From positions 38,055 to 102,054 of the forward strand of contig JANQMA010000050.1 of the NCBI GenBank assembly GCA_028280285.1: DNA of 64,000 nucleotides, in the 5' to 3' direction. The DNA comes from Candidatus Omnitrophota bacterium. GTDB lineage: Bacteria; Omnitrophota; Gorgyraeia; Zapsychrales; Zapsychraceae. The notes beneath the pieces were generated by a model that was not told where the DNA came from, made no database searches, and worked only from the letters and a program-made list of their open reading frames with translations. Positions 1-64,000 of this stretch are shown one piece after another. Made by a program: the position numbers and the translations under genes. Positions within the stretch are counted from its first letter, which is position 1. Each line of letters starts with the position of its first letter.

Positions 1-17
1 GCAATAGCTGGCTATTT

Positions 18-3000
18 ATGGTCAAAATGCTTTTGGCCATGACCTATTCGATTGAGGAGGCCCAAGAGGAAAGAAAAAATAGCCTTTCTGGTTTGGATAA
101 AACACGGTGGGAGATGGTGCATTACTTTGCTAAGGCGTTTAAGAATGATGGAGGTCAGTATTATGACGTAGAGGATGTTGTACGTAGCATAGATGGGTTT
201 CACGAGATTGGGCGTCGTAAAGATTTAAGAATGGTATTAAAAAAGCTAACCGATGTGTATTTGCTGGCAGATAAGCTACTCATGTCTAAAAAAAGAGTGT
301 GGAAGGTTGTCAATAAAAATGATCCGCGCTGGCTACGATTACGTAACGGAGAAAAATTTGACTTGTATTATGATGCAAAAAAAATGATAGAAGAAAACCG
401 CGGTGATATCCAGTCTAAGTGGGAGCTTATATTTGCGATGGCTGATGTCATTGATGGTATGACTGAAAAGTCACCAGTTCACCTAGCTAAAATACAAAGT
501 GATATTCAACGGAAGTTATCTAAACCGGTAGCAGAAGATAGCGTAAGAGGAACACTGAGTCTTTTCGAAAATGCGCATATCATTAAAATACATAAAAAAT
601 CAGGTTCTGAGGTGTATAGTCGTCGAAGAGGTAAGAAGCAGCAAAACAGGCTTAATGCGCTTATGGATAAAAAAAGGTTTATTTTTGTTACGGAGCGCTC
701 AGCGCTCTCTGATTATTTTAATGCGCCATTGCGTGATATTTTAAACCTTGATTCGGCTTCTTTGCAAGAGCACTTTGAAACCATTGAAGATGAAGCTGAA
801 AAGATGCATGGACAAATGCAGGGGTGGATCAATAACATGGCTTCAGAACATAAGAGACAATATTATCCAGAGGCCTATACTGAGTTTGCCACTGTGATTA
901 AAACGTTTTGGGATGATGATGAGATTGTAATCCAGCTGCAATTTGTCACAGGGGGTTTAAAAAGCGTCGCGCAACGACAGTTAATACAAACGACTTATAA
1001 AGAGTTTGTCAACCGGTTGAGCAAAAATACGTATTTCGATCAGTTTACGGTTGAAACAAAACCGCCTAAAGATGTCACCAAAGGCAGCGCCACGATACGT
1101 ATTTTACAAAAAGCAACAGTCAAAACAAACCGATCGCAGCGGGCCGTTTTGAAATGGCTTTTTAAACAATTGGATATTGGCAAAATTGATCAGGGGCGGC
1201 AGGGTATTGCTTTTAATCCTATCGGCATAGCTCACAAGATTGATGGGATTAGTAATGATGGCGATGTTGAAGAGACAATTAATCATTTTGAGTTATCTGT
1301 AGGCGATCCAAAAGAACTACTCAGTTCAATAAAATACAGCATTGATGTTGCTAAATTGTGGTTTACTGTAAAGGCAGCAAAAATTATTGATGCATCCGAT
1401 CCGAACTATACATTGTTTGATAAATTTTTAGATGATATAAAACCCCAAACACCCAAAAAGAAATCATTTGCTAAATCCCCGGCCCCGGCTCGATCTAAAA
1501 AGAAGGGGGGCGATTCGTTTCAATACATTAGAGATTCGATTAAAAGAGTACAACGTAAGAAATTACTGGGAGACAAATCAGACTCTGCTTCATTCACGTC
1601 CCTTCCTGCTGTCCACCGGTTGGCGGTGGTGGCATGGATGTTGCTGCAGTCATATAAAGATCACAAAAAAGATATTGATCCTCTAGAAATTATCAAAGAT
1701 ATTATGTTAAATAATGATCAAGAAGATGGCGACATGGTTGTTCAAAAGGTTATAGGGGATCTTGATTTTTTTGTTACAGAAGGTGTTTTAAATTCTTCGA
1801 TGGATATTTTGGAAGATAGAAGGCTATATTCTTTGAAGTCCGGCCGAGGAGAGCAGCTCAGTTCTTTTGTGGCCAAAAGTCTGGACTTTCATATTGCGGA
1901 GATCCTTCTTCAAAGCAAGGATGATGTTGTTGATTTAACCACTTTAGAAGGACGCTTGCAGGACTTCCCCGGTATGAGGCTTATCATGGCTATGGGTGAG
2001 TATGATGGCTATTTTAACTATTTAAGAAGGCATTTTAAGATGCATGAGGTAGAAGGCCATATGACAGAGAGTCATGAGGTCGATATGTGGGAGCTTTTGC
2101 CCGAAGGAAAACATTATTTTGAACAGCACCTGCAAAATGTGTTGGGAGAAATGTTTTTTGATTCATTTGATCCGGTTAAAGCTCTGACGGGCTTTAAGTC
2201 CGATTTGCTTAAACCGGATGATACAAAAGAATTGTTGGAGGTATGGCAGGACAACCGCCCTGAATATTTTCGTTTTCGAAGTAAAAAAAAGGTGTTAAAG
2301 TTTTTTTTGGCATTAATTGCAGAACATAGTTTTTTCAACCAAGAATATTCCATGGAGATTCACGGAAATATTATTCGCTTTAAAGTTATTCGAGCTAAAA
2401 ATAATGACTTTCTGGGGGCAAAATTCAATATTGTGTATGAGGATTCACTGCGGCCGTCTCGGGCCAAAACATATCTCAGCCATTTTGAAGTCATTGAAAA
2501 AAATGAAAAAGCATACGATGGGCAATTGCATATTTTATTAAAAGCTTTGCTTGGTGTTGAGAGGGAAGTTGAACGAAAAGCGGACAATAAGCGTATTCAG
2601 GATGATTTGGAAAAGGTTGTTGACTGGGAAAAAATTGATTCAGGAAAGCAGCATGTTATGGCATTGGCAGGGTATATTGCGCAGGCGTCTTTTATTCCTC
2701 CAGTCGATTCTCCCCAAAAAATATTGGTGTTTAATGAATTTCAAGTTGTTGAGTTGATGGAAAAACACTTTGGAAAGGAGGTATCGGAGCCATATATTCA
2801 GAATTTACTTGCTGATTTTCATGCAAAAGGTGTTGCACAGAAATTACCAAAGAAAGAGGGCAGCTTAAATCAACAGTGGGGTCTTGAACCACATGTGAAA
2901 TATCTGTTGAGTCAAATTAATGAAGGTCGAACAGATTTATATGAATTGAAGAACTCGGCGTCCGTCGATCTTGCCGCGATATTAAACAGGGAGACTGTCG

Positions 3001-6000
3001 CTCAGAAAATTTTGGAAATAGAGCCGTCAATCATCGGGAAAATTGAGTTTACAGCAAGGCAGTTGGCGCTTAAGTTCGGCGATACTACTGATGGTTCAGA
3101 ATTAGAAGCTATTCTTAAGCAATTAGAAGACGAGCGCATCCTTCGTGTATATACGATGTCCGGCAGCACGATCAAGAAGTGGACGGTTGTCGATAAAGAC
3201 AATCTCGCACGTATCGCTGAAAGTGGCTCGATAGAAGAAAAACGCAATACTTTGCTGAATAAATGGGAGACTTTGTTTTTGATGGCTAAAATAGTTTATA
3301 GAAGAATTCAACCGGGTCAGCGGTTTAATGCGGGTTTTTTAACGGCAGAAATTAATGCGATAATTAATAATCTGGAAGCAATACAAAAAAAGCCAATACA
3401 CGAAAAACAGGTGCGTCAAGCCGCAGATCTTTTAGAAGCCGCGCGGATGTTTAAAAAGCAGTCGACCGCTTTAGGTGATTTTTGGATTCGTGCAGACGAA
3501 ATAGACAATGACATCGATGTAGAATATCAGCTGCACAGGCTTTCTTTAAAACATCAGGATGAATTAGAAAAAAGACGCCTCCAGCTGCAGGAGCCACTGG
3601 AAAAATATTTTCGCGCAGGTATCGACGCCATTTTTCACGATGAAGGGACTAAGGCTGATTCCGCGATGCTGAATAATGGCAGCGCGGCACAGACAGATTT
3701 TAAGTCCTTAAATACAGTATTAGATAGAGAAGATTTTCATATTATCGAAGAGATTATTTTAAATATGCCTTCATCTGCCTCTGCTATCGGTGTAGATTCT
3801 CCTTATAAGCAAGAAAAATCGCTCCATTTTCAAACTAAACGCCACGATGAAAATGCGCTCTTTATTTCTAACGACCTATTTGCGATAGCTCTGGATAATC
3901 ATGAACCGACATTTAAAATTTTTATCGGCTATCCATTGAGTAAAGATAAAGACCCGAATCAGAAGGAGCAAAAGCAAATATTCAATAGTGTCGCAGGTTA
4001 TTTAATTAAAGAATTTAACAGTAAATCCGGTTTGTCTAAAAAATATAATTTTCAGAAGCAAAAGTATAGATTTGACAGTGATCCTATTGTGCTGTTGCAA
4101 CTAGATTCTTCTCCATTATTAAGCGAAACAGTTAACAGTACAAATAATAAACATATAAAGACCGAAATTGATGGCATTGCGTTAACATTGAAAGACTTAG
4201 AAGATTGGGCCAAGGCTAATCCAAACAAGGTGTGGCGGGGGCCTAAAAGAGAAATCGAAAAAATATTTAATAGTTCAAATTTCGTTGCCTCTCGTGTATT
4301 AGAAAATAATAATATTAAGGTTTTTGGCGCAACGACTCCTCAAACACAACGCCTGTATGACCGTCTAGTTGAGGAATATGACATAATTGCACAATTGGAT
4401 AGGGAGAGTTTAAAAAAAATAGCGAAAGAAATGGATCTACAAATTCAAACGATTTTTGATAACCTTAAAAAATTTAAAGAAGTGTTAGATGAAGGATATT
4501 CATTAGAGCCGATAGCTGATCCGATAGAATTTGTCAGAGCAAAAAGAAAAAATGATTTATTTTATAAACAACCTTTAAACGATGATTGGGCTAAAAATGA
4601 TTCTCCTGAAAAGGCTATGGAAGGGCACGCGGCTAATAATAATTCATATACTATCAACGATAAATGGGAGCTCATTTTTGCAATAGCTGAAGTCGTTGAT
4701 AATATAGAACCAGAGCAGGTGTTTAGCGCGTACTATGTATACGATGAGATTAATCAATTGTTGCCGAAACAAGTGTCGGGTGATGAGTTAAACGCGGCAT
4801 TGGATCTTTTTGGTTTTGGTTCTCTGATTAAATTACAAAATTTCGGAGATAACAACAGACTATGGATGCGACGTACAGGTTCGCTACAAAGTGATAGAAT
4901 AAATAGCTTGCGCGTGAAAGAAAAAATCTTATTTGCTAAACCAAATTTTATGAAAAGTTATTTTCGTGCAGAATCAAACGAAATTATGAGTCAAATCGAT
5001 CTTGCCGCGATGAGTGATCCTGTTTTTCTTGATATTGCCAAGCAACTTGGAAAAATAATTGACGGCCATGAAAAACTTGATTTTTTAAGAGGAGATACGG
5101 AACGCCTTGGATCGGTGTATGCCTTTAATCAAGGCGGAGAGGTTCAACTGGCATTTAATTATAATGAGGGTGAACCTATTATTGAAATTAATTTTGTTGG
5201 AGCAAGACGTGAAAAAACCAGGCACAAATATAATAATGGTCAAAAAAGAGAACTGTTTGATCAAACCCAAAGTATACTTTTTGAAAAGCTTAACTTCTTC
5301 GTAGCAGCCGAAAAATATTTGTTGAATAAAGTGCCATATGAAGGCGTATCAGGTGCGTGGCGGACTATGTTTAAATTAAATCGTTTTGGTTCTGATAAAA
5401 AACAACAAGATGCCGCTACAATGAATGATGAGGTTGCAACCCCGCAATCTCCTTTCGCTTCAGAGTTTTTGCAAGATGAAAAGACCAGACGGAAGGTTTT
5501 GCATGCGTGGCAGCGATTACAGGTCTTGGCCAAGCAGATTCAAACTAAGATTAATGAAACAGGTATTTTTGAAGAAGTTGAAAATTTAGCCAATCGACTT
5601 GCCAAAAATGACAGTGAATTATCAGAGGATACGTATCAACGCACTGTTATGCAAATACAAAACGACGGAAAGGAAGTAAGTGAGTTTATTAGCCAATGGT
5701 TTAAGCAAGAGTCCATGGAAGATTATATCTATTTGAAAGAAGGTAGCGATTTAAGATGGAAAGTTGCGTATGATTTTATAGATAAATGGAATAAAATTCT
5801 AAATTCCATTTTTATCGATATTTATTTTTTAAGATTTTATTTGCAAAGAAATGATTTGTCGCAATTTAAAGAAACGGCAACGCATTTGAAAAATGATTTA
5901 GATGAGGGCAAGGATTATGCTTATAAGAAAATGTTAGAAAATATTTTACGCCCGACAGAAGAAAACATTTTTAAAGATCGTAATGGTGCTGAACAATTAG

Positions 6001-6947
6001 GAGAACCGGAAGAAATTTATCAATATTTTCTTGCGCCCGCCATGCGCGCTTTTCCTGAAGAGATAAAGGCCTTATCGAAAAAGGATACTCCGGATTCCGC
6101 CGCGATGAGTGATGGGGAGTTTAGGGAGAAAATGGGTCAGGCTTATCAGAGTGCTGTAAAAATATTAGCTGTGTTAAGAGACGCAACAAATCAGTTAAAA
6201 GAGGAGTTACCAAATACTGACCCAAAAATACATAAAGAAAAAATCAAAAGTTATGTATCGGGGATACATCATATGCTTATACATTATCTTGTAGGAGCAA
6301 GAGGAGCATTTTTGTTTTATCAGAATACACGAAATATAAATGGTAAAATTACGGCAGATCAATATGATAACTTAGTAAAATACTGGGAACTATTTAAAGG
6401 TCAATTTGATCAAATGGATCGTTTAAATGTTGATGAAAAACAACGGAAAAAAGAGGCGACAATAATTTTAAATAGTTTGGAGTTAAAGATTGAAAATCAG
6501 GAAGACTATTCTCTGGATAATTATAGATTTATGAAATTTTTAGTATGGGGAAAGGGATGGGGCAAATATTATAGTTGGATCAAAGATTTTCAATCAGAGA
6601 TTAACGATGACGTTGAGAAAATAGACGGTTTACTTAAGGAAGTCGAAAATAATTTTGTTGATTTGGCCGCGATGACAGATGTCGGGGGGATTGACTTAAA
6701 TCCTGAGCTTCTTAATATGGATATTGAATATGATGAAGCCGGTGTGCCGCTTCCGGCTGTGCAGCAACCGGTGATTAATATGGATATTGAAGGCTTCACA
6801 CCGGTGATTATTAATGTAACCCCAATCCCGAGTCTGCCGCTTATGCTGGGACTTGATGTTGATCAGAATGATGAGTCTAAACCTGACAGGCAGCAAGTGG
6901 CGTGGGAGTATGGGGAGCTTGGCTATGCCTTGCGTGAGCTTGATTAA
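18..6947 (+). CDS. Giant hypothetical protein (2309 aa or more). The frame is open back to position 3, so the gene may be 5'-truncated by the window edge. Charged, Cys-poor, with internal duplications.
   Basis: Uninterrupted 6.9 kb ORF. No signal peptide or TM segment is visible in the N-terminal part present in the window. Duplicated motif KWELIFA(M/I)A(D/E)V(I/V)D at nt ~418-459 and ~4660-4701, also similar at nucleotide level. Recurring DLAAM(S/T)D motif at nt ~2951, ~4996, ~6103 and ~6664. Tandem NMDIE units at the C-terminus. No catalytic motif recognised. Confidence 0.6.
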   Translation: MVKMLLAMTYSIEEAQEERKNSLSGLDKTRWEMVHYFAKAFKNDGGQYYDVEDVVRSIDGFHEIGRRKDLRMVLKKLTDVYLLADKLLMSKKRVWKVVNKNDPRWLRLRNGEKFDLYYDAKKMIEENRGDIQSKWELIFAMADVIDGMTEKSPVHLAKIQSDIQRKLSKPVAEDSVRGTLSLFENAHIIKIHKKSGSEVYSRRRGKKQQNRLNALMDKKRFIFVTERSALSDYFNAPLRDILNLDSASLQEHFETIEDEAEKMHGQMQGWINNMASEHKRQYYPEAYTEFATVIKTFWDDDEIVIQLQFVTGGLKSVAQRQLIQTTYKEFVNRLSKNTYFDQFTVETKPPKDVTKGSATIRILQKATVKTNRSQRAVLKWLFKQLDIGKIDQGRQGIAFNPIGIAHKIDGISNDGDVEETINHFELSVGDPKELLSSIKYSIDVAKLWFTVKAAKIIDASDPNYTLFDKFLDDIKPQTPKKKSFAKSPAPARSKKKGGDSFQYIRDSIKRVQRKKLLGDKSDSASFTSLPAVHRLAVVAWMLLQSYKDHKKDIDPLEIIKDIMLNNDQEDGDMVVQKVIGDLDFFVTEGVLNSSMDILEDRRLYSLKSGRGEQLSSFVAKSLDFHIAEILLQSKDDVVDLTTLEGRLQDFPGMRLIMAMGEYDGYFNYLRRHFKMHEVEGHMTESHEVDMWELLPEGKHYFEQHLQNVLGEMFFDSFDPVKALTGFKSDLLKPDDTKELLEVWQDNRPEYFRFRSKKKVLKFFLALIAEHSFFNQEYSMEIHGNIIRFKVIRAKNNDFLGAKFNIVYEDSLRPSRAKTYLSHFEVIEKNEKAYDGQLHILLKALLGVEREVERKADNKRIQDDLEKVVDWEKIDSGKQHVMALAGYIAQASFIPPVDSPQKILVFNEFQVVELMEKHFGKEVSEPYIQNLLADFHAKGVAQKLPKKEGSLNQQWGLEPHVKYLLSQINEGRTDLYELKNSASVDLAAILNRETVAQKILEIEPSIIGKIEFTARQLALKFGDTTDGSELEAILKQLEDERILRVYTMSGSTIKKWTVVDKDNLARIAESGSIEEKRNTLLNKWETLFLMAKIVYRRIQPGQRFNAGFLTAEINAIINNLEAIQKKPIHEKQVRQAADLLEAARMFKKQSTALGDFWIRADEIDNDIDVEYQLHRLSLKHQDELEKRRLQLQEPLEKYFRAGIDAIFHDEGTKADSAMLNNGSAAQTDFKSLNTVLDREDFHIIEEIILNMPSSASAIGVDSPYKQEKSLHFQTKRHDENALFISNDLFAIALDNHEPTFKIFIGYPLSKDKDPNQKEQKQIFNSVAGYLIKEFNSKSGLSKKYNFQKQKYRFDSDPIVLLQLDSSPLLSETVNSTNNKHIKTEIDGIALTLKDLEDWAKANPNKVWRGPKREIEKIFNSSNFVASRVLENNNIKVFGATTPQTQRLYDRLVEEYDIIAQLDRESLKKIAKEMDLQIQTIFDNLKKFKEVLDEGYSLEPIADPIEFVRAKRKNDLFYKQPLNDDWAKNDSPEKAMEGHAANNNSYTINDKWELIFAIAEVVDNIEPEQVFSAYYVYDEINQLLPKQVSGDELNAALDLFGFGSLIKLQNFGDNNRLWMRRTGSLQSDRINSLRVKEKILFAKPNFMKSYFRAESNEIMSQIDLAAMSDPVFLDIAKQLGKIIDGHEKLDFLRGDTERLGSVYAFNQGGEVQLAFNYNEGEPIIEINFVGARREKTRHKYNNGQKRELFDQTQSILFEKLNFFVAAEKYLLNKVPYEGVSGAWRTMFKLNRFGSDKKQQDAATMNDEVATPQSPFASEFLQDEKTRRKVLHAWQRLQVLAKQIQTKINETGIFEEVENLANRLAKNDSELSEDTYQRTVMQIQNDGKEVSEFISQWFKQESMEDYIYLKEGSDLRWKVAYDFIDKWNKILNSIFIDIYFLRFYLQRNDLSQFKETATHLKNDLDEGKDYAYKKMLENILRPTEENIFKDRNGAEQLGEPEEIYQYFLAPAMRAFPEEIKALSKKDTPDSAAMSDGEFREKMGQAYQSAVKILAVLRDATNQLKEELPNTDPKIHKEKIKSYVSGIHHMLIHYLVGARGAFLFYQNTRNINGKITADQYDNLVKYWELFKGQFDQMDRLNVDEKQRKKEATIILNSLELKIENQEDYSLDNYRFMKFLVWGKGWGKYYSWIKDFQSEINDDVEKIDGLLKEVENNFVDLAAMTDVGGIDLNPELLNMDIEYDEAGVPLPAVQQPVINMDIEGFTPVIINVTPIPSLPLMLGLDVDQNDESKPDRQQVAWEYGELGYALRELD

Positions 6948-7017
6948 ACTATAAACACTAAACAGTTAACAGATTTGGCTAAGTTTGTTTACTGTTTAAA
7001 GTTTATTGTTTATATAG
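6948..7017. repeat. Heptad-periodic palindromic intergenic element, AT-rich variant (AAACAGT / ACTGTTT arms)
   Basis: aaactat aaacact aaacagt taacag ... tttgttt actgttt aaagttt attgttt: 7-nt units followed by their reverse complements. Same architecture as 32896..32968. Confidence 0.6.
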
Positions 7018-7037
7018 TCACTAAATTTTAGTTCCCC

Positions 7038-7066
7038 TTGTCAACCAAAACCAACTCTGCTACACT
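7038..7066 (+). promoter_or_regulatory. Sigma70-like promoter TTGTCA-N17-TACACT, 6 nt upstream of the ATG (leaderless or near-leaderless mRNA)
   Basis: ttgtca 7038-7043, 17-nt spacer, tacact 7061-7066; ATG at 7073 with no room for a Shine-Dalgarno. Confidence 0.4.
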
Positions 7067-7072
7067 GACCCC

Positions 7073-7825
7073 ATGAAATACAAAAGCCTTATCTTTACCC
7101 TATTTTTACTCCTTTCAACTACAGCTTCCGCCGGGATTATCGAAATCGAACGCGCCTTCATGGAGCAGGATTATCCGCGGGCCGAGGTATTGGCCGAAGA
7201 AGGCCTTAAGCGGCACAAGGGTGGTGATGTAAGTCTTTTTCAGTATTATCTGGGCTTAAGCCACATCCGTTTAGGTAAATATGGCCTGGCTGCATCGGCT
7301 TTGAAAGACTTAGTTAATGATCAAACCATTCCGACCGATCTGCGTGATAAAGCACACCTGGCACTGATCGATGCCTATTATCTAGCCGGCAAATATGATC
7401 GGGCTGCCGTTCTCGCCGATCAGTTTAAGACAGCGAGTTATAATTCTGATTATTTGAGCCTGCTTTATTTAAAGTCGGCACGTATTAAGTTTAAACAGGC
7501 CGCGTGGACTGATGCGAGGCTCAAACTGCGTACGATCATTAATCAATATCCGGAAAGCTTTGATGTCTATCTGGCGGACCAATTTTTACAAGAAAAGATG
7601 TTCTTCTCGGTTCAGGTCGGCTCTTTTCGCGATCGTGCCCGGGCTAAGGATTTGGTATCACAATTAAAAGCAGAAGGCAAAACCGCCTATATTTTTGAAG
7701 TGAAAGATTATTCGGGACGAAAATTTTATCGTGTGCGTGTCGGTCAGGTGTCATTTCTCGATCAGGCCAAAAACCTGCAGGAAAAATTGGCTAAGCAGGG
7801 GTATCCAACAAGAATCTACCCTTAG
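7073..7825 (+). CDS. Secreted TPR-like plus C-terminal SPOR (peptidoglycan-binding) domain protein
   Basis: Signal peptide MKYKSLIFTLFLLLSTTASAG. The C-terminal ~75 aa (FSVQVGSF...YRVRVGQ...) matches the SPOR fold consensus. Confidence 0.6.
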   Translation: MKYKSLIFTLFLLLSTTASAGIIEIERAFMEQDYPRAEVLAEEGLKRHKGGDVSLFQYYLGLSHIRLGKYGLAASALKDLVNDQTIPTDLRDKAHLALIDAYYLAGKYDRAAVLADQFKTASYNSDYLSLLYLKSARIKFKQAAWTDARLKLRTIINQYPESFDVYLADQFLQEKMFFSVQVGSFRDRARAKDLVSQLKAEGKTAYIFEVKDYSGRKFYRVRVGQVSFLDQAKNLQEKLAKQGYPTRIYP

Positions 7826-7892
7826 AGGTGTTAGGTTTAAGGTGTTGGCTGTGAGCCCTCTAAAACCCAAAACCTAACCCCTAAAACCTTTT
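7826..7892. repeat. Heptad palindromic element (GGTGTTA / GGTTTAA family), copy 1, flanking miaA
   Basis: gaggtgttaggtttaaggtgttgg ... taaaacccaaaacctaacccc. The two arms are reverse complements. Near-identical to the reverse complement of 8797..8853. Confidence 0.7.
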
Positions 7893-7899
7893 AGCTTAT

Positions 7900-8796
7900 A
7901 TGTCTACTTCTCTTATTATATTTATTACCGGTCCCACGGCTGTTGGTAAATCGGATGTTGCGCTTAATGTCGCCAGGAAGCTAGATGGTGAAATCATCGC
8001 CTGCGACTCAATGCAGGTGTATCGTGAAATTAATGTGGCCAGCAACAAACCTTCGCCTGAAGAACGGAAACAAACTTCTTATCACATGCTTGATGTGGCC
8101 TCTGTTTACGATGAGTTTGATGTGAATCAGTACGCGAAGCTGGCGATTGCGTGCGTTAAAGATATTATAAGTCGCGGCAAGCAGCCGATTGTCTGTGGAG
8201 GCACAGGCCTTTATATGGAAGCGCTTATTGACGGAGTGTTTGAAGGGCCGAAGGCCGACTGGAATTTAAGAGAAAAATTGGAACAAGAGTCTCCGGAACA
8301 ACTGCATGCGCGTCTTGAAGGGATTGACCCTGATGCAGCGGCTAAAATTCATCCCAATGATTTAAGGCGAATCATTCGCGCGCTCGAAGTGTTTGAATTA
8401 ACAGGCAAACCGATATCGGTTTGGCAGAAAGATCGTACAGGGCTCGCGGATAAATATGCGATTAAAGGTTTCGTTTTAACGCGCGGCCGGGACGCGCTTT
8501 ATGCCACGATCAACACGCGTGTCGATCAAATGATTAATCAAGGATTGATCGACGAGGTGAGCGCGCTTGATTTGGCACACATCAGTAAAACTGCACGGCA
8601 ACTGATCGGCATTAAAGAAACGCTTCAATATTTAAATAATGAAATTGACCGAGACAGGCTCATCGAGATAATCAAACAAAATTCGCGCCATTATGCCAAG
8701 AGACAATTAACTTGGTTTAGGAAAGATGAGCGTTTGCAGTGGATTGATCTTGGCCTAAGCGACCCGTTAAAGGAAATATTAGATAAGAGGTTTTAG
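7900..8796 (+). CDS. miaA: tRNA dimethylallyltransferase
   Basis: P-loop GPTAVGKS; CDSMQVYREINVASNKPS as in the MiaA family; typical length. Confidence 0.9.
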   Translation: MSTSLIIFITGPTAVGKSDVALNVARKLDGEIIACDSMQVYREINVASNKPSPEERKQTSYHMLDVASVYDEFDVNQYAKLAIACVKDIISRGKQPIVCGGTGLYMEALIDGVFEGPKADWNLREKLEQESPEQLHARLEGIDPDAAAKIHPNDLRRIIRALEVFELTGKPISVWQKDRTGLADKYAIKGFVLTRGRDALYATINTRVDQMINQGLIDEVSALDLAHISKTARQLIGIKETLQYLNNEIDRDRLIEIIKQNSRHYAKRQLTWFRKDERLQWIDLGLSDPLKEILDKRF

Positions 8797-8853
8797 GGGT
8801 TAGGTTTTGGGTTTTAGGGCGCCAACACCCAACACCTTAAACCTAACACCTCA
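8797..8853. repeat. Heptad palindromic element, copy 2, inverted orientation relative to 7826..7892
   Basis: The reverse complement shares 24/24 and 21/21 nt blocks with copy 1 and differs only in the central 12 nt. Confidence 0.7.
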
Positions 8854-8860
8854 TATTGTT

Positions 8861-10144
8861 ATGAGCAAGACACATACTCTCCCAACAACCTTACCCCGTG
8901 AAAAAGTATTTATCGTCGTCATTCATTTTAAAAATGACCGCAGTCCGTGGGGCACCGATGAGCTTCTCTATGAAATGCAGGAGCTGGTTAAAGCCTGCGA
9001 GGCTGAAGTGATTGGTCATGCCGTTTGTTCACTCGCCGATATTAATCCCAAATATTTTATCGGGGAAGGGAAGCTCGATGAGATTATGCGCGCGGCCGGT
9101 GCTTTGGGCACTGAAACGATTGTTTTTAGTGAAGATTTAAAGGGCTCCCAACAACGTAATTTAGAAGAGAAGATTGATATTAAGACCATTGACCGCACGC
9201 AGCTTATTCTGGATATTTTTGCTAAGCGCGCAACAAGCCGTGAAGGTAAGATGCAAGTTGAGCTTGCGCAACTTGAATATTTACTGCCGCGGCTTGTCGG
9301 GCGCGGGATCGAGCTTTCCCGCCAGGGTGCCGGGATCGGAACGCTTGGTCCCGGGGAAACCAAGCTTGAGGCCGACCGTCGGCGTATTTCCGACAGGATC
9401 GCCAAGCTTAAACGCGCGTTGATTGATGTCGAGAAAAAACGTGCCTTAACGCGCAAACGCCGCAAGGATAAAGGGGTTCCGGTGGTCTCTTTAGTGGGTT
9501 ACACCAATGCCGGTAAATCCACTTTACTTAACACATTGACCGATGCCGATGCATTGACCCGCGACGGCTTGTTTACCACATTGGATTCACTTTCACGTCA
9601 GCTGACACTGACTAATAATCAAAAAATGATTTTATCCGACACGGTTGGATTTATGCATGCCCTGCCGCATCATTTGATCGAATCGTTTAAGGCTACTTTA
9701 GAAGAGCTTCAAGAAGCAGATGTGCTCATGCATGTGGTCGATGTGTCGCGGTCGAATTTCAAAGACAGGATGGATGCGGTTCACGAGGTGCTCGAAGATC
9801 TCGACGTTGCATGGAAAAAAGTTTTATATGTCTTTAACAAAATTGATCAAGTTGAGGATACGGATTGGCTTGATCAACTTAAAGATAATTATGAACACTG
9901 TGCTTTTATATCGGCTAAACAAAATATCAATTTGGACGAACTACAGACAGCGCTTATAACCATGCTGTCTTCTCTATATATGTATGTGGAACTTGAAATT
10001 CCGATGGCCCGTATGGACTTGATTAATGTCCTGCATGAACAGGGCAAAGTAAGCCATATTACCTATGGGGAGAATACAATAGAAGTGGAGGCTTCGATTC
10101 CGGTTCAGGTTTCCAATGTTTTTAAACCTTTTTTGAATAAATAG
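8861..10144 (+). CDS. hflX: GTPase HflX
   Basis: GYTNAGKSTLLNTLT (G1) and DTVGFMHALPHHLIESFKATLEE (G3 plus the HflX signature). The track start at 8807 translates the repeat element; I prefer the ATG at 8861 (MSKTHTL). Confidence 0.85.
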   Translation: MSKTHTLPTTLPREKVFIVVIHFKNDRSPWGTDELLYEMQELVKACEAEVIGHAVCSLADINPKYFIGEGKLDEIMRAAGALGTETIVFSEDLKGSQQRNLEEKIDIKTIDRTQLILDIFAKRATSREGKMQVELAQLEYLLPRLVGRGIELSRQGAGIGTLGPGETKLEADRRRISDRIAKLKRALIDVEKKRALTRKRRKDKGVPVVSLVGYTNAGKSTLLNTLTDADALTRDGLFTTLDSLSRQLTLTNNQKMILSDTVGFMHALPHHLIESFKATLEELQEADVLMHVVDVSRSNFKDRMDAVHEVLEDLDVAWKKVLYVFNKIDQVEDTDWLDQLKDNYEHCAFISAKQNINLDELQTALITMLSSLYMYVELEIPMARMDLINVLHEQGKVSHITYGENTIEVEASIPVQVSNVFKPFLNK

Positions 10145-10168
10145 TGCCTGGCACTATTTATTTGCTAC
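10141..10168 (+). terminator. Rho-independent terminator after hflX
   Basis: Perfect hairpin AATAGTGCC-TGG-GGCACTATT followed by TATTT. Confidence 0.6.
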
Positions 10169-10180
10169 AATAGATTTAAT

Positions 10181-11107
10181 ATGAGATTAATATTAGTATT
10201 TATATTATCCATTCTCTTTGCTTCTACCTGTCTTGCCCGGGATGATTTTACCGGGTTTAAAGACGGGACATACCGCGAATTTTACGACTCCGGTGAATTG
10301 AGGCGGATTGTAACCGTTACGCGTCAAACGCTTACCGGCCCTTTTAATACGTTTTATAAAAACGGTTTTTTAAAAGGTGAAGGTACTTATGTTAACGGTG
10401 TTTTAGAAGGCAAAGCCATTGGGTATTATCCGACCAAACAGGTTAAGATGGAAGTTAATTATCATCATGGCCTCTATGAAGGCCTGACTAAAGTGTATTA
10501 TCCTAATGGGCAGTTGAAAGGCAAGAGCTATTATCGCGATGGCCTCCTCCATGGGGATTATAAAGAATACTGGCCGAATGGCGCCTTGTCTTTTGAAAGA
10601 ACGTATAAGCACGGCGTTGCCCAAGGTGAGGAAAAACAATATCATCCGCAGGGCTATCTTTTCCGTATTACTAATCTTGTTAATGGCATGCAGCATGGGC
10701 TTATCAGGGAGTTTAACAAAGAAGGCAATCTCGTTAAATCGTATGAAGCGCGCTATGATATGGCGAACGATAATTATAAAAAATATGATGATCAAGGAAG
10801 GCTCAAGACCGATCAACGGCTGGTTAATCCCGATATTAACGAAGTTGTTATGACCGACTATTACGAGACGGGTGAAATCCTAAGGGAAACAAGCATGAAA
10901 AGTGATACGAAGCACGGCCCTTATCTTGAGTATTATGTGGATGGGGCTATCAAAGAGATGGGCTTTTATTTTGACGGCAAACGTGAAGGAAGGGTACAAA
11001 AGTTCCGCCCGAACGGCGATCTTAAAGCCGAACACCACTTTAAAGAAGATAAGGAAATGTTTGTGAGAAAATACGATTCGTCCGGATCAGTTATAGATGA
11101 TGAGTAG
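10181..11107 (+). CDS. Secreted MORN-repeat (YwqK-like) protein
   Basis: Signal peptide; reiterated YYxNGxLxxExxYxxGxxxG units throughout. Confidence 0.55.
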   Translation: MRLILVFILSILFASTCLARDDFTGFKDGTYREFYDSGELRRIVTVTRQTLTGPFNTFYKNGFLKGEGTYVNGVLEGKAIGYYPTKQVKMEVNYHHGLYEGLTKVYYPNGQLKGKSYYRDGLLHGDYKEYWPNGALSFERTYKHGVAQGEEKQYHPQGYLFRITNLVNGMQHGLIREFNKEGNLVKSYEARYDMANDNYKKYDDQGRLKTDQRLVNPDINEVVMTDYYETGEILRETSMKSDTKHGPYLEYYVDGAIKEMGFYFDGKREGRVQKFRPNGDLKAEHHFKEDKEMFVRKYDSSGSVIDDE

Positions 11108-11118
11108 AAGGTGAAGTA

Positions 11119-11790
11119 ATGGCGATTATTATTATCTTTATCATGGCATGTATTATAGGAATTATTTTTCTCAATTTGCAGACCACCACAGATCCGCAGA
11201 AAACGCGCAACGATTATCTCAAAGAAATTATACGTATCATGGAGGGTCGGAGTATGACCATACCGGCTTATGAAGATTCGTATAAAATTTTATTCACCTT
11301 TAAAAGCGAACAGTTTGAATACGATGATATCATTTCAAAGATCGGTAACAAGATTATTCACAGAGGTTATCTGCGCGTTAAAACTTTAAGCAATTTATCT
11401 TTAAGCTTTAATGAAAAAACAAGGGAGAAGTTTTTTAATAAGGATGTTGTTTCGCAAATCATTAAACCAGGTGAGCTATCGGGCGGACGTGTAAAGCTGA
11501 ATATTCCTAAGGCACTGCGTGAGTTTGATATTGTGACCAATAGCATTTTTGCGGCCAATGCTTTTTTTCAGGACAAAAAGGTGATCAACATTCTGCGTGA
11601 GTTTAAGAATATTGATACGCGCGGATGGAAGCATATGGCTATCCGTATAAAAAATGGTGAAGTTGTCTTGGAGTTTAATCCCCAAACGGGATTTAAACCG
11701 AATTTGGCCACACTGCGTAGTGACCCGCATATTATAGAAGATAATGCCAAAAAGCTTCTTGTCCTTGTGGCCCGTCTTAATACCTCGTAA
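11119..11790 (+). CDS. Hypothetical membrane-anchored protein
   Basis: ORF with an N-terminal TM helix; no recognisable family. Confidence 0.4.
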   Translation: MAIIIIFIMACIIGIIFLNLQTTTDPQKTRNDYLKEIIRIMEGRSMTIPAYEDSYKILFTFKSEQFEYDDIISKIGNKIIHRGYLRVKTLSNLSLSFNEKTREKFFNKDVVSQIIKPGELSGGRVKLNIPKALREFDIVTNSIFAANAFFQDKKVINILREFKNIDTRGWKHMAIRIKNGEVVLEFNPQTGFKPNLATLRSDPHIIEDNAKKLLVLVARLNTS

Positions 11791-11864
11791 GTATAATTCC
11801 ACAAGTTATTGAATATAAATAACTTATAATCCAAATATAATTTTAAGCAAGGCATATTTGGTTA

Positions 11865-11892
11865 TTGACACAAAAATCTTTTTTGTTATAAT
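11865..11892 (+). promoter_or_regulatory. Sigma70 promoter TTGACA-N16-TATAAT of the hrcA operon
   Basis: ttgaca 11865-11870, tataat 11887-11892, immediately upstream of CIRCE. Confidence 0.75.
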
Positions 11893-11898
11893 AGCGGC

Positions 11899-11925
11899 TT
11901 AGCATTCGATCCTAAAGAGTGCTAA
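11899..11925 (+). promoter_or_regulatory. CIRCE operator (HrcA binding site)
   Basis: TTAGCATTC-N9-GAGTGCTAA, one mismatch to the TTAGCACTC-N9-GAGTGCTAA consensus, located between the promoter and hrcA. Confidence 0.85.
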
Positions 11926-11959
11926 AAAACAGTAAACTTATGTAAGGACAGTGACTTAG

Positions 11960-12700
11960 ATGATGACTCCAAAGAAAACCGATATCCGTGCCAGAAAAGA
12001 GCGGGTTTTAGGTATAACTGTTAGTCAGTATATTAAAAATGTTTCACCGGTCAGTTCTGCTTTTTTGGTTAATGAATATTTTGCCGATTTAAGCTCGGCC
12101 ACAATCCGTAATATTTTAAGTGAGCTCGAACAAGAAGGATATTTAACGCATCCGCATACATCAGCCGGACGCATTCCCACCCAAAAGGGTTACCGCTATT
12201 ATGTCGATAACCTTGTTGATGAAATTCAACTTTTGGAAGAGGAGAAAGAACGCATCCGCCAAGATTATTTAAAAGAAAAAAGAGAATTAGATGCCCTTCT
12301 TAAAAAAGCATCACAAGCCATTTCGCAGGTAACCCATTATACGGGTATTGTTTCTGTGGATGGATTTGAAGATAGATTGTATTTGAGTGGAACACATCAT
12401 ATTGTGGAATACCCTGATTATCAGGATATTCAAAAAATTCGCTCTATATTAGTTGCTTTGGAAGAGAAGGAACAATTGTATAAGGTCATCAGTAAAGAGC
12501 TTGATAAACGCATTGAGGTTTTTATCGGCAGTGAAATCGAGTGCTCTGATATTGATGCCTGTTCGCTTGTGGTTTCTTCATATAAAACCCGTAAGGGACC
12601 GACAGGCCGTATTGCTGTATTGGGACCGACAAGCATGGACTATCAAAAAGTATTTTCTACCGTCGATTATATGACGCGTTTAATGGAAGAAATGATTTAA
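11960..12700 (+). CDS. hrcA: Heat-inducible transcription repressor HrcA
   Basis: N-terminal winged helix with SSATIRN...LE..GYL.HPHTSAGRIPT..GYRYYVD; first gene of a grpE-dnaK-dnaJ operon; CIRCE upstream. Confidence 0.85.
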   Translation: MMTPKKTDIRARKERVLGITVSQYIKNVSPVSSAFLVNEYFADLSSATIRNILSELEQEGYLTHPHTSAGRIPTQKGYRYYVDNLVDEIQLLEEEKERIRQDYLKEKRELDALLKKASQAISQVTHYTGIVSVDGFEDRLYLSGTHHIVEYPDYQDIQKIRSILVALEEKEQLYKVISKELDKRIEVFIGSEIECSDIDACSLVVSSYKTRKGPTGRIAVLGPTSMDYQKVFSTVDYMTRLMEEMI

Positions 12701-12703
12701 GCG

Positions 12704-13312
12704 ATGGAGTCAATGATGACAGAAAAAAAAGAACAGCAAAAAAGTCAGAACAAAAATTCCGAAAAAAAGAAATCCAAAATGATTAAGGTTGATGAAGCCG
12801 AGTATACCGGTATTGTCGAGGAGTTAAAGGAAGTTAAAGACAAACATGTCCGTCTGTATGCCGAGTTTGATAATGCCCGCAAACGCATGGAACGTGAAAA
12901 AGAAGAGTTTGTTAAATATGCCGCCGAAGGCCTTATTGTTGAATTTTTGGAAGTGCACGATGATTTGGAGAGAAGCGTGGCAGCCGCCAAGCAAGAGATT
13001 AAAGACGGCAACTCTTCTCTTATTAAAGGCCTCGAGATGGTTAAAAATCGCACAGAAGAGTTTTTGAAAAAAAACGGTGTCAGACCAATGAAGGCCTTGG
13101 GCCAGACATTTGATCATAATTGTCATGAGGTCATGATGCAGCAAGAGACAACAGAACATGAAGATAATACAGTGATCGAAGTTTTTCAGCAAGGGTATTA
13201 CCTTGGGGATAAAGTGGTACGAACAGCAAAAGTAAAACTCGCTAAAAATAACAGTTCTCAACCGTCGAAGGAAAGCGAAGAAAACGGCGAAGTTGAGGCA
13301 AAGAATTTATAA
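12704..13312 (+). CDS. grpE: Nucleotide exchange factor GrpE
   Basis: VRLYAEFDNARKRMEREKEE core motif and coiled-coil N-terminus. Confidence 0.85.
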   Translation: MESMMTEKKEQQKSQNKNSEKKKSKMIKVDEAEYTGIVEELKEVKDKHVRLYAEFDNARKRMEREKEEFVKYAAEGLIVEFLEVHDDLERSVAAAKQEIKDGNSSLIKGLEMVKNRTEEFLKKNGVRPMKALGQTFDHNCHEVMMQQETTEHEDNTVIEVFQQGYYLGDKVVRTAKVKLAKNNSSQPSKESEENGEVEAKNL

Positions 13313-13332
13313 ATTAACAAGGAGTAGATGAA

Positions 13333-15264
13333 ATGGGTAAAGCAATTGGAATCGATTTAGGAACGTCAAACTCAGCGGCCGCGGTTATGGAAGGCGGACG
13401 CCCTGTGATTATTCCTTCGGCCGAAGGAGCAGGGGTCGCGTCAGGAAAAGCTTTTCCGTCATTTGTCGCTTTCACCAAAGAAGGTGACCGTTTAGTTGGT
13501 GAGCCAGCTAAAAGACAGGCCCCGGTTAATCCGGAAGGAACCATTTATGCCTCAAAACGTAAAATGGGAACGGATCATAAATTCAAAGTATTTGATAAAG
13601 AGTTCACGCCACAGCAAGTCGGGGCATTTATCCTGCAGAAAATCAAAGCAGATGCCGAAAAGTATTTAGGCGAAACCGTTGATGAAGCGGTGATCACTGT
13701 GCCTGCTTATTTTAATGATGCCCAAAGACAAGCGACCAAAGATGCGGGTGAAATCGCAGGACTTAAAGTTTTGCGTATTATCAACGAACCAACATCCGCC
13801 TGCCTTGCGTATGGGATTGATAAAGCCGGTAAAGAACAAAAGATTATGGTCTTTGACTTCGGCGGGGGTACGCTCGACGTAACCGTTCTTGAAATGGGTT
13901 GGGATGAAGAGCATAAAGCTGCCACGTTTGAAGTGTTGTCGACCAGCGGCGACAATCATCTCGGTGGAACGGATATGGACAACTCTTTAATTGATTATAT
14001 TACAGAAGAGTTTAAAAAAGAGTCCGGTGTTGATTTGACCAATGATAAAATGGCCTTTCAACGTCTGCGTGAAGCAGCTGAAAAAGCCAAGGTTGAATTA
14101 TCATCAACGGTTACAACCGATATCAGTCTTCCTTTTATTACCGCTGATGCCTCAGGACCGAAGCATTTAAACATGACGATCGACCGTGCCAAGCTTGAAA
14201 GTTTGGTGGGTGATACGGTTAACCGTTGCGCCGGTCCTATCCGTCAGGCGATTAAAGATGCCAGTGAAAAGTTAGGCGAAGAGGTAAAAGTTGATCGCAT
14301 CATCCTCGTTGGTGGTCCAACACGCATGCCAATCGTTCAAGAGTTTGTCGAAAAGGAAGTCGGGCAAAAGATCGAAGGCGGGATTGATCCGATGGAGTGT
14401 GTCGCTTTAGGTGCGGCCGTTCAATCCGGGATTATCCGCGGCGAGGCCAAGGAAGTGCTTCTGCTTGATGTTACGCCATTAACCCTTGGGATTGAAACAA
14501 TGGGCAGTGTTATGACAAAGCTCATTGACCGTAACACAACAATTCCGGCCAAAAAGTCACAAGTGTTTTCAACCGCCGAAGATAATCAAAGCGCGGTAAC
14601 CATTCGTGTTCTTCAAGGCGAACGCCAAATGGCCAATGACAATACAGAGCTTGGCCGTTTTGATCTTGTCGGTATTCCGCCGGCACCACGTGGTGTGCCG
14701 CAGATCGAAGTAACGTTTGACATCGATACCGACGGGATTGTGCATGTTTCCGCGAAAGATAAAGGAACAGGCAAAGAACAATCTATCCGTATTACGGCGC
14801 CTACAAAACTGTCTGAAGAAGAAATTGAGAAGATGGTGAAGGAAGCGGAAAAATACGCGGAAGAAGATAAAAAGAAAAAAGAAGAAGTGGAAACAATCAA
14901 TCAAGCGAACACCGTTGTTTATGCGACGGAAAAGTCACTGAAAGACTATGGTGATAAGGTCTCTGAGGAAGAAAAGAAAAACATTGAGGCCGAGCTTGAA
15001 AATCTCAAAAAAGCCATTGAAGCCAAAGATATTGAGAAGATTAAATCTGCTCAAGAAACTCTTCAGAAAGCGGCCCACAAGTTAGCCGAAGAAGTGTATA
15101 AGGCAACAGCGGCCGAGCAGCAAGCAGGTGCTGAGGCTTCTGCCGCCGGAGCGCAAGCCGGACCGGAAGCGGCTGCAGGCGGCGGGGCAACGGATGATAA
15201 AAAAGATAATAAGGAAGATGTCATTGATGCCGATTTTAAGGCAGAGGATGATAAAAAAGAATAA
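13333..15264 (+). CDS. dnaK: Chaperone DnaK (Hsp70)
   Basis: [38 protein letters not shown]. The N-terminal segment carries a small insertion relative to canonical DnaK. Confidence 0.9.
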
Positions 15265-16412
15265 TGAGTACAAACCGTGATTATTACGAAATCTTAGGTG
15301 TTGCCCGCGAGGCGAGCGTGGCCGATATTAAAAAGGCTTACCGCAAGCTGGCGCTTAAGTATCACCCCGACCGTGTTGCCGAAGATAAGAAAAAGGAATC
15401 GGAAGAAGAGTTTAAGGTTATCTCGGAAGCCTATGCTGTTTTAACCGATCCTAAAAAACGGCAACTCTATGATCAATACGGTCATGCCGGTGTTGATCAG
15501 CAGTATTCCGCGGAAGATATTTTCCGCGGGGCTGATTTTAGTGATCTGGGTGATATCTTCAGCCAGTTTTTCGGAGGCGGTGGCTCTTCCTCTGATATCT
15601 TTGGCAGTATGTTTGGCGGCGGTGGCACCCGACGTGGACCGTCACGTGGTGCCGATATTCAGACAGAAATAGCGATCACGCTTGAAGAGGCCTTTAATGG
15701 TGTTCAGAAAAACATTACGATTCAGCGTAATGAGCATTGCATCAAATGTGATGGCACAGGAGCCAAGGATGCGAATTCGCTTAAAACGTGTACAGTGTGC
15801 CAGGGGACGGGAAGTGTTGTCACCTCCAGTGGCTTTTTTCGAATGAAACAGTCGTGTCCGACGTGTGGCGGGCGTGGTCAGATCATTACAGAATTCTGTC
15901 CGGAATGCGATGGTAAAGGGGTTGTCCGGCAAACCCGTAAGATTGAAGTTAATATTCCGGCCGGGGTTGATGATAATTCGCGTTTGCGTGTTTCCGGCGA
16001 AGGGGAAATTGGTAAAGGTGGTTCGGGTGATTTGTATTTGTATATTGCGGTTAGAGAGCATGATATTTTTCATCGCAATGGTGATGATTTGCATATGGAT
16101 TTGCCAATCAGTTTTGCCAAAGCGGCTTTAGGCGCGGAGGTTTCGGTTCCAACATTAAGCGGTAATGTGTCGATGAAGATTCCAGCCGGGACACAGAGTG
16201 GTAAGGTTTTTCGTCTTAAAGAAAAAGGGATGCCGAGTTTGCGTGGGTACAAACCTGGTGATCTATATGCGCGGGTGATGTTGTCGGTTCCAAAGAAGTT
16301 GACGGCCGAGCAAAAGGAATTGCTTGAGCAATATGCCAAGATTAGCGGTGAGGATGTTGGAAAAGGGACCGCGGATACGTTGAAAGAGAAGTTAAAAAAG
16401 GTATTTAAGTAG
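15264..16412 (+). CDS. dnaJ: Co-chaperone DnaJ
   Basis: J domain DYYEILGV...YHPDR, G/F region, four CxxCxGxG zinc-finger repeats. Start overlaps the dnaK stop (ATGA). Confidence 0.9.
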
Positions 16413-16423
16413 GGAACAGAGAT

Positions 16424-16681
16424 ATGCCAACATATCAATACGAATGTGATGCTTGCGGATACGCGTTTGAAGCATTTCAATCAATGACGGATCCAAAGTT
16501 TAAGAAATGCCCGAAGTGTAAAAAGATGAAGTTATCCCGCTTGATCGGCACCGGAGCAGGGGTTATTTTTAAAGGGTCCGGGTTTTACGAGACTGATTTT
16601 AAAACTAAGGATGCTAGTAAAGGTGCTGAATCGGATGGCTCTGACTGCTGCTCGGATTCAGGCGGCTGCGGATGCGAATAG
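16424..16681 (+). CDS. FmdB-family zinc-ribbon regulatory protein with a Cys-rich tail
   Basis: MPTYQYECDACGY...CPKCKK zinc ribbon; C-terminus GSDCCSDSGGCGCE. Confidence 0.6.
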   Translation: MPTYQYECDACGYAFEAFQSMTDPKFKKCPKCKKMKLSRLIGTGAGVIFKGSGFYETDFKTKDASKGAESDGSDCCSDSGGCGCE

Positions 16682-17055
16682 GCAAATTCGCGCAATTTTG
16701 GTTTCCGGTTATTGCCTATTCTGCTATTATTTTCGGTATCTCGGCTATACCGGGCGATGGGATTGAGCCCGGTTTTCCAGGATTAGACAAAATTTTTCAT
16801 GTGGCCGAATACATGCCGTATGGATTTTTGGTCTGCAGAGCTTTAAAAGAGTATTTTAATGTAGACAAAGAGGGGGCAATTTTATTTTGGACGACCCTGT
16901 TTGTTCTGTGTTATGGTGTGAGCGATGAAATTCACCAGTATTTCGTTCCTTTAAGAGAGGCGGATGTGTGGGATGTTGTGGCTGACACATTTGGGGGCTT
17001 CTTGGGAGGCCTTGTATATTTGAATTTGAATAAGAAAGGTAACATTGGATGCTAG
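16672..17055 (+). CDS. VanZ-like family membrane protein
   Basis: DKxxHxxxY ... SDEIHQYFVPLREADVWDVVADTFGGFLG pattern with TM helices. Confidence 0.55.
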   Translation: MRIGKFAQFWFPVIAYSAIIFGISAIPGDGIEPGFPGLDKIFHVAEYMPYGFLVCRALKEYFNVDKEGAILFWTTLFVLCYGVSDEIHQYFVPLREADVWDVVADTFGGFLGGLVYLNLNKKGNIGC

Positions 17056-17112
17056 ATGCTAGATGCTTGATGCTCGATGCTCGCGAGCAACGAGCGACAA
17101 GCAACGAGCATC
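17048..17112. repeat. Heptad palindromic element (GATGCTA / AGCAACG family)
   Basis: gatgcta gatgcta gatgctt gatgctc gatgctc gcg agcaacg agcgaca agcaacg agcatc. Confidence 0.65.
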
Positions 17113-17136
17113 AAATTACAGTTAAAGGATCTAATT

Positions 17137-18405
17137 ATGGCACATATCAAACCGTTTAAAGCGGTCTATTATAATATCGATAAAGTAAAAGATTTCCGTA
17201 CTGTTATGGCGCCGCCATATGATGTAATTAATGAGGAGTATCAAAATGATCTTCACAACAGAAGTCCGTTTAACTTTACACATATTGATCTAGAGAAGCA
17301 GTTTCCCAATGACGATAGAACCGATAATCGTTACACACGCTCCAAAAAAACATTTCAGGATTGGTTGAAAAAGCGTGTTATGGTTGAAGACAGCGAGCCG
17401 GCGGTTTATTTTTATCGTCAGGAATACAAGGTTCAGGGGCAGAAATATAACCGTTTGGGTTTTATTTCGCTTATGGAGCTTCATGATGAAGGTGATTCCA
17501 AAGTTCATCCTCATGAAAAAACGCATGCCAATGCGGTGGACGACCGTTTTCAATTAACCAAGGCGCTTAATTCTAATCTCAGTTGCATTTTTGTTTGTTA
17601 TTCCGATGTCCAGAAAAAAGTGGAGAAGATTTTTAATAAACATCTCTGTGCGACCGAACCGCTGATTGATGTGGTCGATGATAATGATATCCGCAATAAA
17701 GTATGGCGTCTTACCGATGAAGCTCTGATAGCAGATATTAATAAATCTCTGGAAGGGCAGAATTTATTTATTGCCGATGGGCATCACCGCTATCAAGTGG
17801 CCTGCGAATATCGCTCTCACCGGCGCAGCCGTAAGATAAAATCGGGTGGGCAAGAATCGTATAATTATGTGATGACCTATTTCACGAATATGGATTCTAA
17901 GGATTTGCAAATCTTTCCTATGCACCGCATCTTAAAAAAATTCCCGCAAGATTTAAGTTTTCTCGACGAGTTTTTCAGAATCGATAAAATTAAAACGAAA
18001 GAAGAACTATTGATCCTGTTAGCCAAAGCCGGTAAGAATGAACATGCCTTTGGTCTGTATACACGTGATGGCATTAAACTATTACGGCTTAAAAATAAGC
18101 TGCTTATTGATCGGGAAATTAAAGAAGGATCATCTGAATACAAAAAACTTGACGCAACGATTTTGAAGAACTTTGTTTTTGATCGTCAAGGTATTCCGTC
18201 GGATGACAATATTATTTACACTAAAGATTTAAATGAAGTGACCAATATGGTTGATACAGGCAATGCGGATGCCGGTTTTGTTATGAATGCCGTTAAGATT
18301 AAACAGTTGAAAGATATTGCGCTTAACGGGGAGAAGATGCCGCCTAAGACAACTTATTTTTATCCAAAGGTTCTCTCAGGTTTGACTGTTTATAAAATGG
18401 ACTAA
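17137..18405 (+). CDS. DUF1015 family protein
   Basis: N-terminus MAHIKPFKAVYYN...MAPPYDVI is typical of DUF1015. The track start at 17077 translates the repeat. Confidence 0.6.
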   Translation: MAHIKPFKAVYYNIDKVKDFRTVMAPPYDVINEEYQNDLHNRSPFNFTHIDLEKQFPNDDRTDNRYTRSKKTFQDWLKKRVMVEDSEPAVYFYRQEYKVQGQKYNRLGFISLMELHDEGDSKVHPHEKTHANAVDDRFQLTKALNSNLSCIFVCYSDVQKKVEKIFNKHLCATEPLIDVVDDNDIRNKVWRLTDEALIADINKSLEGQNLFIADGHHRYQVACEYRSHRRSRKIKSGGQESYNYVMTYFTNMDSKDLQIFPMHRILKKFPQDLSFLDEFFRIDKIKTKEELLILLAKAGKNEHAFGLYTRDGIKLLRLKNKLLIDREIKEGSSEYKKLDATILKNFVFDRQGIPSDDNIIYTKDLNEVTNMVDTGNADAGFVMNAVKIKQLKDIALNGEKMPPKTTYFYPKVLSGLTVYKMD

Positions 18406-18424
18406 CTTATATCACAGTTCTATT

Positions 18425-19273
18425 ATGGGATTATTTGGCCGTAAAAAATATACTCTGGTTAATGTTAAGAAAAAAGAAATCCCTGCGGGCCTCTGGGAGA
18501 AATGTCCTGAGTGCGAAGCTGTTTCGTATAAAAAAGAATTGTCTGATAATCTTGAAGTGTGTCCTAAGTGCGATTATCATTTTTCTCTGACCGCCAAAGA
18601 GCGCATTAGCACAATCATTGATGAAGGTTCCTTTATCGAAACAGACAAAGATCTTTTTTCAGGCGATCCCCTCGAGTTTAAAGGTCCTAAGACATATCCG
18701 GAAAAAATTAAAGGAGATCAAAAACGTACTGGTTTGCGTGATGCGGTTATTACCGGCTACGGGACAGTACATGGCAAAAAAATCGGTATAGCTGTTACTG
18801 ATTCCAGGTTTATTATGGGCTCAATGGGCTCGGTTGTTGGGGAGCGTATTACGCGGATCATAGAATATTCGACCAAAGAGCAGATTCCCGTGATTATTGT
18901 CTCAGGTTCTGGTGGTGGTGCGCGTATGTACGAAGGGGTTTTCTCTTTGATGCAAATGGCGAAAACCTGTGCGGCACTGGCCCGACATAATGAGGCAGGG
19001 CTTTTGCATATATCGCTTTTGACCAATCCAACAATGGCAGGCATCATGGCTTCTTTTGCCGGGGTTGGTGATGTGATTATGGCGGAACCCCGTGCCTTAA
19101 TTGGATTTACAGGCCCAAGGGTTATTGAACAGACAATCAAGCAAAAGCTTCCGGAAGGTTTTCAGCGTTCGGAATTTTTATTGGAGCATGGTCTGATTGA
19201 TATGATTGTCAGCCGTCATGATTTAAAAGAGCGATTGGCGGATGTCGTTATGTACACTTCGTGTAGGACTTAG
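18425..19273 (+). CDS. accD: Acetyl-CoA carboxylase carboxyltransferase beta subunit
   Basis: N-terminal zinc ribbon CPECEAV...CPKCDYH followed by the carboxyltransferase domain. Confidence 0.85.
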   Translation: MGLFGRKKYTLVNVKKKEIPAGLWEKCPECEAVSYKKELSDNLEVCPKCDYHFSLTAKERISTIIDEGSFIETDKDLFSGDPLEFKGPKTYPEKIKGDQKRTGLRDAVITGYGTVHGKKIGIAVTDSRFIMGSMGSVVGERITRIIEYSTKEQIPVIIVSGSGGGARMYEGVFSLMQMAKTCAALARHNEAGLLHISLLTNPTMAGIMASFAGVGDVIMAEPRALIGFTGPRVIEQTIKQKLPEGFQRSEFLLEHGLIDMIVSRHDLKERLADVVMYTSCRT

Positions 19274-19328
19274 GCGTTGGAACTTGGAACTTGGAATTCC
19301 CAAGTCCTAAGTCCCACGTACTAAGTCC
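19266..19328. repeat. Heptad palindromic element (GGACTTAGG / CCTAAGTCC family)
   Basis: ggacttaggcgttggaacttggaacttggaattcccaagtcctaagtcccacgtactaagtcc. Confidence 0.65.
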
Positions 19329-19412
19329 TATTATTTCATTGCATTTTCCAGGCTTTTTGATTAGAATACAGCCTTTATATTAGACATTAAGTATTAATAT
19401 CTAAGGACAGAT

Positions 19413-20516
19413 ATGGCACAAATTACACTTAAGAATGTTTCTAAAATTTACCGCGGCAATGATTGTGCAGTTGATAATATTGATTTGTCTGTCGAGGATA
19501 AAGAGTTTATGGTCCTTGTCGGTCCTTCCGGTTGCGGTAAGTCGACGACTTTACGTATGATTGCCGGTTTAGAAGATATTTCTAAGGGAAAGGCTTTTAT
19601 CGGGGACAGATTGGTTAATGATGTTCCGGCTAAAGACCGTGATATCGCGATGGTCTTTCAAAATTATGCCCTTTATCCACATATGACTGTATATGAAAAT
19701 ATGTCGTTCGGTCTTAAATTGCGTAAGTATCCCAAGGATGAGATTTTAAAACGTGTTAATGAGGCGGCTGAGATTTTAGGTATTAAACATCTTCTCGAAA
19801 GGCGTCCACGCCAATTATCCGGGGGAGAAAGACAGCGCGTTGCTTTAGGCCGTGCGATCGTGCGCAAACCTCAGGTGTTTTTATTCGATGAGCCTTTAAG
19901 TAATTTGGATGCTAAGTTACGTGTGCAAATGCGCACCGAAATCCATAAGCTGCGCACGCGTTTGCAAACAACGTTTGTTTATGTAACCCATGATCAAACC
20001 GAAGCGTTGACTTTGGGCGACCGCATTGTCGTTATGCGTGGCGGAAAAATTCAGCAGTGTGCTGATCCGATGACGATTTATGATAAACCGGCTAATAAGT
20101 TTGTCGCCAGCTTTATCGGTTCACCACCAATTAATTTAATGGATGGTAAAATCATCAAGCGTGATAAAAAATATTACTTTGATGAAGGTAAGTTTCAAGT
20201 TAGACTTGTAGAAGAGATGTATAAAGACATCGAGCCTTATGAAGGCAAAGAGGTTACCTTCGGTATTCGTGCCGAGGATGTTTATGATAAATTATTTGTT
20301 TCTGAAGCGTCACCGGATAATACCATCCGTGCTGTCTGTGAGGTTGTGGAGCCTTTAGGATCTGAAGTTTATTTGTATTTGAATACAGGCAAAAATACTT
20401 TTATCGCACGTGTTGGTGCACATAACCGTCCTGATGTGAATCGGGAAATGGATCTTGTATTTGATATGAGTAAGGTGCACTTCTTTGACCGAGAAACAGA
20501 AAACACAATTGTCTAA
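19413..20516 (+). CDS. Sugar ABC transporter ATP-binding protein (MalK/UgpC/MsmX type), orphan
   Basis: Walker A GPSGCGKST, LSGGERQRVALGRA, and a C-terminal TOBE-like regulatory domain. No permease or binding-protein gene adjacent. Confidence 0.8.
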   Translation: MAQITLKNVSKIYRGNDCAVDNIDLSVEDKEFMVLVGPSGCGKSTTLRMIAGLEDISKGKAFIGDRLVNDVPAKDRDIAMVFQNYALYPHMTVYENMSFGLKLRKYPKDEILKRVNEAAEILGIKHLLERRPRQLSGGERQRVALGRAIVRKPQVFLFDEPLSNLDAKLRVQMRTEIHKLRTRLQTTFVYVTHDQTEALTLGDRIVVMRGGKIQQCADPMTIYDKPANKFVASFIGSPPINLMDGKIIKRDKKYYFDEGKFQVRLVEEMYKDIEPYEGKEVTFGIRAEDVYDKLFVSEASPDNTIRAVCEVVEPLGSEVYLYLNTGKNTFIARVGAHNRPDVNREMDLVFDMSKVHFFDRETENTIV

Positions 20517-21780
20517 AAGCTGCATGTTTATGGTAATTCTTTTAGGGTTGCCGCTCATCGGGTTTTTTATCTTCGCGTTTTTTTATGACCAACAGTTTTT
20601 TCTTTATCTTTCTTTTTGCCTTGCCGCCTGCACTATTTATCTTATTCCTGTACGTATGAAGCTTGTCAGTAAATATGCCGGTGATGAGCTGCGCGCCCGC
20701 GATGTGGAAGAACAAGTTAATTTACTTGAAGCCGACATGAAGGGTGAGCAGACCATCACAGAATCTTTTAAAAAGAAGATTGTTAATTCATCTCAACTTA
20801 AAGGGCTGACCGAACGTTTAAGTATGTGTCTGTATCTGGAGGATACTTCCAAAGTTTTATCGGCCGAGGTTAATAAATTGTTCGGTGATGAAGATACGAC
20901 GGTGATCCTTTATTTATTCCATTCCAAAACAGGGGAACTCGGCCTTTCTTCGTCACAAAAAGGACAAATGCAAGTTAACATCAAGTCTAAACAAGGGGAT
21001 ATTTATGATCACTGGCTTGTTAAAACAATGCAGCCGTTGTCGATTGAAGATACGCATAGTGACTTTCGATTTGATACGGATAAGGTAGAAACAGAAGAGG
21101 CGCGGGCTATCAGGTCGCTTATAAGCACGCCACTTATGATCGGTAAAAAAGCTTTGGGTATTTTACGTGTTGATAGCACCAAAGAAAATAAATTTGGAAC
21201 CGAGGATTTACGTTTCTTGCAGACCATAGGTGATTTAGGGGCAGTAGCAATCGAAAATGCACAACTTTATGAACGTGTCGAGAAACTTGCTATACGCGAT
21301 AGTTTAACGGGGATTTATCTGCGTAAATATTTGTTCGACCGTATTCCGCAAGAAATTACGCGTCATAGAAAACGAAAAGCAAGCCTTGCTTTTATGATGA
21401 TTGATCTTGATAAATTTAAAAAATACAATGATGATTATGGGCATACCGCCGGAGATATTGTGCTGCGGACCATAGGTATGCTGCTTGCTGATTTTTTTGA
21501 TGAACCGGGGAATTTGGTGTGCCGTTATGGTGGAGAAGAATTTTGTGTCCTTTTGCCGGAATGTTCTAAGGAAAAAGCGATCGAGTTGGGGGAAGCCATA
21601 CGTAAAAAAATATCGATGCAGGAGATTATTCTCCGCCGGAAAAAAACCAGTATTACTATTTCTGTCGGTATAGCTGGATTCCCTGAGGATGGGCAGGATC
21701 AGGATGAATTAATACGCAAGGCTGACGAGGCTTTATACAAAGCTAAATCGTCAGGCCGCAACAAGGTGTGTGCGGCATAA
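20485..21780 (+). CDS. Membrane-anchored GAF-GGDEF diguanylate cyclase
   Basis: Two N-terminal TM helices, a GAF-like middle domain, and RYGGEEFCVLLP (GGEEF active site). Confidence 0.75.
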   Translation: MTEKQKTQLSKSCMFMVILLGLPLIGFFIFAFFYDQQFFLYLSFCLAACTIYLIPVRMKLVSKYAGDELRARDVEEQVNLLEADMKGEQTITESFKKKIVNSSQLKGLTERLSMCLYLEDTSKVLSAEVNKLFGDEDTTVILYLFHSKTGELGLSSSQKGQMQVNIKSKQGDIYDHWLVKTMQPLSIEDTHSDFRFDTDKVETEEARAIRSLISTPLMIGKKALGILRVDSTKENKFGTEDLRFLQTIGDLGAVAIENAQLYERVEKLAIRDSLTGIYLRKYLFDRIPQEITRHRKRKASLAFMMIDLDKFKKYNDDYGHTAGDIVLRTIGMLLADFFDEPGNLVCRYGGEEFCVLLPECSKEKAIELGEAIRKKISMQEIILRRKKTSITISVGIAGFPEDGQDQDELIRKADEALYKAKSSGRNKVCAA

Positions 21781-21796
21781 AAAATTTTATTAAATT

Positions 21797-22804
21797 ATGG
21801 CTCCAGTCTTAATCGGATATTTTCTTTTATTTTTGTTTTGTGTGAACAAGATTGTCGAGTGTTTGTATAAAGAGTCGGAGCAGTATGTTGTCGATTTGAA
21901 TACAAAAAAAGAAGGATTACTTAAGAAGAAACATCATTTGATAGAGCAAAAAAGAATCGTCGAAAATGAATCCAAAGAAATCTTCACCCTTTTTGAAATC
22001 ACCAAAGATATAACCAAAAGTTTCAATGAAAAAGATGCATTTGAAATTTTTAAAGTAAAATTGGCTGAGCATGTCAAGTTTGATAAATGTGAACTCTTGG
22101 ATCCTCTGGTTGAGAATATAAAAGAATTAAGAAAGGTTAAAGAGTATTTTGTATTTACACTGCAAGGTAAAAAACGTAAGATTGGCTATATTTCTGTGCT
22201 TGGTTTGCCGGAATTAGATAAAGAAAAATTTATGATCATGGCCCATCAGTTTGCACTGGCTCTTCGGCGTGTTAAGTTACATCAAGAGGTTGAACAAACG
22301 GCTATTACCGATGGTTTGACAGAGATGTATACACGTGGGTATACTTTCAGCCGATTTGAAGAAGAGTTCAGCCGCGCAAAATCCAAAAAAATAAGTTTGT
22401 CTTTTCTTATGGTCGATGTCGATCATTTTAAGATTTTGAATGATCAATACGGACATTTAACAGGTGATAAGATTTTGCGTAAAATTGCGAAAATTATTAA
22501 AGAAAATATCCGTGAAATTGATATTGGTGGACGCTATGGTGGAGAAGAGTTTTGTGTCATTCTGCCCGATACCGATAATAAAGGTGCGCGGTATGCCGCT
22601 GAACGTATCAGAAAAGCGGCCGAGGAAACCCAAATCCGCGCCTATGATGCGGTTGTTAATATTACGGTCAGTATAGGTGTTGCCACCTACCCTAAAAATG
22701 GTTCATCTGTGACCGAGATTGTTGATAAAGCGGACTGGGCTCTTTACAGGGCCAAGAAGCGCGGGCGAAACAAAATTTGTGTCTTCGGCGTCTACGATGA
22801 ATAG
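21797..22804 (+). CDS. GGDEF diguanylate cyclase
   Basis: RYGGEEFCVILPDT active site; N-terminal TM helix. Confidence 0.75.
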   Translation: MAPVLIGYFLLFLFCVNKIVECLYKESEQYVVDLNTKKEGLLKKKHHLIEQKRIVENESKEIFTLFEITKDITKSFNEKDAFEIFKVKLAEHVKFDKCELLDPLVENIKELRKVKEYFVFTLQGKKRKIGYISVLGLPELDKEKFMIMAHQFALALRRVKLHQEVEQTAITDGLTEMYTRGYTFSRFEEEFSRAKSKKISLSFLMVDVDHFKILNDQYGHLTGDKILRKIAKIIKENIREIDIGGRYGGEEFCVILPDTDNKGARYAAERIRKAAEETQIRAYDAVVNITVSIGVATYPKNGSSVTEIVDKADWALYRAKKRGRNKICVFGVYDE

Positions 22805-22871
22805 ATACAACTCGTTTTAAATAAATAACTTACACTCCAGTCCAAATCTCCCAAAAAAGTGCTAATTTGCG

Positions 22872-22900
22872 TTGCGGTCGTGGCTTTAATCATGTAGAAT
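22872..22900 (+). promoter_or_regulatory. Sigma70-like promoter TTGCGG-N17-TAGAAT upstream of the ROK kinase
   Basis: ttgcgg 22872-22877, tagaat 22895-22900. Confidence 0.45.
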
Positions 22901-22954
22901 ACATCCATCTTCCATTAATATTAGTATATTAATCAATAAGATTAGAAAGATTAG

Positions 22955-23863
22955 ATGAAGAAGGTAGTTATAGGTGTCGATGTTGGAGGAACTAATGTCA
23001 AGTTAGGATTAGTCAGCGCCACAGGCCGAGTTCTTGCCCGAACACACTTCAGCACTAAAAATTTCACGCATAGTAAAACAACACTCATTAATGCCATCAT
23101 TGATAATATCAATGAGTTAACTAAAGAATACGGCTTAAAAAAGAAAAACATAAGCGGTATAGGTTTTGGTTTACCCGGGCTTATTGATCCTAAAAAAGGT
23201 GTTGTGAAGGTTCTTCCTAATGTGCCAGGATGGCATAATGTTGCGCTTAAAAAAATTGTTCAGCAAAAAACAAAACTGCCGGTTGTTATCGACAATGATG
23301 TGAATTTGATTACTTTAGCGGAATGGAAGTATGGCGCAGGCCGCGGATATAAAAACCTTGTGTGCATTACACTTGGGACGGGGGTCGGCGGGGGACTGGT
23401 GTTTGATAATCATTTTTATCGCGGCCCCGGGTATGTGGCCGGCGAGATTGGCCATTTTCCTTATCAGGATAAAACATTCGAAAGATATGTTGGGAACAAA
23501 ACGCTTACCCAGCTTGCTTCGAAAAGACTACGCCGCAAGATTACAGAGGTGAGTGAGGTTCATTTAATGGCTAAGAAAGGCCATAAAGGTGCGCTTAAGT
23601 TTTGGAAAAGTGTTGCTGAACATTTAGCGCCGACGCTGATTGGAACAATCAATTTACTTAATCCACCTCTTGTCATAATCGGTGGAGGGGTATCTAATAA
23701 TTTCCCCTTTTTTGCCCCTAAGTTAAAAAGTTTAATCAAGCAGAAAGCCATGCCGGTTCAGGGGCGTATGGTTAAAATTGTGCGGGCCAAACTTGGGAAT
23801 GATGCCGGTTTAATTGGCGCGCAAATATTGCTCAAAGGTAAATATAATGCCCTTTCGCAGTAA
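22955..23863 (+). CDS. ROK family sugar kinase (glucokinase-like)
   Basis: VIGVDVGGTNVKLGLV ATP-binding motif and a ROK-type C-terminus. Confidence 0.75.
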   Translation: MKKVVIGVDVGGTNVKLGLVSATGRVLARTHFSTKNFTHSKTTLINAIIDNINELTKEYGLKKKNISGIGFGLPGLIDPKKGVVKVLPNVPGWHNVALKKIVQQKTKLPVVIDNDVNLITLAEWKYGAGRGYKNLVCITLGTGVGGGLVFDNHFYRGPGYVAGEIGHFPYQDKTFERYVGNKTLTQLASKRLRRKITEVSEVHLMAKKGHKGALKFWKSVAEHLAPTLIGTINLLNPPLVIIGGGVSNNFPFFAPKLKSLIKQKAMPVQGRMVKIVRAKLGNDAGLIGAQILLKGKYNALSQ

Positions 23864-25937
23864 TTATATCAATATTCTATGGGTGGTTTCGGCCATAATG
23901 TGTTTTATTTGTGCATCTGGCAGTGTATCTTTGGCCCAAACACAAAATGGTTCGGTGGAACTCAACGGCGATACGGTCGAATATTCTGTCGACGGCAATA
24001 CAGTTATCGCCCGGGGGAATGTTGAAATCAAACACGGCACAACGACGCTCATTGCCGATGAGGTTGAGTTTAACCGTAATACCCAGATTGCCTATGCCGT
24101 GGGCGATGTTATTCTAACAACTGATTCTGGTGAGATTTCCGGAGATAAGATTGTTTTTAATTTTGAAACCATGAAAGGTGAATTTAACGACGCGCATTTT
24201 ATGTCACATCCATATTACGGCTATGCCAGAAAAGTCAAACGGGTCGATGATAATCATCTTATTTTAGAAAATGGTTATATCACCACATCTGATTATGATA
24301 AACCTGAATATCGTATTACCTCGAAAAAAATTGATGTTTATCCTAACGATAAACTTGTGGCCAAGCATGTCAAGGTTAGAGTGGGTGATGTGCCGATATT
24401 ATATTCACCGTGGTACCGTCATAGTTTGAAAGATCAGGAGCCGCGTTTTGTTTTCGTGCCGGGGCATGACAGTGACTGGGGTGGTTTTTTACTCAGCACA
24501 TTTAATCATCGTTTTAATGACAATGTGAAAATTGCCTTACATGCCGATTATAGAGAAAGACTCGGTATTGGTGGAGGGGCCGATGTTGTATATGAAAGTG
24601 AAGATTGGGGTAAGGGTTTGCTGCGCACCTATTATACAGGCGAAGAAGATGAAAACGAAAGTCCAGCGCGTAAAAGAGACCGTCACAAAGTAGAATGGCG
24701 CCATAAATGGCAGGTTGATGAAAAAACCACCGCCATTTGGCAATACTATAAATTGAGTGATTCCACGTTTCTTAAGGATTATTTTGAACACGAACATGAA
24801 GACGATTCAAATCCAAACAGTTTTATTACCATTACACGTGGTTTACCGAAGGGAGTGCTTAGTTTTCGTGCCGATGTGAGAGTCAATCGTTTTGAAGATA
24901 AAGTTGAACGATTGCCAGAGGTTAAATATACGCTTAACAACCAAGAGATATTTGATACGGGGGTTTATATTAAAAACACAACAACTTACTCAAATCTCTT
25001 TGAAAAGAAAATCTCACCGAGTGATTCACATTTAAAAACGCATCGTGTTGATACAGACAGTGAGATGTCCTACCCAACAAAAATTTCTTTTCTTGAGTTT
25101 AAACCATTTGTCGGTGGCCGTGTGCAGTACTATTCTCATGCGTTGAGTGATGCCGATGATAATTCTTTCCGTGGGATTTTTAGAACAGGAGCATCTGTTA
25201 GTACAAAGTTTTATAGAATTTTCAAGGTTAATCATGGTCTATTCGGGGAAGATGTTTCGAAAATGAGACATATTGTTACACCGAGCATCGATTATTTATT
25301 CCAAGATGATCCGACTTTTAGTAATGATAAAATCAATCAATTTGACAGTTTGGATTCGCATACAAATGCCAACAGAGTAGCGTTGTCTCTTGAGAACAAA
25401 CTTCAAATTAAACGCGGTGAAAAAACGGTTGAACTTGTGCGCGCGGTTGTTGGTGTGCCTTTTGAATTTAAACAACATCCGGGAGCCGGAGGATTTGACG
25501 TTATAACCACGGATGTTGATCTTAGGCCGGTTGACTGGTTGTCGTTTTATTTTGATTCTAAATATGATCCCCATGACCGTGAACTTGACACCGCCAACTT
25601 TGATATGTACATCAATGGGCGTAGATGGAAGCTTGGTATAGGGCGCCGCTACAGCAGACTTGCCGATGATCAGATTACCGCGGAGTTTAATTATCGTATT
25701 AATTCAAAATGGTTGTTTAAAGCCTATGAAAGGTTTGACATAGAAAGCGGTCGCATGAAGGATCAGAATTATCTTCTCAGACGTGATTTGCACTCCTGGG
25801 AGATGGATATTAATTTCAGAGATTCAAGGGCTGATGGCCAGCAACTCCTAATGGCTTTTCGTCTTAAAGCTTTTCCTGAAATAGGTTTTGATTTCGGAAG
25901 TACATTTTCCGAACGCAGGAATGACTCTCTAGAATAA
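23847..25937 (+). CDS. lptD: LPS-assembly protein LptD (OstA family)
   Basis: Signal peptide, N-terminal OstA jellyroll (NGDTVEYSVDGNTVIARGNVEIKHG...ADEVEF), large beta-barrel. Start chosen at MPFRSNY. Confidence 0.75.
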   Translation: MPFRSNYINILWVVSAIMCFICASGSVSLAQTQNGSVELNGDTVEYSVDGNTVIARGNVEIKHGTTTLIADEVEFNRNTQIAYAVGDVILTTDSGEISGDKIVFNFETMKGEFNDAHFMSHPYYGYARKVKRVDDNHLILENGYITTSDYDKPEYRITSKKIDVYPNDKLVAKHVKVRVGDVPILYSPWYRHSLKDQEPRFVFVPGHDSDWGGFLLSTFNHRFNDNVKIALHADYRERLGIGGGADVVYESEDWGKGLLRTYYTGEEDENESPARKRDRHKVEWRHKWQVDEKTTAIWQYYKLSDSTFLKDYFEHEHEDDSNPNSFITITRGLPKGVLSFRADVRVNRFEDKVERLPEVKYTLNNQEIFDTGVYIKNTTTYSNLFEKKISPSDSHLKTHRVDTDSEMSYPTKISFLEFKPFVGGRVQYYSHALSDADDNSFRGIFRTGASVSTKFYRIFKVNHGLFGEDVSKMRHIVTPSIDYLFQDDPTFSNDKINQFDSLDSHTNANRVALSLENKLQIKRGEKTVELVRAVVGVPFEFKQHPGAGGFDVITTDVDLRPVDWLSFYFDSKYDPHDRELDTANFDMYINGRRWKLGIGRRYSRLADDQITAEFNYRINSKWLFKAYERFDIESGRMKDQNYLLRRDLHSWEMDINFRDSRADGQQLLMAFRLKAFPEIGFDFGSTFSERRNDSLE

Positions 25938-25974
25938 TATGTATGTTTTAAAGGAATATTAGAAAGGAAAGTAT

Positions 25975-27297
25975 GTGAATATTTCAATTATTGGATCAGG
26001 ATATGTTGGCCTGGTTACAGGAGTTTGCTTGGCGCATATTGGGCACAATGTTATTTGTGTTGATATAGATGAAGAAAAAATTAAAAAATTACGTAAAGCG
26101 CTTGTCCCTATTTATGAGCCGGGCCTTGGGGAACTTATAAAAAAATATATTAAAAAGAAGACATTGTCTTTTACGACTTCCATTAAGGAAGCGACAAAGA
26201 AAACGGATGTTATTTTCATCGCGGTTGGAACGCCATCGAAGAAAAATGGCGATGCCGATTTAACCTATGTCGAGAATGTTGCCCGGCAAATTGCGGAGAG
26301 CATGACTTCCTATAAGTTAATTATTGAGAAATCAACTGTACCGGCAGATACAGGGAATAAGATAAGACGTACAGTTGAATTAAATGTTAATAAAAAGCAC
26401 CGTAAGGGAACAAAAAGTCAGATTGAGTTTGATGTAGCATCCAATCCGGAGTTTTTAAGAGAAGGCTCGGCCGTCGATGACTTTATGAATCCCGACCGTG
26501 TTGTTATTGGGGTTGAGTCAAAAAAAGCAGAGAAGATTCTGCGTGAAATTTATAAGCCGCTTAAACCGAAAATGGTTGTCACCGATATTAATTCGGCGGA
26601 GATTATTAAACATGCATCTAATTCATTTTTGGCAACAAAAATTTCTTTTGCCAATGCCTTATCGCAAGTATGTAATCATGTTGGGGCCGATATTCTGAAA
26701 GTAGTTGAAGGGATGGGGTATGATAAAAGGATCGGCAAAAGCTTTCTTAATGCAGGTATCGGCTATGGCGGGAGCTGTTTTCCCAAAGACGTTGATGCTT
26801 TTATCCGTCTCAGTGAAAAGAACGGGTATGATTTTGCGCTTCTTAAAAGTGTGCGAGATATTAATAAAGAACAAAAACAGTCCTTTATTAAGCTTATCGA
26901 GGAAAAGCTTTGGATTGTAAAAAATAAAACGATCGGTGTGCTTGGTCTGGCATTTAAACCAAATACCGATGATATGCGCTCGGCACCATCGATTGATATT
27001 ATCCAGCAGCTTCAAAAGGAAGGGGCTAAAATAAAAGCCTTTGATCCCAAAGCCTCCACAACAGCTAAAGAAGTATTTAAAAAAATCACTTATGCTAAGG
27101 ATGTTTACGGTGCGGTTAAAGACTGTGATTGCCTTTTACTTTTAACCGAATGGGATGAGTTTAAAGATATTGATTTTGAGAAACTCAGGCGTCTGATGAA
27201 TCAGCCGATTATTTTCGATGGACGTAATTTATATCATGATAAAAATTTAGAAAAAATGGGTTTTGAATATTACGGTATTGGCCGGGGTAAAGTTTAG
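25975..27297 (+). CDS. ugd: UDP-glucose 6-dehydrogenase
   Basis: IGSGYVGLV Rossmann fold; catalytic GGSCFPKD. Confidence 0.85.
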   Translation: MNISIIGSGYVGLVTGVCLAHIGHNVICVDIDEEKIKKLRKALVPIYEPGLGELIKKYIKKKTLSFTTSIKEATKKTDVIFIAVGTPSKKNGDADLTYVENVARQIAESMTSYKLIIEKSTVPADTGNKIRRTVELNVNKKHRKGTKSQIEFDVASNPEFLREGSAVDDFMNPDRVVIGVESKKAEKILREIYKPLKPKMVVTDINSAEIIKHASNSFLATKISFANALSQVCNHVGADILKVVEGMGYDKRIGKSFLNAGIGYGGSCFPKDVDAFIRLSEKNGYDFALLKSVRDINKEQKQSFIKLIEEKLWIVKNKTIGVLGLAFKPNTDDMRSAPSIDIIQQLQKEGAKIKAFDPKASTTAKEVFKKITYAKDVYGAVKDCDCLLLLTEWDEFKDIDFEKLRRLMNQPIIFDGRNLYHDKNLEKMGFEYYGIGRGKV

Positions 27298-27305
27298 ATT
27301 ATTTT

Positions 27306-28595
27306 ATGTCTTCTGCGTTAAAAAAGAAAATTGTTACACGTAAGGCCAAGATTGCCGTTATTGGGCTGGGGTATGTCGGCCTTCCTATTGCCTACTATTT
27401 TGCCCAAAAGGGATTTGCGATTCTTGGACTTGATACTGATGAAGATCGTGTTGCCAAAATTAATCAAAAGAAAAGTTATATCTTGGATATCTCCAGCCGC
27501 CGGCTTGCCGATGTGGTTAATAAGAAAAAATTCTCGGCGAGTACGGATTTTAAGCTTATCAATACCGTTGATATCGTGATTATTTGTGTGCCGACCCCGC
27601 TTAAGCGCAAATATACGCCTGATATGTCGTTTATTATGGATGCTGTTAGGTCCATCCGTACAAATTTGAAAAAAGGAACTCTTATTGTCCTTGAGAGCAC
27701 AACATATCCCGGGACAACGGAAGAACAGATTAAACCGGCCTTTGACCGCAAAGGCTTTACAATTGATAAAGATTATTACTTGGCTTTTTCTCCTGAACGG
27801 ATTGATCCCGGCAACAAAAAGTACGATGTCGTGGATATCCCAAAGATTGTAGGAGGAGTTACAGAAAAAAGTGCTCGTTTAACGGCGATGCTATATAAAA
27901 AAATTATTAAAGACATTCATGTTGTTGCCTCGGCCCGGGCTGCGGAAATGACAAAATTACTTGAAAATTCATTTAGGATTATTAATATCGGGTGGATTAA
28001 TGAAGTCGCCCAAATGTGTCATAAGATGGACATTGATGTTTGGGAAGTGATAGATGCAGCCAAAACGAAACCGTTTGGGTTTATGCCTTTTTATCCCGGC
28101 CTTGGCGTCGGTGGTCACTGTATTCCCGATGATCCACTTTATTTGTACTGGAAAGCTAAGCATAGCGGGTTTAGTTCCAGATTTATCAAATTATCGGCGG
28201 ACATCAACCATAGTATGCCGCAATATGCGGCACAGCGTATTACCAAGTTGATTAGGCCTAAGACGAAAGCCAAGATTCTTATTATCGGTGTAACCTATAA
28301 AAAAGATGTGCGTGATTTGCGTAAATCACCAGCGTTAACGTTAATTGAAGAATTCAGACGCGATAAGGTTTGTGTCGACTATCATGATCCGATTATTCCT
28401 TATCTTGATATCGGAACGATCGATCTTCAGTCGGTCAAATTGTCATCAGCGTCGATTAAAAAGTATGATTGTGTTGTTATTGCGGTTGATCATACTAGGG
28501 TAAACTATGCGATGATACGTAAAAATGCGAGGAAGATCTTTGATATTCGTAATGTTTATAAAGATTGTGCGGACAAAAAAATAATAAAATTTTAA
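27306..28595 (+). CDS. UDP-N-acetyl-hexosamine 6-dehydrogenase (WbpA / WecC / TviB-like)
   Basis: [12 protein letters not shown]; catalytic GGHCIPDDP. Confidence 0.75.
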
Positions 28596-28605
28596 GGAAA
28601 AGAAT

Positions 28606-29553
28606 ATGCGGCGAAGAAAAGTAATCGTTATTACCGGTGGGGCTGGTTTTTTGGGTAGTCATCTGTGTGAGCGTTTTATTCAAGATGATTATAAAGTTGT
28701 TTGTATAGACAATTTAATTACAGGCAGCATGGATAATATAAAAGGTCTTTTAAAAAATAAACACTTTGATTTTATTAAACATGATGTTTCTAAAGAGATT
28801 AAAGTCCCCGGGGCTGTTCATTATATTTTGCATTTCGCTTCTTTAGCTTCACCTGTTGATTACTTGAAATATCCGATACCGACGCTTAAGGTTGGATCTT
28901 TAGGTGCGCATAATACATTAGGTCTGGCAAAAGCAAAAAAAGCGCGTTATTTGATTGCTTCTACCTCGGAAGTTTACGGTGACCCGCAGGAACATCCGCA
29001 AAAAGAAGACTATTGGGGGCATGTTAATCCGGTTGGTCCGCGAGGGTGTTATGATGAGTCTAAAAGATTTCAAGAGGCCATTACAATGGCGTATCACCGT
29101 TATCACAATATTGATACGCGTATTGTACGCATTTTTAATACATACGGTCCGCGCATGCGCGTCAATGACGGCAGGGTTGTGCCTAACTTTATTCATCAGG
29201 CATTGGATAACAGACCCTTGACGGTCTATGGTAAGGGGAAACAGACCCGTTCATTTTGTTATGTGGATGATCAGATTGAAGGCATTGTGCAGCTTCTTCA
29301 CTCAAAATATACCGGCCCGGTTAATATCGGCAATCCCGATGAATTTACTATTTTGGATTTTGCCAAATTGGTTATTAAGACGATAGGAGAGACAAAAAGT
29401 AAAGTTATTTATGAAGATCTTCCTGTCGACGATCCGTTGCAAAGACAACCTGATATTGCGCTTGCTTGGAAAAAGTTAAAATGGAAGCCCAAAGTTTCTA
29501 TTGAAGAAGGGTTGGGCTACACTATTGAGTGGTTTAAACAAAAATATGTCTAA
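28606..29553 (+). CDS. UDP-glucuronate decarboxylase (UDP-xylose synthase family)
   Basis: [25 protein letters not shown] and an overall UXS-like sequence, directly downstream of ugd. Confidence 0.75.
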
Positions 29554-30172
29554 TAAAACTAAATTAACAAAACAAGATCTACAGGACTTTGAACAAGAGA
29601 TAGCCGATATTTTTGCCACCGGCATCTTGCGTGCGCCCGTTCATTTACGAAAGGGGCGGGAAGAGCAACTCATTCATATTTTTGAAGAACATGGTATCGG
29701 TGATGATGATTATGTTTACGGGTTTTGGGATTCCCATGAGTTGGCGCTCCTTAAAGGTGTTCCCCGTCAAGAACTGAAAGATTCTATTTTAGCCGGCAAT
29801 AGCATTGCCTTATGTTTTCCGGAGTATAAGGTTCTGTGTTCGGGCATCGTGGGGAGTTTAATGGGAACAGCTGTCGGGACAGCGTGGTCTTTGAAGGACA
29901 AAGGGGCTAAGGGCCGTGTCTTTCTTTTCTGTGGAGATATGTCGAGTGAGACAGGCATATTCCATGAGGCGGTTAAATATGCGGTGAATTTTGATTTACC
30001 GGTTGTCTTTGTGGTCGGAGATAATGGACTCAGCGTTATGACTGACACGCGCACAACGTGGGGGAGTAAAGATCCCTGGTTTAAGGATACAAAGTTTGAA
30101 GAAAAGATTATTTACTTTCAATATAAAAACGAATGGCCGCATTCGGGGTTGGGATGGAAAATAAAATTTTAA
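29546..30172 (+). CDS. TPP-dependent enzyme, alpha (PP-binding) subunit. E1-alpha or transketolase N-terminal like, unusually short (~209 aa).
   Basis: [32 protein letters not shown] thiamine-diphosphate binding motif. Confidence 0.55.
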
Positions 30173-30306
30173 TAATCTTACTTATTTTAGGATTAATTTA
30201 TTTCAGTTTTAATTATAAGAATTGGGTTCAGTTTTGGGAAGTAGATAAATGCCTCGATGCCGGTGGAAGATGGAATTACGAAAACAATTATTGTGAGAAA
30301 TCATGA
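30154..30306 (+). CDS. Possible small membrane protein (50 aa)
   Basis: [50 protein letters not shown]: one TM helix plus a C-terminus with 2 Cys. Stop overlaps the next start (ATGA). Lies in the gap between the split TPP subunits. Not in the supplied track because it is under 60 aa. Confidence 0.3.
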   Translation: MENKILIILLILGLIYFSFNYKNWVQFWEVDKCLDAGGRWNYENNYCEKS

Positions 30307-30839
30307 AATATTTCGACGAACTTAAAAGAACAATGGAGTGGCTCGCTGAGCAAGAAGATGCTATTTTTGTCGGCCAGACCGTGGCAGGCCCGGGTACGTT
30401 TATGTATCAGACACTGCGTGATGTCAAACCGGAAAAGACGCTTGAGATGCCGATTAATGAAAGCTTTCAAATGCAGTTTACCCTTGGTATGGCCCTTGAC
30501 GGGCGTATACCTATTTCAGTTTATCCGCGTCAAAATTTTTTACTTTTAGCAACCGCCGATATGGTGAATATGGTTGATAAGGTTCCTGCCATTAGCGGAG
30601 GAACATGGACGCCCAAGATGATTATCCGTGTGGCCTCAGGCCCTTTTAAGCCGGTTCACCCTGGGCATCAACATATCGGTAATTATGCCGACGGTTTTCG
30701 CCAAATGTTTGATTGGATTGAAGTGGTGGAGCTCGAGGAGCCTGAAGATATTTTTCCAGCGTATAAACATGCCTATGAACGGGAAGACGGCAAAACGACG
30801 CTGATCATTGAGCATGGAAATTATTATAATGATAAGTAA
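30303..30839 (+). CDS. TPP-dependent enzyme, beta (pyrimidine-binding) subunit, short (178 aa)
   Basis: Similarity to E1-beta and transketolase C-terminal PYR domains (GQTVAGPGTF...). Confidence 0.5.
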   Translation: MKYFDELKRTMEWLAEQEDAIFVGQTVAGPGTFMYQTLRDVKPEKTLEMPINESFQMQFTLGMALDGRIPISVYPRQNFLLLATADMVNMVDKVPAISGGTWTPKMIIRVASGPFKPVHPGHQHIGNYADGFRQMFDWIEVVELEEPEDIFPAYKHAYEREDGKTTLIIEHGNYYNDK

Positions 30840-30846
30840 TGTAAAA

Positions 30847-30908
30847 GCCGTACTTAGTATTTCGTGCTTGGTACTTCGATGTACTAAGTACGATGTGCGA
30901 AGTACGAA
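30847..30908. repeat. Heptad palindromic element (GTACTTAG / CTAAGTAC, GTACTTCG family)
   Basis: gccgtacttagtatttcgtgcttggtacttcgatgtactaagtacgatgtgcgaagtacgaa. Confidence 0.65.
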
Positions 30909-30919
30909 TAAGTTTTAAT

Positions 30920-31855
30920 ATGAAACAAGACTCACGCATTTTGATTGTAGGTCACGGCGCTGTTGAAAATAGTCTGGTCAGTTATTTTAAAAAAAATAAT
31001 TTTGCAAACGTTTTTTCCATCACAGAATTGGGTCTTAACCCAACGATACAATCGTCGGTGTATGCGTTCTTTCAAAAAGAAAAACCTGAATATGTCTTTT
31101 TAGGTTCGACAAAGTCCGGTGGCATTCAGGCTAATCTTGATTTTCCGGCTGACTTTGTTTATCACAATACGGAAAGTCAGAATAATATATTCTATGCGGC
31201 GCGCAAATTTGGCACCAAAAAGGTTCTTTATTATGCTAGCTCCTGTATGTATCCGAAAGAGGCTCCTCAGCCTATGGTCGAAGATTTATTTTTGACAGGA
31301 GCCCTTGAAGAGTCATCAAAGCCTTACGCTGTGGCCAAAATAGCAGGCACAGTTATGGCCCAAGCGTTTAGTAACCAGTATGGACTTAAGACAGTTGTTA
31401 TGGTCCCGGCGACAATTTACGGTCCGGGGTGTGATACGGATTTAGCCCACGCGCATGTGCTAGGCGCGCTTATTGCGAAATTTGCCAAAGCGGCTTGTGA
31501 GGGAGAAGATTCCGTTGAGTTGTGGGGAACAGGTAATCCCAGACGGGAATTTATTTATGTTGATGATTTTGTTGAGGCGAGCCTATTTTTGATAAACAAG
31601 CATGACGATGCGGCTATTATTAATGCCGGTGTGGGGGATGATATCACCATTAAAGAGCTGGCCGAAACAATTGCAGAGATCTCTGGCTTTAAAGGCAAAA
31701 TCACATTTGATTTTTCCAAGCCCGATGGTGTTAAACAAAAACTGCTTGATAGTTCGCGCATTAATAAATGCGGATGGAGAGCAAAGGTAGGTTTACGTGA
31801 AGGAATTGAAAAAACGTATCAATGGTATAACAAGTCTTTAGCGCATAGCGTTTAG
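30920..31855 (+). CDS. GDP-L-fucose synthase family (Fcl-like) with a degenerate dinucleotide-binding motif
   Basis: SSCMYPK...YAVAK (Ser/Cys/Tyr/Lys catalytic set) and a near-collinear match to Fcl throughout. The N-terminal GHRGMVG of Fcl is GHGAVEN here. Confidence 0.7.
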   Translation: MKQDSRILIVGHGAVENSLVSYFKKNNFANVFSITELGLNPTIQSSVYAFFQKEKPEYVFLGSTKSGGIQANLDFPADFVYHNTESQNNIFYAARKFGTKKVLYYASSCMYPKEAPQPMVEDLFLTGALEESSKPYAVAKIAGTVMAQAFSNQYGLKTVVMVPATIYGPGCDTDLAHAHVLGALIAKFAKAACEGEDSVELWGTGNPRREFIYVDDFVEASLFLINKHDDAAIINAGVGDDITIKELAETIAEISGFKGKITFDFSKPDGVKQKLLDSSRINKCGWRAKVGLREGIEKTYQWYNKSLAHSV

Positions 31856-31899
31856 CGTTTAGATAGTTACTAGTCGCTATACGCTGTACGCTATACGCT
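31841..31899. repeat. Heptad element (GCGTTTA tandem / CGCTATACGC)
   Basis: gcgcatagcgtttagcgtttag...cgctatacgctgtacgctatacgc; overlaps the last codons of the fcl-like gene. Confidence 0.5.
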
Positions 31900-31916
31900 T
31901 TTAGAAAGGCAGTAAT

Positions 31917-32864
31917 ATGAACATTTTAGTTACAGGTGGGGCAGGGTATTTGGGTTCGGTGATTGTGCCCACCCTTTTAAGTGAAGGTCATCGTGTTATT
32001 GTTATCGACACGTTTATGTTTAATCAAACATCGCTTTTAGAATGTTGTATTGATGAAAAATTAACCGTTGTCCGTGACGATGCGAGTGATAAAAAGGTTA
32101 TAGAGAAATATATTAAAGGGGTCGATGCTATATTCCCATTAGCATGTCTGACCGGAGCACCATTGTGTGATAAAGAGCCGGAGCTTGCCAATAAAGTTAT
32201 CATTGACGGTTTGCAGCATATACTCGATTTGTGTGAAGATAGTCAAAAAATTATTTATCCAACAACAAACAGCGGTTATGGCGTTGGCGAAAAGGGTAAA
32301 TTTTGCACCGAAGAGACACCGCTTAGGCCGATTTCTCTTTATGGCAAGCTTAAGGTTAAAGCGGAAGAAATGGTGCTGGCTTCAGGACAAGGTATCACTT
32401 TGCGTCTGGCAACAGCCTTTGGCGTGTCTCCACGTCCGCGTCTTGATCTTTTGGTTAATGATTTTACTTACCAAGCCTACTTTACTCGTCATATAGAACT
32501 TTTCGAATCGCATTTTAAACGCAACTATATTCATGTGCGTGACATTGCCAAGGCCTTTATCCATATGTTAAATAATTTTGATCAACTGAAAGGCGAAGCG
32601 TACAATGTGGGCCTAAGTGATGCGAATTTAAGTAAATGGGAGCTGTGTGAAGAAATTCAAAAACAGATTCCGGATTTTACGTTTGATGAAAATCACGATG
32701 GGAAAGATCCTGATCAAAGAGATTATATTGTCAGCAACGATAAAATCGAGGCAACAGGATATCAACCAGACGTGTCTCTTGCTATGGGCATTGCCGAACT
32801 GATTAAAGCATTTCAGATTATTGAACAAGGCAGAAGCCGGGAAGTGCATTTTGCGAATATTTAA
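31917..32864 (+). CDS. NAD-dependent sugar epimerase/dehydratase (extended SDR)
   Basis: VTGGAGYLGS...YGKLK. Confidence 0.7.
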   Translation: MNILVTGGAGYLGSVIVPTLLSEGHRVIVIDTFMFNQTSLLECCIDEKLTVVRDDASDKKVIEKYIKGVDAIFPLACLTGAPLCDKEPELANKVIIDGLQHILDLCEDSQKIIYPTTNSGYGVGEKGKFCTEETPLRPISLYGKLKVKAEEMVLASGQGITLRLATAFGVSPRPRLDLLVNDFTYQAYFTRHIELFESHFKRNYIHVRDIAKAFIHMLNNFDQLKGEAYNVGLSDANLSKWELCEEIQKQIPDFTFDENHDGKDPDQRDYIVSNDKIEATGYQPDVSLAMGIAELIKAFQIIEQGRSREVHFANI

Positions 32865-32895
32865 TAATTGAGAGGTAATTAAGTAAGAATTTTTT

Positions 32896-32968
32896 AAACA
32901 ATAAACGTTAAACATTAAACAAGTTTATTGCCGAACAGTTTAATGTTTACTGTTTAAAGTTTTAAACT
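32896..32968. repeat. Heptad palindromic element, AT-rich variant (AAACATT / AATGTTT)
   Basis: aaacaat aaacgtt aaacatt aaacaag ... cagttta atgttta ctgttta aag. Related to the element at 6948..7017. Confidence 0.65.
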
Positions 32969-33000
32969 ACTTAATTTATATTGAATTGTGAAGGCAAGTT

Positions 33001-34515
33001 ATGAGTAATCAAATCGACATTTTATTTATTCACCCCAATGCGGCGAAGAAGATCTATCAGGATTTAAGCAAGAAGTTTTCGTCGATTGAACCTCCAATCT
33101 GGGCGGGGATGTTGACGTCCCATTGTCTTCATCATGGTTTTGCGGCAGAGATCCTCGACACGGATGCTGAGAATATGGACGCTGAGGAAACGGCTGAGGC
33201 GGTTAAACGGATGAATCCGCGTGTGGCGTGTTTTGTCGTCTATGGCCAACAGCCATCGGCCAGTTCTCAAAATATGACCGGTGCGGTGAGCATGGCCGAG
33301 GCCGTTAAGAATTTATGTCCGCAAGTGACTGTTCTTTTTGTTGGCGGTCATGTGAGCGCTCTACCGCAGGAGGTCATGGACCGGCATAGTTTTATCGATA
33401 TGGTGTGTCAAAACGAAGGCGTGTATACGATTTCGAATTTGCTTAAAACAAATCTTGTCGACAAACTCGATCAGGTTAAAGGCCTTGGATTCAGGCAGGA
33501 TGGGCAGATCGTTCTGAACGCTCCTTCACCGATTGTGGCTAAGCAGGATTTACCGACGGAACTCTCAGGAGTCTGCTGGGATAAGCTGCCGATGAACAAA
33601 TACCGAACATCACTTTGGCACGCCTATCCGAATAATTCTGAACAACAACCCTTTGCGGCGATTTACACTAGCCTTGGTTGTCCGATGCGATGCACATTTT
33701 GCATGATTAATATTATTAATCGTCAGGAAAATGAATATTCTGATGGGAGCGCCGTCTTTCGGTATTGGGATCCGGAGCATATCATTCGTGATTTCGATTA
33801 TTTTGCTGACCGCGGTATTAAAAATATCAAAATAGCTGATGAACTTTTTGTCCTCAATCAAAATCATTTTATGAAAATTTGTCAGCTGATTATTGAACGT
33901 GGGTATGACTTTAATATTTGGGCGTATTCGCGGATTGATACCGTGAAAGAAAAATATTTAGAGACGCTTAAAAAAGCCGGTGTCAATTGGCTTGCTTTGG
34001 GAATCGAAAGCGGCAATACGCGTGTGCGTAAGGATGTTACTAAAGGACGTTTTGAGGACGTCGATATTCGGGACATTGTCCAAAAAATTCGTGATCATGA
34101 TATCAATGTCATCGCCAATTATATTTTCGGTCTGCCTGAGGATGATATGGAGAGCATGCAAGGGACGCTTGATTTGGCCATGGAGATGAATACCGAAGAG
34201 GCCAATTTTTATTCGGCCATGGCCTATCCGGGAAGCCCGCTTTACGGACAGGCAAAAAAGGAAGGGTGGCAATTACCGGAAACATATTCAGGCTATTCCC
34301 AGCATTCCTATGATCAGCAACCTTTACCGACGAAATATTTAACCGCCGAGCAGGTGCTTGCCTTTCGCGATCAGGCCTGGATGAAATATCATACAGATCC
34401 AGCATTTCTTGATTTGATAAGAAAGAAATTTGGTCAGGTTGCGGTTGATCGCACGCTTGAATCAACGGAAATTAAATTAAAACGAAAAATCCTGGAGGAA
34501 ACAGCGATCTCATGA
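33001..34515 (+). CDS. Cobalamin-binding radical SAM enzyme (class B), probable glycan-modifying methyltransferase
   Basis: N-terminal B12-binding-like domain, then the YTSLGCPMRCTFCMI CxxxCxxC cluster at ~aa 225. Stop overlaps the hddA-like start. Confidence 0.65.
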   Translation: MSNQIDILFIHPNAAKKIYQDLSKKFSSIEPPIWAGMLTSHCLHHGFAAEILDTDAENMDAEETAEAVKRMNPRVACFVVYGQQPSASSQNMTGAVSMAEAVKNLCPQVTVLFVGGHVSALPQEVMDRHSFIDMVCQNEGVYTISNLLKTNLVDKLDQVKGLGFRQDGQIVLNAPSPIVAKQDLPTELSGVCWDKLPMNKYRTSLWHAYPNNSEQQPFAAIYTSLGCPMRCTFCMINIINRQENEYSDGSAVFRYWDPEHIIRDFDYFADRGIKNIKIADELFVLNQNHFMKICQLIIERGYDFNIWAYSRIDTVKEKYLETLKKAGVNWLALGIESGNTRVRKDVTKGRFEDVDIRDIVQKIRDHDINVIANYIFGLPEDDMESMQGTLDLAMEMNTEEANFYSAMAYPGSPLYGQAKKEGWQLPETYSGYSQHSYDQQPLPTKYLTAEQVLAFRDQAWMKYHTDPAFLDLIRKKFGQVAVDRTLESTEIKLKRKILEETAIS

Positions 34516-35507
34516 TTATAAGCCGCACACCGTTTCGTATTTCATTTTTTGGAGGAGGGACAGACTATCCGACATGGTATGAAAAGCATGGAGGCGCTGT
34601 CCTGGCGACGACCATTAATAAATACTGTTATATCACGTGCCGTTATTTACCGCCGTTCTTTGATCACAAGTCACGGATTATCTATTCGAAAATGGAGCAT
34701 GTAACAAAACTGGGTGAGATTGACCATCCGGCGGTCCGTGAGGTCCTCAGGTTTCTTAAAATCAAAAAAGGTGTTGAAATCCATCACGATGGGGATTTAC
34801 CGGCGAGAACAGGTTTAGGGTCAAGTTCATCGTTTACCGTTGGGCTTCTTAATGCGATGTATGCACTGATTGGACAGATGCCCACCAAAGAACGCTTAGC
34901 CGACGAGGCGATTTATATTGAACAAAAAAAATGCAAAGAGTATGTCGGTTGCCAGGACCAGGCTCTGGCGGCCCACGGCGGGCTTAACTATATCCAATTC
35001 GGTGGCGTCGATCATTTATCTGTCCGTAAAATGACATTACCTAACGACAGGGTAAAAAATCTTGAGAAGCATATGATGCTTTATTTCACGGGATTTTCGC
35101 GTTTTGCCTCAAAGATCGCCGAACATCAGGTAAAAAATATATCTAACAAAAAAACCGATTTAACGGCTATGTACCAGATGACACAAGAAGCGATGAAACT
35201 GCTTAAAAAAGGTGACTTAAAAAGTTTCGGAAGACTGCTTGATGAGAGCTGGCAGATTAAACGGCAATTGTCAGATAAGGTAACAACGCCTGCCATTGAT
35301 CATATTTATAATACGGCGATTAAGGCTGGAGCGCTTGGCGGCAAGCTGCTCGGGGCTGGTGGCGGCGGGTTTATTTTGATTTATGCCGAGCCGTCTAAAC
35401 AAAAACAGATTCGTGAAAAGTTAAAAAAGTTTTTACTTGTTCCTTTTAAATTTGAACGATCAGGCAGCCAAATTATTGTCTATCAACCAAACGGCGAATA
35501 TGAGTAA
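34512..35507 (+). CDS. GHMP kinase, D-glycero-alpha-D-manno-heptose 7-phosphate kinase-like (HddA family)
   Basis: ISRTPFRISFFGGGTD N-terminus and GHMP motif GLGSSSS. Confidence 0.7.
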   Translation: MIISRTPFRISFFGGGTDYPTWYEKHGGAVLATTINKYCYITCRYLPPFFDHKSRIIYSKMEHVTKLGEIDHPAVREVLRFLKIKKGVEIHHDGDLPARTGLGSSSSFTVGLLNAMYALIGQMPTKERLADEAIYIEQKKCKEYVGCQDQALAAHGGLNYIQFGGVDHLSVRKMTLPNDRVKNLEKHMMLYFTGFSRFASKIAEHQVKNISNKKTDLTAMYQMTQEAMKLLKKGDLKSFGRLLDESWQIKRQLSDKVTTPAIDHIYNTAIKAGALGGKLLGAGGGGFILIYAEPSKQKQIREKLKKFLLVPFKFERSGSQIIVYQPNGEYE

Positions 35508-36213
35508 TGCCATGAACATCGAGGATTTGGACGTTGTTATTTTATGCGGAGGACTGGGGACACGACTGCGTCCGTCGATTGGCGAAGCGCAGAAAGTTAT
35601 GGCCGATGTGAATGGTAAACCATTTTTGGATTTTCATATCGAACATTTAAAGGGGCAAGGTGTTGAGCGCATTATTTTATGTACCGGTTATAAATCGGAA
35701 GAAGTTGAAAATTATTACCGAAGTCGAGACAATGACATCGCTATAGATTTTGCGCGGGAGTTTGAACCGCTGGGCACAGGTGGGGCGATTAAAAACGCCG
35801 AACCGCTTATTGAAAGTGATCCGTTTGTTGTGCTGAATGGCGATTCGTTTTGCGCATTTGATCTTAATGCTTTACTAAAGGAATATTTTAAAGAAGAGCG
35901 GTTGGCCTCGATTGTTGTCGGTTGTAAAAAAGATGTCAGTGATTATGGAACAGTTGAAGTGAATGGCGATGGATTAGTCACGGCTTTTAAGGAAAAAACT
36001 CAAACAAAACAAGAAGGTTTTGTGAATGCCGGTGTTTACTGTTTTTCAGGAGAAATATTTTTATCTTTTCCCGAGGGAGATAAGTTTTCTTTAGAACGGG
36101 ATGTTTTTCCGCAATTGACTCAAGCAAAAAATATTTCATCGGTTGTGATGGAAGAAGAATTTTTTGACATCGGCACACCGAAAAAATACAAAACATTCGT
36201 ATCAAATAGATAA
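35500..36213 (+). CDS. Sugar-1-phosphate nucleotidyltransferase (HddC-like, heptose-1-P guanylyltransferase)
   Basis: VVILCGGLGTRLRP. Start chosen at MSNAMN, overlapping the hddA end. Confidence 0.65.
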   Translation: MSNAMNIEDLDVVILCGGLGTRLRPSIGEAQKVMADVNGKPFLDFHIEHLKGQGVERIILCTGYKSEEVENYYRSRDNDIAIDFAREFEPLGTGGAIKNAEPLIESDPFVVLNGDSFCAFDLNALLKEYFKEERLASIVVGCKKDVSDYGTVEVNGDGLVTAFKEKTQTKQEGFVNAGVYCFSGEIFLSFPEGDKFSLERDVFPQLTQAKNISSVVMEEEFFDIGTPKKYKTFVSNR

Positions 36214-36222
36214 GGATTTTAA

Positions 36223-37395
36223 GTGACCATTGACAATCAAAAAAGTTCAACCCTTTCGGCTAAGGCGAAATTCAAGGTTCCTTTCGGAACGGTTTCTATT
36301 ACCGATAAAGCCAAGGAACTGATTAATGAGGCGTTGGCATCAAACTGGGTGACGCGCGGTAAATATACCGATGAGTTTGAAAAAAAGTTTGCCACACTCT
36401 TTGGTGCGAAGCATGGTGTATCGGTTTCAAGCGGGACCGACGCTGATACGATTGCCTGTGCGGTACTTTATGATTTTGGCGCCGAGCGTGGTGATGAGAT
36501 TATTGTCCCGGCATTAACCTTTGTTGCGACGGGGAATTCTGTTCTTGCCGCCGGGTTTAAGCCGGTCTTTGTTGATGTTAAGCGTGATACGCTTAACATT
36601 GATCCGGACAAAATCGAGGCGGCGATTACACCGAAAACACGTGCGATTATGCCGGTGCATTTGATGGGCAAGCCCGCAGATATGGATGCGATTATGGCGA
36701 TTGCCAAAAAACACAATCTCTATGTGATTGAAGACGCCGCCGAAGCCCATGGGGCCGAATATAAGGGCAAGGTTTGCGGATCGATTGGAGATATGGCTTG
36801 CTACAGTTTATATGCCGCGCACATTATAACAACCATTGAAGGCGGGATTATGATTACGAATAATGATCAAATGGCCAATGCCATGATTTCTCTGCGTAAT
36901 CATGGGATTGAAGGTAAGTTTCAATTTAAGCGGATCGGTTTTTCTGCCAAAATGAATGAGCTGGAAGCGGCCGTCGGCCTGGGGAATATTGAAATATACG
37001 ATCATATCTTAAATACCCGTCGACGTAATTTGCTGCACTTGATTGATATCTTTAAAAAGTATGATGACTATTTTATCTCCATTAGAGAAGAAACTCACGA
37101 GAAAATCGGTCCGCATGCGTTTTCGATTATTGTGCGTGAGACGACCGGATTCAGCAAAGATGAATTTGTTTCTTATTTAGAAGAAAAGGGGGTTGATTCA
37201 CGTAATCTCTTTTATTCGATTCCGACACAGACAGACAGTTATCGGTTTTTAGGGCATACATTAGGTGATTTTCCTGAAGCGGAGTTTTGTTCCGATAATG
37301 GTACACATATCGGGATTCATCAGGATTTGGATATAGAACAGTTAGACTATGTCGGGCAAGTGGTGGAGGAGTTTTTAAAGACTTATGCCAAATAA
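36223..37395 (+). CDS. DegT/DnrJ/EryC1 family PLP-dependent sugar aminotransferase
   Basis: Collinear family match including the VSSGTDA pocket and the PLP-binding Lys region. Confidence 0.8.
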   Translation: MTIDNQKSSTLSAKAKFKVPFGTVSITDKAKELINEALASNWVTRGKYTDEFEKKFATLFGAKHGVSVSSGTDADTIACAVLYDFGAERGDEIIVPALTFVATGNSVLAAGFKPVFVDVKRDTLNIDPDKIEAAITPKTRAIMPVHLMGKPADMDAIMAIAKKHNLYVIEDAAEAHGAEYKGKVCGSIGDMACYSLYAAHIITTIEGGIMITNNDQMANAMISLRNHGIEGKFQFKRIGFSAKMNELEAAVGLGNIEIYDHILNTRRRNLLHLIDIFKKYDDYFISIREETHEKIGPHAFSIIVRETTGFSKDEFVSYLEEKGVDSRNLFYSIPTQTDSYRFLGHTLGDFPEAEFCSDNGTHIGIHQDLDIEQLDYVGQVVEEFLKTYAK

Positions 37396-38440
37396 ATCAA
37401 ATCATTATGCCGTTATTCTCGCCGGAGGTTCCGGCACGCGCTTCTGGCCGATGAGCCGTGCGTCCTATCCTAAACAATTCCTTAAAATTGTCGGCAATAC
37501 CAGCTTACTGCAGCAAACAGTGGCCCGTATTATCTCAACGATCAAACCGCGTAATATTTATATTGTAACGAATAAAAAGCAGGCCAAAGATGTCGCGACT
37601 CAACTGAAAGGCAGTGGCGTTCCCAAGGCTAACATTATGTGCGAGCCTGAAGGGAAAAACACGGCACCGGCGGTTCTTTGGGCGTGCACAACGATTTATC
37701 GTAAGAATAAGAATGCGATTTTTGCCATTTTGCCGTCGGATCATTTAATCACTAAGAAAAAGGATTTTATCAAGTGTCTTAAAAGCGCTTATCAATTGGC
37801 CGATCAAGATTATTTGGTTACCTTTGGGATTAAACCGACACGGCCGGATACAGGGTTCGGCTATTTAAAGACACGTAAAATCAAAGGCGATGTCTATAAA
37901 GTAGAGCGTTTTACCGAAAAGCCTTCAGCGAAAATTGCCACGCGCTATGTGCAATCGAAAAATTATTTTTGGAATTCAGGTATGTTTGTCTGGAAATGCG
38001 CAACACTTATGGCCAAATATAAAAAACATGCGCGCAAAATTTATAATCTGATTGGCGAAAATAATTCCGATCAGGCGATCAAACGCAACTGGAAGAAGTT
38101 GCCGAACATCTCCGTCGACTACGCGATTTTAGAAAAAGATAAAGATGTCGTTGCTGTTGCCGCACGCGACATCGGCTGGTCGGATTTGGGAAGCTGGGAT
38201 TCTTTGTGTGAAGCACTCGGCGCAGATAAAAACGAAAATATCATTCAAGGGGATGTGTTAATACATAACAGCCAAAACAACTATGTGAGCAGCTCTAAAA
38301 AACTTATCGCCTTAAGTGATGTTGATGATTTAATTGTGGTTGATTGTGACGATGCGCTTTTAATATGTAGGAAAGACGCTTCGCAGAATGTTAAAGTGAT
38401 CGTTGAGAAGTTAAAGAAGGATAAGCGAAAGGAGATATGA
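37385..38440 (+). CDS. manC: Mannose-1-phosphate guanylyltransferase (nucleotidyltransferase domain only)
   Basis: YAVILAGGSGTRFWPMSR...PKQF. Confidence 0.75.
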   Translation: MPNKSNHYAVILAGGSGTRFWPMSRASYPKQFLKIVGNTSLLQQTVARIISTIKPRNIYIVTNKKQAKDVATQLKGSGVPKANIMCEPEGKNTAPAVLWACTTIYRKNKNAIFAILPSDHLITKKKDFIKCLKSAYQLADQDYLVTFGIKPTRPDTGFGYLKTRKIKGDVYKVERFTEKPSAKIATRYVQSKNYFWNSGMFVWKCATLMAKYKKHARKIYNLIGENNSDQAIKRNWKKLPNISVDYAILEKDKDVVAVAARDIGWSDLGSWDSLCEALGADKNENIIQGDVLIHNSQNNYVSSSKKLIALSDVDDLIVVDCDDALLICRKDASQNVKVIVEKLKKDKRKEI

Positions 38441-39537
38441 ATTTTCTTAAGTCCCCTCCCAAACGTATCCTCATCATCAACACCTTCGGTATCGGAGATG
38501 TTTTATTTACAACCCCATTTATAACGAATCTCAAAAAAGTTTATCCTAATGCACAAATTGACTATGTCGCCAACCGCCGCACGAAAACGGTGCTGCATAA
38601 CAATCCGCACATTACGCATGTTTATGTCTACGAACGTGATGAATATAAAGCTGTTTTAGAAAAGTCGTGGTTTGCTTATCTCAAAAAAGTGATATCTTTT
38701 TTAAGTGAAATCCGCCGTGCTAAGTACGACCTTCTGTTTGATTTTTCGCTTAATACTTCTATTGGATTTATGGCTCTGCTAACCGGTGTGCCGCACAGGG
38801 TTGGTTTTAATTTTAAAAATAGGGGAAAATTTTTAAATCATACTGTCAAGCTTGATGAGAATGGTTATTATCAAAAGCATATGGTCGGATATTATATGGA
38901 CTTATTGAGACGTTTTGGATCTAAAACTAATTATGAGCCAATGCGACTTTATTTGGCGGCTGAAGATACAGCTTTTGCCGAACATTTTTGGGAAGAAAAT
39001 GGACTAAAACCGGATGATCTGGTGATCGGCATTGTGCCGGGCGGTGGGGCCAGTTGGGGGCGCGATGCCCACCTAAAACGCTGGTCGGCCGAAAAATATG
39101 CCAAATTAGCTGATAATTTAATTGAAAAACACCGGGCGGTCATTATACTAATGGGTGATAAGACCGAAGAGGTTTTATGTCGAGAAGTTGCCGATTTAAT
39201 GGGCCACACACCGATTTCAGCCTGTGGCAAAACCAACATACATCAATTTGGCGCGCTTGCGCAAAAATGCCAGTTAGTGGTGCTTAATGACGGCGGACCG
39301 CTGCATATGGCTGTGGCTTCGGGCGCCCGGACTGTTTCCATTTTCGGTCCTGTGGATGATAAGGTTTATGGTCCTTATCCGCGCAAAGGGCACAGTGTGG
39401 TGCGTAAAAAGCTTGATGACGTGACTATTTACACAGGCTTTCGTCTTAAAGAGGGTTCGGCCCCAAGCAGTTTGGCGCAGACAAACGTAGATGAGGTTTA
39501 TAAGCAGATTGAGCAAGCTTTAATAGATAAGCGATAA
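38437..39537 (+). CDS. Glycosyltransferase family 9 (heptosyltransferase)
   Basis: ILIINTFGIGDVLFTTP N-terminus and GT9 C-terminal motifs. Confidence 0.75.
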   Translation: MNFLKSPPKRILIINTFGIGDVLFTTPFITNLKKVYPNAQIDYVANRRTKTVLHNNPHITHVYVYERDEYKAVLEKSWFAYLKKVISFLSEIRRAKYDLLFDFSLNTSIGFMALLTGVPHRVGFNFKNRGKFLNHTVKLDENGYYQKHMVGYYMDLLRRFGSKTNYEPMRLYLAAEDTAFAEHFWEENGLKPDDLVIGIVPGGGASWGRDAHLKRWSAEKYAKLADNLIEKHRAVIILMGDKTEEVLCREVADLMGHTPISACGKTNIHQFGALAQKCQLVVLNDGGPLHMAVASGARTVSIFGPVDDKVYGPYPRKGHSVVRKKLDDVTIYTGFRLKEGSAPSSLAQTNVDEVYKQIEQALIDKR

Positions 39538-39545
39538 CAAAAGGT

Positions 39546-39604
39546 ACTAGGTTTTAGGTGTTGGGTGTTAGTCGGCTAAAACCCAAAACCTCACACCTAA
39601 TACC
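39546..39604. repeat. Heptad palindromic element (GGTTTTAGG / TGTTGGG family, related to the miaA-flanking copies)
   Basis: actaggttttaggtgttgggtgttag tcggc taaaacccaaaacctcacacctaatacc. Confidence 0.7.
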
Positions 39605-39626
39605 TCGAATTATAAAGAGAAAAAAC

Positions 39627-40421
39627 ATGAGTATTGTGTCAGTATCAGCTGTGATTATCACAAAAAATGAAGAAGACAATATTGCAATGTGTTTGGACAG
39701 CCTTAAAGGCTGGGCCAATGAGATTATTATTGTCGATGATGAGAGTACGGATAAAACCGTCGAACTTGCTTATAAATATACAGACCGTATTTTTCACCGC
39801 AAGATGGATATAGAAGGTAAGCATCGTAACTGGGCTTATGCCCAGGCGAAAAATGAATGGGTGATTAGTTTAGACGCGGATGAATATGTAACCGAAGAAT
39901 TGAAACAAGAAATCAATGAAGCGCTGGTTGACACAACACATAGCGCGTTTTCTATTCCTCTTAGAAACTTTATCGGTTCTTATCAAGTGCGTTATTCCGG
40001 TTGGTATCCGGCAGGGAAAGTGCGGCTCTTTAAAAAAAGTGTTTTTCGTTATGAAGAAGTTAAAGTTCATCCACGGGCTTTTCTCGACGATAACGGGACC
40101 AACGGGCATTTGACCAAAGATATTGTGCATAAGGGTTATCCTGATATTGAACATTTTCTTGGAAGCCTTAATCGCCAGACGACCTGGGAGGCACAGAAGT
40201 GGATCGAGACAAACCGTAAGGTAACCTTCGGTAAAATTTTGTGGCGCACATTTGATCGGTTTCCGCGTACATATTTCCGTAAAAAAGGGCATAAGGACGG
40301 ATTTTTCGGATTTATCATTGCTTTTTTTGCGTCGCTCTATCAGATTATGAGTTATATGAAATACCGGCACATGTTGTATGAACAAAAAATCGCCAATGGC
40401 GACAAGAATCCTAAAATATAG
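39627..40421 (+). CDS. Glycosyltransferase family 2
   Basis: VSAVIITKNEE...IIIVDDESTD plus DxD. The track start at 39558 lies inside the repeat; I use the ATG at 39627. Confidence 0.75.
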   Translation: MSIVSVSAVIITKNEEDNIAMCLDSLKGWANEIIIVDDESTDKTVELAYKYTDRIFHRKMDIEGKHRNWAYAQAKNEWVISLDADEYVTEELKQEINEALVDTTHSAFSIPLRNFIGSYQVRYSGWYPAGKVRLFKKSVFRYEEVKVHPRAFLDDNGTNGHLTKDIVHKGYPDIEHFLGSLNRQTTWEAQKWIETNRKVTFGKILWRTFDRFPRTYFRKKGHKDGFFGFIIAFFASLYQIMSYMKYRHMLYEQKIANGDKNPKI

Positions 40422-41104
40422 TGGTAAAAGATAAAAAATTAAAAATCGTATTTCTTGACCGCGATGGGGTGATTAATGAATTTCCCGGAAACGGACGTTA
40501 CGTAACGAAAGTTAAGGATTTTCATTTTATACCGGGTTCACTTGATGCCATCCGTCAGTTAACGGAAGAAGGCTACACATTGTTTGTCATATCCAATCAA
40601 GCTGGTGTTGGGAAGGGATTATTTACGCAGAAGAAGCTTGAACAGATTACAAAGAAAATGCTCGAAGGTATTAAAAAAGCGGGGGGTAAGATCAGAAAAG
40701 TTTATTATGCAACGGCCCGCTCGGATGAAGGGTCGCCCGACCGCAAGCCGGGGATCGGGCTTATTAAAAAAGCGATGAAGCTACTTGGCAAAGACATGCG
40801 TTTAGCTCGTCAAGCGTACTTTGTTGGCGATACGGAATCCGATATTCAAGCCGGAAAAAACGCGAATATGAAAACAATCTTTGTTTTGTCAGGGCGTGAA
40901 GATTGTGTATATATGCGCCGTTGGGATGACGTAGTGCCTGATTATATTTTTAAAAACTTACTTGAAGCAACCAAGCTTATTACCGGCAAAGGCGGCGAAC
41001 CGCATATCATAAAACCATATTCCAAGTTGGCCAAACGCAAGACCAATAGGGTCCGGCGTAAAGAAGGGATTCATTACCGTCGGCGCTATTCGGACCGATT
41101 CTGA
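40421..41104 (+). CDS. gmhB: D,D-heptose 1,7-bisphosphate phosphatase with a basic C-terminal tail
   Basis: HAD motif VFLDRDGVINE, GmhB-like core, and an extra ~40 aa Arg/Lys-rich tail. Confidence 0.7.
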   Translation: MVKDKKLKIVFLDRDGVINEFPGNGRYVTKVKDFHFIPGSLDAIRQLTEEGYTLFVISNQAGVGKGLFTQKKLEQITKKMLEGIKKAGGKIRKVYYATARSDEGSPDRKPGIGLIKKAMKLLGKDMRLARQAYFVGDTESDIQAGKNANMKTIFVLSGREDCVYMRRWDDVVPDYIFKNLLEATKLITGKGGEPHIIKPYSKLAKRKTNRVRRKEGIHYRRRYSDRF

Positions 41105-41128
41105 TTGAATTGTTTGGTATGATATTGA

Positions 41129-41282
41129 TGTTGGAAGAAGTTTTAAGAGGTTTAAAGATGTTGAAAAATGTCAAAATGTTATATAAAGTTTCAAGAGGTT
41201 GTATTATTAACATTCTGTAACATTTAGAAACTTCTAACGTCTTCCAACCTATTTGAACCTTTTTAAACTTTTTTTAACCTTT
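41129..41282. repeat. Long (~150 bp) imperfect heptad palindrome
   Basis: tgttggaagaagttttaagaggtttaaagatgtt... is mirrored by ...aacatttagaaacttctaacgtcttccaacc. Confidence 0.55.
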
Positions 41283-41306
41283 GATACGATAAGGCCAATC
41301 AATATT

Positions 41307-42392
41307 ATGAAAATTGCCGTTATCCATGCAACAGCAGGCGCAGGCCACTTAAAGGCTGCCGAAGCTGTCTACTATGGTATACAGAAGTATACCAACCATG
41401 ATGTCAAAATAATCGATGCACTTGATCATTGCAGTCCATTATTTAGAAAACTCTATGCAGGCACCTATGTTATGCTGGTAAGCCACATCCCGCGCATATG
41501 GGGTTTTGCCTTTGGTCTTGTCGATATTCCTTTCTTACAGGGTTTGATGCTTTGGGCCCGCGGTATTTATAATCACATGAATATGGGAAAGCTTGAGCAG
41601 CTTCTCATCGACCGTCAGTTCGATTATGTGATCGTGACGCATTTTATGCCGACGGAAATTGTTTCCCGACTTAAAGAACAGAAAAAGATTAAATCAAAAC
41701 TGATTACCTGTGTGACAGACTATGATGTGCACCGCATTTGGTATGCCAAGAATGTTGATCGGTATTGTGTGGCAACCGACTGGACCAAAAAGAAATGTGC
41801 GGCGATCGGTATACCGGACACAAAGGTGCAAGTGACAGGAATTCCAACCAATGAACTTTTTTCCGCCGCCTACGACGTCGGAGAACTTAAGGCCCAAATG
41901 AGTCTGGAGGATAACAAATTTACTGTGCTTGTGGCGACCGGTTCTTTTGGGATCGGTCCGATTGAAGAAATTATCCAAGAGCTGCCGGACTTTCAGGTCG
42001 TGGTTGTTTGCGGGCATAATCAATCGCTTTATAAGACATTGATGGAGAAGAAATATAAAAACGCCAAAGTATTCGGTTTGGTTGATAATATGCATGAGCT
42101 TATGGCTATTTCTAATGCTATGGTGACCAAACCCGGCGGGCTTTCGATTTCCGAGGCCCTTGTTATGCAACTTCCGCTTATCTTTTTTAATCCAATCCCA
42201 GGTCAAGAAACAAATAATATCCGCGTTTTACATGAATATGGTGTCGGTATAAGCAGCACAAGCATTGCGCATATCGCCCGGGAACTTGATAAACTACGTA
42301 CATCACAGGACGCGCATACGACCACACTGATGAAAACCAAAGAAGTAGGCCGTCCTTTCGCTGTTAAAGACATAGTCAACCTAACTCAATGA
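41307..42392 (+). CDS. GT28 glycosyltransferase (MGDG synthase / UgtP-like)
   Basis: MKIAVIHATAGAGHLKAAEAV N-terminus and the C-terminal GT28 domain. Confidence 0.7.
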   Translation: MKIAVIHATAGAGHLKAAEAVYYGIQKYTNHDVKIIDALDHCSPLFRKLYAGTYVMLVSHIPRIWGFAFGLVDIPFLQGLMLWARGIYNHMNMGKLEQLLIDRQFDYVIVTHFMPTEIVSRLKEQKKIKSKLITCVTDYDVHRIWYAKNVDRYCVATDWTKKKCAAIGIPDTKVQVTGIPTNELFSAAYDVGELKAQMSLEDNKFTVLVATGSFGIGPIEEIIQELPDFQVVVVCGHNQSLYKTLMEKKYKNAKVFGLVDNMHELMAISNAMVTKPGGLSISEALVMQLPLIFFNPIPGQETNNIRVLHEYGVGISSTSIAHIARELDKLRTSQDAHTTTLMKTKEVGRPFAVKDIVNLTQ

Positions 42393-44089
42393 ACAAAACA
42401 ATCGCTTTAGTTGTCGTCGGATTGCCGCTGGATAAGCATTTCGACTATGCTGTGCCCGCTACCATGCAGGCTCAAGTCGAAATCGGCTCACGCGTGCGCA
42501 TTGTCTTTGCCCGTCGTAAAACAGTAGGATATGTCATCGGTTTTCAATCTAAATCAAGCTTTTCTAAAATCAGTTCTATTTTGGAAGTGATTGACGATAA
42601 ACCGGTTTTGGACGACAATGATCTTGCCCTGGCACGCCAGCTGCGTGATTATTACGGTTGTTCCTTAGGGGAGGCCATCGAGGCAGGACTTTCGCCGCAT
42701 TTAAAAAGGGGGCGTAAAGGTCTTATTTACACGCGGGACAAAGTCAGCACAAAAAAACCAAAGCATGCGCTTATTTACGGTCTTAATGACAGTGATAAAA
42801 AGTGGAAAAGCTTTAATGATGTATTAACTAAAAAAATTAAAGCCGGCCAAAGTGTCCTTATTTTGCTTCCCGAAAAATTTTTGATTGAACAAACGGTTGG
42901 ACGTATTGATGCCGATCTTACTCAATTCATTGTCTCTATGGATCGTAAACTGAAGTCCGCCGAGCTTGATGCGTACGCCGAGCGTCTAAGCGGCAAAAAA
43001 CCAATAATACTTATTGGTATGCGTTCATGTGTCTTTAGCCGGATTAACAATTTAGGACTTATTGTTGTGCTTGATGAAGCCAGTAGTTCATATAAGGAAG
43101 AACAGTCGCCGCATTATCATGCGCGCGAAGTTGTCTTTATGCGTTCAGAACAAGAGTCGATCGATACGCTTTGGATTAGTTTGCTTCCGAGTGTGGAGTT
43201 GTGGTATTGGGCGCAAGAGCGCGACTGGAAAATCACACATATCGACGACGGTGTGCTTGGACAAGTCAAAGTGATCGATATGATGAATTATAATCCGGAA
43301 AAGCGTTTGTCGCTCTCGGCGCCGGTGCAAAATGATATTAAAAAGACATTAGAGACAAACGGTCAGATAGCGATTATTGTTAATCAACGTGATTTTGTTC
43401 CCTTTAAAGAAAGTGAAGAGGTCCCGGCAAAAAGAAGCAAGGTTGAGCGTTTGACCTATTTGGTTGAATGTATGAATGAAGGGGTGAAGGTGAGTTATTT
43501 TGGGCCTGGGCAAAGGTGTTCGAAAAAGGCACATGTTATTATTGCGACGCCAACAGTGCTTAAAGAAAAATGGTTTAGTCCGGATTTAATTGTTATTGCT
43601 AATTTCGATACCATGGTCAGCCCTTTTGATTTTCGCGCGTCTCATAAAGCCTTTCAGTTTGTTACGCAGCTCAAGTTATTAAATGTAAAGGTTGTCGTTC
43701 AGACATTTATGGCGGATCATTTTATTGTTAAGGCTCTTAGGGCGAAGTTCTATCAGAACTATTATCAGGAAGAACTTAAGCATCGGTTTGAGCTCGGTTA
43801 TCCGCCGTTTAATCATATTATTACCTATTCTTCCCGGGCGAATGATGAAGAAAAGCTTAACGGGTATATGAGCGATGTTTACGCGGCGCTCTACCGGCAG
43901 AAGGCAAATGATTTGGAGATGATCGAGCCTTTTGCGGATCATAGTGCGCGGTTGAAAGAGGATTTTCGCTACACTATAATGCTTAAGTCAAAAGAGGTCC
44001 GACCGACGGTGGATTTTTTGAAGAAAGAGATTAAGCAGGTGAAAAAGCCGGCGCGGTTTAAAGCGACGATTGATGTGGATCCGTATTAA
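42389..44089 (+). CDS. priA: PriA homolog with degenerate Walker A and loss of the Cys-rich zinc-binding region (probably ATPase/helicase-dead)
   Basis: Collinear with PriA (3'BD N-terminus, LIVVLDEASSSYKEE Walker B region, C-terminal VDVDPY). The GxxGSGKT position reads GLNDSDKK. No CxxC pairs where PriA has four. Length 566 aa versus ~730. Confidence 0.6.
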   Translation: MNKTIALVVVGLPLDKHFDYAVPATMQAQVEIGSRVRIVFARRKTVGYVIGFQSKSSFSKISSILEVIDDKPVLDDNDLALARQLRDYYGCSLGEAIEAGLSPHLKRGRKGLIYTRDKVSTKKPKHALIYGLNDSDKKWKSFNDVLTKKIKAGQSVLILLPEKFLIEQTVGRIDADLTQFIVSMDRKLKSAELDAYAERLSGKKPIILIGMRSCVFSRINNLGLIVVLDEASSSYKEEQSPHYHAREVVFMRSEQESIDTLWISLLPSVELWYWAQERDWKITHIDDGVLGQVKVIDMMNYNPEKRLSLSAPVQNDIKKTLETNGQIAIIVNQRDFVPFKESEEVPAKRSKVERLTYLVECMNEGVKVSYFGPGQRCSKKAHVIIATPTVLKEKWFSPDLIVIANFDTMVSPFDFRASHKAFQFVTQLKLLNVKVVVQTFMADHFIVKALRAKFYQNYYQEELKHRFELGYPPFNHIITYSSRANDEEKLNGYMSDVYAALYRQKANDLEMIEPFADHSARLKEDFRYTIMLKSKEVRPTVDFLKKEIKQVKKPARFKATIDVDPY

Positions 44090-44094
44090 TAATT

Positions 44095-44352
44095 AAAAAG
44101 TGAGAAATAAAAAGTAAAAAAGAAAATTTAGAATTAAAATAAATTAAAAAATAAAAATGATAATTGGTAGTTAGTAATTTGTAATTGGTATTTAAATAAT
44201 AAAAATCAAGACCTTTGAAAATAACATTATATATTTTTACTTTTTTTAAGACCTTTTCTGTTAAAACCAAATACTAATTACCAATTACTAAATACGATTT
44301 TAAATTTTTAATTTATTTAACTTTTTCATTTTCTTTTTTATTTTTTACTTTT
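44095..44352. repeat. Large AT-rich heptad palindrome (~260 bp)
   Basis: aattggtagttagtaatttgtaattggtatt mirrored by aatactaattaccaattactaaatac; the outer A/T arms are also mirrored. Confidence 0.6.
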
Positions 44353-44368
44353 CAATTCTCAATTAACT

Positions 44369-45304
44369 ATGAAGATTATATTTTTCGGTTCAGATGACTT
44401 TGCAGCCGCACACCTAAAGGCGCTTTTGGCGTCGGATAATGATGTGGTGGCCGTTGTCACTCAGCCCGACCGGCCGAAAGGGCGGGGGATGAAGGTGGTT
44501 GAGTCACCCATTAAACAGATCGGCGTGAAACACACGCTCGATGTGCTTCAGCCTACCGCGTTTGATGCCGCAGTTATTGATCAGCTTAAAAGCTATGACG
44601 CCGATTATTTTGTGGTGATTGCTTATGGGCGGATATTGCCCAAGGAAGTTTTGGATATTCCTTTGAAGGCGCCGATTAATGTGCATGGTTCGCTTTTGCC
44701 GAAGTTGCGTGGCGCCGCGCCAATTAACTGGGCGGTAATCAATGGCGATAAGGTGACCGGTTTAACGGTCATGCTTATGAACGAAAGAATGGATGCGGGG
44801 GATATCCTGGGCCAACATTCGATTACGATTGGCGCGGAAGAAACGGCAGAGGAGGTAAGAGAGCGGATGATGACCGAAGGCCCGGCGTTTTTGGTTGAAA
44901 CGCTTGCCAAATTTACCGATGGTTCGATTACACCGGTTGCGCAAGATGAAAAGCAAGTCACCTATGCGGCAAAGCTTGATAAATCGCTTGGCGTGATCGA
45001 CTGGCAAAAGAGCGCCAAAGAAATTAATAATCTTGTACGCGGTCTAACACCATGGCCTAAAGCGTACACTTCTTATCAAGGCAAGCAGCTTAAGATTTTA
45101 AAAACCTCGGTGGTTGAATATTGCGATAAAGAGGCGTGCGGGACGGTCATCGAAGTGCAAAAAGAAGGATTTCTCGTGCAGACGGGCAAGAACGCGCTTC
45201 TCGTTGAGTGCGTCCATCTTCAAGACGGCAAGCCTATGGATGCCGCCAGCTTCCTGCGCGGCCATGCGCTTGAGACTGGCTTTGTGTTTGAGGGAAAAAA
45301 TTAA
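44369..45304 (+). CDS. fmt: Methionyl-tRNA formyltransferase
   Basis: KIIFFGSDDFAAAHLKAL...VVTQPDRPKGRG and SLLP motif. Confidence 0.9.
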   Translation: MKIIFFGSDDFAAAHLKALLASDNDVVAVVTQPDRPKGRGMKVVESPIKQIGVKHTLDVLQPTAFDAAVIDQLKSYDADYFVVIAYGRILPKEVLDIPLKAPINVHGSLLPKLRGAAPINWAVINGDKVTGLTVMLMNERMDAGDILGQHSITIGAEETAEEVRERMMTEGPAFLVETLAKFTDGSITPVAQDEKQVTYAAKLDKSLGVIDWQKSAKEINNLVRGLTPWPKAYTSYQGKQLKILKTSVVEYCDKEACGTVIEVQKEGFLVQTGKNALLVECVHLQDGKPMDAASFLRGHALETGFVFEGKN

Positions 45305-45307
45305 TTA

Positions 45308-45331
45308 TTCGCCTCGAGGCGGGTTGTATTT
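45308..45331 (+). terminator. Putative terminator after fmt
   Basis: Hairpin CGCCTCGAGGCG followed by GGTTGTATTT. Confidence 0.4.
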
Positions 45332-45340
45332 AGAAAAACG

Positions 45341-45376
45341 TAAAAAAATAATGTGGGGACGCCATTTATGGCGTCC
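45341..45376 (-). terminator. Rho-independent terminator for the minus-strand island genes
   Basis: Hairpin GGACGCCATAAATGGCGTCC followed by CCACATTATTTTTTTA on the minus strand. Confidence 0.55.
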
Positions 45377-45458
45377 TGAAATGTTGATAATTTAGGATTC
45401 CATAAATGAAACCCCTACGGCCAACTCGAACCGATAAATATCAAAATTCTACTACCTA

Positions 45459-45878
45459 TTAATCCCGGACATCTGTATAAATGAAATCATTATAAGAAAG
45501 GTTTGTTTTTCCAAGCAAATCTTTTCTCATAGCTTTCACAATGTTACCTATTGCCTCTCTACCTTTCTCAGTATCTGGTTTTGTTCCTTTTGAATCGATA
45601 ACTAATTTAACCATATAATTTATGGCCTTAACGACATCATCGGAACAATACAGCCAAGATCTGTATTGTTCATCAAAAAATTTTCTTTTTAAATCGCTCG
45701 ATGCTGTTTTACCAATAAAAGATTTAAGCAAAACAAGCAAATTCGCATATTTTTCTTCCTTAAAACGTAACATCGCTTCGCTTCTTTTTGTCTTTATTGT
45801 AAAATGATATGTTACATAAGAACTTACCAGCCCTGCAACCAAAGGTCCTAAAAATAAAAAAATATCTCCCAAAATCAT
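45459..45878 (-). CDS. Hypothetical membrane-anchored protein
   Basis: ORF with an N-terminal TM helix; co-oriented with the KilA-N gene. Confidence 0.4.
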   Translation of the reverse strand: MILGDIFLFLGPLVAGLVSSYVTYHFTIKTKRSEAMLRFKEEKYANLLVLLKSFIGKTASSDLKRKFFDEQYRSWLYCSDDVVKAINYMVKLVIDSKGTKPDTEKGREAIGNIVKAMRKDLLGKTNLSYNDFIYTDVRD

Positions 45879-45903
45879 TTCTCCTAATTGAAAAGCTGTA
45901 AAT

Positions 45904-46722
45904 CTATTTTAGTTTTTTTACATCCTTATTGCTCAGTAATGATTTCATTTGAGTGATGGCTAACTGATTCAATTGTTGAAGTCGCTCTTCTTGTTCCACT
46001 TCCTGACCAATCAGCATGGCGTTAATGCTTTCTAAATTAGTCATGACAACCAATTGCTCCAGAGCGGCATGATCTCTAATATTTCCTTTTTTATCTGGAT
46101 TTTCTTTGCGCCACTCTTGAGCGGTTTTCCCGAATAGAGCTGCATTCAGTAAATCTGCTTCATTAGCATAAATGAAATTTATTCTTTCTTTTGATATTTT
46201 AGGAGGTATTAAATTCTCTTTAATAGCATCGGTATGAATATGGTAATTAATTTTAGCTAAAGTTCTTTGCAAATCCCATTCAAGCTTTTTGGTTTTACTT
46301 TCTTGTTCTTTTAATCGTTGAAATTCCTTAACCAGGTATATTTTAAATTCCGCGCTAATCCACATGCCAAATTCAAAGGCAATGTCTTTATGGGCATATG
46401 TGCCGCCATATCGACCTGCCTGAGCATGTAGACCGATTGCTTTGGTCTTTTCGACCCATTCTTTGACGCTTATTTTATAATTGTTAAGCCCTGCCTGACT
46501 TTTAATTATGGCGAATCCGCCATAATTAAAATCTGGATTATGTATCTTTTCCCAAATCCCGAGATATTCGACAGTATTTCTATTTCTCAGCCAATCGGAA
46601 ATAAAAAAATTTCCATCTTTTGCCTTTATCATATCTGTCAGCGAGATAAAGTCTTGATTATTTTTTGTGAAAAGGTGGATTTTGGATCCCTTAACCTCAA
46701 TAATTTGATTTTCATTTTTCAT
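45904..46722 (-). CDS. KilA-N domain protein (phage-associated DNA-binding)
   Basis: N-terminus IIEVKGSKIHLFTKNNQDFISLTDMIKAKDG...WLRNRNT resembles KilA-N/APSES. Confidence 0.55.
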   Translation of the reverse strand: MKNENQIIEVKGSKIHLFTKNNQDFISLTDMIKAKDGNFFISDWLRNRNTVEYLGIWEKIHNPDFNYGGFAIIKSQAGLNNYKISVKEWVEKTKAIGLHAQAGRYGGTYAHKDIAFEFGMWISAEFKIYLVKEFQRLKEQESKTKKLEWDLQRTLAKINYHIHTDAIKENLIPPKISKERINFIYANEADLLNAALFGKTAQEWRKENPDKKGNIRDHAALEQLVVMTNLESINAMLIGQEVEQEERLQQLNQLAITQMKSLLSNKDVKKLK

Positions 46723-46754
46723 ATGTAAATTTTCTATTTTTGCAAAAAATTTGG

Positions 46755-47138
46755 CTATTCTTCTAACTTTCCCAACAACTCACTAAAAGCAGGGTAGTAG
46801 AGGTCGAGGATATGGACATGGATTTGTTTGATGGCTTCCTGACTGTAGATGTGGACGGTTTTGTTGCGGTCATCGATCATCTGTAAGAAAAGATTTTCAT
46901 CTTCAATGATTCCATCGTTAAAAGCTTCTTTAAAGACGTCTTTGGGATATCTTAGGTCTTTGCCTTTTTCCTTATAATAGAGCTTTAATGTTTTCCAGCA
47001 CAGCTCGTAGGTAAACTCGAACCGCTTGATTGCGCTGTCGCGTAAGATATCGGTCAAAGGCTCCTGCTCAATGACTTCTTTGAGCCGGTCGTAGGCCGCT
47101 TGCCATTTTTCATACGATATTTCGAATTCATTTTTCAT
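46755..47138 (-). CDS. HEPN-domain nucleotidyltransferase substrate-binding protein (HI0074 family), putative toxin/antitoxin partner
   Basis: HI0074-like fold signature FEFTYELCWKTLKLY...NKTVHIY. Confidence 0.65.
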   Translation of the reverse strand: MKNEFEISYEKWQAAYDRLKEVIEQEPLTDILRDSAIKRFEFTYELCWKTLKLYYKEKGKDLRYPKDVFKEAFNDGIIEDENLFLQMIDDRNKTVHIYSQEAIKQIHVHILDLYYPAFSELLGKLEE

Positions 47139-47424
47139 AAATTACCTTCCCCTGGCTAAGGACTAGTTTACGAAAATCCTCTTCGACATCATCTAAATAA
47201 ATAATATCCATTTGATAAAGGCCGATCACGTTTTCCAGATCGTCTTCTAGGTTTTTTTGAATGTCAAAATGTGGCTTTGTGCCGGTAACGGCAATATCAA
47301 AATCAGAGCCTGTGCGGTGCGTGTCTTTACTGCGGGAGCCGAAGAGATAAACGGTTTGTGGATCTATATGTTCTTTTAAGATAGCGATGGTGTGATTTAA
47401 GATTTCTTGCTCACGTTCAGTCAT
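47128..47424 (-). CDS. Minimal nucleotidyltransferase (MNT), partner of the HEPN protein
   Basis: LFGSRSKDTHRTGSDFDIAV (GS...DxD); overlaps the HEPN gene by 11 nt. Start taken at MTEREQEI; the track start translates the operator palindrome. Confidence 0.65.
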   Translation of the reverse strand: MTEREQEILNHTIAILKEHIDPQTVYLFGSRSKDTHRTGSDFDIAVTGTKPHFDIQKNLEDDLENVIGLYQMDIIYLDDVEEDFRKLVLSQGKVIYEK

Positions 47425-47435
47425 TGTAAAATAGT

Positions 47436-47481
47436 TAAGGGACGTATGCCTAATAATAATTATTAGGCGCACGTCCCTTTA
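47436..47481. promoter_or_regulatory. Near-perfect 46-bp palindrome upstream of the MNT/HEPN pair (putative autoregulatory operator; may double as the gap terminator)
   Basis: agggacgtatgcctaataat | aattattaggcgcacgtccct. Confidence 0.5.
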
Positions 47482-47485
47482 TATT

Positions 47486-48523
<1,038 letters not shown>

Positions 48524-48640
48524 CTAAATTGTGATTTAAAAATAATAAGATGTATAAGATAAACCTCAGCGGGAAAAATGTCAAGGTAATTGTGACAGAG
48601 CTTTTGCTCGCTTTTTTCTTATATGTGGATATAATGTCTA

Positions 48641-48673
48641 AATAAAAAAGGGCCAGGATTTTTGTCCTGGCCC
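48641..48673 (-). terminator. Strong intrinsic terminator on the minus strand inside the gap / DUF2237 divergent intergenic region
   Basis: GGGCCAGGA-caaaaa-TCCTGGCCC followed by TTTTTTATTT on the minus strand, ~140 nt upstream of the gap ATG and upstream of a TTGACA-like gap promoter. Confidence 0.5.
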
Positions 48674-48754
48674 GCTTTGAAGCTCTGAGCATTCACTCGC
48701 AGGTAATATAAGTATACATACATATAACTCTTTTTCAAGCAATTTAGAGCCCTG

Positions 48755-49144
48755 ATGACTGACCAAAAAAATGTATTAGGAGAGGTGCTTAAGCCATGCT
48801 GTAAGTTTCCGATGACCGGATTTGTCCGCGACGGCTATTGCCGTCTTCATCCGCAAGATGCGGGTGAGCACACGGTTTGCATCGAAGTGACCGAAGAATT
48901 CCTCGCCTTTTCCAAAGCAGCCGGCAATGATCTTTCCACCGCCATGCCGGAATATGATTTTCCCGGCCTTATTGCCGGTGACCGCTGGTGTTTATGTGCC
49001 TTACGCTGGGTCGAGGCCTATAATGCCGGGGCCGCTCCCAAGGTTGTTCTATCGGCGACCCACGAATCCCTTCTTCAATATGTCCCTATGGAAACCCTCA
49101 ACAACTTTGCCGTTGATGAACAAGAGGGTTTGAACAAGCTTTAA
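48755..49144 (+). CDS. DUF2237 family protein
   Basis: NVLGE.L.PCC..PMTGF.RDGYC...D.G.HTVC..VT.EFL.FSK..GNDL...FPGL..GDRWCLCA.RW pattern. Confidence 0.55.
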   Translation: MTDQKNVLGEVLKPCCKFPMTGFVRDGYCRLHPQDAGEHTVCIEVTEEFLAFSKAAGNDLSTAMPEYDFPGLIAGDRWCLCALRWVEAYNAGAAPKVVLSATHESLLQYVPMETLNNFAVDEQEGLNKL

Positions 49145-49251
49145 AATAATTAAGTAATGTGTCCCCTTAATTCATGTTGATTATTTTTCCATATCGTGTA
49201 TGATAGGGGCACTGTCAAGCACGGTTGTAAATCGTTATAACTCCTTACTTT

Positions 49252-51126
49252 ATGTTTATTTTACGGATATCTTTCTTTTCTCTGATTTTTCTGTTGATTG
49301 GCGAAAATCTGGCGTATGCCCAAGAAGATGAGCCTGTTGTTGTTTCTGAATATGAGACCGTCATTGTATCGGCTAAACGCATTGCCTCATTGAAAAGGAA
49401 CCTTGCGGAAAATACGATTGTCTTTACGGCAAGCGACATTGAGCAATTACCCGCCCGGGATTTAAGTGAATTATTGACCTATATGCCCGGAATCGACAGC
49501 CAGCTCAATGGTCAATTCGGTCAATCCACGTCATTATCCATTAATGGATCTTCGGCCCGGCAAGTTTTACTCATGGTCGATGGCATTCCCTTTAATACAC
49601 AGCTTTCTGGTCAGGCCAGCCCAACACAAATTCCCCTTGAACATATCGAGCGGGTCGAACTCATTAAAGGCGCCTCATCAAGTGCCTGGGGCTCAGGCCT
49701 TGGGGGTGTAGTGAATGTCATCACCAAAGATGTTGGTGATACCAAAGTACCCCGGGGAACGTATACCACATCCTACGCGGAATTCGCCACAACAAAAAAC
49801 AGTTTAAGTTTGTCAGGAGCATTGAAGGAATTTGGTTACTTTCTTTCGGGCAGTTATTTTAGAACGAATGGCATTTTAGATGTATCAGATGTTGAAGAAA
49901 AAAAGTTTTTTGGAAAATTAAAATATGATTTAAACGATCAAGCCGCGCTTACAGGATCTTTCGGGTATAGCGGGGCGGATGTATTTTATGGTGTTTCACC
50001 GACCGGAACATTGAGCCATCAGCCTTATAACACAAGGTATGGCAAGTTTAAATATGATTTTAACAATGACAATTTCCGGTTTGATATCGCTTATAAATAT
50101 AATGATCAGACTTTTACCACCAATACACTAAACCCTACAACAAAGGCTGTGACGTTTGCCACGATTAATTCAAATAAGTATCATGGGTTAAGCCTAAATG
50201 GAAGCACTGTGTTGTTTGATGATCATGTGCTTGTTTTCGGGTCTGATTTTGATTGGCATATATTAAAATCAAATAATTTTTTATCCTCATCAAAAAGCAT
50301 CAGCATGCAGGCACCGTATGTAAACTACACTCTTCCGTGGAATAATTTTGATTTTATCGGCGGGCTGAGGCATGACCACAATCAACAGTTTGGTTCACAA
50401 ACCAGTCCCAGTTTAGGTGTTGTGTATGATTTTAAGGATACCCGTGATTCAGTTGTGCGTGGAAAAATTTCAAGGGCATTTAATGCACCGCCGCTTTTGT
50501 GGATTTATAATCAAGATACAGCTTTTAAAATTAACCCTAATCCTGATTTAAAAGCAGAAAAAGGTATTTTGTATGAGCTTGGATTTGATACAAAGCTTAC
50601 ATCTGCGTTGGATTTTAAATTAAGCCTTTATCGAACAGATGTTAAGGATGCTATTGCACGGGTCGTAGACTCTTCCACATTTTTTTCAACTCAAGAAAAC
50701 TTTGAAAAATTCCGGCGCCAAGGCGGGCAGCTTCTGCTCGATTATAAAATTACCGATGAGATCACATTTTATGGAAGCGGTGCGTTTAATGATGTTGAGA
50801 ACCGGGCAACGGGTGAAACAGTAAGGGATCAGGGCATTGCCCGGCAGCGCTACACATTCGGTTTACGCTATGGCGATAAAAAAGGATGGCGTGCGCATCT
50901 ATCCGGCTATTATAACCGCTGGTCCTCTTCACCGTCGCTTGAGCCGAATGACCGTAAACCTATTTTTAATTTGCGGATCACAAAAGAATTTAAAAATGTT
51001 CAAGATAATATAGATGTAGAGGCATTTCTTTCCATCCATAATCTTACCAATCGCCAATACTGGTCAAGCAAAACCTTTCCTCTGGCCGAAAAATATATTG
51101 AGGGCGGGGTGTCATTGAGGTGGTAA
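49252..51126 (+). CDS. TonB-dependent outer-membrane receptor
   Basis: Signal peptide, TonB box/plug (ETVIVSAKR...), beta-barrel ending in aromatic W. Confidence 0.8.
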   Translation: MFILRISFFSLIFLLIGENLAYAQEDEPVVVSEYETVIVSAKRIASLKRNLAENTIVFTASDIEQLPARDLSELLTYMPGIDSQLNGQFGQSTSLSINGSSARQVLLMVDGIPFNTQLSGQASPTQIPLEHIERVELIKGASSSAWGSGLGGVVNVITKDVGDTKVPRGTYTTSYAEFATTKNSLSLSGALKEFGYFLSGSYFRTNGILDVSDVEEKKFFGKLKYDLNDQAALTGSFGYSGADVFYGVSPTGTLSHQPYNTRYGKFKYDFNNDNFRFDIAYKYNDQTFTTNTLNPTTKAVTFATINSNKYHGLSLNGSTVLFDDHVLVFGSDFDWHILKSNNFLSSSKSISMQAPYVNYTLPWNNFDFIGGLRHDHNQQFGSQTSPSLGVVYDFKDTRDSVVRGKISRAFNAPPLLWIYNQDTAFKINPNPDLKAEKGILYELGFDTKLTSALDFKLSLYRTDVKDAIARVVDSSTFFSTQENFEKFRRQGGQLLLDYKITDEITFYGSGAFNDVENRATGETVRDQGIARQRYTFGLRYGDKKGWRAHLSGYYNRWSSSPSLEPNDRKPIFNLRITKEFKNVQDNIDVEAFLSIHNLTNRQYWSSKTFPLAEKYIEGGVSLRW

Positions 51127-51236
51127 CCGTAAATGATAAAATGGGTGAAAAATGTCAGTTTTAGGATCCATAATGTCATTTAAATTAGTTTAATGCTGGT
51201 TTAAAGTGCGCTCTCGCTAGTTAATCATTCCTACTT

Positions 51237-52913
51237 ATGATGGTTTTTATCCGAACGCTTCTCATTTTATTTATTATGACCATGGAAATCCTCTTACCGC
51301 CAGAGCTTGTTGCACAGCCCAGTACTTCGGCGCAAAATGTCAGTTCACAGAAACCATCCATAAATCCCCGGCAAGAGAGCAGGCCTGTTTATGGAGGGAC
51401 ATTACGCTGGGGTGTTGCGACAAAGCCGACGATTATTAATCCGATCCTTACACAAACAGGCGTTTCTGCCACCATTGCACAGCTGATATCAGATCCATTA
51501 GTAAGAATTGACCACAGAGGTAATCTTGTTCCAGGGGTGGCGAAGTCATGGGGTATTTCCGAAGATGGCCTTGTCTATACCCTTCATTTAAGGCCGGGTG
51601 TTTTGTTTCATGATGGGGTTGAATTAACAGCCGAAGACGTTGTCTTTACCTATAATCAAACGATTGATCCTAAAAATAACTCTCCTTTTCGATCTCATTT
51701 TGTCTTAGTGAAATCCTTTGAAGCTATAGACCGTTACACGTTTAGGATTACATTAAAAGAGCTTTTCCCTAATCTTCTTGGGAAATTATTTTTAGAAATT
51801 ATACCTAAACATATTTTAAAAAATGAAGATTTACATAATACTGATTTTAATTATAACCCAATCGGGACCGGACCTTTCCGTTTTGTCTCCTGGGACCAAG
51901 AGTCGCACAATATTAAATTGGAAACGAATCCTGATTATTTTGAGGGCAGGCCTTATCTCGATGGCATTGATATAAAGTTGTATGACGACAATGAGCGGGT
52001 TTGGATCGGGCTCATGCAAAAAGAAATTGATTTGGCTCAATTTATCAGCCGGGAGAACTTTCTTCATATTAAAAATGATGATGCGTTTAAAAACTATAAA
52101 TTTTCTTTCGGGATGTATTATGCCATGCGTTATAACCTCAAAGATTCCATATGGCGTGATAAAGAATTGCGCAAGGCGGTCGCATATGCGATTAATAAAA
52201 AAGATATTATGAAAAGACTGCCTAAGTTTGATGGGGCTGAAAGCACAGGGCCTTTTCACACATCTTCGGAAGGGTATGATCATGCGATTAAACCTTTTGC
52301 CTATAATCCGGTCAAGGCCAAGCAGATATTGATGCATCGCGGGTGGAAGGCTTTGAGCCAGGATGTCTATGGTGGGGAAAACACGATACGGACCAAACAT
52401 GGGCAAGAGTTGGAGTTGAAAGTACTGGTTAATACAACTAATGACATTTACAAAAATATTATTGCCATGATGCGCCAGCAATTATCAGAGATCGGGATAA
52501 AGTTAATTGTCTTGCCCTATTATGACGAGAAGGAATTGACAGAGGAGTATCTTAATGAGCATCAACCGCAGGCATGGCTGAGGATTTTTGTGGGGCATGG
52601 ACTTGATAAATTTGATAATTATGATGCGGCCATTAATTGGTATTCATTATCTGATCGAGAAGGAGAATGGTGGAATTATAAAAATGAAGAAGTTGACGCT
52701 CTTTTTGAATTATCAAGAAGGACTCAAGACAAGATAGAAAGAGTTACGATTTATAAAAGAATCCATCAAATTGTCTATGAAGATCAGCCGGCTTGTTTTT
52801 TATTCTTTCCTGAATTTTATTTTGCCATCAATGCGAATTTTAAAAATACCGACGATTATTTTTCGATGGGCATGTCCACATGGATGATCAAGGATTGGTA
52901 TTACAGGCCTTAG
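51237..52913 (+). CDS. ABC transporter substrate-binding protein, family 5 (peptide/oligopeptide/nickel type)
   Basis: Signal/TM N-terminus; GGTLRWGV...DPLVR...LVPGVAKSW as in SBP_bac_5. No permease or ATPase genes adjacent. Confidence 0.75.
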   Translation: MMVFIRTLLILFIMTMEILLPPELVAQPSTSAQNVSSQKPSINPRQESRPVYGGTLRWGVATKPTIINPILTQTGVSATIAQLISDPLVRIDHRGNLVPGVAKSWGISEDGLVYTLHLRPGVLFHDGVELTAEDVVFTYNQTIDPKNNSPFRSHFVLVKSFEAIDRYTFRITLKELFPNLLGKLFLEIIPKHILKNEDLHNTDFNYNPIGTGPFRFVSWDQESHNIKLETNPDYFEGRPYLDGIDIKLYDDNERVWIGLMQKEIDLAQFISRENFLHIKNDDAFKNYKFSFGMYYAMRYNLKDSIWRDKELRKAVAYAINKKDIMKRLPKFDGAESTGPFHTSSEGYDHAIKPFAYNPVKAKQILMHRGWKALSQDVYGGENTIRTKHGQELELKVLVNTTNDIYKNIIAMMRQQLSEIGIKLIVLPYYDEKELTEEYLNEHQPQAWLRIFVGHGLDKFDNYDAAINWYSLSDREGEWWNYKNEEVDALFELSRRTQDKIERVTIYKRIHQIVYEDQPACFLFFPEFYFAINANFKNTDDYFSMGMSTWMIKDWYYRP

Positions 52914-52950
52914 CCTTTAACCGTTTTTAATCTTGAAAGGAGGTGATAGA

Positions 52951-53064
52951 GTGGAAATTATCCAACAAGGGACCGAAGATATTACAGAAATGGATTCGCT
53001 TTCATGTTGTTGGCCGCCAGGGACTATGAACTTTCACTTTGGAGCGCCTGAGGAAATGGAATAA
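52951..53064 (+). CDS. Small acidic peptide (37 aa), candidate RiPP precursor or signalling peptide
   Basis: GAAAGGAGGTGATAGA-GTG: perfect SD 7 nt from the GTG start. Encodes (M)EIIQQGTEDITEMDSLSCCWPPGTMNFHFGAPEEME. Sits 137 nt upstream of an rSAM-SPASM gene. Absent from the track only because it is under 60 aa. Confidence 0.55.
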   Translation: MEIIQQGTEDITEMDSLSCCWPPGTMNFHFGAPEEME

Positions 53065-53201
53065 ACCCGGTAAAACAAGGTCGTATTGGCATATAGCAGA
53101 CAGGTATTGATGCACCGCTTAACATTTGTACTTTAAATTAAGAAGAGCAAGACAGCAGATTCATCATATAGCCAATACGGCCTTGTAGATAGGATAAAGA
53201 T

Positions 53202-54611
53202 ATGAAAATTTCAAGTCATACGATTATTGTTGAGGATTATCCATCTAGAGGCGAACATCTGGTTTATAGCACACGCACACAGTTTCTCGGTAAAATTGAC
53301 GAGCGCTTAAGAGATGTCTTAAAAAATTTAGGATCTGAAAATTACTTTCTCGATAGTGAAGATAAAAATAATCTGGCCCAACTATATCGAAGAGGAGTCC
53401 TGGTTCGGGACAAGGAAGAAGAACAGCAAAAACTTAAAGAACATCTGAGGCAAATTAAGCATGGGTATAGCCGGTCTAAATTGGTTGTTACTATTTTAAC
53501 CACCTATGCCTGTAATTTTAAATGCACCTATTGTTTTGAAGAAAGCTCACGGGAAAACATTAAGCTCAGTTTTGAAACACAAGAGCATGTGATCAGCTGG
53601 CTTAAGGGTCAGATGAAACAGTTTGGTTATCAGAGTTTAAATATTAATTATTACGGTGGTGAGCCGCTTCTCAATCAACCGGCGATCGATAACATTTCCT
53701 CTGTTATGAAAACCTGGTGTGAAGAGCGACAGATCGGTTTTGCTATGTCCATTCAAACAAACGGCTATCTGTTAACACCGGAAATTGTTGAAAGGTATAA
53801 AAAGTTAAATTTAATCTCTATCCGTATCAGTGTTGACGGTGTTGGAGAAGATCATGATAAAAACCGTCCTCTGCGTGGTGGTGGGGGAACCTTTGAAAGG
53901 ATTATTCAAAATATCTGCGACTGTGTTGATTTGATCTATATTGGGATATCGATCGGTTTTGAAGGTGGTGATGTGAAACCAATTGAAAGGCTTTTAAATC
54001 ACTTTGATGATTTAGGGATATTGCACAAGTTGGGGCGCATCATTTATTCACCTATTAATCCGACATTAGGCGGCAAAGGCCAGCCGCAGGCGATACGCAG
54101 TTCTGATTGCATGTGTAATTCAGAAGATGCGGTTTTTTCGCGTTCGGTTAAACGGATTAATGAACTGTTGGATCAAAAGGGTATTCCTGAAAAAACCAGC
54201 GGGATGTCGACATCTGTGTGTCCACTGACACGGGAAAACGGTGGCGTGACCATTGATCAAGAGGGGCGTTTATATAAGTGTAATTCATTGCTAGGCCATC
54301 CGGAGTTTGCGGTGGGTGATGTCCGCCAGGATAAGTTTAATGAAACAGGCAATGAGTTTCGGGATCTAGATGTGTGGAAACAGTGCCCGACCGATTGTAC
54401 CTATCTTCCCATGTGCAGCGGTGGCTGCCGTTTGATGTCTTTTGTCGGTGGACACAAAAACTTTAGAGTGCCGTCTTGTAAAAAGGTGTATATGAATGAA
54501 ATGGCCCCTGAATTTATCAAAAGAGACTATGACCGGCTGGTTGAAAATAGCCGTAAACAAATGAAAGGAGAAAGCAGGCCTCAACTGGTGAAATCCGCCA
54601 GTATAAAATAA
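53202..54611 (+). CDS. Radical SAM / SPASM-domain peptide-modifying enzyme with an N-terminal RRE-like extension
   Basis: ~95-aa N-terminal extension (HTIIVEDYPSRGEHLVYSTRTQFLGKIDERLRDVLKNL) resembling PqqD-type RiPP recognition elements. CNFKCTYC rSAM cluster. C-terminal SPASM region with 7 or more Cys (CPLT...CNSLLG...CPTDC...CSGGCR). Confidence 0.75.
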   Translation: MKISSHTIIVEDYPSRGEHLVYSTRTQFLGKIDERLRDVLKNLGSENYFLDSEDKNNLAQLYRRGVLVRDKEEEQQKLKEHLRQIKHGYSRSKLVVTILTTYACNFKCTYCFEESSRENIKLSFETQEHVISWLKGQMKQFGYQSLNINYYGGEPLLNQPAIDNISSVMKTWCEERQIGFAMSIQTNGYLLTPEIVERYKKLNLISIRISVDGVGEDHDKNRPLRGGGGTFERIIQNICDCVDLIYIGISIGFEGGDVKPIERLLNHFDDLGILHKLGRIIYSPINPTLGGKGQPQAIRSSDCMCNSEDAVFSRSVKRINELLDQKGIPEKTSGMSTSVCPLTRENGGVTIDQEGRLYKCNSLLGHPEFAVGDVRQDKFNETGNEFRDLDVWKQCPTDCTYLPMCSGGCRLMSFVGGHKNFRVPSCKKVYMNEMAPEFIKRDYDRLVENSRKQMKGESRPQLVKSASIK

Positions 54612-54644
54612 TCTTTTGAACAAAAAAGAGTTCTGTAGTAGGCT

Positions 54645-56480
54645 ATGTATTCAATGAAGCAACTTGCCCAACTTCTTAGACGATGTATACCGAAAAAAAT
54701 ATGGCTACAGGCATTTCTGGTATTGGTGTGCGTTATTATTATTCCTTTGATTGTGCTCGGCGCCCTGCTTGTTAATACCAGTCAGAAGGCTATTAAAACA
54801 TCTGTTTTCCGTGACCACAAAGAGGTGGCTGTTCATGCCACGGACAAGGTCGAAGAGCATATCAAAGGCGCACGGCAGTCCATCTTGGTGACAGCTTCTA
54901 TCCTCGGAACACTCCATGCCGATTCATGGCGGCAAGAAACAGCGATTGTTGAACTATCTCTGCGCAATCCCGCTTTTCAGCGTATTGCATCGGTTGACCT
55001 CAATGGAGAGGAAATTGCCAGCTCTGAGCTTGGCAGTGCGCCTCAAAATAGAGGTAATGAAGAGGCGTTTCAACAGGCCATAGCCGGTGCATCGTATATT
55101 TCTCACATTAAAATTTCTGAAGATCAAATACCTTATCTGACCCTGGCTGAGCCGATTAAAGAGTTTGGACAAGTTAAGGGTGTTTTAATGAGCGAACTTA
55201 ATGTAAGAAGTGTTTGGGATATTATTGATAATATTCATTTCGGCGAAACAGGCCGAGCATTTCTGATTGATCACCATGGCCGGATTATAGCCCATCCGGA
55301 TAAAAAACGTGTCCTTCAAAACGAACATATTCCTTACCCAAGTATTTTAGAAAGTATATTATTAGGCCAAGCAGGAAATATGGAAAAAATAAGGGAGGAT
55401 GGAGAGCGTTTGTTGATTTCTTATGCACCGGTTGTTAATCCCGATTGGGGCCTTGTTATTACTCAACCTGAGCGCGAAGCCTATGCTTTTTTAACGGTGA
55501 TGAAGCTTCAATCATGGGGGACTATTTTATTAAGTGCTTGTGTTGCTATGATTTTGAGTTTACTGCTTGCCAGATACATGAGTCGTAACATCGAAAATAT
55601 TGTCTCAGGCACGCAGCGTGTGGCCAAAGGAGATTTTTCACATCATTTTCCGATTAAACAGCGAAATGAAATCGGCAAGCTTCTTTTTTCATTTAATCGT
55701 ATGACATCGAAGCTGCGTAAGGCACGGGATGTGGAAAAATTATCTGTTATCGGTAAGGCGGCGGCAGCCGTCGCGCATGAACTTAAAAATTCACTTGTGC
55801 TTATCACAACGTTTGTTGAGCTTTTGCCCGAACGTCATCGTGATAAAAAATTTATTAAAGAATTTTCCGAGACGATACCGAAAGAGCTTGACAGTTGGAA
55901 TACATCACTTCGCAACATGATGGTTTTTTCACGGAGTTATTCCAGTTTCCCAACTTATGATACAAATGTTAATGACATTATTAAAGAAATAAGTCTTCTA
56001 GCAAAAATGAAGGCGCGGCAATTGGATATTCATTTTAATGAAAGTCTTGAACAAAATATTTCTTTGATCAATGGCAATAAAGATAAACTTAAACAAGTTT
56101 TGTTAAATCTTGTTACGAATGCGCTGGAAGCAACCCCGGGTGGTGGTCAAATAGATGTCGTGACACGCAATATTGTATCGGATAAATCAAAAAATGGTTC
56201 GGCTGATCGCTATGTTGAGGTTTCTGTATCCAATACGGTGAGTGATGGCTGTCCGGATGATTTAGATAAAATTTTTAATCCGTTTCATACGACCAAAGCA
56301 GGTGGTCTCGGTTTAGGCCTTTCGATCAGTAAAGAAATTATGGACCGTCACAATGGCAGCATTGATGTTTCATTTAATGAAGAGAATCAGTCGCTGTGTT
56401 TTGTTGTTAAGTTACCTGTTACATCTGAAATGGCATCGCGTGTGATTCCTCAAATACCATCAGTTAAATCACATCTTTGA
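54645..56480 (+). CDS. Sensor histidine kinase with periplasmic Cache-like domain, HAMP, HisKA and HATPase
   Basis: TM1, ~280-aa periplasmic domain, TM2, HAMP, H-box AHELKN, N/G boxes NLVTNALEAT and GGLGLGLSI. Confidence 0.8.
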   Translation: MYSMKQLAQLLRRCIPKKIWLQAFLVLVCVIIIPLIVLGALLVNTSQKAIKTSVFRDHKEVAVHATDKVEEHIKGARQSILVTASILGTLHADSWRQETAIVELSLRNPAFQRIASVDLNGEEIASSELGSAPQNRGNEEAFQQAIAGASYISHIKISEDQIPYLTLAEPIKEFGQVKGVLMSELNVRSVWDIIDNIHFGETGRAFLIDHHGRIIAHPDKKRVLQNEHIPYPSILESILLGQAGNMEKIREDGERLLISYAPVVNPDWGLVITQPEREAYAFLTVMKLQSWGTILLSACVAMILSLLLARYMSRNIENIVSGTQRVAKGDFSHHFPIKQRNEIGKLLFSFNRMTSKLRKARDVEKLSVIGKAAAAVAHELKNSLVLITTFVELLPERHRDKKFIKEFSETIPKELDSWNTSLRNMMVFSRSYSSFPTYDTNVNDIIKEISLLAKMKARQLDIHFNESLEQNISLINGNKDKLKQVLLNLVTNALEATPGGGQIDVVTRNIVSDKSKNGSADRYVEVSVSNTVSDGCPDDLDKIFNPFHTTKAGGLGLGLSISKEIMDRHNGSIDVSFNEENQSLCFVVKLPVTSEMASRVIPQIPSVKSHL

Positions 56481-56672
56481 ATCAGTATTTTCTTGAATAA
56501 TGATGGGGATCTTATTATCAATAAATAGTTTATGCGATTTTAGTAGAAAAAGGTTAGTTTTTTTGACTTTTAGCCCATTTACAAGAAAAATTGAATGCAT
56601 AGAATAAATGGAATCCTGCGGCTTAAGCCGTCGCAGCCTTTTGTTCAATGACTTATCAGTTGGGAGGTAGTT

Positions 56673-57398
56673 ATGTTATCTGAAAAAATTGTAGTTATTG
56701 ACGATGATTCCAGGATCGTCAAAAGTTTGAAGATGGCGTTGATTGGCTATGAGATCAAAGATTTTTCTGATGCCAAAACCGCGCTCAATTATTTGTGTAA
56801 ACCAAACATGATTCATTTGGTTATGCTTGATATTATGATGCCGGGGATTGATGGGCTTAAAGCGCTTCAAGAAATCAAAAAAATTAATAAAGATATCGCG
56901 GTTATTATGATGACCGCTTATAGCACAAAGGATGTGGCGATCGAAGCCTTGCGTCTTAAGGCGGATGAGTTTATTGAGAAGCCTTTTCAGGTTAATGATG
57001 TCAAATCGAAGATCCAGAGGATTTTGCATGAAAAATTGCAAAACGGCCAGGTTAAAAGCAGTAATGGCGGATATGTTGACCGCATTAAGACTTTTGTTAA
57101 ACGCAATCAGAAGAATGCGACTTTGGATTTTATAGGCGAAGAAATGTCGCTCAGTCCTAAATATATTAGTCGCATGTTTAGTAAAAAGAACGGGGTTAGT
57201 TTTCGTGACTTTAAACTACAAACCAAAATTGAGAAAGCCAAAGAATTGCTTAAAAAATCTCATTTAAATATTACAGAGATTGCCTTTGAGTTGGGGTATC
57301 AAAACCCTGAATCATTTATGCGTCTGTTTAAACGTTTAACTAATTTAACACCCTCGCAATATAGAAAGAAGTTCGGTAAAAGAAAAATACGCTGTTAA
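56673..57398 (+). CDS. Response regulator, REC plus AraC-type HTH
   Basis: VIDDDS...LDIMMPGIDG...MMTAYS...EKPF receiver; C-terminal AraC HTH (ITEIAFELGYQNPESFMRLFKR). Confidence 0.8.
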   Translation: MLSEKIVVIDDDSRIVKSLKMALIGYEIKDFSDAKTALNYLCKPNMIHLVMLDIMMPGIDGLKALQEIKKINKDIAVIMMTAYSTKDVAIEALRLKADEFIEKPFQVNDVKSKIQRILHEKLQNGQVKSSNGGYVDRIKTFVKRNQKNATLDFIGEEMSLSPKYISRMFSKKNGVSFRDFKLQTKIEKAKELLKKSHLNITEIAFELGYQNPESFMRLFKRLTNLTPSQYRKKFGKRKIRC

Positions 57399-57411
57399 CC
57401 AAAATGAGGAA

Positions 57412-57801
57412 ATGATGATGAATCAGAAAATTCTTGTGATCGATGGTCATCCTGTGTATATCAAAAAAACCGAAGGTTTTTTAAGGGGACTTACCTTGCA
57501 AAATATTACGCTTGCTAAAACTGGCGAAGAAGGGCTTATCAGATTTAAGGCGGATGCTCCCGATTTAGTTATTTTAAGCGGCATGCTGCCGGATACAAGT
57601 AGCGTCGATGTGTGCGCGGTGATCAAAGAACATAATCCGCGTATAGTGGTGATTGTTCAAACCGGTCTTTTCACGTCGGACGAGACGATCAAAAATTTCA
57701 AGGCGTGTGGGGCGGATTTCATTTTGGAACGCCAAGAAAAAGATTTAAAGCCGCTTCAGGATGCGGTTGAGGATTTTTTGTGTAAGTCTAGTCGTGCATA
57801 A
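57412..57801 (+). CDS. Stand-alone receiver-like protein lacking the phospho-acceptor Asp (pseudo-receiver)
   Basis: Receiver fold, but the ISDWNMP position reads ILSGMLP (Asp to Ser). The acidic pair reads DG, and the conserved Lys position is not Lys. Confidence 0.6.
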   Translation: MMMNQKILVIDGHPVYIKKTEGFLRGLTLQNITLAKTGEEGLIRFKADAPDLVILSGMLPDTSSVDVCAVIKEHNPRIVVIVQTGLFTSDETIKNFKACGADFILERQEKDLKPLQDAVEDFLCKSSRA

Positions 57802-57885
57802 TCTTGCCTAAATATCTTCTGTGCCATTCTTTCTGGTTTTTGGTATAATTAATATTCATTGAGTTATTTGGCTCGAGTTAGCCGT

Positions 57886-58080
57886 TTGCATTGGAATGCT
57901 GAGTGACTGAAATCGTCTTCCAAAAAATAAACGATTTCCGGAACGAAGCAGCCAATGCAGAAACCTAACGAGAGCTTTATGTATGATTGGTAGTATTCCT
58001 CGCTTCGAACAGTCCTCGCGCTATTTTTGCTACTACAAAAATTAGCGCTGCGGATACTCGCTCGTGAATACTACCAATCA
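57886..58080. repeat. Two adjacent long hairpins in the 5' region of the kinase-like gene, the second with 15-bp perfect inverted ends
   Basis: First hairpin: tgcattgg...gaaatcgt...acgatttc...ccaatgca. Second hairpin: tgattggtagtattc ... gaatactaccaatca with heptad-like interior. An extended -10 (tggtataat) lies at 57841-57849 upstream. Confidence 0.55.
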
Positions 58081-58089
58081 ATTTTTACT

Positions 58090-58824
58090 ATGTTAAAAAA
58101 ACCAAAAATCAAAATCGATGCCTTTGGTTTTCAGCCGGGCGATACTATTCTGAGCAAATATGAAATTATCGATAAGCTAGGCTCCGGCTGGGAAGGAGAG
58201 GTTTATAAGATCAAAGAGATTGCGACGGATATTGAACGAACAGCCAAAATCTTTTTCCCGCAACGCAATATCCGCAATAAAGCCTCCCGTTTTTACGCCC
58301 GCAAATTACATAAATTAAGACAGTGCCATATTGTTATTCATTATCATAATGAAGAAACGATCTATATTGATGGTATTCCGATTACTGTTTTGATTTCTGA
58401 ATATGTGGAGGGAGCGCTGTTTTCGGATTTTCTTCAAAAGTTTCCCAGAAAGCGGTTAACCCCGTTTCAAGCGCTACACCTGCTTTACGCGCTTGCGCGA
58501 GGCATTGAGGAAATTCATCTGCGCAATGATTATCACGGCGATCTGCATACCGATAATATTATTGTGAACCGCTTTGGCCTCAACTTTCATTTGAAGCTTT
58601 TGGATATGTTTCACTGGGGTTCGCCAACAAAGAATAATCGCAATTACGATTTAACGTGCTTGGTGAGGATTTTTTATGAGTCCCTTGGTGGGGCTAAATA
58701 TTATGCCAAGCTGCCTAAGGAGATCAAATATATTTGCTGTGGTCTTAAGGATTCATTGATCTGTAAACGCTTCAAAACTGTCTCTCAGCTGCGTGAGTAT
58801 CTGGAGAAGATGCAGTGGAAGTAA
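58090..58824 (+). CDS. Protein kinase-like domain protein (Kdo/WaaP/RIO-like lipopolysaccharide kinase family)
   Basis: Gly-rich GSGWEGEVYK, catalytic-loop-like HGDLHTDNII. The track N-terminus translates the hairpin; start taken at MLKKPK. Confidence 0.5.
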   Translation: MLKKPKIKIDAFGFQPGDTILSKYEIIDKLGSGWEGEVYKIKEIATDIERTAKIFFPQRNIRNKASRFYARKLHKLRQCHIVIHYHNEETIYIDGIPITVLISEYVEGALFSDFLQKFPRKRLTPFQALHLLYALARGIEEIHLRNDYHGDLHTDNIIVNRFGLNFHLKLLDMFHWGSPTKNNRNYDLTCLVRIFYESLGGAKYYAKLPKEIKYICCGLKDSLICKRFKTVSQLREYLEKMQWK

Positions 58825-58957
58825 GGCGCTTGAGAAATCTCTGGCATATTTCGCCCTAGGTCGCTATAATAGGTGAGTTTTTTAGGAATAATCAGGTGTT
58901 TTGCCTACAGCAAATAAATGCCTGATTATTTTTGTTATAGGTGCAAGAGGGTTATTT

Positions 58958-59800
58958 ATGAAGAAATATAATCTCATCATTTTGGCTGGTGGAGAGAATG
59001 AAAAGTGGTGTAAGCAATACGGTTACAACAAAAAGCCGTTTTTGCCGCTTAATGGTAAGCCCATGCTTGACCGGGTTGTCCAGTCCTTTCGCAACAGCAT
59101 TTATATCGATAAAATCATAGTGGTTGGTCCGCGTGAGCTGGATCAGCTGGACTGCATGAAATATGTGGATAAAAGAATCCCGGAGGGCGGCTCATTTATC
59201 CAGAATCTCATTCACGGAATTGCCTATCTTAAGGCCTTTATTTATAAATTTAAACGCAATCATAATGGCTATCTTATTTCTTTTTGTGATGCGGCGTTTT
59301 TAAATACGTATGTGATTAATAAAACGATCGAGAATCTCGATCCTCACGATCCAGGGATGGTGCTTCATTATGTGCCTAAAGAAGTGATTGCGCGTCGCGG
59401 GTTTCTCGTTGAAAATAGAACATTTATGTATGTGGCGGGTAGGCCTTATACGGGGGCTAATATTTATTATGTTAAAAAGTTTAGCGCGGTCTTAAGGGTC
59501 ATTAAAGATTTAGCGGCCATGCGTAAATACCGCAAGACACCTGAGAAGATGCTCGAACACTTAGGCTGCAAGGACAAACCATATAGCGGGATTGAAAAAG
59601 TATTGTCAAAGATGATGCGGGTTAAGGTGAAGATATTTGTCTCGCCTTACGCGGAGATGGGTGTGGATATCGATAAGCCGATTGATTATGAATTGGCCAA
59701 ATCACAACTCGAAAAAACGACAAAGGATTGTCTCGCGTTCGAAGATAAGGATTTAGAAAATGTTTGTGCACAAGAGGATGAAATAGACGTTGACGCCTAA
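58958..59800 (+). CDS. Nucleotidyltransferase (MobA-like NTP-transferase fold)
   Basis: LIILAGGENEK...KPFLPLNGKPML N-terminus. Confidence 0.5.
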   Translation: MKKYNLIILAGGENEKWCKQYGYNKKPFLPLNGKPMLDRVVQSFRNSIYIDKIIVVGPRELDQLDCMKYVDKRIPEGGSFIQNLIHGIAYLKAFIYKFKRNHNGYLISFCDAAFLNTYVINKTIENLDPHDPGMVLHYVPKEVIARRGFLVENRTFMYVAGRPYTGANIYYVKKFSAVLRVIKDLAAMRKYRKTPEKMLEHLGCKDKPYSGIEKVLSKMMRVKVKIFVSPYAEMGVDIDKPIDYELAKSQLEKTTKDCLAFEDKDLENVCAQEDEIDVDA

Positions 59801-59805
59801 TTGTT

Positions 59806-60504
59806 ATGAATCTAAAGAAGATCTCACTTTTTGTTATTCTCTGCGGGTGTATTTACGGTGCGTTTCAGTTTTCTGAAGGCCGTATTGATATTCAACAAGT
59901 ATTTGACTATATTGAGGCGCTCGGTTTTTGGGCGCCTGTTTTATATGTCGGGGCTTATATTCTCATTTCGGGTTTTCTTGTCCCGTCGGTTGTGTTTAAG
60001 GTCTTTGCCGGCGCCGCGTTTGGTGTTGTCAACGGCCTTATTATCGCGTCGGTTGCGGCAGCGATTTCTTCCCTTATCAAGTTTCTCCTTGCCCGGTATT
60101 TTTTCCAAGACTCTTTCTTAAAAAAGATTCATGAGAATGCACGCCTTAATGCGATCAGCCATGTTATCGAAAGGGATGGATGGAAGATGCTTATTATGCT
60201 GCGCAATGTTCCTGTTGTCAGCGGGATGTTTCTTAATTATATATGCGGTGTTACCAAGATGCGGTCGTTTGATTTTGTGACCGCGTCATTTATCGGAAGG
60301 CTTCCCCAGACATTTGTTCTGGCTTACTTGGGATATCTTTTAGGTTATACCGTCGGGCTCGAACAAAGTGCAGGAGAAAACATTGTGGCCCAGTGGGCGA
60401 TGTTTGGTGTTGGTCTTATGGCCACGCTTGGGGCATGCTATTATGCCTTTAGACTTTATAAAAGAGTTTTGGCACGTGAAGAGGCGTTGGAGTTAGGGGT
60501 ATAG
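59806..60504 (+). CDS. DedA / TVP38 / TMEM64 (SNARE-associated) family membrane protein
   Basis: Multi-TM protein with the DedA-type re-entrant region (VFKVFAGAAFG...GRLPQTF). Confidence 0.55.
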   Translation: MNLKKISLFVILCGCIYGAFQFSEGRIDIQQVFDYIEALGFWAPVLYVGAYILISGFLVPSVVFKVFAGAAFGVVNGLIIASVAAAISSLIKFLLARYFFQDSFLKKIHENARLNAISHVIERDGWKMLIMLRNVPVVSGMFLNYICGVTKMRSFDFVTASFIGRLPQTFVLAYLGYLLGYTVGLEQSAGENIVAQWAMFGVGLMATLGACYYAFRLYKRVLAREEALELGV

Positions 60505-60505
60505 G

Positions 60506-61168
60506 ATGAAAAGTTTGTGGGTATTAGTATTCATTTTATCTGTATGTGTCGGACAGGCACACGCAAAAGAATACACATATCATTATTTTAAAGAATCAAC
60601 CGGTGAGGTTCGGGAGAAACATTTTCTTGAAATTAAACGTTTGAAAAAGGGGCATATGGAGATTAAACGGGAGGTTCAATCCGCCGATAAAGCATTGGAA
60701 GAAGAAATGGTTGTGGATGAGAATGGAGCAACACTTTCTTGGGAGGTAGAGGATGAAAAAGAGGACACAAAATATAAAGGTGAGCGTCAGGGCAACACAT
60801 TGATTCTTAAGGGCAGGCATAAAGGCGCTGTTCTGGATAAAGAAGTTGAGTTAGATAATAAGCCATTTTATTTTACACCGAAATTTAATCTTATGCGCTT
60901 TGCGGCATCTGAAGCAGAACAGGTTAGATTTTGGATGCTACGTAAAGATGAGTTGACCAAATATCTTATGCAGGCGAAGAAAAAGGCGGTTGAGACAATT
61001 ATTGTCAATGGCAAAGAGGTAGAGGCAATCAAAGTCTATTATTCAGCGACGGGTGCCGGAGAGAAATTTTATAAGCGGACGTATTATTTTAGAAAATCCG
61101 ACGGTCTTTTTTTGAAGAAAAAGGCCCCTAAGAAAGCCAAGAGTTTAACGGCAGAGCTTATTCTTTAA
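60506..61168 (+). CDS. Secreted hypothetical protein
   Basis: Signal peptide MKSLWVLVFILSVCVGQAHA; charged; no family recognised. Confidence 0.4.
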   Translation: MKSLWVLVFILSVCVGQAHAKEYTYHYFKESTGEVREKHFLEIKRLKKGHMEIKREVQSADKALEEEMVVDENGATLSWEVEDEKEDTKYKGERQGNTLILKGRHKGAVLDKEVELDNKPFYFTPKFNLMRFAASEAEQVRFWMLRKDELTKYLMQAKKKAVETIIVNGKEVEAIKVYYSATGAGEKFYKRTYYFRKSDGLFLKKKAPKKAKSLTAELIL

Positions 61169-61922
61169 TTTTTTTGCGGCGATTCTGCACATAGGCGTGC
61201 TGAACGGCTGTGTAAGGATCAAACGCATCGTCCACAATTCTTTCATAATTGTCCCGGATATTATAAGAGAAATTATTAACCCGGCGCACATAACGGGCAA
61301 CGGTCCAGGCGTCTTCCGGATCAACATCGGTGGCCGATAGCCAGGTAAATGGGTTAAAAACAGCATCGCCCACATAACCTAAAATATCCCGCCCGGTTGT
61401 TGGTCCGAGAATAGGGACAACTAGATAAAAGCCTTCATCCATACCATAGTATCCCAGCGTTTGTCCGAAGTCTTCACTTTGTTTCTCCAGATTAAAGGCA
61501 GCTTTAGCCGGATCAAAAAACCCACCCAAACCGATAGTTGAATTAATCAGAAACCTTCCGGCGACAATACCGGCTGATTTGCCTTTTTTCTGAAATACGT
61601 TATTGAAGAAACGTTTCGGTGCCGCCAAATTCACAAATAAATTGTTGATGCATTTTCGTGCCGGACGCGGGACAATCATATCATAGCCTTTAGACAAAGG
61701 ATTGAATATATACGTAATTAACTTATCGTTAAACGTAAACATGGCTTTATTAAATTTATTGAGCGGATCATTGATCTGTACGGTTTCTTCTTCAGACTCC
61801 CAATCGTCTTCTATTTCTAAAATGTCTTGGGTTAGAAAATCTTCGGCGTGTATATGGCTGGGGGTAAAACAAATAAATGAAAAGAGGAGAAATAAAATAA
61901 TAAATAGATTTTGTTTTTTCAT
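61158..61922 (-). CDS. mlaA: MlaA / VacJ outer-membrane lipoprotein
   Basis: DPLNKFNKAMFTFND...GGFFDPA core of VacJ. Confidence 0.7.
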   Translation of the reverse strand: MKKQNLFIILFLLFSFICFTPSHIHAEDFLTQDILEIEDDWESEEETVQINDPLNKFNKAMFTFNDKLITYIFNPLSKGYDMIVPRPARKCINNLFVNLAAPKRFFNNVFQKKGKSAGIVAGRFLINSTIGLGGFFDPAKAAFNLEKQSEDFGQTLGYYGMDEGFYLVVPILGPTTGRDILGYVGDAVFNPFTWLSATDVDPEDAWTVARYVRRVNNFSYNIRDNYERIVDDAFDPYTAVQHAYVQNRRKKIKE

Positions 61923-61929
61923 AGATTCC

Positions 61930-62550
61930 TTATTTTGCGCGTAGTTTGACCATTAAGTCTTCAAAGGAAGACTCTCCTAAAATAGTATTAAACTGGCTGC
62001 GGTAATTACCGACTGTACTAACACCTTCTATAATAATATCATATATTTTCCATCCATTACCAGAATCATACATATTAAAATCGACAGAAATTTTTTTACC
62101 GTTTGTCAGTAGTATATTGGTTTGTACCCTGCTGCGTTTGCCTTGCGACTTTTCTCTTAGGTAAACAATTTGTTCTCCCGAATAGGCATCGGTTTTGGTT
62201 AGATATGTATCTTTCAAGACTTTAACAAAAACTTTGATAAATTCTTTTTTCTCTTCTGGTGTGCGTGCCCTCCAATGATGGCCGAGGGAGCGTTTGGCGA
62301 TTTGTTCGAAACTAAAGATTGGTTTAAGGACATGCCATAGTTTTTCCCGGCGTTCTTTGATTTTATCAAACCCTTGCAGGTTGGGATCATCCAGTACTTT
62401 TAGGCTGCGATCAATGGTAGCGACGATAATTTTACCCGGGAGTTCCTGGTTTTTGGTGCCTTTAGTGTTTTGAGCCGATACAGCGCGCGGTGTTAAAAGG
62501 CTGGCGGTAAGTATAAAATAAAAGAATAATAGAGGAAGCTGTTTTATCAA
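61930..62550 (-). CDS. mlaC: MlaC (Ttg2D) periplasmic phospholipid-binding protein
   Basis: Signal peptide, MlaC-like size and pattern, position between mlaD and mlaA. Confidence 0.55.
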   Translation of the reverse strand: MIKQLPLLFFYFILTASLLTPRAVSAQNTKGTKNQELPGKIIVATIDRSLKVLDDPNLQGFDKIKERREKLWHVLKPIFSFEQIAKRSLGHHWRARTPEEKKEFIKVFVKVLKDTYLTKTDAYSGEQIVYLREKSQGKRSRVQTNILLTNGKKISVDFNMYDSGNGWKIYDIIIEGVSTVGNYRSQFNTILGESSFEDLMVKLRAK

Positions 62551-62552
62551 AA

Positions 62553-62993
62553 CTATTCGTCTCCTACAACAAGATTTTTGACCACTGATAATAAATCAAA
62601 AGAAGGCTCTGTGTCAAATATGCTTTCGTTGGGGCCCAATACGATGTCTGATCCACCGGGAAGGATTTCAACATAGTTCTCACCAAGAATTCCTTTTGTG
62701 CGGATGGAGGCAATGGCATCATCCTGGATTTCGATCCCGTTTTTAATCAGCATGGTCACTTTAGCCTGATAGTCGTCTAGTTCGATTGACTTGACTTTGC
62801 CGATAGTAACCCCGGCGATTTCAATGTTGGTATCTGTTTTAAGACCGGTGACGGAGGTAAAGGTTGCGCTGACGGGATAATATTTATTGTTAAAGAAATC
62901 AACCTGCCCGAGATTAATCGAAATATAGGCCATGCATAAGAGGCCGATGAGAATAAATGCTCCGACTGAAAATTCAACGGCTGCTTTTTTCAT
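62553..62993 (-). CDS. mlaD: MlaD (MCE-domain) protein
   Basis: N-terminal TM helix plus MCE domain (IEIAGVTIGKVKSIEL). Confidence 0.7.
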   Translation of the reverse strand: MKKAAVEFSVGAFILIGLLCMAYISINLGQVDFFNNKYYPVSATFTSVTGLKTDTNIEIAGVTIGKVKSIELDDYQAKVTMLIKNGIEIQDDAIASIRTKGILGENYVEILPGGSDIVLGPNESIFDTEPSFDLLSVVKNLVVGDE

Positions 62994-63025
62994 AATATAA
63001 TCCTTGGTTAGTGTTTAATTATTTA

Positions 63026-63087
63026 GTTGCTCGTTGCTAGTCGCTTGTTGCCAGCAACCGGCAACCAGCAACCAGCAACGGCTGGTC
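63026..63087. repeat. Heptad palindromic element (GTTGCT.. / AGCAAC..) inside the mla operon
   Basis: gttgctc gttgcta gtcgctt gttgcc agcaacc ggcaacc agcaacc agcaacg. Confidence 0.65.
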
Positions 63088-63098
63088 AAATTTTTTAT

Positions 63099-63831
63099 CT
63101 AATTGTCCAGCTCCCCATGGAGAAATTTCTGAACAATGCTATTATCCGAGTTTTTAATTTTCTGCGGTGTCCCTGATTCAACAATAGATCCGTTATGCAG
63201 CATAGCTACCTGATCGACGATACTGAAAATATTAGGTATTTCATGGCTGACAATAATGGCTGTCAGATTATTTTTTTTCTGTAGTGATCTGATTAATGCG
63301 TGAATCGTGTTAGTTGTCATCGGATCAAGGCCTGTTGTCGGCTCATCAAAAAGAATTATTTCCGGATGCGTAATCAAACAGCGTGCCAGGGCAACGCGTT
63401 TTTTCATGCCGCCGCTGATCTGTGATGGAAATTTATTACGGTCTTTACGTAAGCCCACATCATCCAATGCTTTTAATACTTTTTTGCGGATGGCATAGGG
63501 TTTAAGATTTGTTTTTTCTTTCACGGGAAAGGCGACATTTTCATAGACATTAAGAGAATCAAACAAAGCACTGCCTTGAAACACAATGCCTAAACGTTCC
63601 TTGATGCCTTTCAAATCGCTACCTTTAAGATGATGGATGTTTAAGTTATTGATTAAAACTTGTCCACCGTCGGGCCTAAGCAGTCCGATAATGTGTTTAA
63701 GCAAAACAGATTTGCCCTTACCGCTGGATCCGATTAGAGCGCAGATTTCGCCTGTTTTGACCGTTAGGTTAACGCCTTTTAAAATCTTTTGGTCGTCAAA
63801 ATTTTTAACAAGGTTTTTTATTTCTATCATA
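63099..63831 (-). CDS. mlaF: MlaF ABC transporter ATP-binding protein
   Basis: GSSGKGKSVLLK Walker A and LSGGMKKRVALAR signature. The track N-terminus (MVHEVRSTSYEP) translates the repeat element; start taken at MIEIKNL. Confidence 0.8.
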
Positions 63832-63850
63832 TTTTTAGAAGTAAATAACT

Positions 63851-63885
63851 CCGGTTCGTACGACGTACTTCGTACTTCGTGGACC
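63851..63885. repeat. Heptad element fragment (GTACTTCG family, related to 30847..30908)
   Basis: ccggttcgtacgacgtacttcgtacttcgtgg. Confidence 0.5.
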
Positions 63886-64000
63886 ATGATGTAGCAAGTA
63901 CGATTAAAAGATCATTACCGACGTTATAAAATAATCACATATCAAAATAACCACTGATGATGATACAACCGCTTGTGTGGTGGCTTTACTCACGCCTTCA

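Follow-up and report, generated by a model that had tools for sequence, protein, structure and literature searches.

A short unannotated gene of an Omnitrophota bacterium is a conserved candidate precursor of a geopeptide-like RiPP within a fixed uptake and sensor gene cassette

Results

A short gene between a periplasmic binding protein and a radical SAM enzyme

Judged by its conservation across loci, the 37-codon open reading frame (ORF) at 52951-53064 is a real, conserved and unannotated gene of this Candidatus Omnitrophota bacterium, and it is very probably translated as a geopeptide-like RiPP precursor. The gene was found in a stretch of 64,000 nucleotides of contig JANQMA010000050.1, the whole of which is referred to here as the window. 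It is surrounded by a fixed set of uptake and sensor genes, and this arrangement suggests that the product may be released, taken back up and sensed. The features of the region, in window coordinates, are the following.

49252..51126, + strand: TonB-dependent outer-membrane transporter (TBDT), 624 aa, first gene of the conserved cassette
51237..52913, + strand: periplasmic binding protein (SBP) of the SBP_bac_5 family (Opp/App/NikA type; PF00496), 558 aa, with a Sec signal peptide
52938..52943, + strand: Shine-Dalgarno AGGAGG, read from the sequence, within the full match AAGGAGGTG at 52937-52945
52951..53064, + strand: candidate precursor peptide gene (GTG at 52951-52953, 37 sense codons, TAA at 53062-53064)
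53075..53186, + strand: long imperfect hairpin, terminator- or attenuator-like or transcript-stabilising; no T-run follows it in the window copy
53202..54611, + strand: predicted radical SAM (rSAM)/SPASM peptide maturase with an N-terminal RRE-like domain, 469 aa; TIGR04280 is its best NCBIfam match
54645..56480, + strand: sensor histidine kinase (Pfam dCache_1, HAMP, HATPase_c)
56673..57398, + strand: response regulator with AraC-type HTH output (Response_reg, HTH_18, HTH_AraC)
57412..57801, + strand: single-domain response-regulator receiver, last conserved gene of the cassette

The 37-aa product of the ORF is VEIIQQGTEDITEMDSLSCCWPPGTMNFHFGAPEEME, in which a predicted leader (MEIIQQGTEDITEMDSLS) is followed by the invariant CC, then WPPGT, and a variable acidic tail (MNFHFGAPEEME). 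The coordinates, the GTG start, the 37 codons, the TAA stop and the 37-nt gap from the SBP stop at 52913 to the GTG were all confirmed as the initial annotation had given them. The AGGAGG is separated from the GTG by a spacer of 7 nt (tgataga). The 9-nt match to the anti-Shine-Dalgarno complement was found to be the strongest in the window, where ORFs of at least 120 aa reach 6 nt at most, and the earlier remark on an unusually strong ribosome-binding site was borne out by this comparison. On both strands of the window, 9 AGGAGG sites were observed against ~21 expected from base composition, and only the one at 52938 appears, by eye and from the downstream sequence, to precede an ORF start. 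The length of 37 codons alone is not beyond chance in a background of 163 ORFs of at least 30 aa in 20 kb; the ORF stands beyond chance because it is conserved across loci. In the source record the gene is uncalled, and the annotation passes from the SBP directly to the rSAM enzyme. Whether the same homologue of the precursor is called as a gene varies between assemblies, and the exact window peptide was absent from a collection of 5.8 billion proteins.

Two other starts were considered and set aside. The TTG at 52933, which came from the ORF listing, overlaps the Shine-Dalgarno, and all the homologues begin at the GTG position. The internal ATG (Met14), from which the initial annotation had drawn an alternative, shorter product, did not stand up, as residue 14 was Met in 13 of the 21 loci and L, I or V in the rest, with several of these loci using codons unable to start translation. 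Furthermore, codons 2-13, the part of the leader before Met14, are under purifying selection (pN/pS 0.47 vs 0.84 for in-frame upstream control codons).

Conservation and coding constraint of the peptide family

The relatives of the precursor comprised 21 DNA loci and ~100 peptides, mostly from Omnitrophota MAGs. The start codon was placed exactly 18 codons ahead of the invariant CC in 21 of 21 loci, and the GAAAGGAGG Shine-Dalgarno was kept before the homologous start in nearly all of them. The family consensus was found to be MEIIxxGTDDxxxMAALxCCWPPG[TS] followed by a variable acidic tail. In the peptide alignments the CC was invariant and G7 nearly so; the two adjacent cysteines were the only universally invariant residues, and the core was nearly invariant across very divergent hosts. 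The C-terminal half had been described earlier as CCWPPG...NFHF, and of this description the CCWPPG core is conserved while NFHF lies in the variable tail and is not. Searches with a profile of the peptides, built on an alignment led by the 43-aa TTG-extended ORF as its first row, matched 59 peptides in the 5.8-billion collection. Against 1.84 billion representatives the profile gave 51 matches at E ≤ 1e-3, of which ~47 were true family members.

Codon-level conservation and a search around the homologous rSAM genes had both been proposed in the initial annotation as checks on the ORF. The changes across the loci were mostly synonymous, with pS of 0.72 and pN of 0.25 for codons 2-25 (pN/pS 0.35), and pN/pS fell to 0.04 in the core CCWPPGT. 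The constraint was frame-specific, as the shifted frames gave pN/pS of 1.29 (+1) and 1.56 (+2) and no purifying signal. Entropy by codon position was 1.45 at the third, 0.74 at the first and 0.36 at the second position. With pS of ~0.72, the loci are not near-identical copies of each other. Disruption of the frame in relatives had been named as an observation that would speak against the gene, and none was seen among the relatives examined. The peptide was located directly upstream of the rSAM gene in all the close relatives, and of the distant relatives examined L007 was the only one without a CC peptide at this position. The contig relatives were collected by an alignment-based scan, and among the matches listed about 10 of 80 loci were true relatives, the rest being generic rSAM motifs; a contig scan with the single rSAM protein as query returned no match.

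A predicted RNA hairpin follows the peptide gene

The hairpin between the peptide gene and the rSAM gene folds as RNA with -37.3 kcal/mol (z -4.1), and none of 200 shuffled sequences was as stable. A strong hairpin was found directly 3' of the peptide stop in nearly all the relatives, the sequences being unrelated and the structure kept. In several loci (L005, L091, L095 and L096) it is followed by a T-run, as in a canonical terminator. The hairpin was also considered as a repeated element, and this was dropped as its arm occurs only once in the window. No known RNA or riboswitch was detected by Rfam in the window at the gathering threshold, nor in 48500-53300 at E ≤ 1, and therefore no cobalamin riboswitch is placed before the BtuB-like transporter.

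The adjoining enzyme has the features of RRE-containing rSAM/SPASM maturases

The rSAM enzyme contains the CxxxCxxC motif, whose C104, C108 and C111 were invariant in 38 homologues, and matches PF04055. The seven cysteines of the SPASM domain (C340-x14-G355-x4-C360, C395-x3-C399-x5-C405-x3-C409 and C426) were also invariant or nearly so, the first two cysteines of the CxxC block being spaced x3 and not by the usual x2. The AF2 model has a pLDDT of 89 overall and above 90 over residues 1-90, and it predicts an RRE-like arrangement at the N-terminus with strands at 7-10, 18-23 and 29-33 and helices at 34-41, 52-63 and 71-87. The best PDB fold match by Foldseek was CteB (5why/5wgg; 459-469 columns, with the N-terminal domain included), which was also the best sequence match among solved structures, at 19% identity. 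After TIGR04280, the next NCBIfam matches were CefB, TIGR04463, Clo7bot and PapB, and the E-values to the PapB and SCIFF maturase models were 5e-36 and 2e-25, respectively. The neighbouring enzyme most likely modifies the Cys-Cys peptide and, by analogy with its nearest characterised relatives, the most probable chemistry would be the formation of one or two Cys-derived thioether cross-links. Enzymes of the same fold are known with very different chemistry, such as TigE (cyclopropanation), SuiB (Lys-Trp) and anSME (Cys oxidation).

The precursor and its enzyme belong to a conserved cassette

The TBDT and SBP genes upstream and the two-component system downstream are parts of the same conserved cassette, which the initial annotation had missed. 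The order TBDT-SBP-peptide-rSAM-(ABC exporter)-histidine kinase-response regulator (AraC)-receiver was found to be identical at 25%-65% protein identity in Omnitrophota and Auribacterota. The TBDT is of the Plug and 22-strand barrel type with a signal peptide (..AYA/QE), and it matches Pfam Plug and TonB_dep_Rec_b-barrel and NCBIfam families of TonB-dependent receptors. Its syntenic orthologues at 41-56% identity were detected in L001, L002, L005, L081, L082, L084-L086, L090 and L093. No shared regulator-binding motif was seen by eye upstream of 11 TBDT genes. In all close relatives with contig sequence upstream of the peptide, the SBP gene is the one that directly precedes it. The SBP remained below cutoff with all the NCBIfam Opp4A and NikA-like models, and its closest solved structures were 8efz and the oligopeptide binder AppA (1xoc).

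The kinase has transmembrane segments at 14-50 and 288-313, which flank a periplasmic dCache domain of ~240 aa and are followed by HAMP and HATPase; its syntenic orthologues are 37-53% identical. The AraC-type response regulator is syntenic in L002, L005, L081, L082, L085 and L090, and the receiver in L005, L081, L082, L085 and L090. By prediction, the TBDT and SBP are exported by their signal peptides, the sensor domain of the kinase is periplasmic and the rSAM enzyme is cytoplasmic. The gap between the rSAM and kinase genes is 33 nt in the window, and most relatives carry an ABC exporter gene there (11 of 14 loci; it is missing in the window, L089 and L093). A search for a displaced exporter elsewhere in the window gave only generic ATPase-domain similarity at 19449-20066 and 63171-63785 (28% identity). 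The cassette contains neither a cognate ABC permease/ATPase for the SBP nor a leader peptidase, the ABC exporter of the relatives has no C39 domain, and no inner-membrane importer was found in any cassette examined.

The window family is related to the geopeptides

The sole family match of the window peptide was to NCBIfam TIGR04229 ('geopeptide'), with 20.4 bits and an E-value of 3.2e-4 against a curated cutoff of 30 bits; residues 2-21 of the peptide were aligned with positions 2-19 of the 22 in the profile. Eight other cassette peptides gave no match to TIGR04229 even at E ≤ 1. The adjoining enzyme scored 237.7 bits with TIGR04280 ('geopeptide radical SAM maturase'), whose cutoff is 400, and it is ~30% identical to the members that pass this cutoff. 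The rSAM enzymes of L009 and L014, at 531 and 560 bits, are true members, and both have CC peptides upstream. Thus, by these scores, the window enzyme is homologous to TIGR04280 but outside the equivalog boundary.

The peptides of L102, L103 and L104 could be aligned with the window peptide in the leader and in a CCW(G/P)P core. The rSAM enzymes of L102 and L103 (P0256 and P0295) are homologues of the TIGR04280-passing enzyme of L014, and NCBI names P0256 and the enzyme of L104 (P0289) 'geopeptide radical SAM maturase'. The geopeptide family has this NCBI product name and >2000 maturase homologues. L103 contains nine identical tandem copies of the precursor. The window gene shares the plan of the geopeptides, in that its product is short, the N-terminal leader is conserved, and leader and core meet at an invariant Cys-Cys. 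At the level of the locus, a TBDT, a periplasmic SBP and a histidine kinase accompany the peptide-rSAM pair, as in L009, L014, L102 and L103; this locus feature was derived here from the member loci and not from the documentation of TIGR04229 or TIGR04280. A TBDT similar to that of the window lies directly upstream of the peptide in the same four loci. Their SBP belongs to PF04392, and its gene adjoins that of the kinase; in L009 it precedes the kinase gene, and in L014, L102 and L103 the two are divergently transcribed. Taken on sequence comparison, the window family is a sister clade of the bioinformatically defined geopeptide family. The earlier reading of the ORF as a RiPP precursor is therefore supported by its conservation, its adjacency to the rSAM gene, the weak TIGR04229 match and TIGR04280 as the best family of the enzyme. 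A literature search on geopeptide, TIGR04229, TIGR04280 and CCWPPG found no paper on the family, and the literature on RiPPs in Omnitrophota returned generic BGC surveys and nothing relevant.

Discussion

A possible loop of production, release, recapture and sensing

The likely function of the cassette, as read from its gene content, is that a modified peptide would be secreted, recaptured and sensed, and would act as a signal or a metallophore. In the loop that we propose, the conserved leader (MEIIxxGTDD..MAAL) would dock on the modelled N-terminal RRE-like domain of the rSAM enzyme, and the rSAM/SPASM enzyme would then modify the invariant Cys-Cys core together with the aromatic-Pro that follows, presumably by forming thioethers as CteB and PapB do. 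The strong ribosome-binding site and the hairpin after the stop could bring the precursor in excess over the enzyme, and the nine tandem precursor copies of L103 would fit with this. The product, of ~1-2 kDa without the leader and 4.2 kDa with it, would be released, in most relatives through the ABC exporter of the cassette. Being too large for porins, it would return to the periplasm through the cassette TBDT, where the SBP may bind it, and the dCache kinase may sense either the product or the SBP-ligand complex and pass the signal to the AraC-type response regulator. The simplest role for such a loop would be signalling by a diffusible peptide in a diderm bacterium. The precursor reading and the loop, taken together, are held here with good confidence, and for the full loop by itself the balance appears to be even. 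Counterpoints to this explanation as a whole are that both NCBIfam scores lie below their cutoffs and that the modification is deduced from relatives of ~19% identity. A wider proposal, put forward as tentative, is peptide cell-cell signalling in diderms by an rSAM-cross-linked Cys-Cys peptide with its own TBDT, a permease-less SBP and a Cache-domain kinase, of which the geopeptide systems of Desulfobacterota and Nitrospirota could be a second version with a non-homologous SBP.

Alternative readings of the locus

The same gene and maturation could also yield a metallophore of the chalkophore or nickelophore type. Its Cys-Cys core would chelate an extracellular soft metal, the complex would enter by the TBDT and be bound by the OppA/NikA-family SBP, and the two-component system would induce the uptake genes once the loaded compound had arrived in the periplasm, as PfeS/PfeR does for ferric enterobactin. 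We consider this rather unlikely. No residues other than two adjacent cysteines are universally invariant, the TBDT association is found in both clades, and the SBP also matches the NikA, Opp5A_nikA and staphylopine binder CntA models and solved nickel-binding proteins; its best matches, however, are oligopeptide binders. A TBDT and an OppA/AppA-related binding protein beside a RiPP precursor reproduce the methanobactin layout of MbnT and MbnE, and for methanobactin the inner-membrane importer is likewise unknown (PMC7558416). Against this, the maturase is an rSAM/SPASM enzyme whose nearest characterised relatives use up the thiol in thioethers, which would weaken metal binding, and there is no MbnB/MbnC-type enzyme. 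None of the cassettes contains a metal-responsive regulator, a reductase or an inner-membrane importer, and the PF04392 SBP of the geopeptide clade, encoded beside the kinase, looks like a co-sensor and not a transport component.

Many rSAM/SPASM thioether peptides are bacteriocins, and the exporter gene of most relatives and the multiple precursor copies of L103 would suit an antimicrobial product of the sactipeptide or ranthipeptide type, with the transporter and sensor genes serving regulation or immunity. This reading is improbable, as no immunity gene is present, an importer and a periplasmic binding protein for its own toxin would harm the producer, the exporter is dispensable in the window, L089 and L093, and the core is almost invariant across divergent hosts, unlike the diversifying cores of bacteriocins. 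Still less probable is an unsecreted precursor of an intracellular redox cofactor on the pattern of PqqA/PqqE or MftA/MftC. A small peptide with an RRE-rSAM-SPASM enzyme is the layout of PQQ and mycofactocin too, a TonB-dependent PQQ receptor (PqqU) exists whose model gives a weak match, and the window is without an exporter; yet no cassette encodes a peptidase, a further tailoring enzyme or a cofactor-dependent dehydrogenase, most relatives encode an exporter, and the other genes are for a periplasmic SBP and a periplasm-sensing kinase. That the ORF is non-functional, either a chance ORF or an upstream ORF of indifferent sequence in the leader of the rSAM mRNA, has a negligible probability. 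Its 37 codons are of a size common by chance and the source annotation leaves it uncalled, but amino acids are conserved where synonymous sites are saturated, the constraint is frame-specific, the start position and Shine-Dalgarno are kept in 21 loci, and the profile significantly matches many peptides that were called independently, besides the NCBIfam geopeptide match. The non-functional reading is already contradicted by these conservation data.

Significance of the family

The analysis adds a missed gene to the source genome. It also delimits a family of 'MEII...CCWPPG' peptides, sister to the geopeptides and with ~50 clusters when grouped at 50% identity, and it illustrates that annotation continues to overlook small precursor genes systematically. 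The strict linkage to a TBDT, a permease-less binding protein and a two-component system offers a testable hypothesis for the function of the peptide, and the components are few and heterologously expressible, namely the peptide, one rSAM enzyme, the SBP and the periplasmic domain of the kinase. The outcome would be informative for uncultured phyla either way, as a RiPP signal taken across the outer membrane by a TBDT or as an rSAM-made metallophore. If the signalling reading is true, it would represent a mode of peptide quorum sensing across the outer membrane that is widespread in uncultured, ultra-small Omnitrophota; to our knowledge, peptide quorum sensing of such a design is undescribed.

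Comparison with known systems

Among the known systems, methanobactin operons encode the MbnA precursor, MbnB/C, the TBDT MbnT and the periplasmic MbnE, with no inner-membrane importer in the locus (PMC7558416). The window cassette is similar in having a Cys-containing RiPP precursor beside a dedicated TBDT and an OppA/AppA-family periplasmic binding protein (PMC7558416), and with this layout the loop could serve metal acquisition instead of signalling. The sole maturase, however, is an rSAM/SPASM enzyme, and neither MbnB (DUF692/MNIO) nor MbnC, which form oxazolone-thioamide from Cys, was found in the cassette. In addition, a two-component system takes the place of the sigma/anti-sigma pair of methanobactin, and the two precursors are unrelated in sequence.

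The enzyme resembles CteB, which acts on CteA (SCIFF, thermocellin), and to PapB, which acts on PapA (ranthipeptide). They share with it an RRE, the rSAM core and a SPASM domain with two auxiliary clusters, and their substrates are likewise Cys-rich at the modified site. The window substrate has a single CC pair, in contrast to the six Cys or repeated CxxxD motifs of CteA and PapA, and the SCIFF and ranthipeptide loci do not contain the TBDT, SBP and two-component cassette. As in the window, the circuits of peptide quorum sensing (streptide shp/rgg RaS-RiPPs, agr AIP with AgrC/AgrA, and clostridial ranthipeptides) bring the precursor, modifying enzyme, sensor and regulator into one locus; they also encode an exporter there, and their precursor is highly expressed. 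Ranthipeptides have been implicated in clostridial signalling. The streptide, agr and ranthipeptide circuits are monoderm and their signal reaches the membrane sensor directly, whereas the window cassette adds an outer-membrane TBDT and a periplasmic binding protein.

The nearest parallel is the geopeptide system, in which a leader with a beta-strand-like N-terminus (..IIxxG..D/E..) is followed by the invariant CC and then by an aromatic residue or Gly-Pro, as in the window. In both, the peptide gene directly precedes that of a homologous RRE-rSAM-SPASM enzyme and directly follows a TBDT gene, and the locus also encodes a periplasmic SBP and a histidine kinase. The geopeptide cores are CCWGPL (L103), CCWGPS (L104) and CCSGPL (L102) with a short hydrophobic or basic tail, whereas the window family has CCWPPG[TS] and an acidic tail of 10-14 residues. 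The SBP_bac_5 protein of the window is non-homologous to the PF04392 protein of the geopeptide loci, and the dCache kinase with an AraC-type regulator differs from the sigma-54 activator output of L009 and the hybrid kinase of L102 and L103. An ABC exporter is usually present in the window-type cassettes, unlike the geopeptide loci. The hosts differ as well, with the window family in Omnitrophota, Auribacterota and Planctomycetota and the geopeptides in Desulfobacterota and Nitrospirota.

The peptide ORF, its conservation and its expression signals

The features discussed here are arranged in the window as follows:
49252–51126 (+), TonB-dependent transporter (TBDT)
51237–52913 (+), SBP_bac_5 binding protein (SBP)
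52951–53064 (+), ORF of the 37-residue peptide, GTG to TAA
53075–53186, long imperfect hairpin 3′ of the peptide stop codon (−37.3 kcal/mol, z −4.1)
53202–54611 (+), radical SAM/SPASM enzyme (rSAM), 469 aa
54645–56480 (+), histidine kinase (HK)

The region 52930–53064 reads gaaAGGAGGtgatagaGTG followed by 36 more sense codons and TAA, and the ORF translates to VEIIQQGTEDITEMDSLSCCWPPGTMNFHFGAPEEME. The GTG position, the codon count and the 37-nt gap from the end of the SBP ORF (52913), re-read from the sequence, agree with the initial annotation, which had described an unannotated Cys-Cys-Trp RiPP-like ORF. The gene is indeed missing from the annotation of the identical public contig; its homologue is present in the calls of some other assemblies and missed in others, and the exact peptide was not found in a collection of 5.8 billion proteins. 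Because 163 ORFs of at least 30 aa were counted in 20 kb, a 37-codon ORF is unremarkable by itself. The ribosome-binding site is as exceptional as had been remarked: the Shine-Dalgarno sequence is a 9-nt match (AAGGAGGTG) against 6 nt or less for all window ORFs of at least 120 aa, and among nine AGGAGG hexamers in the window only this one seems, by eye, to precede an ORF start.

Homologues of the rSAM at E<1e-20 numbered 627, the named ones being from Candidatus Omnitrophota/Omnitrophica MAGs. The homologous rSAM neighbourhoods, proposed earlier as a check, contained in every relative with readable DNA a small ORF directly adjoining the SBP gene on its 5′ side and the rSAM gene on its 3′ side. 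Searching metagenomes with the peptide profile added another 16 loci. The start codon lies exactly 18 codons before Cys-Cys in 21/21 CCWPPG-type loci and is preceded by GAAAGGAGG in nearly all of them; it is GTG in the window and ATG in all the others. The codon-level check was equally favourable: by pooled pairwise Nei-Gojobori counts, codons 2–25 gave pS 0.72 and pN 0.25, and pN/pS was 0.04 in CCWPPGT, 0.46 in the leader and 0.76 in the tail, but exceeded 1 when the frame was shifted (1.29 and 1.56). Column entropy was 0.74 at first, 0.36 at second and 1.45 at third codon positions. A shorter product from an internal ATG, suggested as an alternative, was rejected as the conserved form because only 13 of the 21 loci have Met at residue 14; codons 2–13 are themselves constrained (pN/pS 0.47 vs 0.84 for in-frame upstream control codons). 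The NFHF sequence, read earlier as part of a typical C-half, belongs to the variable tail. Profile searches recovered 59 peptides from the 5.8-billion-protein collection and 51 matches at E≤1e-3 (~47 true members) from 1.84 billion 50%-identity representatives, the latter with core variants CC[WFYM]P[PAV][GLMY]; the family consensus is MEIIxxG[TS]DDxxxMAALxCCWPPG[TS]Exxxx-PE(P)E.

The hairpin sequence occurs once in the window and matched no Rfam family. Nearly all relatives have a strong 10–16 bp hairpin of unrelated sequence at the same site, followed in L005, L091, L095 and L096 by a T-run. RiPP and bacteriocin operons usually have a partial terminator or stabiliser after the precursor gene, which yields surplus precursor transcript. 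The hairpin after the stop codon and the exceptional Shine-Dalgarno sequence point to high precursor output. In the geopeptide-clade locus L103 (6225–7741), nine identical tandem precursor copies (MKEERIIIIDEGIDEVNPDGWQACCWGPLFAFRG) with a 166-nt period lie between TBDT and rSAM; automatic gene calls over them are overlapping 71-aa ORFs starting far 5′ of the real start.

The rSAM enzyme and the relation to geopeptides

An alignment of 38 homologues showed invariant CxxxCxxC cysteines (C104/C108/C111) and the full SPASM set (C340-x14-G-x4-C360, C395, C399, C405, C409, C426). The AlphaFold2 model (pLDDT 89.3) has a three-strand, three-helix unit at the N-terminus, together with a partial TIM barrel and a SPASM domain. 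Its top solved-structure matches were CteB (5why, 5wgg; full-length alignment, 19% identity), a thioether synthase that contains an RRE and acts on the SCIFF peptide, followed by TigE, anSME, SuiB and ChlB. As CteB was also the top match by sequence, a Cys-derived thioether is the most probable modification of the peptide; we infer it by analogy, since the same fold carries out other chemistries too.

The sole NCBIfam model matched by the peptide was TIGR04229 “geopeptide” (20.4 bits, cutoff 30), and the best for the rSAM was TIGR04280 “geopeptide radical SAM maturase” (237.7 bits, cutoff 400), followed by CefB, TIGR04463, Clo7bot, FlmE/OhkG and the ranthipeptide maturase PapB. Among more distant relatives, L009 (Nitrospiraceae, 531 bits) and L014 (Desulfobacteraceae, 560 bits) pass TIGR04280 and have CC peptides encoded 5′ of the rSAM. 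With the L014 enzyme as query, over 2000 of the best 8000 candidates were homologues at E≤1e-60, and several of the 120 listed bear the NCBI name “geopeptide radical SAM maturase”. Because geopeptide-clade peptides (IAVLDEGIKMDDIVDSFGICCSGPLTPFR, MKEERIIIIDEGIDEVNPDGWQACCWGPLFAFRG, MKEEGKDVEVLDTGCDTEKFWNRPCCWGPSGSVVFWW) align with the window peptide in both leader and core, and both window proteins are homologous to that system, the pair is, judged by sequence, a divergent sister clade of it, the homology being clear though both fall below the curated cutoffs. Geopeptide-type rSAM/SPASM RiPPs are already present in curated model libraries, and the window clade lies outside both models with its own accessory set. 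A literature search found no paper on geopeptide, TIGR04229, TIGR04280 or the CCWPPG motif, and no described chemistry or function of these RiPPs. Frame-specific constraint, the TIGR04229 match and the adjoining TIGR04280-like rSAM together uphold the original reading, and the ORF very probably encodes a translated geopeptide-like RiPP precursor.

Gene order and topology of the cassette

The cassette order is TBDT, SBP_bac_5, peptide, rSAM, ABC exporter, dCache/HAMP HK, AraC-type response regulator and receiver, and was identical in every locus long enough, from 65% down to ~25% protein identity, and also in an Auribacterota MAG. The exporter (ABC_membrane + ABC_tran in the relatives, no C39 domain) lies between rSAM and HK in 11 of the 14 loci spanning that junction and is absent in L089, L093 and the window, where 33 nt separate the rSAM stop from the HK start (54611–54645) and no full-length homologue occurs elsewhere. 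No inner-membrane importer was found in any cassette examined. TBDT and SBP have predicted signal peptides, the rSAM is predicted to be cytoplasmic, and the HK has two predicted TM segments flanking a ~240-aa periplasmic Cache domain.

Several loci are irregular. In the metagenome contig L097 (4194–5400), a 361-aa gene on the minus strand takes the place of rSAM after the peptide gene. It carries a GIEQ-repeat tail and resembles a mobile-element gene that has been inserted; this cassette therefore appears disrupted. L082 and L083 are two assemblies of the same contig; the SBP gene (8111–9745) is two fragments (287 + 255 aa) in one and a single 544-aa gene in the other, and the peptide is called in L082 and missed in L083, which points to assembly or gene-calling inconsistency, not biology. 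In L005 (4367–9081), SBP, rSAM and ABC exporter each fall into two to three separate tblastn pieces while the peptide ORF is whole, reflecting either long-read MAG indel errors or a decaying cassette.

Just upstream of the cassette, between fmt and gap (45904–47472, −), are three genes, two of which together resemble a toxin-antitoxin module:
47128–47472 (−), nucleotidyltransferase (Polbeta/NTP_transf_2)
46755–47138 (−), nucleotidyltransferase substrate-binding (HEPN-like) protein
45904–46722 (−), KilA-N domain protein, adjoining this pair
The window begins with a single 2309-aa ORF (18–6947).

Proposed role of the product and comparison with known systems

The leader would dock on the RRE of the rSAM, which, by adjacency and homology, would modify the CC core; the product could then be released, via the ABC exporter where present, return to the periplasm through the TBDT, as the conserved linkage suggests, and be captured by the SBP and read out by the kinase and regulator. 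The predicted topology fits this loop, with signal peptides on TBDT and SBP, a periplasmic kinase sensor and a cytoplasmic rSAM. A core cut before CC would weigh 1.1–2.2 kDa (calculated), above the usual porin limit, which would explain the need for a TBDT. We give the full loop of production, release, recapture and sensing an even chance.

That TBDT, binding protein and sensor may act on the peptide product is argued by the recurrence of the same roles in the geopeptide clade with non-homologous parts. There, too, the TBDT lies directly 5′ of the peptide, but the binding protein is PF04392, encoded beside a HAMP kinase, instead of SBP_bac_5. This exchange of unrelated parts in the same roles argues most strongly for such an action on the product. 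The next regulator in L009 is of sigma-54 type, in contrast to the AraC type of the window cassette, and the kinases of L102 and L103 are hybrid kinases. In L104 (5295–7076, −), the TBDT/SBP/HK set is replaced, beside the peptide-rSAM pair, by a protein of 593 aa that weakly matches Peptidase_C39_2; this protein is possibly a leader peptidase or exporter variant.

Gene content fits a bacteriocin or a cofactor poorly. Within the loop, the available data fit a pure signal and a metallophore alike. Against a metallophore, this type of rSAM/SPASM maturase usually consumes thiols, the cassette contains no metal-related gene, and the geopeptide-clade SBP is paired with a kinase. The precursor call is routine once noticed, and the interest lies in a proposed produce-recapture-sense cassette conserved in uncultured diderm phyla. 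In favour of a metallophore, the two cysteines are the sole invariant residues of the peptide, and the methanobactin operon, likewise without a known inner-membrane importer, has the same combination of TBDT and OppA-like binding protein as the window cassette (PMC7558416).
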